This document shows, piece by piece, positions 1 through 64,000 of a stretch of 64,000 bases of DNA. The stretch comes from Gnetum montanum (Eukaryota; Plantae; Gnetophyta): NCBI GenBank assembly GCA_015680685.1, contig MNCI01003240.1, positions 161,468 to 225,467 on the forward strand, given 5' to 3'. Each line of letters begins with the position of its first letter. The first letter of the stretch is position 1. Made by a program: the position numbers and the translations under genes. A model generated the notes under the pieces. It was not told the origin of the DNA. It did not search any database and saw only the letters and a list, made by a program, of their open reading frames with translations.

Positions 1-62
1 TGGCGGCGCGACGCGATATCGCGTACGCGATATCGCGGCCTAGTGTAAACCGCGTCTCATCA
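1..62 (-). mobile_element. Terminus of a young TGATGA...TCATCA (Athila-like) LTR, cut by the window edge
   Basis: Ends in ...CTCATCA at 62. The reverse complement TGATGAGACGCGG...GCCGCGATATCGCGTACGCGATATCGC resembles the LTR start at 46208 (TGATGAGCCGTGATATCACGTACGTGATATAGC). CpGs are intact. Confidence 0.7.
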
Positions 63-104
63 GTATGTTATTTTTAGGATGCACAAATGACAACCTCCAA
101 ATAT

Positions 105-518
105 AAGTATTGAGTCAGTATAGGAAAGTATGGTATTTGAAGGATGAATGAAAAGTAAATATCTAAATCAAATGAACAAGATACCTAAATTTTTTCTTGT
201 CCATGAAACCTAGGAAAATAATGATATTTTGAGCCCACACATAGAATCAAAATAAACTCATATGTTAATTCCAATGTAGAGTCTAGCGTTAGAAATAAAA
301 TAGTTATTTTCCATATGAATCAATGTAAATCCATGTATAGAATCAATCCAATAATGTATGTTATATTCAAGAAGCATGGACTAGCAACCTTTGAATCCAA
401 GTATTGAATCACTATAGGAAAGTATGGTATTTGAAGGATGAATGGATACATAGATGTGAAACCTTTGAATCCAAGTATTAAATCACTATAGTAAAGTATC
501 ATAATTGAAGGATGAATG
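105..518. repeat. Three dispersed ~45-bp direct repeats (AAGTATTGAATCACTATAGGAAAGTATGGTATTTGAAGGATGAATG)
   Basis: Copies seen directly at ~105-148, ~397-444 and ~471-518. Confidence 0.7.
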
Positions 519-1601
519 AGTGATCAAGAACCACTATCAGTATGACAATAGCCATATAGGTTTTCCTCTCAAGTATGTTATTAAATAGTTATGATGTATA
601 CATAGTGTAATTTTCTTCATCATGCAAGCTATGAATAATTTTTCTTTTCAATATCAGTTTTAGAAATCCATATAATATGACTTACATACTATCTAATAAT
701 GGGTTACATGATTGCTCATGTTATGAAATGGTTATCTTGTATGCTTAATATAGGTTACTTGATCATGCAGGTTACTTGATCATGCATGTTATGATATGGA
801 TGCTGATTTGAAAAAGTTTGATTTTCTACATGATAGGATCATATTGGAAAAATTCTAATTAATGTTAATACTACAATGAGCCTCATTGAATCCTCATACT
901 TTTTAGTAATTAAGTGAGAGGGAAGACATGAGAATGTACATGCATTTATAAAATAGATGGATAATAATTCATACAAAGACCAAGGAATTGTGGTTGCAAT
1001 GACTATTGAAAGCAATGGAATAATTCATTTTTAGTAGGAAGTGCTTGTGTCATGTGCTAAAGCTATATGTTGATAACAACTTTGGACCACCACTATTTCC
1101 TTATTTCTTTCCTAGTAACAAGAAACTACTAGTTGGAAAAGTTCTACTTAACACCAATATTTATCTTCTCCTTATTATGATAATCATATGAATGAGATGT
1201 TCTTTCAAAACTCTAGTTTAAATGTTTTCCAATATTTGGAAATACCAAGACCCAAATACCTCCAAATAAACTTAGTGGTTACAGAGAAGTAAGTGTTTTG
1301 GGCTAACATTTAGTATAAATTTCATAATATTACCTTTTCAAAGTTTACAACTAATTGAACTTTAATGAAAAGATTCAACCCCTTTTTACACTATTCTATA
1401 TGTAATAAATTTCTAGCTATATCAATGCTACTTAGTCCATATACTCCTGATTATATTTTACATGTATGAATCATCCTTTCATCTAATGCTTAACTGTAAT
1501 TTAACAAATCTATTACCAATTTTTCCTAGAGAGAAAGTTCCATGAGAAAAACTATTAATATAGCAAGATTTAGGGGATTTTGAGAGGTATAATAGTAAAA
1601 T

Positions 1602-2368
1602 TGTATAACATCAAGATGAGCTACTATTGACAGGATTAAACACTTTGGGAAATAAAGCTTTTCAAATTAATCAATAATACCAAAAACTGCTAAGCTATTG
1701 TCTCAAACAAGCACTTTAACCAATTCTAAGAAACAACTGCAAAGTACATTATGATCTTGACTACTAACTAAGTAACAATGATAAAATAGAAAAATAAAGA
1801 TAACTCACAAAATCTAAGTAAATGAGCTAAATCAAATTTGATCTTATAATATTAGTACACTAAAACATCTCCAATAATTCCTTCCTTCTAGTTCATCCCC
1901 ACCCCATCCTCTTCCCCCAAAATATATCATAACAAATCTACTTTGGGTTTTATATAGCAGCCTTTGGCAGTTATAATCATTATAAAAGTTAAGACCACAA
2001 CTACCTCATGTTATCCTTGTATAATTGTAGGCCATTGGATAACTATTGTGTTACTTTATAAATGCTCCTTATTCTTTGAATCTAAAGCCCCTCAACTGAT
2101 AATTGTTATGATTTAGGAGAGCCTTAGTAGCTTGATTCCTTGTATTTGATTTAGATTCATTAAGCTTACTTCAATGCTTATTTCTTACAAAACTCATTTA
2201 GTTTGAAGATTTATTATTTCTATTGAAACAACTCGCTCAAACTTATTTTAGTTCAAGCTTATTCTTGGTATTTTCATTCATGAATCTAGTAATTGTCATC
2301 ACATATCCAAATAATCCTCTTTTTTTTTTTGAGATAATAGTTCTCTTTTATCTATACCTAAATTAACA
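1602..2368 (-). mobile_element. Putative 3' LTR of the Tat-like gypsy element
   Basis: TG...CA ends (TGTATAAC at 1602, TTAACA at 2368). A minus-strand TATA (TTTATATAG on +) lies at ~1950, and a purine-rich PPT-like tract (AAAAAAAGGCATAGGAAT on minus) abuts 2368. No partner LTR is present in the window. Confidence 0.3.
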
Positions 2369-2399
2369 ATTCCTATGCCTTTTTTTCAATCTACAAAAA

Positions 2400-5300
2400 T
2401 ATGGCCTTTTTCCTCATGAACTTTATGAGAACTCTGGAGACACTTCTGTGAGCTTCAATGGTATCTCTATGCTACTCTTAGCTTTCCTTCAATTCTTGGT
2501 TCTATTTGTCAATGTAGCTTTTTTCTTGACATTTCCTTTAATTATTGTTGACATTAGATTGTAAAACCATTTTTGAACTTTCTTGTAGAGTTGATTTTTG
2601 ACTCTATGAACCATTAACATCATATATTATTTCTTAAGCTTTCTCATAGAACCAAATTTTTTGTTCTTTGAGTTGTGTTATATCCTTTGGCTTTTTACTT
2701 ATAGTATACTGAACTAGATTAAAAATTTGATACACATGTACATAAATTAAAATTTTATTCTTTTATGGGCCTTATATGAGATTTAATGTATCTCATATAA
2801 CTATTTGAGAGCCCATTTTTATAACCTTTTTAGTGATCTATGAACTTGCTCTATAAGGAAGTTGACGTGGTAGAGTAGCTTTGTAGCTAGCTTGTAGAGC
2901 CAATTCATAAAACCACTTTCTAGTTTTACAAGTTTTTCTCTTATTTTGAGCATATGTGGATTTTGAGTTCTTTTAAATCATCTAATCTAGTTTAAAATTA
3001 TAATTTTCCATATGAGGAATAATATTTAGTAGGTTCTGTGTCTAAGCTTTATACTTTAGTGCTCATGTGACTCATAGAACTATTTTAAAGCTCATTTGTG
3101 TAACCAAGTTTTAGTTCTACGAATCTACACTTCTCAAAACTTACATGGAAAAATAATTCTTTAGATTCTTTCTTTTTAGGATTTATGATGATGATATGGC
3201 TTGTAGTACTATTTTTCAAATTTTTTTTCTAGAACCACTTTTTGGTTCTATGAACCTCCACTAAACATTAAAGCTAATGTGGCAATTCTTCCCAATTTAG
3301 AGTTAACTCTTACAACTTGATGCACTTGTTGACTTTCTAAAGTTGATGTGCCCTGTGAAAAGGATCTAATTTGTAGAATCATTCTTTGAGCTTCATTTAA
3401 TATTTCAATCTTCCTTGTAATGATGTGACAAAATATTCTCAAGTCTAGCTCTTGAAATTTGCTTGTAGAACCATTCTGAAGCTTATTTATAGAATAGTTC
3501 TATTAATAGTAACTACTTCTACAAGGAAGCTGATGTGGAAGAATGAGTTTAAGCTTCCTTGTAGAACCAACTTTGAATTCTATGTGTTATACCCTACTCT
3601 TCATAACTTGATAAGCTAGATTAAAAATATAGTACACACATGCACAATTCTTGGTGGATATGAGATGAGATCTATTTAAGCTAATATGCCTTGTAGAACC
3701 AATTTCTAAATCTACAAACTAGCACTATATAGAAGCTAACATGGTAAAGTATCCTCAATGTCCATCTTTATGAGCTCATTAATTTTATAAAGCTGACGTG
3801 GTTCATAGAATTAATTTTCAACTTTGTTTGTAGAGTTGAATTTCAAATTCATGAATTGGTACTACAAGCTAATGTGGAAGTGAGGGCTGAATCTCTTTTA
3901 AAAGCTTCTGATACATCCTTTGGAAATACTTAAGCGATTTGTAAAACCATTTTGTAGATCCTCTTTTTGGTTCTACAAACTTGCAACTATGTAACTTTCA
4001 CACCGTAGAGCTCATTTTAAGCTTTTTCATAGGGCTAAATTTTAGCTTTACAAACTAGTTCTATGGCTAATGTGGTAGAAACATTTTCTGTACCCGCTTG
4101 TAGAATTGAATTTTAGCCTTATAAGTTATGCTTTTTCTTCAAAGTTGAGGTGGTAGAGCTATTTTTGCACTTTCTCATGGAACCAGATTTTAATTGTATA
4201 AGCCATGTAATCAAGCTTTTGTGTCACAATACATGTTTTCACCTTAATCACTGATTTTGTAGAAGCGAATGCATAATATCCTTTAATGGATTTTGGCATA
4301 TTGATTTGTTAATAAAGCTACATCATATGTTACATAATGAAGTTGATGTGATAGAATGAAAGATGGGCTTGTTTGTAAAGTTGATTTTTGGCTCTACGAG
4401 CAACGCCCTCTCTCCAAAGTTGATGTGATTTATCTAAATTTACACTTTCCTATAGAAAAAAATTTGTGTTCTATGAGCAACGTCTTTCTCTCTAAAGCTA
4501 CAATGTCAAATTCAATTTTATGATTCTTCTTAGAGTTAAGTTTAGCTTTATAAATTGATTCCATGGGCTGATGTAGTAGAACCATTTCTGCATCCACTTT
4601 GTAGAAGAAAATTTTAGCTCTATGAGTGATGCTTTTTCTTTGAAGCTTACATGGTTTGACAATGACATGGCTTATAGAACCAATTTTATTTATCTTCGTA
4701 AAACTAGATTTTGATTCTATGAATCAAGGCTAATAGCTTACATGGTAGAGCCAAAAAATATGTTTCTTGTAGAACAATCTTTTGACCCCACAAATCTTTC
4801 CATCTAAAGAAAGCTAACTTGGTAGAATAATTCTTCACTCTTTTTTCATAGAACTAGATTTTGGTTCTACTAACCTACTTCACATTATAGCTTACCTATC
4901 ATAGGAAATACACATATACAAAGCTAATTTTAGCCTTTCCTTGAACTTTAATCTTGTGAAGGTAAATCCAATAGAGCCATCTTGCAGAGCCAATTTTTGG
5001 TTCTATGGGCCTCCTTTATGAGTTGATGTGGCAAGCATAGTTAAGAAAATATTTTCTTTGAAATGATTCTTTAAACCTCTTGCAAAGCTAATCCTTGGTT
5101 CTATTTATCTACTTCTTTCATAAAAATGATTCAAAAGAATTAAATCAGCCTTGAATCAAGCCCCTTTTCCTAAAATAATAGGGTTTATTTTTGTGCTTAG
5201 CTATTTTCTCTAATGAAAATCCTATATTGAGATGAAACTAGTCTTTAAGCTCCATGAATTCATTTTTAACAATCTCATCTTAATTAGAAAATAAAAAGAT

Positions 5301-6030
5301 CCCTTTAGGAAAGAAGAGCATCCCTCTAGGTTAGATTAAGCTCATTCAAGTTCTATCTTTGTAACCATTCTGCATGATGTTAGGTATAATTCAAAATCTT
5401 AACTTCTTGAATTAAAGCATCTTCACAAAAAATTTTCTTTATATACAATGCTATTTATTTGAGATCTACTATGCCACAAAAACTTGAAAAATTATTCTTA
5501 ACTTTCATACTTAAGTTTTGATGCTTTATTCATACTACAACTCTCATCAAAAACATGGCTTTAAATCTTTGAAACTCAAATTTACAATTACGACTTGAGC
5601 TTTTTATTCTTTTAATTGTAAGCCTTAAACTATTCTTAGATATAGAGTCTCTTTCTTATGTAAATTTTTAGCTATATTAAAATAAAAAATCATTATCAAT
5701 TTTTATGATTTACCTTTCTACAAGTTTTAATGTCTTGAGATACCAAATAGATTTTGTTGATTCCAAAAATGAAAGCTTAAAATATTATCCTGTTTTCATT
5801 TTAATAAGCATAATAGGGGTATGAATATAACCCTAAGGTAGAGAACTAGGCTTTGTTAAGCTCATAATTTTTATTCAAGACTTGAATGAAAATATTCGAT
5901 TCTTAAATTGGACTCTATAAAAGAGTTACCTACTTTATTTATAATGAAGCAATATTCTTTAGCTAATTCTCCACTCATTTAGTAGAGAGCAAGAATTTAG
6001 CCCTACTCCATTAATTGCTAAAATGTAATA
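2400..6030. repeat. Degenerate ~60-bp tandem array (GTAGAACCAATTTT...TTCTATGAG...GCTGATGTGG) followed by a decayed ORF-like segment; probable 3' region of the Tat-like element
   Basis: The motifs recur many times over 2400-5100. 3699-6030 is colinear with 32803-35180. Confidence 0.7.
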
Positions 6031-7056
6031 ACATTTCATGCCCTCCTTTTTTTTTTGAAAATATCACTATACTAAAACTCTTTGAATCGTAATATTTCAT
6101 TTATTCTGATGAGTCAATACTGAATGATATCATTTATAATGATATCTCAAGAAGTTGTAAACTAAGCTTTAAAAGAAAATATTTTTTGGAAAAATTTTCA
6201 ATTAAGCTTAATGGCTAAAAGTATAAAAACTCCATGTAGCCTAAATGTCATGCAAACTATACATATATATATATATATATGTATCTAGCTATCTAAAAAC
6301 TAGTTAAGTGGTAGAATGAAAATAACCACCATAACCTTCCTAGGAATCTTTCCTTTGGAAGCTCTATCATACTTGATTTCAACTATAACTTTGGTCATCT
6401 TCTCATCTTCTTGATTTTGAGTCTTCTCCCTAGATATGTCCATTCTACTACTTTCCCCAACTGATTCCTTTTTAATTGGTTATAGGAAATCCCCTTTTTC
6501 ATTTCTTCAAACTAATATTATGATTGCAAATTTGAGCTGGGACCTTGATTTTTCTCTTAGCTAGGCTCATTAGTAACCTACCAGATGAAAACTTCTTTTT
6601 ACAAATTTCATTTGTTTTCATTTTCCTTATTACCATCTTGCCTCATGATTTTCAAACACTGATTGTAATCACCCTAAAGCTAAGCATGAATAGAGCAACC
6701 ATTTCTCATAACAGAAAATTTGTTAGCCAACCATGTTAGATAAGGATAATTCTATGGAGGGCCATAGTTTGAAGCTTTATAATATAAACTCATGATATGC
6801 TCTAGACAACATCCAAATAGATGAGGGATGAAAATCCTTGTTCTTAAATATTTTTAAAAAAGAACACTCTAAAATCAAGAGCTTTTAGCTAATGGAAAGA
6901 TTAGTCATACTTCATAATATAGCTAAAGTTCTCAAGAATTCCCATCATCATAACAACTAGCTTAGTTGCTTATTAAATTCATACTAAGCTTATTTATTAA
7001 CTTCCAAAATAAAACATTCTTTACATATTTAAAATATTTTATTTATCTCAATTCCA

Positions 7057-7826
7057 TCAAGTATTAGGTGGTTTCCCAAAGTAGTACTTGAGGTGGATGA
7101 CATTCAATGGGAAATTCAGTTTGGTTCCATCCATCATGAACAACTTATAGGTATTATCTAGCACTTGTTGCTTGACAAAAAATGGGCATGTCCATTTTAA
7201 AGAAAATTTTTCATGATTGTTTCTTCTTTGTGTGTTCAAAAGAAACACTAGATCTCCTCCTCTAAATGCCCTTTCTAAAGTTTTTTTTTTATCAAATCAT
7301 CTTTTAATTCATGATGCATTTATTAATAGACTATATTTGGCTTTATCAATCTTAGCTTCTCTCTTGATAAGTAAAGACATTAAACTTCTCTATCTTTGTG
7401 TACATTTTTATTGCACTTCTGTACAAATTTTGATGTTGATGTTTTGATATTATTGGTAATTTTTGTTGCTATTCCATAAACTAGATTATAGGATGAGGTG
7501 CTCATAAATTTCTTAATATGTATGAGATTTGTCCATAAAGCAGATTGTAGGTAATTATGCTAGTTTCCTAAAATCCCTTCCATTAACCTTTTTGTTTATG
7601 AAATAAGATTCTTATTTCTACATTTAGCTAACCTATTTTCTTAAGGATAATAATTTAACAACGAGAATAGAAAAATAGATTTTTTGGAAGCCCAACTTAT
7701 AAATTTTTTAGATTAAAATGCAAGACCATTATCCAATATTAATTCTTCAAACATATTAAAGCAACTTATTATATGATCTTCAAAAAATCTTATTACATCT
7801 AAATCTAAAATTTTTGTTAGAAATTT
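7057..7826 (-). pseudogene. pol: Ty3/gypsy (Tat-like) integrase core and C-terminus, degenerate
   Basis: Minus-strand VIRFFEDHIISCFNMFEELILDNGLAF, then a remnant of the ...ALW...STSSYNLVYG segment, then the GPY/F-type tail KFSLKWTCPFFV...NTYKLFMMDG...NVIHLKYY (ORF 7057-7248). Confidence 0.8.
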
Positions 7827-8041
7827 CACTTGTAAAACCTAAAAAATTTATTGTTGGAAGGCCAAAAATCTAGAATGAGGCAGTTTAGATTTAGATCCAT
7901 GGACCTTGAGAGAAGGATTCAAAGCACCCTAGATAATCTTTCTGATCACTTAAGGACTTATGATTTGTTAATAATGTGAATAAAATGTAATCAGATACAA
8001 ATTTAAGTGCAAAGAAATGGATAATACCATTGTAATGAACA

Positions 8042-8656
8042 AATTTGTAAAGAAGAAGTGGAGAAAAATCAAGATCAAGTCCTTCCATCCTAAATAAGAC
8101 CATCTGATAATATACCACTTATGGTAGAATTACAATTACTTTAATCAATTCATAAGGTTGATCAAGATCAAGAAGTATCTCACCCTTATTTTTATTTATA
8201 ATCTTATTATTTTCTTCATTATTTAATTTATATTTTAATTAGATAAGTAAAATATCTAAGGTAATGAAAGTTGGAAATAAAGAATTTTGCCTGCCCTCAT
8301 TTGTTTAGACTAGTGATTCGTGATTGGTAGATATTTAATTCATCTCTTGTAATTATCTTAGAAAATGAGATAAGTATTAATAAAATAATATTTAATGCTT
8401 ATATATATATATATATATATATATCCTTTTCTTACATATATTTTGTTTACAAAATATGCAAGAAACAACTTCAAGTTCAAAGAAGAAACCAAATTATTGG
8501 AGCATAGGATCATAATAAAAGCATTAGAGCTGAAAAAAAACATAGTGAATGTAGACTCATTCGAGGATGAATGAAACCTAACAGGGGTAGATTATCACAT
8601 CCCCATTTCCAGATGATGTTTTTTCCTAATGAAGATGGTGCCTCTTCATAACAAGT
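8042..8656 (+). repeat. Direct duplication of 11783-12387 (CCR4 3' end, 3' flank and first ~65 bp of the solo LTR)
   Basis: Colinear match, e.g. AATCAAGATCAAGTCCTTCCATCC...CACATCCCCATTTCC...GCCTCTTCATAACAAGT. Confidence 0.9.
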
Positions 8657-9966
8657 GCTACTATGTGCTACCCTCTGACGCTGATGCCTGCTGTGCTCTA
8701 CTATTGCACCCTAGGCTATTGTATTTCCTCTTGCCAAACCACTCATGTGTCATCCTTTAGCATTGTCATTGCCATTATTGCTACCTCAGTTGCTAGCAAT
8801 GCATTGGCCCACAAGACCTTTTCCAACATGTTGGCCCTCAAGGACCATAGCAACGCACTGGCCACATTAACACTCTAGCCTAAGGTTGTGCTATTGCCCA
8901 GAACCAGTAGCTACTATGCTTAAAACCCACTTACGTTACTACCTACCTACTATGCCATGCTACATACCATCTTGCTATTGCCAACACCTACCATGATCTA
9001 TTGCTTGCAAACCCCTATTGTCACTACTATTCGGTTGCTCTACCCTCCATTCAATGCACTATCATTGACACCTTGTGCACACATCATCCTCTAGTGATAG
9101 CCACTACTGTCCACCAGCTCCTTCGATAATGGTCCATTGTAGGCATCAAAAAAACTATTCATAATGATCCATTGCAACCACCACCAATGCTGATGCCACA
9201 ATTCATAATGGCCATCACAAGCACTGCAGATGCCAACAACATCATTCATAATGGTTCATTGTATGAACTATAGATGTTGATGGTGTTGTCCATAATGGTA
9301 CATCATGAGCACCATGGGCATTGATAATGCTACTCATAGTGATCCATCCCAAGCATCATGGGCATCGTTCATAGTGGCCCATCTCAGGCACTTGTGAGCA
9401 TTGATGGTGCCATCAATAACAACCTATTCTAGTGTGCTCTATCATCAAAAACCCTCACAGGAAATTTTTGTTCTCCAATGCTATTTTTGGACCATGTAGG
9501 CCCTGCAAGGGGCTACATGGGCCCCATTTAGAGCTACTCTAGCCCTCAAAGGGCTACGTTGGACCCATTTTGGACCAAGTAGTCCCACATAAAGGCTATG
9601 TAGGCCCACACACTCGCCATGCAGGCCTCAGTATAGGTCACCTAGGCCAAAAAAATGCTAATTTGAAACCAACCGTTCGATGATATTCTACCTAGGCATG
9701 CCACCCATCATCAACCAATGCTCAACACCACCTAACATTGCCCAACACTTCCCATGCCTACCATCAATGTTGCATCCATTGCTATCATCGTTCCTACCCT
9801 ATCTTACCCTATTACTAGAAAACCTTTTCCATTGATTGATAGAGATTTCCAAATTTCTGTCAATCGATGGAAAATTCATAATTTTCATTAGAATGCTATT
9901 AGTTTAAAATTTGGAACATGGAAAATTTTTCAAAAAATGGGATTTGATGTGTTGGCAACATGTGAG

Positions 9967-10043
9967 ATAAGAGTTCCATAATTAACTGTGCTTGTTTTGG
10001 AGTAATACTAGGATGGGTGACCTCTCAAAAAGTCTTGTTTTTG
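9967..10043 (+). pseudogene. 5S rRNA gene fragment (internal control region), non-functional
   Basis: ATAAGAGTTCCATAATTAACTGTGCTTG...GAGTAATACTAGGATGGGTGACCTCTCAAAAAGTCTTG aligns to plant 5S ATCAGAACTCCGCAGTTAAGCGTGCTTG...GAGTAGTACTAGGATGGGTGACCTCCTGGGAAGTCCTCG. The 5' third is missing. Confidence 0.8.
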
Positions 10044-10724
10044 GAATCAAAGGTTCTCAACACCAAAATCCATAACTTTGACTCTAGAAGCCTTTTTCAA
10101 TGAATGAAGAGTTGTTTCTGATAGATCTCAACCTTTCAAACACAATGGTGAAGTTAATCCATCCCAAGGAATGCCAAAAATTACTTGTCATCCCCTTGCC
10201 CAACATAGTGCCTTAAAACCTTCAAAATTTTAGTTTAGCATAACTCTAGCATATGATGTTCATTTTTAACATATGAATAGTCATTTCTAACATTTTCACC
10301 CTTTTGAACTCAATGGTAAGGTCAATCATCTAGGTACTTGATAATTTGATAATATCATGAGCCATGCCTTAAAAGTCAACAACATATGGATAACCAATCA
10401 TGTCCTTTTTAGACTAATAAATTTAATTTTTTAAGGACCTTAATATTTAGAGCTTAATTTTTGTAGATAGCCTTAAGATCACTGTGGCATGTCATTAGTT
10501 ACCTTGCTGGAGTCAATGTCTTAACGGGGGGTAGAAAGGCCATTAAGAATAAGATGATATAAATAAATATTACTAAAATTAGATAATGTAGTTATATATT
10601 ACTAAAAACTAGATAATATAGTTAAAGATTACCAGAATTAGTTGAAGAATCATTTGATAAACAAAAATGATCCGAAAAAAGGTATATTAATTTGTTTTGC
10701 AACCAACTCATACAATAGAACAAC

Positions 10725-11912
10725 ATGGAGATTCAAAATATTGTTTTAAAAAGGTGTATGATTCCCATGAAAAGAAATGATCCAAAAGAGAATCCAAGAA
10801 TGAGAATGAAAATTGCAACATACAATGTATTTGGAAGATCCTTAGCAAGTGACAAACAACATTCTATGTTCACCATGGGCCTTGGATTGGCACAAATATT
10901 GATACCCGTGCATCTTAGTAAAATTACAAGATTTGGATGCTAATGTTTTATGCCTTTAAGTCTTGCCATGGGAATTTCTATACAAATTCCAACTAGATTT
11001 AAAAAATATGGGAGACATAGGTATTTATAAGCAAAAAGGTTCTTTTGGAAGTTCTTCTTTTGTGCCATATAGGTTAGCATATTGCAAAAATCACAACATG
11101 GATGGTTGTGTGATCTTTTATAAAGAAGAAAAGTTTGAATTAGTGTAAAGATTCAAATGGAGATTAGAAAATATGATTTTTGAAATTCCAAAAATTCAAA
11201 TCATTGAAAACAAAGAACAATCAAGATTTTAGAAACATCCCATAGCCTTGGCAGTGTTTCTAAAAGTCCAACTATTAGAAAGATGTGTATGTGTAGTCAA
11301 CACACATTTGATTGCCAAACCAACATGTCCAAATTTCAGCTTATGTCAAGGAGCATACTTGATTAAATAAATAGAAGAAAGTTTGAAGAATAAGTTATTT
11401 CTAAACCATACAGATCTAATGCCATTTGTTCTTTGTGGAGACTTCAATGAAAAAGTTGAAAGTAGTGTTTATTAATTCTTAAAATATGGATATGTAAAGG
11501 AATATTTGGAAGATGAACCTAATTTAAAGAATATGTTCCATCAATTCAATATGAAATTCCATTGGCAAATGCATATTATACTTACTTAAAATCTTTAGTG
11601 GATAAATTAAATCCCAAAATTCAAGAACATGTGATGTTGATGGGTAGTGCTCATCAAGAACCACAGTTCAGTAATTACTCTAGTGTGATTAATTATGATG
11701 GATCAAAAAAATTCTTCATTGAGACTTTAGATTATTTTTTGTATGGTGTTCATTTCTTCCAAGTTATCAAGTTATTAGAGTTAATTTCTAAAGAGTAAGT
11801 AGAGAATAATCAAGATCAAGTCCTTCCATCCCAAACAAGACCATCCAATCATATACCACTTATGGCAGAATTACAATTACTTCAATCAATTCATAAGGTT
11901 GATCAAGATTAG
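10725..11912 (+). pseudogene. Intronless CCR4/nocturnin-family (EEP) deadenylase pseudogene
   Basis: Ordered EEP/CCR4 motifs: KIATYNV, PWALDW, DANVLCL*, DGCVIFYKEEKF, VVNTHL, FVLCGDFN, EPQFSNY, ETLDY, PSQTRPSNHIPLMAE. It has stops and frameshifts and no evident introns. Confidence 0.88.
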
Positions 11913-12323
11913 GAAGTATCTCATCCTTATTTTTATTTATAATCTTATTATTTTCTTCATTATTTTCTTTATATTTTAATTAGATAAGTAAAATATATAA
12001 GGTAATAAAAGTTGGGAATAAAGAATTTACCCTGCCTTCATTTGGTTAAAATGGTGATTGGTGATTGGTACATCTTTAATTCTTCTATTGTAATTATCTA
12101 TGAAAATGAGGTAAGTATTGATAAAATAATATTTAATTCTTTTATATATATTCTTTTCTTACATATATTTTATTTACAGAATATGCAAGAAACAACTTCA
12201 AGTTTAAAGGAGAAATCAAATCATTGGAGCATAGGATCATAACAAAAGCATTGGAGCCAAGAAAAAAAAAAGATAGTGAATGTAGACTCATTCAAGAACG
12301 AATGAAACCTAAGGGGTGTAGAT

Positions 12324-12898
12324 TGTCACATCCCCATTTCCAAATGATGTTGCTACCTAATGAAGATGGTGCCTCTTCATAACAAGTTTTATTGTTATCA
12401 TAATGAGACCTGAAAGGATAGTTGTAATTAAGACCTGAAAGGACATGTTGTAATAATGGACATGTCTCTTGAGGTAACCTTTAGAGGTTTGACTTAAGGC
12501 ATTTATACCTAGGCTTATAGGTCATGCCAGCATGGAGTGATAGAACTAGTAAAGGCAAGTCAAGAGAGATAGGTGAAGCAAGATAGAAAGAATACTAGCC
12601 ATCCCTTTTGCTTTAGTAATAAGCCTAACCATGGTGGTAGTATTGGATTACCTCTAACAAGATAGATGTCAAAGGAATAAAATCTTAAGGAACATTCTTA
12701 GAGCATGATCCAAATACACTATTCCATATCAATAAAACATTCTTTTCTTTTTCTTTCTATACTTTCTCTATTATTTCTTTTACTCATAATGTCAAATGTT
12801 ACATATATTTGATATTTGGTATATTTTCTTCTTATTCATAATGTCTAATATAATGTATATTTGATGTTTACCATGGCATCTGAGAATGGGATGTCACA
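12324..12898 (+). mobile_element. Solo LTR (TGTCACATCCC...GGGATGTCACA; chromovirus/Tekay-like termini)
   Basis: TG/CA inverted ends; homologous to 44753-45311. The flanks TAGAT/CAAAT are compatible with a deaminated CAGAT TSD. Confidence 0.8.
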
Positions 12899-13906
12899 CA
12901 AATGAAACTGCAAACTTTTTTATTGAAATAATAAAAGTTCCTTAGGAACAAAGATTAGATAGTATAAATTTATGAATTTCGATGCACAAAGAACCAAACA
13001 GATAATGCTTGGAACCTAATTCAGCTAGTAGGATGTGCTCTGTAGTTAGCTTCACTTTCAATGATTTTGTATGTTCTACATCTCAAGCTCATCATTGGTT
13101 TCACTATCACTGGGATCTATGTTGTGGGTAGAAGGATGGCCATGGACTCTTTGGTGATCTGCACTACTCTAAAAATCATAGTGTTCAACCTAAATGTCAA
13201 TTTTCCAAATGTCCTAGTGTTATGGACTTTTTTGTGTCTACATTACTCTAAAATTCTTAAGTTTAATCAATGCATGAATCATCCAAAAGTCACTTCAATG
13301 ACATAGTCTTTTGTTTAAATAGGTTATGGATGTTCTAATTTGTTGCTGTTGATTCTATCATGATTGCTGACAAATTGCTACAAATGTTTGGTATGTGTAG
13401 GGCATCTTAGGGTAGTGTATTTAGCAACTTTAGATAGTTTTATGATTTTCACACTACCTTAATATGCTGCCTAGTGTAAAAATTCAAGGCACATCATAGA
13501 AACTCAAAGCCCAAATTTTATACACTACCTTTGCTACTTGCTCTAGTGTAAAAATTTCCATCACCAATGTATAGGCTGTCAAATGTCAAATTTTGTGTCC
13601 TAAAAGGCATTTTCAACCTTCCCAAGCCTAGGTACATGAAATCTATGGCTTTTCTGAACTGGAAGATAAGGCATTCATAGCTTAGGAAGTAGTCTTTAGG
13701 CTCCATAAGTTAGGATGTATGAGATTTGTAGCATATGAATAGTAGATTCCACATTTTACATTAAAAAATACTACCTCAAATCCCAATGATAAAGGTTACA
13801 ATGCTAGATTTTGGGAAAAAATAAGGCAATTTTATCTACCATTATTTTTCCACCAAATTATAAATGATGTTGGCTACAATTTTCAACATGGATTTTCTTT
13901 GTGGTG

Positions 13907-15860
13907 TTTCATTGATCTATGCACTTGGTAAATAATGTGTAGTTGTAAGTATAAACATATGTCCATCTTTTGATGGAGAAATTATTCTAATAAAGTCTAT
14001 GCTCCATTGTTGAACTAGTCTCTATGCAATTCCAAGTTTTAAAGGAGTGCTAGCTTTCTTGATTTTTGGCCCATGGATTTAACATTTGAAACAACATTGA
14101 ATATTTAGGCTAATATCTTGATATAATCTAGGCTAATAAAATTCATAACGTAATATATGTTACATAGTAAAATTTAGTGAATCATAAAATAAGTCTTCAT
14201 AGTCATGAAATTGGTCCAAAACAAACTCAATTTGATCATTTCTAACACATTCCAGTAGAAATCCTCTAAAATCATTTCTTTAAAATATTTTATTTTTTAC
14301 CACAAACTTATTTGTCTTTTTAAGAAAAGATCTTCTTTGACTCATATTCATATTCTCTAGGACTTTTGTTAAAGTAAAAAATTTTAAAATTTCATTATAC
14401 TAATTTCCATTATGAGAATTTAATACACAATTTTTGGTTTCTTTGGCCATTAATTTTTCTAATCACATTTTTTAACTATTTTACATAATTCTAATGAAAA
14501 TTTGAATCATTGAAGCTTAGTAATCGAATTTTTATTTTTCAATACAATTTCATTTTGAGCTAAACATTTCTTAATAGTAGGCTCTATTATCATTATATGA
14601 ATTAAAGTGTTCTCTAAATAATATTTAAAATGCATTAGCACTTTAATTATAATGAATGCTCATTTTTCTAAATTTTAATAGTTTAAATCAAAATATTTAA
14701 GTTGGAAACCAAATAATTTGATTGGTTAATCTTGATTGTTTTTCCTTTAAGTTAGAACTAAAATAATTAAATCACTAGAAGCAAAAACATATAGCCAAAA
14801 ATCATCCTTTAATTTAGGTTTAGCTAAACATGGAGCTTCCTAGATAGCATTTTTAACTATTGCTAATGCTTCATTTGATTCATGTGTATTCCTAACCTAC
14901 ATGTCCTTCTTGGGAATGTACATTAAAATATTGGTGATCTCAGTAAGTCCTAGTATAAACTTCATAACTAAATTTATTTTTCCAAAGAAGGCTCTAACAA
15001 GCTTTTTATTGGTTGGGTATTCAATATTTTGAATAGAGTGAATTCTTATGATATCTATTTTGGCAAGTTATATGTATTAATAAGATTCAAGAATTCACTC
15101 CAAAAATATGCTTCTTAGAATTTGAAGAAATGTCATAATCTTAATGTCTATGAAAAACCCATTGAAGGTGATTGATATGATCATTTTTTTCTTCAAGTAA
15201 ACAATAATATCTTCTAGATAACTTATAACAAATTTTCCTACTAAATCTTTAAAATCTATATTCATAGCTCTGTAGAAAGTGTCTCTAACATTTGATAATC
15301 CAAATGACATCCTCTTATAAGAAAACTCTTCACATTTAGTAATGAAGGCTATCATATACCTATCATTTTTGTCAACCATAATTTGATTATATCCTAAAAA
15401 AATATCTAGAAAAGAGTGCACTTGATATCCAGATACTTTAATTATCATTTCAACTATTCTCAAAGTGAATATCTATCCTTTTCTAAAGACTCATTCAAAT
15501 TTCTAAAATTGACACATAGCCTAATGTCACTATTCTTTTTTCTTACAGGTACAAGACTGGCTAGTTAAACTAACTATCAGATAAGATAAATAACTCTAGC
15601 TTATAATAGTTTTTTTTTTATTTTAGCTTCCATGGCTAGTTCAAAAGATAGGTTTAACTTCCTTTGCTTTTTTATTACCACCTTAGAACCTTTGATTAAT
15701 TAAATCATGTGAGTCATCACGTCATGTCTAAATGCTCTAACGTCATCATAAGACCATGCACAATTAGCAAATTTATGCTTTAATAAGGATAATAATTTTT
15801 TCTAAAAATGGAATCATTTTCTTTGCTGATATTCAACATTCTTCACTTTTCTCTAGATCC
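13907..15860 (-). pseudogene. pol: Ty3/gypsy (Tat-like) RT, RNase H region and integrase N-terminal part, degenerate
   Basis: ORF 15095-15463 reads SFLDIFLGYNQI...YKRMSFGLSN...TFYRAM...YLEDIIV. Integrase QQWSIDFIRIISPSKDGHMFILTTTHY lies at ~13925-14010. Confidence 0.85.
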
Positions 15861-16519
15861 TAGATTTGAAAGAATTGAGAGCATTGACACAAAGAAATTT
15901 GAGAAATGAGAAAGAATCAAAATAACCAAACAGCATACTCCATGATACAAAATAAAGAATGCATAGAAATGAGAAGTTGGTCCACACCCCCAAACCAAAT
16001 TAGGATAAGCAATGAGGAATTTCATTTCCATTCACATTAGTTCATATTTATACATGAAGTGATGTAACAATATTTTGAAATTAACTGTTGACTAATCCTT
16101 TAATTTTAAATATTTTTCCTCATCATCTTTCATATTCATCATATTATTTATAAGATTTCTCTCATACGTACCTTGAATAGGTACATGTTAATATTATCAT
16201 CCTCTTGCTTTGTTATATGCCATATATTTTATGTTGGCATTATCCTCACAATCATCACCTTAATGACAACATAATACTCATCATTTAATATTTTCTATCA
16301 TCCATTTATAATACGAATTATGCAATTATATTTACCAACTTGGTCTTGGATGTTTTTTGCTTCTATGTTATCTTCTAAATGAAGTATTGATCAAGATATC
16401 TTTTCTTGTTTATCAATGGCATTACCATGCTAGCTTTCCCTTAGATATTATTGCATGGTGTTGAAGACTTGATTTGTCTCCTAATTACTCCTCATCTATG
16501 TTTGTTGGAAAGAGAGTAT

Positions 16520-17063
16520 CTTTCCAAATCCTCCTTAGAGTTCATGTAATGGCTAGGATATAGGTAGTTGAGACTCTCTATTTGAGCTTGGGGCATCCCA
16601 TTTAAAAGTAGCCACATGTAGATGGGACATCTTACTAAAAATTGGAACATCTCACTTGGGATGTCCTAGCTAGGATGTCCCAATAGCAATTGGAACATCT
16701 ACTATTTTCTCAAGAAGTTTGGCCTCAAACTGCTTCTTCACCTCTAGGAAATCTATTAATCTTCTAGGAAATCTAGGAAGATATTTGAAACATCTTTTTT
16801 TGGCTTGTAGACTTCATGCATCCTTGTAATCTTCCATCTTGGTTGAGACTTCTTGTCATCTCAACATAACTCTCATTTTGATACCATGAGGTTCTTGTTT
16901 CAATCATCATGCCTCTTGTCTCATTCTCTTGATGTCCTTGTTTTTACACCAATAATATCTTATTACAATATTATCATCTTGTTATTTCTTAGTCCTTCAA
17001 GACCATAAGCATATTTTTCACATTTTTCATATTCTAAGGTTTTGACATACCAAAAGGTCAACA
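16520..17063 (-). repeat. Truncated 3' LTR of the SIRE-like element
   Basis: Matches 22975-23087 plus 32350-32802. Similarity stops at ~16520 (CTTTCCAAATCCTCC). Confidence 0.8.
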
Positions 17064-17085
17064 ATCTTCTCCTTTTTGGTGATGT
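17064..17085 (-). other. Polypurine tract of the SIRE-like element (second PPT-like copy at ~17538-17570)
   Basis: Minus strand ACATCACCAAAAAGGAGAAGAT directly precedes TGTTGACC. GATGTTCAAAAAGAGGGAGAG lies upstream. Confidence 0.75.
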
Positions 17086-17589
17086 ACAAACCTTAAGAAA
17101 ATGGGTTAGCATATTGCATAATATCATATGATTAATTCACTTAAAGGAACAAAAATTTGTAAATATATTCACTAATAATACTATCGTAGTGGGAAAGGGA
17201 AAGGGAAATGAGATAAAGCATTAAATTACACATATCGATTAGTTGAAATCACAAGTGGACAACATTGGAAAATTGTAACATCAAAAACTACCCAAAGACT
17301 ATCCATATATTCATAATGCAAGCATAAACTATATATAGCCAAAATACATATCACAACCTATGCCAAAGTACACCAAAAAGTACACATAGCATGATAACAT
17401 GTGCCCATACAATTGTTCACAACTATCTCTCCACAAGTATAAAAAATACATATCATAACCTATCCCCAAGTATACCAATAAGTGCACATAGCATGATAAC
17501 CTATTCCCATATAACTATCCAAATAGCCACAAAAAAACTCTCCCTCTTTTTGAACATCACTCAAAAGGAGGTGATCATGTAAAAACTCT

Positions 17590-19204
17590 ATTCACTAACC
17601 TTCATATCATAATCATTCTCATCAGATCTACAATCTGTATGAGTGGATCGATAAGTATCCTTTTCATTGTTATCATTGTTTTTACTAGAGTTAAATAACT
17701 ATTGCTCATCATCATCAAAAGAAGATATTGTGACATGAGCTCTTCAAGGATGAAGTGTTACTCAAAATCTTGATGATGAAAGAGGATGAGATAGAGCCTA
17801 CTAGGAAGATGAAGAAGTACCCTTCTACTAATAAGTTTATGGAGTGGCTTGTTCCAAATGAGCTATGGCACCAAAAATTATATCCATCACCTACTACTCA
17901 AATGATTTAGGATCATCCTCTTGTACATATGAACTTTATCTAGGTTTATCATAATTAGAAATAGATTCTCCATAGACACATGCAGGTAGTGCAGCAAGAT
18001 TTTTGGAATTGGATGCATTTCTCAAATCATACACTTAGGATGACCCAACTACTATAGAATGTTTAGCTAGAGTTGGAATATCTTCATCATCATTTGAAAA
18101 ATGAGAAGTAGTAATCTCCTAAAACTTCTGTCATTTGAAGAAGGTGGTAAGCCTACAACATACATTCTCTTATGCAAGTAAGAGAGATTTTTTCCAATCA
18201 TTGCTAAGGTTTTTTCAAAGGGTCTTAAGGCCTTCTTTAAGATTGAATTTAACAATGAACTTATGGATTTAGATCTTCTAAGCTAAGGAGAGGCCCTAGG
18301 TGGAGACATTGCTTCCTTCCTTCTTGTCTTCTAAGGTGGAGAAGCTGGGACTTCAAAATCTACAAGTGTGATGCTTCTCTTTTCTAAAAACTCTATAAGA
18401 CTCCTCTTCCCTTTGAAAAGAGGAATATTAGGAATAGGGACATATTACTATTGAATTAATAAGTTGATAAGAAGAGTTTTTTCATAAACCCTCTTTCTAG
18501 TAAATAAACCAAAAATCTCCCTACAAAGAATGTGCCCAAAATCTATTGGCTATTTGATTAGAAGACAATAAAGCACAAAGGCTAGTGTAGGCAATAGATA
18601 CTTATACCTTCATCCTTTTACAATAATATTATATAAGATAATTAGTGAGAGGGTGGAAGCATCTTTGGACAGTTGATACCTATACAATTTCTTACTTCTG
18701 AGACATAGAGAATTACCAAAAATCACATCACAAAATTCATGATGAGAAACTGCATCACATCATTAGTAAAGATATCATTCATAGAATGGATAGTAACCCT
18801 ATGCACTTTAGAGATAGAAATCCCAAGAATAGCATTCACTACTTGAGGTGAAACCTTAATCACAATCCCTCCAACAATAGTTGTGAAAACCCCAACAACA
18901 ATATTAGTAATAGTAATATTACAATAGAATCATATAATTAATATTTCATGTACACAATACATCATAGGGACAATAAAAGCCCAAACAATAGCTTGAAAAA
19001 ATGTCATTATATTTTTGATAATGGTACTAAAAACTGAGCTTCTTTAAGAGAAAATGGAGATTGAACAAGTTATCTCAAACTAACGCTAAGAATCTGTAGA
19101 ATAAAATTGAGGCTAATAAGTATTTATCTTGCTTTTTGGAGCTCCCTTTGTGCTTTTTCCCTTATGGGAGGCACCCGTGATGTATCAATATTCTTGTGAG
19201 TCAT
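17590..19204 (-). pseudogene. SIRE env-like / plant transposon protein ORF, degenerate
   Basis: Minus-strand FTTIVGGIVIKVSPQVVNAILGI is typical of the extra ORFs of SIRE and Athila. It sits between gag and the PPT and has an S/D-rich tail. Confidence 0.6.
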
Positions 19205-19799
19205 GGATATAAGCCAGGATTACAAGAAATGGACTAGAAATGTAGTAAGAAAGAGACCCTAGTTGACTACATTGGGATGTCCAATGCATGAGTGGAATAA
19301 AAAGAGAGAAATAAATGATTGGATTTATATAGCTGAAATCCTTGCTAGGGTTCTAATCACCAATTATGCTATGCTAGAAAAATTGAACATCTTTCCCAAG
19401 TTGAGCTTACACACAGTGGGATGTTCAAAAATGAGATGGAAGGTCCCAGGTGGGATGTCTCACAAAATAGTGGGATGTTGCAATAAAAAGTTGGGATTTT
19501 TTATTCAAAGATTATATAAAAGGAATAATAGATAATAGGGTTGTTGCCAAGGATAAAAGGAAAAATAAAAAACAGCTGAGGTCCTACTGCAAGTGAAGGA
19601 AAATTCTAAGAAATTCTTACCTATACTTACCATGCTTGATCTTGAGAGGGTGTGATGCTCATGTAGATTTAAAGTGAGGTTCTCTCTTTAGAGTCCCTCC
19701 TTTATAATTATTATGAATCTCTTGTATCCCATATGTCTAATCTTCCTTTGGAAAGTTATTTCTTATCTGATTCATAGCATGAGTATAGGTTACTTCTTT

Positions 19800-22325
19800 C
19801 TCCTTCTATTTGATCCTCCATACTTTTCTAACCTGGAAGGTATTATTTCTAGGAATCTTTGGATAAGACCAACAAGTCATATTATATGATCAATTATTCA
19901 TGTGATAATGTCTCATTTTTAAATGAAAATATGAGTTTTTACACCCAAAATTACCACAAAAATAATACTTAATTTTTCTTACTTCGATAAGATGATAAAA
20001 TCTTGGAGTGTAGTCTCATTTGGATGAAGTTCTTCAAGAAGTCTCAATATGTTGCTAACTTCCTAATCCACTTTTTCCATGTGTATCTCTCCCTTATCCT
20101 AAAACTATTTGAAGAGTTTAATTTCCTTTGAAAAGTCTCTCATTCATAAGCTTTGTACCTGCATGAGCTTTTTCAATCTACTCCCATGAAGATGTTAGTT
20201 TTTTATTCCTAGCCCTTAAGTCTAAGTTTCATTTTGAGAGAATCAAGTATTTTTTATTTATTTGGGATAACTCTAAATCTTTATCATTTAAGGACTTCTT
20301 CAATTGAATGCATAGACTTTGAAAAGAAATAATTTCATTACATAGTAAGTGATGAGTGGCGAGGTACCCCTACACTTAACCATATGAATACGAGCGTTAC
20401 ATGCACAATTTAGTCAAACTCCACAGATGGACTAGTTGTGGCACCTAGATAGTTATCCTTAGGTCACAGTTTGCTATCTTTCCCCCTAGGCTAGTATTAT
20501 ATTTTTCATGTATGGTTTAGTCCAGGGTGAGATGTATGATGTGTTTCTAATCTAATGCTACTCCTGAAGGCAATAGAAAGAGAGTAATATTAACTAAGCT
20601 AGAAGGAAAGGGTAAGAGAGAATCTAATCTAGCCTAAGTGCGATGAGCATCCGTTCCTTGATTATCTGTACACATCTTGAACTTCGTGCATGGCTACCAC
20701 TAGGATTACCAAGCGCAAATCCTAGGCATGCTACTAGGTTGCCAAGTAGCCACACTTAAATGCTCGTAATCAAGTTGTACTCATTCCGCGTTCTAACGTG
20801 AATTTAAGGGTGAGAGAGTATCAACTAGGAAAGTAGTAAATAACAATAACAATTAAATAATTAAACTAAGTGAATGTTGCAATGATGAAGTAATCTCAAT
20901 CTTTATTTCTGGTCATGTGCGTGTCCAAGTATGTCACACTCGAATAAAGGTTTTGTACAATTACAATCACCACACTGCGGGTAGACACTGGGAAATTATT
21001 CTATCTTTGGAAGGGAAAAACTGCCAGAGCTTCACTAAGGAACTAAACTAGATGCCTAAAACTGGGAGAGCTCCCTCTTATTTATAGACATTGAGGCAGG
21101 CCATGATATCATGTCAGATGTGATTTTGCGGATGCAATATCGTGGGTGCGATATCATGGGTGCATTATCGTGGGTGCATTATTATAGCTGTTAGCAAATT
21201 CATGACTCATTAGTAAGTCATATCCTTCTTCAATAGTTCCTTCTGGTTCTTTAGTAATAATCCTTGAATCTTCAATAGTAAGAGTCATACATATGAGATG
21301 TGAACATGAGGGAGTGTCATCCATTTCATCTTATCTTTGTTCATCATCCAAGCATGTATAAAGATTTTTCTTTTTTGCATCAACTTTAGATTGGTTCTTC
21401 TTTAAAAGCTTGCCATGACTTCAACATTCGGAGGTCACATGGCCTCTACAATCATAAATCCGACATTCTATACAAGATGCATTAATATTTAAACTTTTAA
21501 AATTCTTACCTTTGTCTTTACCTTTAGTGCCAAATTGGTTGAAGCTCTTACCTTTTCTTGTAAGTAATCTTTAAATTATCCTTGCTAAGAGAGCCAATTT
21601 GTCCTTACTATTCACTTCATGTTTAGGTGGCACCTTCTCCATTGATTAATGTTTTAGGGTAATAGGCTTTTCTTTTATCACACCTTCACTAATAACATTC
21701 ATCTCATAAGCGATGAGTCTATTTTGAAGCTCTTGGAATTTAAGAATTGAGAAATATCTTATTACCTCCATAGTTATAACTTTTTATCTAAACTTAGACT
21801 ACAAAGTTATAGTCATTTTAATAATGACATCACTTTCAGGAAAATATTTTTTCATTCCATGAATGGATATAACTAAATCATTGTCTCTAGAGAAATAATC
21901 CTTTATTTTCTCTCCTTATTTCATTTTTAGTTTATCTTACTCACTGTGTAACACTAGAAGTTTTGATTGTTTGATAACAGATGTATCTTCATATGTTGCT
22001 TCTAGAATTTTCCAAATTTATTTAGTAGTTTTACACCCAACTAGTATATTAAATTCAAATTTAATCAAAGCATAATAAAGATGATTTTTTTCTTTTGAAC
22101 CAAACATGGACTCATCTTTTTCATCTTGTGTCGATTTGCTCCTTGGCTTGGTAGCCCTTATCATCTTATCAATGGATGGTGTGTAACCTTTAAGAATAGA
22201 CTCCCAAACTTTGAAATCCATGGATTTAAAGAATCCTTGCATTCTAGCCTTCTAGTACGTGAAGTCAATCCCATTGAACATAGGAGGCTTGGTGTAAGAT
22301 GTCCCTTCAATTGTTCACTCTTGAG
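19800..22325 (-). pseudogene. gag: Copia/SIRE gag, degenerate, interrupted by a solo LTR
   Basis: EGTSYTKPPMFNGIDFTY*KARMQGFFKSMDFKVWESILKGY; zinc-knuckle remnants at ~21425-21470 (…RGHVTSEC) and ~19930-19970. Confidence 0.8.
20350..21212 (-). mobile_element. Solo LTR of the Athila-like TGATGA family
   Basis: TGATGAG...TCATTA with perfect TSD GTAAG (20345-49 / 21213-17). Homologous to the LTRs at 54652 and 61461. Confidence 0.9.
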
Positions 22326-22353
22326 ATGTCAAGCTCCAAAAAGAGAGTACCAA

Positions 22354-22365
22354 GCTCTGATACCA
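22354..22365 (-). other. Primer-binding site, tRNA-iMet
   Basis: TGGTATCAGAGC on minus, 2 nt from the LTR end at 22368. Confidence 0.9.
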
Positions 22366-24160
22366 TTTGAGGACTGAGAACTTAGAAGGGTGATTGATTA
22401 AGTGTCCTAATTCAGAAAAAAACAAGAAAACCAAAATTGCACACAAATTTACATGGTTTCCCAACTAGGTACATTAACACTTGGAGGGTAGAATCCTTGC
22501 ATACCTCAAGACTTTGTTCCTTCAAAAAAGAAATTTACAAAGCATCACAACCTTTACAATGTTTGAGCTCCACTCAAAGTGTTTTCTCACTAGAAAAAGA
22601 CTCAACCCTAAAATATTCCAACAAGTTCAAAATGTAGTCTCAAGAATCCCATAACCTTTACAAAGACATGAGCTCCACATAGAGTGTTTTCTCACTAAAA
22701 ACATACTCAACCCCATAAGGTTTCGAAAATCTCACAAGATGCCTTCTCATAAGAAGCACATCAACCCCACAAAAATAGAAGGAAAAAAAGAATAAAGGAT
22801 ATAATGTAACTAAATTTACAAATTCCTTGTAATGAATCTCTTAATACAAATAAAAAACACAAAGATAGGGAATTGAGGAAACACAAAAAAATCACTTGAT
22901 ATAGATAATGAATATTCCAATGAATAGTTCTTATCCTTTTCCAAAGAATTTCACTTTAATTTATAGCCTTTTACTTTCCAAATCCTCCTCATAATTCATG
23001 CAAAAATAAGGAAATAGCTAGTTTGGGTATCTTATTTGAGCTTATAATATCTCACTAAAAACTAGCCATATATAGGTGGAACATCCCTGATGAGCAGTAA
23101 GGTACCCCTACGCCCAACCATATGAATCACAAAAATTCATGTATGATCTAGTTAAATTCCATGGTTGAAACTATTTGTGCATCTAAATCATTATGCCTTA
23201 ATCATAGTTCACTATCTTCCCACTTGGACTAGTGGTAGCTTTGTCACGTATGGTTTAGTCCAAAGTGAGGCATATGATGATTGATGTTGTTTAGCCCTAA
23301 GCTACTCCTAATGATAATAAAGAGATAAATTAATTGAGCTAATTAACAATGGAAAATAAAATTTAATTATCCTATGTGTAATGAGTATCTGTTCCTTACC
23401 ATCCCCACATACCTTGGACTTTGCATAACTACTACTAGGATTACCAAGTGTATGTCACTAGACATACCGAACGATACACTGTTGGGCTACCAAGTAACTA
23501 CACTTAAGCATTTTCGGTTAGTCATACTTAATCTACTTAATGATATGAATAATAAAGAGCAATAAATGGAAACATTAACTAAGAAAAATAGTAAACAATT
23601 AAATAATTAAAAGTAATAATAAATCTAAGTGGATGCTACAATGATGAAAGTAATCTCAATCTTTATTGTTAGTCATGTAACTCATCCAAGTACATCACAC
23701 TCAAATAAGGATGTCATACAATCACTTAACATCACATTGCAAGTATACACTAGAATACAAAATTCTAACAACTCTAAAATCTATGAAAAATCTATCTAAA
23801 AGCTACCTACTATATCCCAACCATTCATCCAAGTGTGGTAATTATAGGCTAGCATTGAAGGGATGATATCATATGCTTGACATCAGAGGTTGTGCCCCAA
23901 TATTAAATACCTAACATCACAACCATGATATCAAATATCTGATATTGTAGCCTTATAAAACATGACTCACCATACCCCCACAACTAAATGAAAACTCATC
24001 CATGAGTGAAAAAAAATGAGGAACAAGTTTCTTACAAAAGATTGGGAAGGTATGGGATTATTGACTAGCTTAAATAAATACAAAAATTGACTCTTTCATG
24101 CCACAATGATGTTTTATAAAAAAATTGACACAACATTACAAGACATAAAATTGGAAAAAC

Positions 24161-26885
24161 TCATGTAGTTCCTGGAGGTCGTGGCTCTTCTATCAATTGC
24201 TTCCTCTAGTCACTAAGCTTCTAAAATTTATGGTGGTTTAGGAGCACCTAAAATTGTTCCTCCTCCATCGTTAGATCATGTACCATCCATGTTGTTGAGC
24301 AAATGTATGCTAGAATCGATACATCCCATGGGCACAACAGCTATGGAAACATTTTTTTTCTATCATGTACCAAGCCACAACATGTCATCATTCCTCCTTG
24401 AAGGCCATAGCCTTTTCTTTCAATTCATGATGATCCATCAACCTCTTGGCTAGGTCTGAGGTTACATCCTTCTATCCATGGTAGCAAACCTTAATCATCT
24501 CCAATTCTGAGTTTGCCATGTGGAGTTTTTGTAGAGCATTTTTCTTATCTACAAACTATTTTGATATAATGCAGAGGTGGCCACTACTTGCTACTCTAGT
24601 TCATTTCTAGGCTGACTTGTTGTTAACATGGCAAGGTTTGTATATTGAAGGTTAGCCAATGCCATGTATTCTTTTAAATCTTCAATTTGTAGGTCTTTTT
24701 TCTTTACTTCCTCTTGATGAACCAAGGCATAGCTATCCAAGATTGCCTACCAGTTAAGATTCTACATTAATATGGAACTAATGAAGGCCTTTGCCATCTG
24801 GATTTCTTTTTCATTGATCTATTTGTACATGCTTATTTGGTCCCAAAAGTGTTCCTTCAACTTCTCATGCTTCTTGGCCTTGTTTTGCCACATGCTTATC
24901 TTGATTGTAAACTTTTAACAAATTACACAAACCTCCTTCATTGAGAGGGTTCGATTTTCTTTGGCCAATCTACTGATGTCTTGGCTGACCCTCACTAGTT
25001 GTTCTCTCAATTGGTGTACACTTTCTTCAAAGGTGTTCTTCTATTTTTCTACAATGATCAACCTTGCATTATCAATGGCAAGCTATTTGTTTTCTTCTTA
25101 TGCAATAGTTAATGCCTTTGTATGGGCATATGCTTAAGCTTCAGTAGCTAAAGCATTCCAAAATGCCTTCTCCTTCTCTTACTTTGCAACTTTATTCTAT
25201 TTAATAAATTAGTTTAGCTACTCTATTTGAAATTTTTCCAGCTGGTTAGGTGTGACAAATTGGGCACAGTCTTGTCTTTCAACTCTTAGGGTGGCCAACT
25301 CTTGTTGTAGTCAATCTACTTCTATTTTGACATGCTTTGCCCTAGTCTCTACTATGACTAGCTTTCATTTTGTGGTAATGAGATCTAAATGAACTATAGT
25401 GACATCACTGTGAATATCAAAAAAGGTGGTCATCACTTATCCCATCTACAATAATCTATCAAGTACATCCTCATGGGCCGCAAGAGTTATTGAAGTCCCA
25501 GTAAGCATTTGTACATCTTTGGTCCCAGTCAAGTCCACTAGGGCACCATAGGAACATTGAAAGATTCTTTGATGTGATTTTTTATTACCTCTACTATGCC
25601 TACTACATCTTGATGCTACATGACCATTACTGTGGCACCTTCTTCTATTTCGAGCATCACCTAAAAAGATGCAGTAGTACCAAAGATTTGTTAAGACCAT
25701 TGGGCTTCTTCTCTTGATTGTAAAGAAATTTTTCCTTTTGATGGATTAGTAGAAATGGTAGGCTACATAGCATCAGTAATAACTTGAAAGAGGTTTGGCT
25801 CATCCATACTTCCCCAACTAGGATTTTTAGCAATGTACTACAAATGGCTCATTATGGATCAATAATCTTGTGGCGATGGCGGTGGAACTTGTGGCTCATG
25901 CCACTACTTAGGCTCTTGCTCTATTTCTTTTTCTAGTTTTGGATCCTTTTATGTTTCTTATTCTTCACTAAGGTCTTTCCTTAGTGCTACAGGTCTAAGA
26001 AACTCAACAAAAAAATCACTTTGAGGCCTCCTAGGGATGTCATTGTTGTATCCCTACACAGCTTCCTAATCAAGAAAGAAAATGGAAGTGTTGGCTTCCC
26101 CACCTTCTTTTCTTTGAATTTCCTTTGGATTTCCATGAAGTACATTTGGAAAATATTGACATTGTATTTTCTCATTAATACTACACTTCCCTTGGCTATG
26201 TAGGTTTAGATTCTGTTGAGCCCTTTACTTGGGAAGAGGTGGTATGTGCCTATCTTTAAATAGGTACTCTCTTCTAGAGTGAACTCATTGTATGTTTTAT
26301 TATCTTTATTATACACCTATTTCAGCCGTAAATTTCTTATTTCTAGATCAAACCTTGTCAATAGATGCACCAACTTGGCCTCGACATTTCATAGATTTAG
26401 AGCCTTTGTAATTACTTTGATTGAAAAAGATACAATGACTCCACTAATGTCAACTATGGTGCCTTCTTCCTTTTTATGCAAAAATTGGTACATCTTTCCA
26501 AGGTATCATTCTCCATTTTTTGAAAGGATTTTCCATAATGGTGATGCTTGGAGTTGAGTTCAAACTACCTTAGGGGCAAGTGCCATAAATGGATTGAATT
26601 TCATTTCCATGATGACCACGGTCAACATGGATTTTCCAGGATGGCTTTAAGGCATTCTTGGAACAACATGAGGCATTGTCCTTGCATAGGAGCTTGTAGT
26701 TTTGCATCCTCACCTTGGATTGACTACCCTATAGTAGGATCCTCTTGATGAATGTTAAATGATTAGGCCTCCTATTCCTCATGTTCAACCAATTGGCCTT
26801 GCTCTCTTGGTCAACCTCTACCACCTCTCAGGCATTTGGCTGCACCTTGCAAAGGTTCTTCTTGTCCTCCTCTTTTTGGGGCCAT
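24161..26885 (-). pseudogene. ORF2 (Athila env-like domain + long coiled coil), degenerate
   Basis: Starts MAPKRGGQEEPLQG; contains GTIVDISGVIVSF and PTLPFSFLIRKLC. Colinear with 58517-61271. Confidence 0.75.
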
Positions 26886-29005
26886 ATGTAATCAGTCAAG
26901 GGTTTGATGTTACTAAGGTGTTGTTATTTATCATTATCATGTTTATACCTTACTCATGACCTTAGTTCCTTTAAGTTCTTTAGCTCATATGATTGTAGAG
27001 CTAGAAACATTTTTAGAAAAATGCCCAAAAAGTGTTAATCTTCTTTTATGATCCGTAGCAATTGGTTTCTTTTTCCTTATGTATGGTTGATAATGACAGT
27101 TATGATTCCTTGGGTGAGAGAATTACAGATTTGGCATTCATAGAAATGATTTTTCATTAAAATACTTAAGGTTTAAGATACCTTATAATACCTTCTGAGT
27201 GATAGAAAATTTTGAAAAATCAACACAAATTTTCCACACAAGTACCCTCTCCTAACTAAATTGAACACTCCAAGTTCAAAAAGGCTCAAAAACTATGAAA
27301 AACAAAGTGGTATAAAACAAAAGATCACAAGTTGAAGTTTATTGTGCAAAGCTGTTAGTCACAAGAGAAAAATTCAATAACTCCCTAACTACAAATGATG
27401 ATAATGAATTTTGAAGCACCTCAAGGATCCTATATGTAGTTTTTATGGACCAAATATCAGGTGTCCTATGGTGAGTCTAACCTAATATTGAGTAGTCAAT
27501 ATCAGGGTGCTTGAATTTACATACTATGAGGGTAGTCAGCATGGAAAATAAAGCTCTATGATAGATGGAAGTATTTTAGATAAAAATAAAAGTTCTAGGG
27601 TAAGTGAGAATTTATGTGTAGACACTAGAAGGGTTAGAAGATGGAATTTAAAGCATTAAAAGCTTTGAAAGATGCAATAAAAAGGGGTATTAGATTTATG
27701 GTATGAAATGGATCAGTTATATGGCAAGGAAAAGAATTGAATTTATTATTTATGAACTTGGAAGGTTTAAGATGATGTGGCCATGTTAAAAAAGTACAAG
27801 TCACAACAGTTATACAAGTGGATCCTCCCAAAATTAGGCATCAACCTTTAATGTACTTGTATAACCATACCTAAAAATGTCCATAGGAATCAAAGGGGTT
27901 GAATGCAATGCATACCTATAGAAAAAAATACACATGTTAAACCACCAATTTGAGAAAATAAATCTATGCTACATAAAATCACAAGTTATGATCATATGAA
28001 CAGTGAGATGAGATGAATTTGTCAAGGGATTGTAGAAATTGGGAGGTGATGTGCTTTACCATAGGCATACTAAATCCTTGTGTGTTATTAATGGTTAAAG
28101 TAATCAGTAGTCATTCTTTCCAAGATTCAAACCAAGTTCATACCATGTTCTAATGACATCGCATTGCTTCATCTTTTCAATTGAAAACCATAAGACTACC
28201 ATTGTTGCAAGGAGTAGCATCACTTCATATTTTATCCAAGAAAAGAATTTATTCATGGCACTTTCTCTTTTTTCTTTTTTTTTTCTTTTCTTTAATGGAT
28301 TCTGAGAAGCCACCAACCTTCAAGCATGGGTAACATGTGTGTCCAGTGGGACCCTTGGAATTTTATTCAGTACCCTTTTATTTGATACTTACTCCCATTT
28401 TTTATTAGATCTACAAGGATATCATTACAACCTTATCAACATTATAGAACATACAAAAGTGGTCAAAGAGAATCCACAAATCCCCTTGATGTCACACCCT
28501 ACACATTCCCCCTTGGTTATGCACTTTTCAATCTAGGCATAATGACTACAAATTTATTCTTAGTTTTGGTGATGGAAAAGAATATCATTATGACCTTAGC
28601 AAGAACCTCTTATTAATGGAATGGATGAATGGATGGTGTGATCTTACTATCGAAATAATCAATCTCTTATGGCTTGACAATATAGAGAAAACCTCACCTT
28701 AATGGGCTACATGATTGGTTTATTCACAAGCGAGATTACTAACAAAGGAAATGAAAACAAAATGTTGAACAAGTAGAAAAGGATAGAAAAAATTTGTATT
28801 AAGAAATAAGAAAAAGAATAAAAAATTGTAAAAAAAAATATAAAAACACCCATTAATTCTAAATGTTAGGATGGGGTGTCTCCCCCATGACTAAGCATTT
28901 GATCATGACAAGAATTAATAAGTAGATAGGTAGGCTCCATGCATGTGTAAAATAGTGTTAACCTTTCATTTTCAAGCCACTGGGTGTCTCTTGGTTTAGT
29001 GGTAG

Positions 29006-31334
29006 CTACGTAGATAACTTTTTGTTCACACACTTGTTGTTAAATGTACGATGGATTAGAGTATGAGTCGTGTCAATGTTGTAGATGTATGGCCCATAAT
29101 TGCACCCTTGATCCCTATTAGGTATGCATGGATTCCTTTGTCTTTTCACAATGTTAGATTCATTGCTTCTATTGGGTGTTGGAGTAATAATGGATGGTGG
29201 CCCTTGCATAGAATCAAAGGATGTTGATTTTGAGAGGGAAGGTGTTACATTTGGTTGGCATTATGCTAGTTTGGATGATGTAGTAGGTCCATGAGTGTTG
29301 CACTTATGCATGGAAGCCATCCTAAAGAAATGATGTTTTTGAGATTGTGGTGGGAACCTACTGGAATTATCATGTCTATGCACATTTTCAGCACAAGTGG
29401 CATTCTTTTGTTGATGTTATGGGATGGAGTATGAGAATGTTAAGAATAACATGGAGGGTAAGAGGTGTGAGGTGGTAATCACTCAAAAGATGTCATGGGT
29501 TAATGATACTCAGGAGAGTGAGACTAGTGATTTGAAGTAGAGGATGTAGAACTAGTTGGAGATATAGGTTGTTGAACATAATATTCATATGGGTTTGACT
29601 AATAATAAGGGTAAGGCTGGTTTGGTGATGGCCTTCCCCATGGCTATGGGTTTTGCCATTGTGGTTGATGGTAGTATTGATGCTAGTAAGAAGTCCTCCT
29701 AGGATAGTATGATTGGTTGTAGGATAGTATATAACTATCATGTGAAAAAGGGGATTTCCTGGGCATGTGCTTTTGTAAGAACTTGGGATTTAATGAAAAA
29801 TCCCAATACTCATGTAGATGTAACATGACTAGGCAATGATCCTTTGGGTGGTCATATATGCAAATGTTACATCTATCATCTTCGTTTGTGATGGAGTCTA
29901 TACCCTTGCTTCCTTCATCTAGTTTCCCTATTTGTTGATAAGTGTTCCTAGCTATTTCTTGGATCTCTTCCTCCATTTATTATAATCATTTAATTCATTT
30001 TACATTACTTTCTCCTCTACGGTTTCTATGAAAGTTGTAACTTTCTCATTTATCCACTTCAACATCCTATCAAACTTTGCTTCAAGTTTGTCGATAGACT
30101 TTTGTATCGACAAAGTTTGTTGTAGAATCGCCTTATTGAGAGCTGCCTCTTTCTCCTTACCATAAATGTGGACCTTCTTCTTTTGAAGAGTTGGGTCGCA
30201 ATGACATTTCTCAATGTTCTCCTATTTACATAGCTCTCCTTCTTCTTTTTCCACATGCTAAATTAGCTCTTAGATCTAATGGGTTTGTAGCTCGTATAAT
30301 TGACTTGAAGAATATATCCCAAGGGTCTTCCTTGTTTAATTATGAAGGCCATCTATGACTTGGAAAAGTTTCTCTTGCTTAAAGAAAGCATGGACTAGGC
30401 ATATATTCAATAGAGAATAATATCTAAGGCCATGTCCAAGGGTTCATTTTGTTCATGTGTCCATCCTTGGATTTGTCCCCTTAGGTTGAACACCCTTGCA
30501 TAGGTTTGATATTTCACATTGAAGAGTTCTAGCAATGTGGACCACTGTTAGATTGAATTTGGTTTTAATGATCTAACCACACTTTAGCTCTATTTATTAG
30601 TGTCTTGTAAAAGAGCTTAATCTTTTGCCACCCATTTTCAATGTTGTAGAAGGCACAAGCATCTTGGAAGGCTTGTACATGATGTTGTGGATCCAAATCA
30701 TAACCTCCTGCAAATTTAGGAATATTGTTTATATCAAGCCTAGGTAAGAAAATTTCCTTGCAATGCCTATGAGGTATCTTAACTTCCCCTATGATCTACA
30801 TCAGGCTCTTAGTGGCCAACAAGGGTTCATTGTCATTAGACATGTTGTGATGAAAATTTCTATTTCTATTTGTTTGATTGTGATAATTTTATCTATGTTC
30901 ATTTTAATGTCTTTGATTTTTTCCATGGTTTCAATCCCTATTTTTATTTCTATTTTGATGTCAATGATGAGCTTGGTCTCTATACCTATGTTCATCTTTG
31001 TTAGAACTAGATGTTGAATAGGAAGAGAAAGATGAGGAACTAGGAGGATTGCCATGGCTTTATGGTGTTTCCTAGGGTTCATTAATTTATCTTTTCTAGG
31101 TTTTGAGGAGTTCCTAAGCCTTAAGGCCTTTCCTAGTCCAGGGCTTACTTCTTCGCCTCTAGGATTATCTATCTTAGGTGAATGTTGTCCTTGAGTGTCG
31201 TTAGGGTGATCATGCACATATGAAACCTCTACATGAGGTTGGTCACTCCAACTATCTTCAACATATATCTCATTAGTTCTTCAATGAATTTTTTTGCTAT
31301 ATAATGCATTATTGCCTCCTTGTGAGAGAGACAT
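29006..31334 (-). pseudogene. gag: Athila-like gag (Retrotrans_gag) with Pro/His-rich tail, degenerate
   Basis: MSLSQ start; PRLDINNIPKFAGGYDLDPQHHVQAFQDAC; CNIC...H..DHC knuckle. Confidence 0.8.
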
Positions 31335-32802
31335 TATTTTTAGTTAATGATGTGTCTGACTTAATATATTAGTATTTTCTAAATGATAGATAATTAATAC
31401 CTTTATAGTGATCATGTATAATATAACTAATCTAGATAACTAGCACCATCCCCAATAACAGTGCTACTGATGAGCAGAGAGGTACCCCTATGCCCAACCA
31501 TACGAATCACAAGCATTCATGCATAATCTGGTCAAATTCCATGGATGGGACTAGTTGTGTATCTAAATCGTTATGCCTTGATCATAGTTCGTTGTCTTCC
31601 CACTTGGACTAGTGGTAGCTTTATCACATATGATTTAGTCCAAAGTGAGACATATGATGATTGATGTTGTTTAGTCCTAACTTCTAATGATAATAAAGAG
31701 ATAAATTAATTGAGCTAATTAATAATGGAAATTAAAATCTAAATTAGCCTACATGTGATGAGTATCTGTTCCTAATTGTCTATACTCACCTTGGACTTCA
31801 CATACCTACTACTGGGATTACCAAGCATACATCACTAGGCGTACCAAATGATACACTGCTAGGCTACTAAGTATCTACACTTAAGCACTCGCAATTAGTC
31901 GTACTCATTATACTTAATGATAAGAATAATAAAGAGCAATAAATGGAAACATGAACTATGAAAAATAGTAAAAAATTAAACAACTAAAAGTAATAATAAA
32001 TCTAATTGGATGCCATAATGATGAAAGTAATCTCGATCTTTATTATTGATCATGTAATGTGTCCAAGTACGTCACACTTGAATAAGGATGTTATACAATC
32101 ACTTAACATCATATTGCAAGCATACACTAGAAGAAAAACTTTTTACTACTTTGAAATCTATGAAAAAGCAATCTAAAATCTATCTACTATATCCCAACCA
32201 TGCATCCAAGTGTGGTACTCATATGCTCGCATGGAATGGATGATATCGAATGCCTGACATTGGAGGTTGTGCCTCAATATTGGATACTCGACATCATGGC
32301 CTCAATATCAAATATTTGATATTTCAACCCTACAAAACATGACTCATCAATCCCACTAAAAATTAGGATGTCTCACTTGGGACATCCCAGCTTGGATGTC
32401 TCACTTGGAACCTCCTAGTCCCAACTATAATTGGGACATCTGCTATTTTTCTAGGATGTCTAGCCTAAAACTGGATCTTCATCTCTAGTATATCTACTAA
32501 TCTTCTAGGACATCTAGGCATATATTGAAGCATTTTCATTTGGCTTGTAGACTTCATGCATCCTTGTAATCTTCCATATTGGTTGAGACTTCTTATCATC
32601 TCGACATAGCTCTCATTTTGGCACAATGAAGCTCTTGTTTCAATCATCATGCTCTTGTCTCATTCTCATGAAGTTCTTATCTTCACACCAAAAAGCTCTT
32701 ATCTTGATCTTTTCATCTTTTTCTTTCTTATTCTTGCAAGACCACAAGCATATTTTCAACATTTTTCATTTTCTAAGATTTTGACATACTAAGAGGTCAA
32801 CA

Positions 32803-35180
32803 CCAATTTCTAGCTCTAAAAGCAAGCATTATATAGAAGTTGACATAGAATAGTATCCTCAAGGTCCATCTTTACAAGCTCATTAATTTACCAAAGCTAA
32901 CATTTTTTGTAGAACCAATTTACAAGTTTGTTTATTAAGCTACATTTTGATTTCATAAATTAGTTCTATGAGCTAATGTGGAAGTAAAGGCTAAATTTCT
33001 TTTAAAAGCTCTTAATTCATTGTTTGGAAATAGTTAAATCATTAATAGAACCATTTTGTAGAGCCTTTTTTCAGTTATACAAACTCACAACTACATAATG
33101 CTAACATGGCAAAGATCATTTTAAGCTTCTTCATAGGGTTGATTTTCAACTTTATAAACTAGTTCTACAACTGATGTGGTATACCTTTTTTTCTGCACTT
33201 GCTTGTAGAACCAAATTTTAGCTTTATGAGCAAATATTTTTCTTAAAATCTAACATGGTAGAGCTATTCTCATGCTTGCTTGTAGAATTGGATTTTGGTT
33301 CTATGAGCCATGTAATCGAGCTTCCATGTCATGATATGTATCATCACCTTAATTATTGATTTTGTAGAAGCAAATGCAAAGTATCCTTTGAGAGCTTTTG
33401 GTATACTTCTTTGTCAATAAATCCAACTCATGTGCCATGTAATGAAGTTGGCATGGTAGAACAAAATATGAGCTTATTTGTAGAGCTAATTTTTGCCTCT
33501 ATGAACAATGCTCTTTCTCTAAAGCTAATAAGGTAGATACAAATTTAAGCTTGACTATAGAATAAAAGTTGGGTTCTATAAGAAAATCCTTTTTCTCTAA
33601 AGTTGATGTATCAAAGCTAATTTTATGCTTCTTCATAGACTTGAGTTTTAGCTTTATAAACTGATTCAACAAGATAGTGCGATAGAACTGTTTCTACTTT
33701 CACTTCATAGAACTGAATTTTAGCTTTATGAGTGATGCTTTTTTTAAAGCTTACATGGTCTAACGATGATGTGTCTTGTAGAACCATATTAATCTCTCTC
33801 CATAGAACTAGATTTTGGTTCTATGAATCAGGGCTAACAACTTACATGATAGAGCTGAAAAGTATGTTTCTAGTAGAACCATTTTTTAACCCCATGAATC
33901 TTCCCATCTGAATAGAGCTTTCTTGGTAAAACCATTCTTAGCAATTTTTTTCATAGAACCATATTTTGGTTCTACTAATCTACTTTACATGATAGCTTGC
34001 GTGTTATATGGGATACACATATACAAAGCTAATTTCAGTCTTTCCTTATGCTTTATTCTCGTAAAGAGAAATCAAGTAGAACCATCTTCTAGAGCCAATT
34101 TTTGTTTCTATGAGCCTCTATGAGTTGAGGTGGTAAGCATACTTAAGAAAATCCTTTCTTTCAAATGAATCTTGAAACCTCTTGTAAAGCTAATTCTTGG
34201 TTTTGTTACTCTACTCCTTTTATCAAAATGATTCAAAAGTATTAAATCAGCCTTGGATAAATCTCCTATTTTGGAAATGATAGGATTTATTTCTTTGCTC
34301 AACTATTTTCTCTAATGAAAATCTTGTATTTAGATGAACTTGATCTTTTAACTCTATGAGTCCATCTTTGACAGTCTTATCTTAACTAGCAAATAGAATG
34401 AGTGTCCCTCTAGGAAGGAAGAGCATCCCTTTGGGCTAGATTAAGCTCATTCAAGTTTTATCTTTCTAATTAGTCTACATGATGTTAGGTATAATTTAAA
34501 ATCATAGTGTCTTAAATGAAATCATCTCCCTAGAAACATTCCTTTGAATCCATGATTATTCATTCAAGCTTTACTATGCTGCAGAAACCTAAAATTTATT
34601 TCTACATTCGTATGCATTCTTTCAATCCATGGGCCTTTTACTTAACTTTCAAACTTAAGTTCTGATGCTTTATTCATACTACAACTCTCATTAAAAACTT
34701 GGCTTTAAATCTTTGAAACTCAAAATCACAATTAAGGCCTCAGCTTTTTGTTCCTTCAATTTTAATTTCTAAAGTATTCTAAAATATAGAGTTCCTTTCT
34801 TATCTAAATGTTAAGCTATATTAAAATCAAAAATCATTATCAGTTTGTATAATTCACTTTTTAGTGAGTCTTAATGTCTTGAGATATCAAATAGATTTCT
34901 CTTATTCCCAAAATGGAAGCTTAAAATATTATCTTGTTTCCATTTTAATCAACATAACAATGGTATAAATATAACTCTAAGGTAGATAACTAGGCTTCAT
35001 TAAGTTCATAAGTTTCATTCAAGACTTGAATGATAATCTTTAATTCTTAAACTAGGTTTCGTACAAGAGTTACCAACTTTACCTATAACAAAGCAATTTT
35101 CTTTAGCTAATTTTCCATTATTTATTGAGTAGAGAGAAAGACTTTAGCCCTACTCCATTAATGACCAAAATGGGACAATA
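32803..35180. repeat. Second copy of the 3699-6030 tandem-array/ORF segment
   Basis: Colinear similarity from CCAATTTCTA... to ...TTTAGCCCTACTCCATTAAT. Confidence 0.9.
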
Positions 35181-35476
35181 CTATACTACATGGTAGAAAC
35201 TTTATTCTTGGAACTATTAAAATGAAGAAAACAAAGTCAAGTACCACCATAAGAAAATATGGAATAGAAAAGATTAGGATATACATTTTTTAGATAGAGG
35301 TCATTGCATTTGTCCAAATATTCTTGTGGTAGAAGAGGGCTATGAAAATATCATCAGTTGTTTTATACATGTGTAATCATATGAAATAGCTGTATAAATC
35401 ATACTATAAGCTACTTCTCACACATCTACTGAGAACTCTTTCTATTTATCTATTCATTACTCTTGAAGAACCTTCA

Positions 35477-36120
35477 ATGATTACTCCATTAAAAGTAGTA
35501 AAAAAGTCAGATACACGAAGCAAGAAAGTAGCAAAAATTATAAACAAGAATATTAAGGTGGCAAAGATGGAAAGAGGATATTTCCATCCTAATTTTGCTA
35601 CAAGCTACCAAATTAAAATTGACTAATGCACTCAAACTCCTGACAAGTATAAAATTAGAATAATGAACATGAAGTACATCAATGATCTTCTTGCATCAAT
35701 GAGAATGAATCTTGTCATTATTATGCATGATTGCATATTCTTTCCATACAAAACTTCTACCAATGAGGCTATTACATCTTCATCTAAATCTAAGACTCAT
35801 GGGGAAGATTTTTGATTCTAGATTCTAAATGAATAGCATTTGATTTAGGCTACAAAGATTCTTCTTAATAGAGATAATGTTGAAATGTTAGTGAAAAATC
35901 TCTATAGAGTTCTTCATGTCAAGCTTCTAAAGATTGACACTCTAGTCTTTGTGATCATGAAAATTTGTTACTCAAAATCAGGTTCAGGGCATGAAATATG
36001 ATCCTTCCTAAGTGTATATCTTGAGGCATGCTAGAAGCAATCTCTACTAAAATAATATTAGAAAAATATCTTCTAGTGAAAATTCAAAAGAACTAAAGCC
36101 AATCTATGATAGCCTTAGAT
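35477..36120 (+). pseudogene. ParB/Sulfiredoxin-like domain ORF, degenerate
   Basis: One frame reads IKID*CTQTPDKYKIRIMNMKYINDLLASM...F*F*ILNE*HLI*A. Reverting deamination-type changes gives FWILNGQH.IQA, a ParB-type xGQH motif. Confidence 0.5.
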
Positions 36121-37288
36121 TTATATTCAAGAAAATTATTTATGTTTGATCTCTAGAGTAGATCATTTAATATATCATGTATTAAATCATTGACATTTCT
36201 TGTATCAAATTTATTATATGTTATTAGTGTACTTACATTCAATTCCCTTTAGAAGAGGAATATTTTTCTCAGGTTTGATGACATTCTCTTCAAAAAATGA
36301 AATAATATTTTCATGATGTATTTGAATAATACTTTACAATGCTACTCATTGATGATCTCCAATGAAAATTTCAAGGATAACAATCTTAAGTAATTAAGTG
36401 CCAATGTGTTCCACCTACTATAAGGTCTCAGGCAACATGAAATTGAGATAAGTGCTAATGTGTTATTCAATGGGAAAATGTGTTTAAAGCATGTCAAGGA
36501 AAAGGATAAGAAATGAAAATATATAATTAAGAGAATGATCATACTAGAGCAAAAATGTGATCAAATGAGGCATTCATATTCTTTGAAGCTTGCACTAATT
36601 TAATTCTTTGTTAGTAAAGATACATGGATTTATTGATGCATAAAACTTAATGTAGATAACATTTGTAACAAGTATTGATTTATAATTTAATATCATCTTA
36701 TATTTTTATTTTCATTATATATGATAACTTTTTAATCCACACTATGCTTTTTAACTACAAATACAAAATTTATGATTACATGTTTCTAATCTTGCTTGGA
36801 AACATTGAGTTTACTAAAGAGGACCTAACATCGAACCTTATGTTCAATCAATAGTGCATGGATACTTGAAATCTCTTAATTCTATAGATGCCATGAATAC
36901 AACCACCCAAGCAATTAAAGGTATTTTTTGTTATCGGGAGAACATGGAGTTCGTAGATCTTACATTGCTTAGATATGAGAAGAAATTCTCTTTTTTGAAG
37001 ATATCAGTAGTTTTCTATTTAGTTAGTTTTCAAAATATCTATCTTTTTTCAAACATAGATGTATATATTTAGTATATGCTTAATAAGGATATCATAATAT
37101 GTTTGAAAGATAGATTTACTAATATGGTAAGTAGGACTATTAGCATATTTTTTGTAATAATTTTATTACTATTTTCTATTGTAATTATTTTGTTATTACT
37201 AACATTACAAGAATAACCAAGATACATATATTTTGGATGACAAGGACAACAAAAATTAGGAGGAAGAACCAAAATAAGATAAGGTTAG

Positions 37289-37442
37289 AAAACATGCTAA
37301 ATTTAAAAGTCATTTTTTTGCACAATTCTTATAAATATTTCAGTAACTGTGTTTAATGTGTTTATAAAACATGCTAAATTTAAAAGTCATTTTTTTGCAC
37401 AATTCTTATAAATATTTCAGTAACTATGTTTAATGTGTTTAT
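37289..37442. repeat. Near-perfect 2 x ~77-bp tandem duplication
   Basis: AAAACATGCTAAATTTAAAAGTC...AATGTGTTTAT is repeated at 37289 and 37366. Confidence 0.9.
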
Positions 37443-38279
37443 TCATATTTGAAATATAGGATGATAAGGGTAAATAGAATAAATCAATAAATCTAATAAG
37501 GGTGGAGATAGTGAATTTGACGAGGAGGCAAAAAAAATGAAGATTTGGTAAATATATATGTTCATTTAGATACTTTTGTTAGTTTAATATATGAATTTAA
37601 ATATTTAGCCCTATTGCTAATCTTCACTATTTTAACTAGGAGACACAAATATGTTTGTCTCATTCGAAATAATTGGCCAAAGTATAGCACATAAAGTTTC
37701 CAGCAATAAGGGTAAGGTAACTAAGCTTTTGTTAAATGATTTTTTATAATAATTGATTTTATTACGAATAGATTTTATGATTTTTTTATTCTACAAGGGA
37801 AAATTTCACCACCATTAAAGGTATCAAAAAAATTTAATATTAAAACCTATAAGGAATTAAAAAAAAACATTAATATATTGTGTAGAATATATTTCATGTC
37901 TTGTAATCTTATATTTATTAATAAAATTTGTTATATAAAAACATTTTTGTATGTTTGAAATGATGAGAGTGAGAGTTCAGTGAAAGGTCCAAATAAAAAA
38001 TGTATGAGCATGTACTTATTATACCTAAATATCTATTATTTTGAAATGTATTTTATTCATGGAGAGGATTAAATTATATAACTATGATAGAGTAACTATC
38101 TCCCTATAAGCATTGCATATCATAATGATCTTCATGCTAACTCATTTCTTAATAAACATTATATTGAGATTAATCCTAAATGTCTAACATATTTACTTTA
38201 ATTAGTTGCATCAAATAAACAAGGTGATCATGTTGATTTGAATAGTTCGGCTTCTGTGGTAACCAATTTCTATAGTTCA

Positions 38280-39030
38280 AATGAGTTAAAATAAATACTT
38301 CAAAAAGGGAATGAGTTAAAATTTTATGATTTACCATTTCTACCAAAATACTGTGATGAAGTTCTATCTTCTATAGAAGGAAATTTCATCAATGAAAAAG
38401 ATTTATCATATTTGAGACCAAAATAAGAAATAGACGATATAATATTCAGATAATATTTCAAAAAGTTGCAATAAATTCTAGAATTTCATTCACTATATTA
38501 TTTTTTTGATCCATCATTATTATCTGAGTCACATAGAAGATCTAAAAAGGAAGATGATGACTTAAAGCTAAGACAAAGTATCTTGACTTTGATTGAGCAA
38601 TTGGATACACGGTTTAGCAAGTTATCAAAAAATATTTTTTTTCCTATAAATATCAAGATTGGAAGAAGTGTGCATCTTTGGGTGCTTATTATTATTGCTA
38701 TGTTGGCAAGCTTGATACTAATCATGGATTTTCTTAATAGTAATATTGAATGTAGCAAGTAGATTAATATTGTTTACAAGTACCTTGAGGAGGAACACAA
38801 TGTTTAAAATAGAGAGGATCAATTTCATCAGAAACTATGGAGACAATTATTTTAAAGAAATATACTAAGGTGGAGAAAATAATATGAATGTGGTATTTAT
38901 ATTCTACTTTATGTAATATAGATAATAACGAAAGGGACAATATTAATTAGGGCCTTAGATGTACCAATGTATAGATGGAAAATCTTGTGTGATATTTTAA
39001 ATGCTTCTAACAGGCATACAAGATGGTTAT
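38280..39030 (+). pseudogene. Ulp1/SENP-family (peptidase C48) SUMO protease domain, degenerate
   Basis: One frame reads KDLSYLRPK*EIDDIIFR*Y...NIFFPINIKIGRSVHLWVLIII...IMDFLN...KYLEEEH...YECGIYILLY, with His-Asp-Cys in Ulp1 order. Confidence 0.78.
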
Positions 39031-39269
39031 AGTGATAAATAACTATAGAAAATTTTGAATTACAATTTTCAATTATATCATGTTATTTATGTTTATACAA
39101 ATTTATTTGTCAAATTAGCATTTTTTTAATATTTATTTGTTTTCAAATTTAATTATGCTAAGTACTATAATTTTTCATAACTATATTCAGTTGCTTAAAT
39201 CAGTTTTCTTATATCTAATGTTAAATGGATGTTATGATTTTTTGATGTATGTATTGTGAATATTTATAG

Positions 39270-39860
39270 ATATAGTTAAGAAACTAGAAATAGGAAAAGT
39301 AATCATACTAAACTTAAATGGTGTACTTAAGAAGGATGTTCATTATTCAAATGTGGAAGAATTAAGGAAGCATACTTGACCTTTTAATATCATTTTGGGA
39401 AAAAAGTACTACTTTATTTGACCAGATATTCATGAGTTCCTTACTAGATTGATCAAAGAAGGATTTGAATATGCATTTTTATCATCAACTCAATTTCCCA
39501 ATGTTGAAATCATGATAAGTTTTCTTATCAAACACTTGGATATCGAAACAAAATTCACTTGGTATTAGATACAATGTATAAAGCATTATCACAAAGGTAC
39601 TATGGTTCCAAGTTTTCAAAAACCTTTACAACACTTTTTCTAAATTTATGGAAGTCAATTTGCATGAGAAAATGTCATCATAGTTGATGATACAAGTGAT
39701 AAAATTCTAGAATAGGATAATGATAACTTTATATAAGTCCAAAAAATGTGATCCTAATAATTTAGGTGATGACTACCTTCTTAGCAAGTTGCTACCATTA
39801 ATTATAAATCCTTTAGTGAGAAATTCACTATTGAGGAACTATTAAGTTCAAATAATTAAC
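39270..39860 (+). pseudogene. FCP1/NIF (CTD-phosphatase-like HAD) domain, degenerate
   Basis: Follows a TTTATAG acceptor: KVIILNLNGVL (DLNGVL), FI*PDIHEFL (FxRP..EFL), AFLSSTQFPNV, WY*IQC, NVIIVDDTSDK, DDYLLSKLLP. Confidence 0.78.
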
Positions 39861-41299
39861 ATTTAAATATGTTTGGATATATGTATTGTCAAATATAAAA
39901 TGTGTGTTTCATTCTAGGAAACCTATAAGTAACTTTTACTATAACTCATTTTTTATTTGTTGATAAATATAAAACTTTTTGTATCTACTTATGAGCCTAA
40001 CAGTTATTAATATTTAATTTCATTAAAATAAGTTTATTTGTCAAACAAATTAATATAATCTTTAGACAAAGAAATATGTACATCAACATAACATAGTTTT
40101 TAATTCATTTAGAATCTTTGTTAAATGTAATTGAAATTTCTTTTTCATGATCTTGGTTACTGATTTAGATTATCCTTGCATACTTATGAAATATTAACAT
40201 TCAAAAATAATTTAACTAGCATAAGATTTTTTATATCTTGATAGTCATATGAAATATCTTTATATAGATATTTAATATTATCTCTTTAGGAATTAATATT
40301 ATTTTTTAAATTAATAAGTTTCATAATAAAAATTAATCATGAGCACAAAATAACCCTTGATACAATAAAAGCATAGTCAATCATTTAGGAGACTAGGGTA
40401 CTTAATCATTAAAAGATAATAAAATATTCAACAATTAGTTGGATGCTTTTGAAAACATATATGAGATAGAAAGATAAATAAGATTTATTACATCCTAAGA
40501 TTTCCAATCATAAGAATGTAAAACACTCAATGTAAAAAAAAATGTAATAATGTTAGTTCTACAATGAAGTTAATATGATACTTTCTGCTATAGTTTAGGA
40601 GACTGGAATGAAAATATTCCAAATATAATGAAAAACTCCCTATTTAATTTTAAAGTTAACTTTAATGATAAATTACCATTATGATCATGACAAAACTCTC
40701 CTACTAGCATTTTGACTTTGACTTTAATAACAAATTAACACCTTAACCATAATGAAATGGCATAGATGTCTTAAACTTTCACTTAAAATAATGGAGAAAC
40801 TATATATTGCTATCAAATTAAATGTATTATATAAATGATTTCAATTTTGCTACTAATGGCTAACAAAAAAAATCTTTTATAGAAATGATTCAAAAGGTGA
40901 TTTAAATTACTAAAGTGAAAAAAATATTACATTAGTAAAATTTTGGTACTAACCCAACAAAAACACTTGTTATTAGATTAGTAAAAAGAAAATTCAATAA
41001 CAAATACAAACTACCTTTACAAAGGCTAGTACACGGTAAGGTAGCAAGACGAAAGAACACATATGAAAAGCAATAGGCAAGTTGCAAAAATCAAGGACCT
41101 TGACAAGACAACATCATGATGAAGCTAAAGAAAATTGGCAATGGAAATGGATCTAATCATTCTCCACTAAGGAAGTTGCAAACCTAGGATTTAAACATAT
41201 TACTAACCCAAAGATTACAAAATCCCTAAATCTATAATAGTTAGTATACTGTTTAGGCCTACAAAGTATACCCTACTAATTGTCTAGGAACATATGGTC

Positions 41300-42250
41300 A
41301 AAGATGATGTTCGTAGGTTTGGCCACATGATATGATCCAAAGGATTCACATGTGCCATAAAAATCCATATATCTCTAGGACCAATGTCAACTCAAGATGA
41401 TTGACAAATGGAGTATTGGAATTTGCATGGACTAGAGGTGATTCATGTGAGGGAAAACACATTAGAATTAGTAGGGATAGGGGATGGCAGAGGTGTGAAT
41501 GTAAGGGTAAGATCATAAAAATGGCTACAAGTAGGTGGGATGTAAGGAATAGGTGTGCTCTACATACGTCCTGAAGTAGGAGCTTTCTCATGTAGGCCAA
41601 AATTGTTGTTCATAGGCTATGCATCCATTGGAGGAGTGGTGTCATTACTTGCATTATCCTTGACCTAGTTTTCTTCAATGACAAAGAAGTCAATGAGAAT
41701 TAAGTCACATCAAATAATCATTTAACACAGCATTGTAATCTTACTATGGATGTGTGGACATCTATTGAAACATGTATAGTGAAAACTAGTATAGGTTACT
41801 TTCTATAGGAAATCCATGAGTGTTGAACTATAGAACCCATAAAATATCATAGATTTTATGATTGCTCTCAATGACAAGTTCACAATCAAGTTAGTTGGGT
41901 CATGTTCAATCGAATAGGTCTTTGAACTATTGGTATAGTTATGTGTGGCAAGGCTATTACAAGAAGAGCTCGAATGTAAGTTGCAACATCACTTCCTTGA
42001 ACCAAAATGTGAGGTGTCCTTGTTGTGAGGAAACATAGTGCTAATAGGTTTGCCTTGGAAATGTTGACTTTGGAGATGCCTTGATCTTGGCAATGGTTTT
42101 GAAGAGGCCTTCATGCTCAAAAATGGACATGTTGTTAGCCCTAGCACGCTGAATTGTGTACCAATAATGTCATGGAGGAAGAGGAGCAAATTAAAGGTTG
42201 GACCATCAAGTAGGTCTAGAAGACCCAAATATGACCAACAACAACATTAT
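41300..42250 (-). mobile_element. Very decayed retrotransposon gag/protease-like remnant
   Basis: Minus-strand ILIDFFVIEE (retropepsin-like strand); otherwise unresolved. Confidence 0.25.
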
Positions 42251-43784
42251 AGTAAGGCAAGGTGAAATATCATAATTATAAGGAGTAGTATTAATTATTC
42301 TTATATTTAGATAAATTTCAAGAATGGTAGCTTAGGTGGTTTAGACATGTGCAAAGAAGATTAGACAATGAGCCTATAAACAAAGGTTTCTACATCACTA
42401 TTCCAAAAAGGTATTGAAAGGAAGACTAGAGAAGACATGGGAATAAACAATTGAAAATGTTTTGAAGAAATTACAAATAAATAAGGATCTAGCTCCTCAT
42501 AGAGATGAACTGTAAAAAAAAATTTGTGTAACTAATCCCATTTTATTAGAACAAGGCTAAGATGATGATAAGGAGCACTAATTATTATCATTAAAAAAAT
42601 GTTGTATGCATATAGATATCATGATGATAAGGAGTATTAATTATTATCATAAAATATTTTTGCTCATGTGAAGCCACCAGCATTCGTAGAAATATGTACA
42701 ACTTGTCCATATTTTGCTTGTCTAGATACAGGTAGCAGTGAAACCCCCATTGTTTTATTGCACGCATTCTTGTCCAACAAGAAAATGACAGAAGATGGGC
42801 ATTCATAAAGGAGGCATTAACACGGGCGTTTGTGTTAGCCATTAACTTGGGGCGTTTTTGTTGTTAATGTTAGGAAAACGCTTTAATGACTAAAAATACT
42901 ACTAAAGGAAATTGAACCTTTTATGTTTAAAGTTAATGAAATTACTTTTACAATGTTTGCATTTTTTGAAAATAGTTAGCTATTTTTATGATATATATTT
43001 ATTATTTGGCTAAGAGAATCTTATTCTTTTTTGAATTAATGACATTTTAACACTAATTCTCTAATTCTCATGTTGAAAAAAAATCACAACCAATGTTAAA
43101 TAATTATTGTTGTGATAGTTGTTTAGCCTTAAATTGTGTTAGTAATTAACCTACCCATTGGAAAATGTTAATCCCTTAGCTTAATGTTGTTGGCTAACCT
43201 GTTACATCCTTATAATCTTCTAAAAATAATAATTCTTGTGACAATGTTCATCTATTGGTAGAGTACTCTAACAATAATAATAATAATTTATTTTCTATGA
43301 AAAACTCCAGCAAATACGTATTCATAATAATTATCATATAAAAGTTCATCTCTTAGCCTAGCTTTTTGATACTAATTATTTATTTTCTATGGTAAAGTCT
43401 AGCCAATTAGTAATTGACCTCTTAGACAAAATGATGTTTTAAGTTGCATTCTACAACTCTAGTATTGAACTATATTTGTTTCTAAATTTTTTAATATCTA
43501 CAAACATTTTAATCTTTTCTTCAAAAAATAAAATCAATTTTTTTAAATTTTGATATAACTTCTAAATGTCAAGTCGAACTTCGAAGATCTAATACAATAC
43601 AAAATCTTAGTGCACCTATTTTTATTGTGATTTTTTCATCAAAGATATAATTTCTTTCAATGGTTTCCTTACACATTCTTGATAATGGGTAAAACTCATA
43701 ATGAATAACTAGTTCTAGAGATGTGTTATCAATTAAATATTCTATATATGTTGTTATTGATAAATTGATTATTAACTAACAATG

Positions 43785-44190
43785 AGGTATTAGCCTAATG
43801 GTAAGACTCTTGATTTAGAAGCTTTAACTTATAGATTCAATCTTAGAAGGCAATGTTCAATTATAAAGTTCTAATATGACTATATGTATTTAGAATAAAT
43901 ATTATTAAAAATACGTTTCAATTTCAAATTAAATATTTAAAATATTTTGGTCTAAAGTATTGTGCCTTTTTAGTGAGGCAGTTTTAATATTTGAAAGATT
44001 TGAATCTAAAGTATTATCTTATTAGTGAGACATTACTCTATTGGTTAAAGTATGCACCATGTGATTTGCAAGTTGCAAATGCAATTTCAATCTCTTAGCT
44101 AATCTAACATACCATTAGGTTTAACAATATCATGAAAATTCATAGGCGTATATATAGTCATCTAGTTCTAGTTTCGATATCCTAAAGCAA
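43785..44190 (+). other. Up to three decayed tRNA-like / SINE-head sequences
   Basis: An A-box-like TAGCCTAATGGTAAG and a B-box-like AGATTCAATC occur at tRNA spacing. Weaker copies lie at ~44030 and ~44110-44185. Confidence 0.35.
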
Positions 44191-44752
44191 TATGCCTCAT
44201 TGGAGGTATTTTATAGATGAAAATATTTCTAGCCATTTTGATATTAGTTGAAAAGAAATGTTTAGATAAGAGATAGAGAATATGCCTTATTAGTGGTTCA
44301 AAGGTTGCTTCCTTTCTAGAACAATACTAGAAGCAGTATGGAGATCCACTTGAATTTCATGCTATCTTAACCATTATCCTTATAGAAGTACATTATCTTG
44401 AATCTTTGTGAACAATATCGCAAGTATATGTAGGCTTGTTGGGGAGGCTTTGGCCTCTTTGATTGAAGCACTATCCCCTCTCTATGAAGTAGGGATATAA
44501 GGCTAGATACATGTACCATAAGAACATGTCTTAGTTCTATTAAGAAATGATGTATCTAATGTATTAGTAGTGCTTTTAGTAAATATCATACATGTTTCTT
44601 ATGTTAATCTTATTGCTTATATAATTATCTAGTGATCTTCACGATGGCCCTAACACATGGACTAATAGATGACATATGTGTTGTTCACTCTTGATGTGCT
44701 TACAAGTTCTTAATGACATTAGTCCATCTTAAGTCTTCTCTAGAATACTTAG

Positions 44753-45311
44753 TGTAATATCCACATTTCTAAATCATGCTACTACATAACAAAGATGGTG
44801 TCTCTTCATAACAACATTATGATTATCATAAGAAGACCTAAAAAGACAAGTTATAAGTAAGACATAAAAGGAAATATTGTAATAATGAACATGTTTCTTG
44901 AGGTAACCTTTGGAGGTTTAACCTAAGGTATTTATACCTAGGCATTAGAAGTTGTATCAGCATGGAGTTGTAGAGCTAGTGAAGGCAAGTAACAGGTGCC
45001 AGCTGAAGTGAGATAGAAAGAGGACTAGCTATCCCTTCTAGTTGATTGTAACCCTAACTATGATGGTAGTGTTGGATAACCTCTAAAGGATAGATGCTAA
45101 GGGAAGATAATTCCAAGGAACTCTTTGAGCATGACCTAGATTCACTATTTCACATTAATAAGACATTTTTTTCTTCTCTTCTTCTGCATTTTTCCTATTA
45201 TTTTCTATATGCATAATGTCAAATGTTATATATATTTGATGTTGGCATGTTATCTTCTTATGATTAATGTCTAATATAGTGTTCCATGACATTTGTGAAT
45301 AGGATGTCACA
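44753..45311 (+). mobile_element. Solo LTR, same family as 12324-12898
   Basis: TGTAATATCC...GGATGTCACA with perfect TSD CTTAG. Confidence 0.88.
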
Positions 45312-45388
45312 CTTAGCAACTTTAGGTCTTAAGGGTGGTACTAAAAGGTGCTTCCTAGAGTAGTGTTGTTACACTTGGCATTAGAGCC
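45312..45388 (+). mobile_element. 3' end of an older LTR (...TGTTACA at 45373) with decayed iMet PBS
   Basis: TGTTACA-CT-TGGCATTAGAGCC resembles TGGTATCAGAGCC. The 5' start of this LTR is not located. Confidence 0.55.
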
Positions 45389-46207
45389 AACGTATTGGTT
45401 TAATAAAAAGATCCATTCAGATGATTTTGCAAAGTAAGTACAAGTAATAGCTGAGATGCCTAAACATAAGTGAGAAAATCTTGGTCCTTCTCTTGGAGAA
45501 AAATTCAATTATGAGAATACTTACAATATGTTGTTTACTGAAGGTAGAAATGGTAAGTTGCTTTCTTAATACTAACATAAATTTTTTGGAGCTTAAAACT
45601 TTGGATTAAGAAATCTTGTGATGCACTACGAGAATGTTATTGAAGATATCTTTTTTATGTAAAAATTGTTATATGTGGCCCAATTAGTTATGGTGAATTG
45701 TAGGAGAGACACAATCTCTTCTATGAGTTGATTCTTGTGATAGTTTAAGATGGTGGTACCATCATGCATTTAGTATTAAATAATGTATTAGATGTGAGCT
45801 TCTTGTTCTTTCTTCCATTAATGTTATGAAAATTCTCTAGATTAAATGTCTTGGGAACTTTATAATTTGGTGATAAAATGTGATGATTTTGTGTTTATAT
45901 GTTGTGGAACAATCTTGGATTCTCATCCAAGGATTCTTCATACTTTTTCCACTTGAAAGAAGTGATGTATTTAGAGCATAATTCCTTGTGCACATACTTC
46001 CCAAACATGGAAAGCAAAGTGAGTATCTAACTCAAATCTTAACACATAATTGTAGATAAGAAATTTCAATGGCTAAGGTTCTTTCTCTCTCTCTATGTGT
46101 GTGTGTGTGTGTGTCTAATGTTTCAACCCATTCAAGAAGTGATAACACAAAATAAACCACATTCCATTCTCCTTAAAACAAATTATCTTAGAAGAATATT
46201 TGATTGT

Positions 46208-46811
46208 TGATGAGCCGTGATATCACGTACGTGATATAGCATCCCATCTTATTATCTATAAATAAGTGGTGGCTTCCCTTGTTTTAGCTAGTTAGAATTA
46301 GACCCTTAGCTAAACTCTTGCAGTTTTACCATTATAGAGTTAGAATAATTTCCATGTGCCTGCAGTAGGAGTCTTAAAGTGAACAGATCTTTATTTGAGC
46401 AAANCGTACACTCAGTACGACCACTTTGAGCATGTGTGTAGCGCTTGGTAACCCAGTAACAATTAGCATTTGGTGATCCCAACAGTGTTACACTAGTTCA
46501 GGATGTGTGCGGCAAGTGGGAATGGATACTAGTGTTAGTGAATAGTTAGCGAAAGTTAGCCATTTAGCTCTCTTCATCTTTCCTCATTAGCATAAGACAT
46601 TAAAAATATAAAAATTTATAAAAATAATATACCTCAAACTTACTTAATGATACAACCATGACAATACAAGTAAGTTTGGAAATACAACGATTGATTGACC
46701 TTGAGTGTTCCATTAAGGTGCATAAGCACTTAGTCCTTGGAGTTTGACCGAATCACACGTGAAACACTCATATTCATATGGTTGAGTGTAGGGGTACCTC
46801 GCCACTCATCA
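46208..46811 (+). mobile_element. Short solo LTR of the TGATGA family
   Basis: TGATGAG...GGGGTACCTCGCCACTCATCA with perfect TSD ATTGT. Contains one N. Confidence 0.9.
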
Positions 46812-46919
46812 ATTGTCCACCTTTCATCAAGGTGATTAAATCAAAAATGCCAATTCTTTTCATTCTAATATGCAACAAAGTTTCTAGCAATGTAAACAAC
46901 ATTTATCAAGATCTTCCAT

Positions 46920-47814
46920 TGATTAGTAGTAGGTATTCCCTATGCCTAACCATATGAATCACAAGTATGTACATGAAATTTGGTCAAATTTCATAGAGCC
47001 CTTCTACCTAAATGACTTATGTCCTAGATAGTCAAACATGAGGTTATTGTTCATTCTCTTCTCAATCATTACTTGTATTAATTCCATCCATATGGCTAAG
47101 TGTGATTGAGGTGTAAGATATTTGTATTCATAATTTTATTATTATTTATCTTTAAAAGGATTAAAAGAAGAAGAAATTAACATAGTTAACTTTAAATAAT
47201 TAATGAATAACAATTCTAAACGTATTTTATCCATTCCCACTTTTCATACATATCCTAAACTTATATTAGTGTCATTGGGTTACTACGTGTTTACTTCTAG
47301 GCATACCAAGTATTCACTACTAGGATTACCAAGCATTAGTATATTATGCTCAAAGTGGTTGCACACACATGAATGTTATATTATTAAGTATAGAAAAGTA
47401 AACTACATGTAAAATAAAATACTTCTAAGTAAGCTTAATTCTAATCTAAGAGTTGCAATGGAGATAAGAAATCTCGATTTTATTTCCATCATGCAATAAT
47501 GTCTAGGTAAATCGTGAACTTGAATAAAACTAAGCATACTTAATTCAATCCATGTTATAGGCATTCAAAGGAAAATTTTACTAAGTCCTATGGAAGAAAA
47601 TTACAAGAGATTCTCTAGAAGAATGACTAATAGGTACCGTAAATACAATATATAACTCATATTTGTAGGGATTTACTATGATTGTAACATCATATTTGTG
47701 ATAGAGAATCCCAACCTACAACATAGTAGATGAAATATAGCAACTACAATATTGTAAATGAAATATAGTAGATATGATACCATAGTTATCTTGTATAATT
47801 TTTATTATTTATCA
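46920..47814 (-). mobile_element. Old degenerate solo LTR of the TGATGA family
   Basis: TGATTAGTAGTAGGTATTCCCTATGCCTAACCATATGAATC is colinear with the 23088 LTR. The right end and TSD are uncertain. Confidence 0.7.
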
Positions 47815-47930
47815 TACTAGAGTTACACAAGATGGAAAAAGCTTATTACAAAAATTATGGGCTGACTAGGACTTAGAATGACTAAAATGACAAGTATGAG
47901 TACTACATTACAAAGTGTATTCAAGTGGAT

Positions 47931-48941
47931 TGATGAAGCCCCAAAATTAATTAATTTTAAACATGCAATAGCTTAATTTTTTATTATTTTATTATCTTAT
48001 CATATTGAAGTACATTGAATTTCTCGATGGTATGGGATATGTGCTGATAACTTTGTTAAGTCTATGTTATCATAGGATACAGTGAGATTGATATGTATCA
48101 ATAACATATAGATTAGCATAGTGGACTTTGACATATTATAAGGGAAGATGTATTGATCCACATTGCTAGAATTGAATTCTGTTAACACAAATTTTATTGA
48201 TCTCCACAGTAATAACAACACAAATCAATACCATTGGATCAAAGGAAATTTTGAATTCATCATAGAATGAAGACATATTGATCCATATCACAAAATCTAT
48301 GAGGATTGATAATTAAGAGAAATTGGCATTACAATATAGACCAATAAGTCCCTATAATAGTATTGATTCATATGGATTTCCTTAATGAAAATTGATGTAT
48401 CTATCTTATAAATTTTTCTCAAATTTAAGATGTGAACTCTTCCAATATAAAATGGGGAACATCTCATCATAGAAGGGGGATTTTAATATTTAGAAAAACC
48501 CACATTAAGTTGAAATCAATTTTTTAATTTTCTTTGAACCATTGTCATGCAGGAATTTGTTGAAGCTTGTAGCAACTATAGACCATTGGAAGTTCCTAGG
48601 TGGACTATTGAGGTTGCTACATTGGAAAATAGTAAGCTATAATCATAGATTGGATGATGCATCCCTTGTGATCCTCAAAATTCATATTTTATACTTCATG
48701 ATTTTAAATTTGATTTAATTATTAAATTTCCATTCTTGAACTTAAGATTAGAAGTTAGGATGGAAATTTATGATTCACCTTATGGGTAAGAGTCATAAGC
48801 ATGGGATTTGATTGGATTTAAATCTTATTATTTGTTGTCTTTCAACTATTCCTCCATGGATATGACTCATGGGTAAGTCATAGACAAGGTAACATTCCTA
48901 CAATTAAAGTAATCTAGCCTTGGAATTTGGCTAGCTCATCA
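47931..48941 (+). repeat. 5' LTR of the old autonomous-type Athila element
   Basis: Ends CTCATCA followed by the PBS. The start at TGATGAAGCC is tentative. Confidence 0.6.
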
Positions 48942-48944
48942 ATT

Positions 48945-48962
48945 TGGTGCCATTGTCGAGGA
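48945..48962 (+). other. Primer-binding site, tRNA-Asp type (Athila)
   Basis: TGGTGCCATTGTCGAGGA resembles TGGCGCCGTTGCCGGGGA. Confidence 0.75.
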
Positions 48963-49943
48963 GGCCAGAAAAGTCAATATTCATTAAGGGTTCAGTATGT
49001 TTTTAAGATTTATTTTTAGATTTAGAATGGAATCTTCAAAATAGGTACAAAATATTTCTTTTACATTCTTTTTTTTTAGTTTTGAAAATGGTTGCCTTTA
49101 ATTGTTTTTCATCCAAAAAGAAAAATGAAAAGATAAAGATTGAGGAAAAGAAATAAGAAAGGTCCCAAGAGTTAGTTTCTTTAGTTCATAAAACTAAAGA
49201 TAGTTATAAAAGGAATGTGATAATAAAAATAGTTTGCAAATTTTTAGGATTAATTGCTCATGAATTTACCAAATAAAAGTGTTCTTATTAAATGACATTT
49301 AATAGGCAACATAAAAATTCAACTTGAATTCAACCTCCCTGAAATATTACAAGTTACTATAAATGTATCAAAAATAATTTGAAGCATCCTCAAGAAGAAG
49401 AAAGACAATAAATTTTTAAAGGAAAAAATTCTATCAGTATTCTGTTAACTTCTAAAACCCTTGAGACTTCTATAAAACAAGGAATTTCAACTAATAACAA
49501 AGAAGGGAATCCAACTGAAATTTTCAACCACGATGAACTAAAAATACAATGTCCATTTTCAATAGCATTGAATCCACTATTAGATATCTTGAATGTTACA
49601 ATGCAAATAAAAAATTCTAGCTTTAGTTGTAGGTTCCCAAAATTTAAGCTTCAGCCAAATATTAAGTAATATGACCACTATGGGAGGGAGTATCCAACCA
49701 ATAACTACATTAAATTTTCAAACCCCTCTCACTTCATTAGCTACCTCTATCTCTCTACCAACTCCCATTATGATTTTAATCTTGGGTACCTCTTTTACAA
49801 TTCAATATCCTTTGCATAAAATATCACCTTCAATTTTACAAAGTTCACTTCCTCTTTCTTTTGGAAGCATAGACTTCAATATTCCATTAGGTTAAGTATT
49901 TCAAGGATAGGCTTTATGAAAATTTTTAAATAAAAGAAGATCA

Positions 49944-51130
49944 ATGATTCATGAAGGACTTTTAGTTTTTCCACCAAGAAGAAATGTAGAATTCAAGAAA
50001 TTACATTTAGTATCCATTTTTAGAGGAACTACTAATGAAGACCTTATAACTCATGTAAGAGAATTTGAAGCCATGATAGCTATGCTAGTACCTCAAGAAC
50101 AGGATAGGAAAAAAATGATAGCTTTCAAATATACTTTAAAGGATAAAGTTACTTTTTAGCTTAAAAAATTGCAAATCCAAATAGTCTTATGGGATGAATT
50201 TATGGCAAAATTTATTCTATGGTTCCTCCCTAATGATAGATTATATGCTCTTAGAAAACAACTTATGAGCTTTACATAGAAAAAAGATGAGGATTAAGAA
50301 AACACCTTTGATAGGCTTAAGGATCTATGCCTTTAAAATACCAACCATGAATGTCTAGCATGACAATTAATTCAAATCTGTATAGAGGGGTTATTACCAT
50401 ATTGTAGAAATAATGTAGATTTTACCTTTTGGGGAAATATTTTAAATGTAACACTATAAGTTAGCATGAAAATTTATGATTCAACTTATGGATAATAGCC
50501 ATAAGTATGGGATTTGATTGGAACTGAATAAAATTGTTTATTATCTACATGATTTCTTTGACTTTCAACAGTTCCTTCATAGATACAACCTATGCATTAG
50601 CCATAGATGAGATGACATTCCTATAATGAAAGTAATCTAGCCCCAAAATTTTGGCTAGCTTGTCAATTTGGCAAAAATGAAGGGTGAAGAATTATTGACT
50701 CTCTATTAGATCAAAGCAAACATTGGCCAAAACTAGACATCATATAAGGTTGCATCCAACAAACTAAGAAATTAACTAGAAATGTTGATGAATTATCAAT
50801 ATTAGTGAAGAAACAATCTTATTTTTCTTAGGAGGAAATTTGTAATTTATGTGAAAACAAGCAACATGACATCACAACTTTTCTAGCCTTGGTTTGTTGT
50901 AATGAAGAAATTCAAGAATTAGTAAGAGCTTTTCAACAAATAAGGAATTTATCTTCTTTACCATTTTAGCCAAGACCATTTTACTAATAATCATCACCAA
51001 TTCCTCAAAATAATTATAGCTTACTTTAAAATCCGGTTAATGAGTAATTGGATTGCTTAACTTAAGTTTTAATGGCTTTCATAGAAGAGAATAGGCAATT
51101 TGTAGCTGAAACAAGAAGAAATTTCAAGAC
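49944..51130 (+). pseudogene. gag: Athila gag, degenerate
   Basis: FRGTTNEDLITHVREFEAMI...AFKYTLKDK; CNLC...H zinc-knuckle remnant near 50840. Confidence 0.75.
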
Positions 51131-54100
51131 TTAACTAAAAGAAATTTACCTTATTAGACTAAACCAAACCCACAAATCAAAGGAAAGCCAAAGAGCAATT
51201 ACATTTTATCCCTACAAGAAGTGGGAAAACCATTGAACCTATGCATATTAAGAAAGTTATATTTAAATATAAATTTTAAGAGGCACAAAGAGAGCATCAG
51301 TCATATGAAACACTTGTATTGGAAAAGGAAGGAAGTAAAGAACCATTGAACAAAGGAGAATAGCCTTCAACATCTCCATCATCCTTAAATAGAAAGATAA
51401 ATTCACCACCATTCCCTAGATGTCTGTAAGAATAATTTTTCACTAAGGCACATATGAAGAAAATGTTTAAAGAATTATATTTACATATTATCCTTGAGCA
51501 TGTTGTAAAGAATACACCAATTTATGCCAAATATTTGAGGGAATTAAGTACAAAAAGAAGGAAAGAAGAGATCCCTAGACAAGTATATTTGGTTGATAAC
51601 TTATCTTAACTCATAAAAAGTTGTGAAATTCCAAAATACCAAGATTCGGGAGTTCCAAATATTCCCATAAAAATTAATGGAAAGTGTCTTAAAAATGACT
51701 TATTAGATTAGGTGCTAGAATTAATATCATGCCACGTATAATGGCTAAGACACTAGACTTGGAAAATATCAAGAGAGTAAACATGTCAATATCCTTAGTG
51801 GATGGCTCAACTGTTAAACCTATAGGAGTAGTAGAAGATTTAATAATGGAAGTAGAATAGGAAAAATACCCCATGGATTTTGTTGTGTTAAAAGTAAAAG
51901 ATCCAAATTATTTTTCAATTATTCTAGAAAAACCCTAATTAGCAACAACCAATGCAATTATCAGTTGTAGATCGAGGTAACTCTAGTTAACCTTTGCCAA
52001 TCTCACATTTACGCTTAATATATTTCATAAAGCAAAGTAGGATAGAATAAATCAAGATATTAAAGAAGCTAGGATGCTTTATACAATACCAACATCTATC
52101 ATGGCTATGGATAGGGAAATATTAGCTCTCAATAATTTTGAGGAGGGATCCTTAGATTCTTCCACAATAGAACTTCTTGGATCAAATTTTAAATTTGGGA
52201 TCAGGAAGTATCAAAGATACCATTCAACTACCAATTAATGATTCTCTAGAAATTTTTGAACTACCTAAAACCCTTAAGTACATTTTCCTTGATGAAAATA
52301 AACCATTAATAATAAATTTTCATCTATCCAACAATCAAAAAAATAAATTAATTAAGTTTTTAAAAAGAAAATCCAAGGCATTTGCATGAAGCTATGAGGA
52401 TCTCCACTAGGGAATTTCATACAACATATGACAACATTATATTTATCTAGAAGACAATGTTAAACTAGTTAGAATTCATCCTAGATGAATCAATCCAACC
52501 TTGAGGAAAATCATTAAAGATGAAATTTCTCAACTTGGGAAGGAAGGAATTATTTATCTAATCATTGATAGTGAATGGATGAGCCCTATCATGGCAGTAC
52601 CCAAAAAGGGAGGGAAATGGTAAGTTTGTGTAGATTATAGAAAACTTAATCAAAGCACTAAAAAACATCATTTTCCTCTACCATATATAGATTAGATTTT
52701 GGAAAGATTAGAAGGGAATGTATATTATTATTTTTTGGATGGGTTTAGTGGTTACAATCAAATAGTTATTGCACCAGAAGATCAACATAAAATAGCTTTT
52801 ACATACCCATATGGTACCTTCACCTATAGATGAATGATGATTAGTCTTTGTAATGCACTTGCTATCTTTCAAAGAACAATGATATCAGTATTTTCTGATA
52901 TATTAGAGGAGTACATGGATGACTTTTCATTATATGGAGATACATATGAACAAAAATTAGATCAATTAGAATATGTCTTGGATAGATATATAGATAAAAA
53001 CTATTAAGTTAGGAAAATATTCATTTAATGATAACAAGTACTGTCATTTTATGATATGTAATCTCTATGGAAGAAATTAAAATGGATGATGAAAAAGTAA
53101 ATATGATTTCTATACTTTCAGCCCCAAGCAATTTAAAAATACTTTGGTCTTTCTTAGGTCATGTCAAATATTATAGATGCTTTATTAAGGATTTATTAAG
53201 TATTACTAAACCTCTTTAACATTGGAGAAAGATGTTCCCTTTACATGATATGGAGATTGACAAAAAGCATTCTCTAAACTTAAGGAAAGAGTAACTACTA
53301 CTCCAAGTTCTTAATTCACCTAATTGGAACTTTCCTTTGACTTAATATGTGATGCTAGTGACATAGCTATTAGGGTAGGTTTTGGCCAACACATAGAAAA
53401 TAAGCCTAGTGTAATTTACTATGTTTCGAAAATTTTAGATCAAGCTTAAGTAAACTACACAACTATAGAAAAGAAACTTTTGGCAATTGTATATGCACTG
53501 GATAAGTTTAGACATTATTTAAAAGGATACAAAACTAGGGTATTCACTAATCATTCAGCCATAAAATTTATAGCTAATAAAAAATAACAAACTGCTAAGA
53601 TTATGTGGTGATGTCTTTTACTCCAAGAATTTGATTTAGAAATTCTAGATAAAAGGGGGAGAGAAAATGTTATGGAAGATAATATTTCTAGAGTAGAAAC
53701 TCTAGAAGAACATAGGATAGGAGGATTGTTTAATGATAACTTCCTATAACAACTCTTTTTAGTAAAAAATGATCTATGGTTTATAGATATAGCAAACTAC
53801 TTAGGCATAATGAAAGCACCAACTTAATGGAGTAAGAAGGAAAAGAAATCATTTCTAAAAAGTATCTTAAAGTATATTTTGAATGAACCATATCTCTATT
53901 GAATATGTAGAGATGAAGTGTTAAGAGGATGTGTTGTAGAAAAGGAACAACAAGAAATCCTCTGGATGTGTCATGATAACCTTAGAGGTGGACATATTAA
54001 TAGTGGTAGAATTGCTATAAAAATACTACAAAGTGGGTTTTATTAGTCCAAAATTTTTAAAGATTATTATATATATGTCCATAAATGTGACCAATATAAA

Positions 54101-55664
54101 TGCTTAAGGGAAATGACTAGGATACAAGAATTCCCACTTAATTCCATCTTAATAATAGAACCTTTAATGTATGCAATATAAAAATTTTAGAACCATTCCC
54201 ATATTCCAATGGATGCTAGTATATTTAATTATGTAAAGATTATGTTACCAAATGGTTAGAGGCTAAAGCTACTCAAAAAAATGATGTTAAGGTAGTTATA
54301 GCTTTCTTGAGAGAGCACATTTTGACATGATTTGGGACTCCATGTGTAATGATTAGTGATCAAGAGACTCATTTTGTAAATAAAATAATGGACAAATTTC
54401 TTCAGGCTTTTGGAATCCAACATAATATGGTCATTTCCTATCATACAAAAACTAATGATTAAATTGAAAATACTAATATAATCATTCTAAAGATCTTAAC
54501 AAAAATAATTTATACTAAAAATAAAGATTGGTCTAGAAAATTACAAGATGCACTTTGGGCTTATAAGATTACTTATAAACCAAACTTAGGATATTTAACT
54601 TATTAATTAATTTATGTTAAATAGTGTTTATTGCCTATTGGAATAAAATGCTGATGAATCATGATTCATTAGGCTTTGATAATGAACCTGTGATATTGGA
54701 TCCATGATATCAGGTATGCGATATCGTGACCTAAATAACGATATCAGATACATGATATCATGATTCCTGTGCAAGCCTATAATTACACCCTTAGGCACAT
54801 AGGAGAAGAAGTTTAGCAAGTAGTCTAGTTAGAAGTTAGTTTTCATTTTTAGTTCTTCTCAACCCTTTCCCCCAGTGCATGCCCGCAGTGTGATGATTGT
54901 AATTGTACAACACCTTTATTCGAGTGTGACATACTTGGACATGTACATGACTAGAAATTAAGATCGAGATTACTTCAACATTGTAGCATTCACTTAGTTT
55001 AATTATTTACTTATTTTATTAATTAATACTTCTTTACCCTCAACTCTTATCCCTATTACTAAACGTGGAATGAGTACAACTTAATCACAAGCATTTAAGT
55101 GTGACTACTTGGTATCCCAATAGCATACCTAGGATATGTGCTTGGTAATCCTAGTAGTATTTGTACACGAGGTTCAAGATATGTACATATGAGTAAGGAA
55201 TGGATGCTCATCACACTTAGGCTAGCTTATATTCTCTTCCCCTATGTCCTATTAGTTAGACTCTCTCTCTCTCACTTTCTCCTAGCTTAATTAAAGTTAT
55301 TTTCCATTGCTTGTAGGAGTAGCGCTAGTTTAGGAACACATCATACACCTCACTCTAGACTAAACCATATGTGACAAAGAAAATATTAGTCTAGGTGGGA
55401 AGATAGCGAACTGCAATCAATGAGTAACTATCTAGATACCACAACTAGCTTGTCTACAAAGTTCGATTGAATCATGCATGAAATGCTCATATTTGTATGG
55501 TTGAGTTTAGGGGTACCTAGCCACTCATCATTGGCACCATTGTCAGGGATGATGCTAGTTATTTAGATTAGTTATATCATACAAGCTTGCTATAACAAAG
55601 TATTCATGATATATATCTTAGAAAAGAAATTAATTTTATTTAAGTCACACAAAAATTTACAACC

Positions 55665-57573
55665 ATGTCTCTCTCACAAGACTATGATAATGCAACAACT
55701 AGTAAGGGAATTCATTGGAGAACCAATGAATTATATGATGATGAAGATGAAGTTTGGAGTACTCAATCTGATGTAGGGGTCTCCTATGAACGTAAACAAA
55801 GACAACATTGTCCCAACTCACAAATGCATAACCTACCTAGTGACGATGAACCCCTACAAGCCACGATGAGCCTAATGTAGATACAAGAGGCTATTCGAAT
55901 ATCCCGTAGGCATCGCAAGGAAAGCCATCTACCCAAGCTTGATTTAAATTTTTTTTTTCAAATTCTTAGGAGGTTAAGATTTGGATCCACAACATCATCT
56001 ACAAGCCTTCCATGATGTCTATGCATGGAACAATATTGATAATGGGTGGAAAAAACTTAAGCTCTTTTCTACAACAATCGTTGGCCAAGAAAAAGTATGG
56101 TATAGGTCCCTAAAACCAAAATCAATTTGATGTTGGCCAACAATGGTAGAACACTTTAATGAAAGATATCAAACTTATGTGAGAGTGTTAGCCTTGAATA
56201 GACAAATCCAAGAGTGGAAACAAGCGTAACAAGAACCCTTGGACATGGCCTTAGAAAGATATTATGGATTGTTAAACAACTGCCAAAGCCATGGGTTCTC
56301 TGAGGAAAGGCTAATGTGCCATATCATAGATGGGCTTCATAATGAAATAAGGGAAACCTTAGGGATGTATTCCTGAGAACAACTATATGAGCTATGAACC
56401 CACCAATTTCAAGAGCTTATTAAGTGCGTAGAAAAAGAAGAAGGAGAAATGGCTAGATGGGAGAATGTTGAAAAATCTCAATGGGACCAAAATCTTCAAT
56501 CAACAAGGGCCTATGATTATGCAGAGGAGAAATCAACTCATCTCAAGGAGTTGGAGACATCTTTGTCAACATTGGAATCATTAAATGAAATTGAGGAAAA
56601 GATCAATAAAATGATGGAATGGATACATGAAAAATGTGGAGAATGTGCCAACATTGTTGGAGGTAGAGTTATGACGAACCGAGAAGTAGGACAAAATACC
56701 ACTAGATAATCGAAAAGAAGGGTAGAAGAGAATAAGAACTTAACTTCCAATCATACGTATCAAGGCAAAATTTTCCTATATGATCACGCCAAGGGCTAGT
56801 GCCCAATCTTGTTACATTTACATGACCATTGGGAATGATTGTTACATCTAGAGTTCATACAGAAATACTATTTTCGCTCATAGTTGCAACAATCCCAATC
56901 ATGGGGGAGGCCACCCCCAAACTAGTCATACCCTTCATACTATCCGAACCCAAATGCTTATCAAGTTCAACATCTTGATTCCCCCATCGGGTCAACATCC
57001 TCTATCTCAGCACATTATCATCCTCCTCCTCAATACCATCAACCCATATCCTCTCCAACAGGACCATCACCTCATGTGTTCTACACTCCTCAATTTCAAT
57101 ATTCTCATTCTTCACCTCCTTCTATATTGCCACCAATTATACCCAAAGGATTTGCACCACAATAGCAACCCATAAACGTTACTTGTGCTACTACTGCTAA
57201 TAGTAGTGGGAAACCTCCACAACATTGAAGGTGTCCCTTCTTTAGACATGACCATAATAAGGGATAGCATAGTTTCGAGACCACTACATCCTCCAACTCA
57301 GCACAAGTTCAACATTGTGGTGCATCTTTCTTCTTTAACCCAATGCCTCGTGTTATCTTATTAGGGCCACTAATCACTACTCCAACAACCATATGACCCA
57401 ATGAATATAGCCATGTAGGGAGACATATCAATCCTTGCATACCATCTTACAATCACATGTGTCATAGTGGGTGAACTCCTTATCAATCAACCACATCTTA
57501 TAACTTGCCCCACTATGTCAACATTAATCAAGTATGTGAACCCCAGTTTGGGTGCATTCTAACCACCACATAA
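55665..57573 (+). pseudogene. gag: Athila-like gag, degenerate
   Basis: MSLSQ start; DLDPQHHLQAFHDV..WNNIDNGWKKLKLF...WYRSLKPKSI; homologous to 29006-31334. Confidence 0.8.
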
Positions 57574-58516
57574 AAAGACACCTAGTGGTTTGGGTATGAT
57601 CAGGTCCCAATATTACCAACATGCAAGGATCCCAACCTTCCATTTATTAATCCTAGCCATGCTTAACTATTTAGTTATGGGGGGTATCCTCCATTCTAAC
57701 AAGTAGGATTAATAAATGTTTTTTCTTTTCTTTAGTTTTAAAATTTTTTGTTTTCCAATTTTTCATTTTTCAATTTATTGTTTTATCTTTTTATCTTTAT
57801 ATCTTTTTATAAGTAATCTTACGTACGAATAAAGCACTTATGTGACTCGTTGGTTTAGGTGTTTTTCTCTATTATCAAGTCTCACGTGACTAATTATTTG
57901 GATAGTGAGCCCACAACATCCACTCATCCATTCTATTAATAAGAATGGACCTCTTATTAATATCAGGGCTGTGCTATCGGGTACGTGATGTCATGTGCAC
58001 AAAAACTATATATATGGACCCCCTTGTGCATGTCAACATCATTCTCAACTGTTCACATGGGGGAGTTTTTCAAATTTTCTTCCATGAATTACGACTTGCG
58101 CACCTCTTAGTCTACCAGCCATAGCTCACTCGCTAGTGCTCCGATTCTCATTTCGGTTGAACCTACCTCAACCTAGAGTGTTTAGCTTAGTCATGAGGGA
58201 GGGGTACACTACAAATTATGCATAAATTTTTCAAAATTCGTCATTTCCTGAAAGATACTATAAAGGGTAATTAATTATAAAAATGATAAACATGTTTCCA
58301 AAAACAATCTTACCTCCTCACCTATACTGGGAAAATAAAATTTTGAAGCCACCTAATCAAATTGGGCCTAACATTAAAAATTTTAGGGGACATTTTCACA
58401 AAATTTCTTAACTATGAATCACATGGAATAAGAGACAAATTCATTAAGGCAAGAAGTAAGGTATAACTTAACTTTTGTAAACAAACTTACTAATGATTGG
58501 CCCCATGTGATTGCAG

Positions 58517-61271
58517 ATGGCCCCTAAATGTGGATAACAAGAAGGACCCTCTCAAGGTGTGTCCAAGCAACCAAAAAGAGGTAGAGGTGAGGCATCTCTT
58601 GAGAAATGTGCAGAGTAGAAGTCATAATCATTTAGCATCCATTAAGAGACTCCTACTACTGTGCAATCAGGATAGGCAGAAGGAGGAGCTCCTGAAGTGC
58701 TCAAATAGGGACAACACCTCACATTGTTCCCGGAGTATGTTCAGGCCATCCATGAAAAGTACACGTCAGTAGCAGTTATTGTGGAATTGAATTTTAGACC
58801 TTTCACAAATTTTTCTCCTAAGGCTATTAGGGACCAACTCAAAGGGTTCCCATTAGGGCCTATCCTCTCTAAAAGTGGTGCCTGGTACTTAGGAGAAACG
58901 TACCAATTTTGGCACAATAAAGAAGAAGGCACCATAGTTGATATAGGTGGTGTATCTGTAGATTTTTTTACCAAGGCCATTTCAGAAGTCTTAAACCTTT
59001 TGAATACAGGGCCAAAAGTTGCTCACTTGCCCACTCGCTTTGATGTTGATGCACAAAGAATTTGGTTGAAAAGGATGTATGGCAAGGAGGACAAGACATA
59101 TGGAGAGTTGATGTTGGAACAGAGAATATACTTTAAGATTTGCACTTATCACATCTTCCCCATGAAAGGATTAAACAAAATCTCAAGCTATGCAGTAAGA
59201 GGACATGAAATATTGATGGGTAAGGTTAATGCTAACCTTCCCCATTTGTATCTCATGGAGATCTTAAGGTAGTTTGAAGAATGCAAGATAGGGAAGTTCA
59301 CGTTGCCGTTCCCTTGTCTCATTAGGAAGCTGTGAAAGCATGCTGGAATTTTGGGGTACACAAATGACGTCCCCAGAAGAGCACAAAATGCTTTGTTTGC
59401 TAAATTGCTGAAGCCACCAACTCCAATGAAAAGTGTTGGTGAGACACTAGAGCCAGAGCAAGAATAGACAACTCCCAAGCACAAGACCTAATCAACAACA
59501 AGAAGCAGGGCCCAACACTAGCCAATGAGACCAACCACTACCATTGTTGCAGGATTATCAACCATCGATGAGCCATCTCAAGGCCATTGCTGAGATGGTC
59601 AGTTGGGGAAGTCATGATGATGCTAATCTCTTTCATGTCATTGAAGACATTGTATGGCCCACATTTTCCATAGATCGTGCATGGGGTGAAGTGTCCATCC
59701 AAAGAGGAGGAGGGGAGACACATTGGTCATAACAGATTTTAGGAAATGTTACATCTTTCCAAGTACAATTAGAAATCGGTGAAGGGGCCACAGTATTGGT
59801 CATGAAGCGCCAAGATGCAGTGGGAGCCATAAAATTGATCAAAAACCATATCAAAGATTCCTTCAATGTCCTTGTTGTGCTATTGGTATATTTCATAGGA
59901 GCACACAATGCTCAAACTCTGGCCGATCCCTTGATGACTCCTATAGAACATGAGGATGTCTTTTACTAGTTGTTGTAGATAGGACAAGTAAAGACATCCT
60001 TTTTTGACATCCCACAAGATGTCACAACAACTCAATTAGACCTCATCTCCATCAAGGGGAAGTTGTTCATGGTAGAGATCAAGGCCAAGCATGTGGAGAT
60101 GGAGTTGGAAAGACTCCAAGAGAGGCTCATCACCTTGCAAGATGCATAGCGGGACCCATCTCAATTCATTCCCATAGACCAACTAGATTATTTTAGAATG
60201 GAGTAACTCAATAAATTATTGGTGGATAATAAAAAAGTGGTAAAGGAGAAGGAGAAGGCCAATTGGGATGCTTCCAAGGCATAAGTGCAACCATACGTGC
60301 ACGTCAAAGCACTCAAGGCCTTACAGGAACAGAATAAACAACTTGCCACTAACAATCTTCGGCTGACCACTATGGAGAAATAGAAGAATGTTCTCAAAGA
60401 AAATTTTTAGCAGTTACAAGATTAGCTAGTCAGGGTTAACCAAGACATGAATTGCTTGGCTAGAGAGATTTTAACCCTCTCAATGGAGGAGGTACATGAA
60501 ATCCATCAGAAGACAACCATTGAAATAAGCATGTGGTAAAATGAGGCCAAGCGATACAAAAAATTAAAAGAGAATTTTAGAGATTAGGTGGGGAAGTACA
60601 AGAAAATCATTGAGAAATAGATCCATATGGCCAAGGCCCACATTAACACCTTTAGTGCTTAGCACACTAATTGGCGAGCCATATTGGACATATATGCATT
60701 CATCCACCAAGCAAAGCTCAAAAGTTGGGACCTACAAATTCAAGATCTTATAGAGTACATGGAACTAGAAAACCTTCAATATGCCAATCTAGCCATGTTG
60801 ATAGCAGGATTCCTGAGAATATAGCTAGAAAAGGAATTAGGTACCACCTACATCAAATATGAAACACAATTTGTGGAGCACAAGAAAACATTGCAAAGGT
60901 TAAAAGTCATAAATTTTGAATTGGAGGTGGTCAAGGCTAGCTACTAGGGGTAGAAAGATGTCATGAAAGACTTGGCTCGATGGCTTATAGATCTCCAAGG
61001 GTACAAGGATAAAGCTTGAGCCTATGAGGAGGAACAACAGTTGTTTGCAACCTGGTATGTCAAAGCAAATTAGATGTTCCCGCAACTACCATGTCCATGG
61101 GAAGTGCCAACTCCATGAAACATTGGAGCATCATCATGGATGGCATAGGACCCCCAAACTAAAGAGGAAAAGCTCTAGGCACCCCTTTAAAGCCATAAAA
61201 TTCCAAAACCTAGAGCACAAGACAAGGGAAAGTGACCCATGGAGGAGCCACCGCCACCTGGAATCACATGA
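58517..61271 (+). pseudogene. ORF2 (Athila env-like / plant transposon protein domain + coiled coil), degenerate, ~900 codons
   Basis: The ATG (MAPK...) is in frame with ORF 58724-59272. Contains GTIVDIGGVSVDFFTKAISEVL and TLPFPCLIRKL, with a heptad-rich C-terminal half. Confidence 0.78.
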
Positions 61272-63119
61272 GTTCCAATAAAATTTTGCAATTTTATAAT
61301 TTTATGTTTGTGTCCCAATTTTGTTGTATTTAATTCTCCACTAAGGCATGAATAAATTCCTAGTTAGTCAATACTCCCATACCTATCCACTATGTAATCA
61401 ATGGGGCTTGCTCTCATTTTGTTCTCCTCGAGGATGAGTTTTCATTCAGTCATGGGGGTATGATGAATCATGATTCATTAGGATCTGATAATGAACCTGC
61501 GATATCAGATCCATGATATCAGGTATGCAATATCACAACCTAAATAACGATATCAGGTACACGATATAATGATTCCTGTGCAGGCCTATAAATACACCCT
61601 TAGGCACATAGGAGAAGAAGTTTAGCAAGTAGTCTAGTTAGGAGTTAGTTTTCATTTTTAGTTCCTCTCAACCCTTTCCCCCAGTGAATGCCCGCAGTGT
61701 GATGATTGTAATTGTACAACATCTTTATTCGAGTGTGACATACTTGGACATGTACATGACCAGAAATAAAGATCAAGATTACTTCAACATTGTAGCATTC
61801 ACTTAGTTTAATTATTTAATTATTTTATTAATTAATACTTCTTTACCCTCAACTCTTATCCCTATTACTAAACGCGTAATGAGTACGACTTAATCACAAG
61901 CATTTAAGTGTGACTACTTGGTATCCCAGTAGCATACCTAGGATATGTGCTTGGTAATACTAGTAGTATTTGTACACAAGGTCCAAGATGTGTACATATG
62001 AGTAAGGAATGGATGCTCATTGCACTTAGGCTAGCTTAGATTCTCTTCCCCTATGTCCTATTAGTTAGACTCTCTCTCTCTTACCTTCTCTTAGCTTAAT
62101 TAAAGTTATTTTCCATTGCCTATAGGAGTAGCACTAGTTTAGGAACACATCATACACCTCACTCTAGACTAAACCATACGTGACAAAGTAAATACTAGTC
62201 TAGATGGGAAGATAGCGAACTACAATCAATGAGTAACTATCTAGATACCACAACTAGCTTGTCTGCAGAGTTCGACTGGATTGTGCATGAAATGCTCGTA
62301 TTTGTATGGTTGAGTGTAGGGGTACCTAGCCACTCATCAAATGCCAATCACTAAGATTAGCACATTAACTCAATTTGGATGAGGAAATGAATCAAGACTT
62401 TAGAATGACCCAACTACATGAGCTTGACAAAGTATGCATGCATGAAGTTGATGAACAAATAATAGTTAAGAAACAAATCAAGTGTATGCATGATAAAAAA
62501 ATACTAAAGAAGAATTTCTTAGAAGAAGATAAAGTGTTATTATATAATATGAGATTACATAAATTTATGGAGAAATTAACAACTCAGTGGAAAGGCCCAT
62601 ACCTAGTATTATAACCCCATAGCAATAATAGTGTCCTAATTGCACCCATAGAAGATCTATCTACCACACTCATAGTAAATGGTCAAAGACTTAAGCATTA
62701 CAATCAATATCAAATAGCAGAATCAGGAGAGGATGAGTTAGTACAATTAAGTGATCCTGATTATCCCATAGAGGAACCATGTGGTGAAAAATCTCAAGTA
62801 GAAATTAAATTTATAGAGAGTAATCTTAAGCAAGAACCTTATTCCATAATATAAAAATAATTAAGGGATAACCAATAGTATATAACTTTCATTTTGAAAA
62901 GTGTAAAGGATAATAGGAAGTTCTATTATTAGGTGGAATTATAACAAATTTAGTAGCATTATGTCTAGAATGCAAAGGAGAAGGACAACACCTCCTACCT
63001 TGAGATAGATCAATTTAAGTCCAAAATCCATCTAAGGGTGAGTCTTATAGTAATAAAAAAAATAAATTACATACAACAAACTCTAGTGTTTTCTAGAGAA
63101 CATTCCTTAGATACAAGTT

Positions 63120-64000
63120 TGATGAGTCAAGGAATGAAATAGATAAGTATAGGCTAATGTTTATAAGTGAATAGTTTCTATTGGTTACATAATTGGACCA
63201 TCAACGATAACAAATGCATGTTATATTTGGTCTAGAATCTAAGGTGGTAAAGTTGTCTAATGAAATAAGATCAGCACCGACATCAGAAATCCATATAATT
63301 GAAAAAATAAAAAATGAAATTGGCTCCCACAAGAATCTCATGATGGAAGTAAGTCGAGTATACATATTCTTTTAAAAAAAATAGTTTTGATGGAAAATAA
63401 AGAAAAAAATATTGAAAAGAAGAGTAAAATAAAGAGAAAATGGCCCCAAAAGAGCCTTCAACCATGAGCAAAGCCACACTCCCATAAGAATCTTATAGTT
63501 GGGTTGATTCTACAAGCTCACATTTCCAAGCATCCGATAAGAATCCCCTTCTATGAGCAAAGTGCTTATGGATGGAGCAGCAATCACAACTATGGATGCC
63601 ATCACTTTTGAGTTAGGATATTACATTGTACAAAACTCTATTGATTTATTCAAGTAAGCACTTGAATACCCTCACCTATAACCATTTCCCTTACTTGGCT
63701 TTACTATGTCTCTTAGCTTATGTTACTTCATATCCTTAGGAATGCTCTTCTTTTTTTCTTAAGCTTTTATTTGTTATTTTAATTAAGTATTTTTCATTTT
63801 TATTTTACTTCTCATTTTTTAATTGTATCCATCCATTATTCTTCAAACTACCAACTATCATATCCATAGGTAATTAAAACTCTTTAATTTTTTAATTATT
63901 TCCCAACATGTCTTCCATAGGAGTGAGATGTTGTGATTCATACTATGGTTAAGCACTATGGATACTAACAATTGGAAGATCCAAGTTTACCTATGGATTA
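63120..64000 (+). mobile_element. Probable further TGATGA-type LTR running off the window
   Basis: TGATGAGTC start, CTATAA box at ~63676 followed by a T-rich tract. It does not match the start at 47931. Confidence 0.35.

Follow-up and report, generated by a model that had tools for sequence, protein, structure and literature searches.

The region between positions 35,477 and 39,860 of the window (the whole 64,000-nucleotide stretch of Gnetum montanum DNA that was analysed) raises the question of whether a series of decayed coding stretches, lying among transposon remains, descends from gene parts that once belonged together, and what kind of element carried them. An initial annotation had proposed three co-oriented, decayed plus-strand domains for this region, namely a ParB/Srx-like domain, a Ulp1 (peptidase C48) domain and an FCP1/NIF-type HAD domain. 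We found that two of the three, Ulp1 and HAD, are genuine plus-strand relics, as borne out by their stop counts and motifs, whereas the ParB assignment is without support from Pfam, PDB, Atlas or folding. The proposed setting among transposons also holds, the window being a nest of Ty3/gypsy remains. One further signal that had been read from the stops, namely that most of them are of the deamination type, is uninformative, because every stop codon can arise by a single transition, from CAA, CAG, CGA or TGG.

The Ulp1/SENP-type (peptidase C48) ORF relic was delineated at 37,959–39,029 on the plus strand from stop depletion and the presence of catalytic boxes in a single frame. This frame (frame 0, coordinate mod 3 = 0) contains 15 stops, while the other two have 29 and 46 (binomial P ~1e-5), and it is closed by three consecutive stops (39,030–39,038, plus strand). 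Within it we recognized, on the plus strand, a His box 'VHLWVL' (38,670–38,687), an Asp box 'MDFL' (38,724–38,735) and a Cys box 'YECGIY' (38,883–38,900), the last being the end of a Gln/Cys box that reads 'RWRK*YECGIY' in the present copy (38,868–38,900; the asterisk denotes a stop). The His, Asp, Gln and Cys boxes occur in the same frame and in the order and spacing canonical for C48 peptidases, with 17 aa separating the His from the Asp and 54 aa the Asp from the Cys. The corresponding distances are 17 and 49 in yeast Ulp1, and 17 and 53 in SENP1/2.

At the level of sequence, the decisive support for the Ulp1 identity comes from other genomic copies. In paralogous contigs from two DNA runs of related organisms (X1 and X2), position 38,677 is occupied by A (191 of 207 by depth in X1 and 212 of 218 in X2), which gives 'VHHWVL'; in the present copy the catalytic His has been replaced by Leu. 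The loose-end consensus of other copies over 38,852–38,900 reads F-Q-R-N-I-P-R-Q-R-N-G-F-N-C-G, and the Gln that it places at Cys-6 fits the canonical Q-x-N-G-x-(D/N)-C-G box. At this box the window has TGG versus CAG in the family, a change of Gln to Trp, and TAA versus AAT. Profile comparisons of the decayed copy itself gave weak signals: the Pfam model Peptidase_C48 (PF02902) matched a 95-aa piece spanning the His box (38,475–38,759) with an e-value of 0.035 and 14.4 bits, below the cut-off of 20.7, and chance Pfam matches on unrelated pieces were as strong as this one. When this 95-aa piece was searched with HMMER in a set of 1.84 billion representatives, only a tandem-repeat protein (P0001), a spurious match, was recovered. 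It is the combination of stop depletion, box order and spacing, and the restored 'HHW' and 'Q-R-N-G-F-N-C-G' that confirms the Ulp1 C48 domain.

The second relic begins 236 bp downstream of the Ulp1 ORF and corresponds to a cap-less HAD phosphatase-like ORF of the NIF/FCP1/SCP type (39,266–39,712, plus strand), again delineated in one frame. Here frame 2 contains 5 stops versus 14 and 11 in the other frames (P 0.011), and it carries on the plus strand the HAD motifs I ('LNLNGVL', 39,308–39,328), II ('FLSST', 39,476–39,490) and IV ('IIVDDTS', 39,677–39,697). Motifs I and II are 57 aa apart and motifs II and IV 68 aa, which matches the spacing of cap-less NIF/SCP phosphatases, with motifs II and IV both recognizable. 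The relic thereby resembles the NIF/FCP1/SCP family (PF03031) in the order and spacing of its motifs, in lacking a cap insertion between the first two of them, and in a motif IV of the 'DD(S/T)' type. However, it differs from that family in the core of motif I, N-L-N-G-V (39,311–39,325), where both acidic positions of the DxDx(T/V) pattern are Asn, in the lack of any Pfam or PDB match for its stop-free pieces of 39 and 48 aa, and in being borne on a repeat rather than being a host gene. The first Asn is a single G>A change from Asp. The family includes the catalytically inactive TIM50 as well as a plant 'DLNG' subgroup, in which an Asn at the second of these positions may be the native residue. 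The best ten Atlas leads all belong to the HAD superfamily, NIF among them, with scores of only 0.76–0.81, and in other copies sense codons replace two of the stops. Stop depletion together with motif order and spacing uphold the proposed FCP1/NIF HAD domain as a relic. An inverted repeat (39,310–39,352 and 44,876–44,918) considered as a second HAD was rejected as a chance match.

Regular expressions for the Ulp1 and HAD domains, written after the sequence had been seen, produced 1 match in the window and none in 200 shuffled windows. Searches with pieces of both against 5.8 billion clusters returned no relative, a blank that the length window and word index of the search make uninformative, and metagenome scans with these pieces yielded only pattern matches, none of which was confirmed by tblastn. 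Twenty further stop-free pieces of the window had no match in Pfam.

The two ORFs are separated by an AT-rich spacer (39,030–39,265, plus strand), which may be intergenic or an intron; its 3' end, ...TTTATAG/ATATAG, resembles a splice acceptor. This spacer is co-amplified with the Ulp1 and HAD ORFs, being represented at 39,217 by 18 and 11 contigs and bridged by contigs over 39,160–39,209 in both runs. More generally, the two DNA runs contained 1,255 and 1,117 contigs at least 80% alike to the region 35,000–40,500, two thirds of which were less than 90% alike. Counted per position, 18–31 contigs cover the Ulp1 and HAD ORFs (22–31 for the HAD ORF) and 11–18 the spacer, from which we estimate that the family comprises about 20–30 diverged copies at 80% or greater identity in G. 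montanum and its close relatives. The order Ulp1-spacer-HAD is collinear in the copies from both related organisms. Since multiple diverged contigs cover the Ulp1 ORF, the spacer and the HAD ORF, the succession of Ulp1 and HAD is a feature of the family and not of this locus alone. Read depth, which for the region as a whole peaks over the Ulp1 ORF, is elevated over both the Ulp1 and HAD ORFs and falls in the spacer, a pattern suggesting past constraint on the coding parts. Most copies may have been dead already at amplification. An apparent deletion joint between 36,787 and 38,369, seen in one contig, is an artefact of short internal similarity.

The initial annotation had further taken its three parts to form one protein. 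Nothing in the data supports this: three stops end the Ulp1 ORF, the HAD ORF lies in another frame 236 bp further on, and no RNA reads joining Ulp1 and HAD were found. One run contributed 69 partial low-complexity reads; an oligo-dT run gave 0 reads, which does not constitute a valid negative, as the presence of the organism in that run is not established.

Upstream of the Ulp1 ORF lies a third relic (35,558–36,000, plus strand), corresponding to the part that had been called ParB-like. Its frame 2 contains 5 stops in 147 codons, whereas the other frames have 13 and 19 (P 9e-4), and because of this depletion we conclude that the stretch probably once coded. Taken together, the region is a long-dead, heavily mutated copy of a middle-repetitive plant element family. 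Nothing at the locus is functional today, because the three frames hold 5, 15 and 5 stops respectively, the protease has lost its catalytic His and its Gln to mutation, and Asn occupies both acidic positions of HAD motif I.

What carried these coding stretches has to be approached by comparison with known elements. Ulp1 domains have long been known as cargo of plant Mutator-like elements. Among the carriers of Ulp1, the VANC/KIU proteins are, to our knowledge, the only characterized transposon-encoded anti-silencing proteins. Specifically, Ulp1 has been captured by non-TIR MULEs, and the KIU protein combines VANC (DUF1985 and DUF287) with Ulp1 (PMC13317346, PMC5735166). The KAONASHI (KI) MULEs with their KIU genes are VANDAL-type, non-TIR Mutator-like elements of Arabidopsis, and similar Ulp1-MULEs occur in melon, rice and grapevine (PMC13317346, PMC5735166, PMC2528002). 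Like KI/KIU, the family described here is a plant element present in many copies, its accessory ORF ends C-terminally in a captured Ulp1/C48 domain after an N-terminal part that is not a protease, and non-coding repeat arrays are found nearby. It is unlike KI/KIU in that the window has no MULE transposase or MULE termini, and in that a NIF/FCP1-type HAD ORF follows the Ulp1 ORF. Decayed, stop-free pieces of 30–84 aa from 35.2–38.3 kb gave no DUF1985/DUF287 match. We detected no transposase, SWIM finger, zinc knuckle or pol in 35–47 kb, and neither MULE transposase nor SWIM signature, terminal inverted repeat (TIR) or target-site duplication (TSD) in the window as a whole, so that nothing in the window links the relics to a MULE. 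By the same token, the large DNA transposon of the initial annotation was a guess.

We propose that the ancestor carried, on one strand, an upstream coding stretch, then an Ulp1/SENP-type protease ORF, then, after 236 bp, a small cap-less HAD ORF. As in the KI-MULE/VANDAL model, the accessory gene would have consisted of an N-terminal DNA-binding part fused to a captured Ulp1, and the NIF-like domain would likewise have been captured or co-opted by the carrier. The protease would, by analogy, remove SUMO or a related modifier for the benefit of the element, and the HAD part might similarly bind phosphoproteins, the Pol II CTD among them, or dephosphorylate them, to the same end. As the most likely carrier we propose a DNA transposon related to Mutator, of the KI-MULE/VANDAL type. 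The Ulp1 and HAD domains are demonstrated, as are their conserved adjacency between copies, the number of copies and the decayed state of the present one. The explanation as a whole, with an upstream stretch, Ulp1 and HAD in a repeat family on a MULE-type carrier, we consider on balance probable. A more ambitious version, in which the intact ancestor joined a sequence-specific DNA-binding N-terminus (resembling either ParB/DGQH or VANC) to a SUMO protease and a Pol II CTD-phosphatase-like module that would jointly reactivate or protect the chromatin of the element, either as a spliced protein or as an operon-like pair, appears to us very doubtful.

The flanking sequence brings in a different kind of carrier. 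The module is bordered by LTR-retrotransposon debris, and upstream of it lies a repeat (32,802–35,172, no strand assigned) that includes a degenerate array with a period of ~77 nt at 33.1–34.1 kb and is 77% identical over 2.4 kb to a paralogue at 3,698–6,025. A distance of ~1 kb separates this paralogue from the C-terminal end of the integrase in a minus-strand gypsy element, and an LTR-like TG...CA unit is found downstream of the module (44,753–45,312). Together with the abundance of Ty3/gypsy remains in the window, these features would fit a module that was the accessory gene block of a Tat/Ogre-type LTR retrotransposon, possibly in antisense, with no DNA transposon involved. However, tblastx against the pol genes of the window and Pfam searches with translated pieces revealed no gag, protease, RT or integrase remnant on either strand in 35–47 kb, and the paralogous copy at 3.7–6.0 kb is not followed by the module. 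The upstream repeat may or may not be part of the module's element; a dip in depth at 35,368–35,551 lies between the two. We regard an LTR retrotransposon origin as fairly unlikely.

It could also be that the stretches never formed a functional unit, and represent unrelated host-gene fragments, or separate genes, that were passively amplified in a mosaic of the Pack type. Their distribution over different frames and the closure of the Ulp1 frame by three stops ahead of the HAD ORF would be expected of such a mosaic, as would the absence of any RNA joining the parts and the lower copy number of the upstream stretch (6–14 contigs, compared with 18–31 for Ulp1/HAD). Captured fragments, moreover, mostly turn into pseudogenes (PMC13317346). 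However, stops are depleted in a single frame in each of the three stretches, over 150–360 codons, and the depth maxima on the domains with a drop in the spacer suggest that the parts were under coding constraint in the past. These observations make a passive mosaic quite unlikely in our view.

The reading of the initial annotation, in which ParB, Ulp1 and CTD-phosphatase domains form a single accessory protein that belonged to a large, new DNA transposon and acted in anti-silencing, draws on the co-orientation and co-amplification of the parts and has a precedent in the VANC/KIU anti-silencing proteins of VANDAL elements (PMC5735166). It takes its ParB part from the upstream stretch, in which the motif 'ILNE*HLI' (35,822–35,845, plus strand) had been repaired to ILNGQH. 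As it stands, the motif reads N-E-stop-H-L at 35,828–35,842, and the place of the Arg is taken by a Leu (TTG) that no single transition would turn into Arg. In the DGQHR motif of DndB and the GCHR motif of Srx, Arg directly follows the His. The likeness to ParB/Srx proteins, including the DndB 'DGQHR' proteins, is confined to the short motif ('ILNE*H' versus DGQH) and a vaguely similar pattern upstream of it; unlike in those proteins, no Arg follows the His, the loop exceeds that of ParBc by ~18 aa, and no profile-, structure- or feature-based comparison gives support. Pieces of the stretch gave no ParB match (PF02195) in Pfam, only noise in PDB and no usable match in Atlas. AF2 folded a 62-aa piece into one long helix, a result without power, as a control piece with the Ulp1 His box was folded likewise though strands were expected. 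The motif is also similar to the 'DGTHI' box of PIF/Harbinger, and by eye an alignment of the stretch to the PIF/Harbinger DDE boxes is about as good as one to MIF4G. An MIF4G identity, drawn from a phmmer search of PDB (eIF4GII, E 0.68, noise level, 'IMHDC'), was dropped; the Ulp1 piece matches eIF3c equally well by chance (E 0.09). With no sign of a single transcript or protein and no linked transposase, we consider the tri-domain reading highly improbable, and anti-silencing through the stripping of SUMO/phosphate marks is speculation. Finally, a pseudogene of a single-copy syntenic host gene, which the initial annotation had itself named as fatal to its claim and to which the near-identity of the locus in three organisms might point, is extremely improbable, given that every part of the region is matched by hundreds of diverged contigs from these genomes and that single diverged contigs have a depth (~8–9 in X1) about equal to that of the 99%-identical contig, so that the claim survives on this count.

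In our literature searches we found no paper that combines Ulp1, a transposon and FCP1. The pairing of an Ulp1 ORF with a NIF/FCP1-type ORF is a modest new twist on the known Ulp1-carrying transposons of plants. The present locus, as a dead relic, offers no function to test; a family in which Ulp1 is followed by NIF/FCP1 would nevertheless bring a second module, modification-removing or phospho-binding, into the current picture of Ulp1-bearing transposons.

Within this AT-rich plant DNA (25–40% GC), in which long open frames are nearly absent, three plus-strand stretches between 35.4 and 39.9 kb each retain one frame that is poor in stops relative to the other two: frame 2 of an upstream stretch (35,558–36,000; 5 stops versus 13 and 19; binomial P 9e-4), frame 0 of a middle stretch (37,959–39,029; 15 versus 29 and 46; P 1e-5) and frame 2 of a downstream stretch (39,266–39,712; 5 versus 14 and 11; P 0.011). 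This suggests that all three were formerly coding, and agrees with the co-orientation described in the initial annotation; none of them codes at present. A 77-nt tandem duplication (37,285–37,442; 97% identity), lying amid old decayed sequence, is a far more recent event than the module's decay.

In the middle stretch we read the catalytic domain of a cysteine protease of the Ulp1/SENP type (peptidase C48). Direct reading of its plus-strand frame gives, in order, 'FFPIN', a His box 'VHLWVL' (38,670–38,687), an Asp box 'MDFL' (38,724–38,735) and a Cys box 'YECGIY' (38,883–38,900), followed by a C-terminal tail that is closed by three successive stops at 39,030–39,038. The His and Asp are spaced by 17 residues and the Asp and Cys by 54, the same spacings being 17 and 49 in yeast Ulp1 and 17 and 53 in SENP1/2. 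Profile support is weak: a single 95-aa stop-free piece matched the Pfam C48 model with an E of 0.035 and 14.4 bits, under the 20.7-bit cut-off and at a level reached by chance matches of unrelated pieces. Decisive support for the predicted Ulp1 identity comes from the sequences of the other genomic copies, found as paralogous contigs in DNA runs of related organisms. At 38,677 almost all of these have A versus T in the window, converting 'HLW' to 'HHW', and the contig-end consensus over 38,852–38,900 is F-Q-R-N-I-P-R-Q-R-N-G-F-N-C-G, which matches the canonical box Q-x-N-G-x-D/N-C-G and places the oxyanion-hole Gln at Cys-6. The protease recognized in the initial annotation is thus borne out by ordered boxes in one stop-poor frame and by their restoration in the other copies. 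In the window's own copy the Asn codon of this box is TAA versus AAT in the others, and the codon for the oxyanion-hole Gln (38,871–38,873) is TGG versus CAG elsewhere; as the latter requires two changes in one codon, the damage is not all attributable to single deamination steps.

The third stretch begins 236 bp past the end of the protease frame, in a different frame. Direct reading of the plus strand here gives motif I of the HAD superfamily as 'KVIILNLNGVL', motif II as 'YAFLSST', 57 aa past motif I, and motif IV as 'ENVIIVDDTSDK', 68 aa past motif II. Motifs I and II lie too close together to accommodate a cap domain; this cap-less spacing, combined with a motif IV of the DD(S/T) type, fits the NIF/FCP1/SCP branch. 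With all three motifs in one stop-poor frame, the earlier assignment to FCP1/NIF-type phosphatases holds for a relic: this copy has Asn at both acidic positions of motif I. The other copies retain motif II ('LSS') and have sense codons in place of two of the HAD stops. Pfam and PDB searches with HAD pieces of 39 and 48 aa returned no match; the best 10 Atlas leads for the HAD piece were all HAD families, one of them NIF, with scores of only 0.76–0.81. The Ulp1 and HAD motif patterns occurred once in the window and in none of 200 locally shuffled windows, a result that is only indicative as the patterns were composed after the sequence was seen.

The upstream stretch had been read as a ParB/Srx-like domain, completing a tri-domain protein, and this assignment we could not sustain. 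Its motif, 'ILNE*HLI' (35,822–35,845, plus strand, direct reading), has a Leu after the His, where the DGQHR and Srx GCHR motifs have an Arg, and Leu is not one transition from Arg. Neither upstream piece matched ParB/Srx in Pfam, PDB phmmer searches returned only noise, and Atlas gave no usable match. AF2 predicted a single helix for the upstream piece, but this fold test is without power because a control Ulp1 piece also missed its known fold. By eye, the same 150 residues align about equally to the eIF4G MIF4G domain ('IMHDC'; PDB E 0.68, noise level) and to the DDE boxes of PIF/Harbinger transposases (DGTHI ... NRKG ... GSxHD); given that several families align about equally, by-eye motif reading is unreliable in such decayed AT-rich sequence. 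In KIU genes, the known Ulp1-carrying accessory genes, the protease is preceded by DUF1985 and DUF287 (PMC5735166); no upstream piece, these being short and decayed stop-free pieces, matched either in Pfam.

Our preferred candidate for the carrier of the module is a KI-MULE/VANDAL-type Mutator-like element, because captured Ulp1 domains are documented there (PMC13317346, PMC5735166, PMC2528002). No transposase, SWIM finger, TIR or TSD was found in the window, which likewise yielded neither the termini nor the linked transposase of the large DNA transposon that had been proposed. The rival explanation is that the module is an accessory block of an LTR retrotransposon. Nested Ty3/gypsy debris makes up the remainder of the window, such that the module is indeed embedded among transposons, and an LTR-like TG...CA unit lies downstream of it (44,753–45,312; paralogue at 12,324–12,899); no pol remnant was detected on either strand between 35 and 47 kb. 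Upstream lies a repeat (32,802–35,172) with a degenerate array of period about 77 nt, whose paralogue at 3,698–6,025 (77%) is not followed by the module.

Several features of these repeats were also noted. The segments at 32,802–35,172, just upstream of the Ulp1/HAD module, and 3,698–6,025 are 2.4 kb each and in direct orientation, and each has a degenerate array in which a ~34-nt motif recurs at spacings of about 72–216 nt (33.1–34.1 kb); the second segment is located upstream of the region initially labelled 'CACTA/CCR4', at about 1 kb from the C-terminus of an integrase on the minus strand. The TG...CA unit is about 575 bp, 77% identical between its two occurrences, runs from TGT to ACA with short inverted ends, and probably represents a solo LTR. 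The direct repeats 8,042–8,656 and 11,783–12,387, which are 87% identical and flank the CCR4-like region, also terminate in the first 60 nt of this unit. A plus-strand Ty3/gypsy gag-protease-RT-RNase H-integrase (49,920–54,650) has its integrase split by a nested element (54,652–62,339) with 879-bp, 94% identical LTRs (54,652–55,530 and 61,461–62,339), the integrase C-terminus resuming at 62.37 kb (62,369–62,851). Inside the nested element is the longest intact ORF of the window (58,724–59,272; 182 aa), which we take to resemble a 'plant transposon protein'. An LTR-like pair (23,087–23,972 and 31,467–32,349; 84% identical) belongs to a 9.3-kb element that appears inserted in another repeat, with 22,974–23,085 plus 32,355–32,802 matching 16,520–17,063.

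A near-identical copy of the stretch was present in the DNA runs of three organisms. In two runs, 1,255 and 1,117 contigs were placed on 35,000–40,500 at a likeness of at least 80%, two thirds of them less than 90% alike. The depth of single diverged contigs (about 8–9 in the run X1) is similar to that of one contig 99% identical to the window, so that contig counts approximate copy counts. At single positions these counts were 18–21 over Ulp1, 11–18 at 39,217 in the spacer, 22–31 over HAD and 6–14 over the upstream stretch. Read depth peaks over the Ulp1 and HAD domains and is lower over the spacer, which is bridged at 39,160–39,209 by contigs in both runs. The Ulp1-spacer-HAD order is a property of a family with about 20–30 copies, and this number of diverged copies rules out a pseudogene of a single-copy host gene.

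Reads from two RNA runs gave no evidence of transcription or of splicing that joins the module parts: an oligo-dT run had 0 reads, which is not a valid negative as the organism's presence in it was not shown, and a second run had 69 partial, low-complexity reads. Transposon-borne Ulp1 is well known. The papers searched do not mention a NIF-type HAD ORF that consistently lies downstream of a Ulp1 ORF, no paper found by the literature search brings together Ulp1, transposon and FCP1, and a 2026 gene-capture review does not mention a phosphatase (PMC13317346). The module copy in the window is dead, and any function of the module would be one read by analogy.
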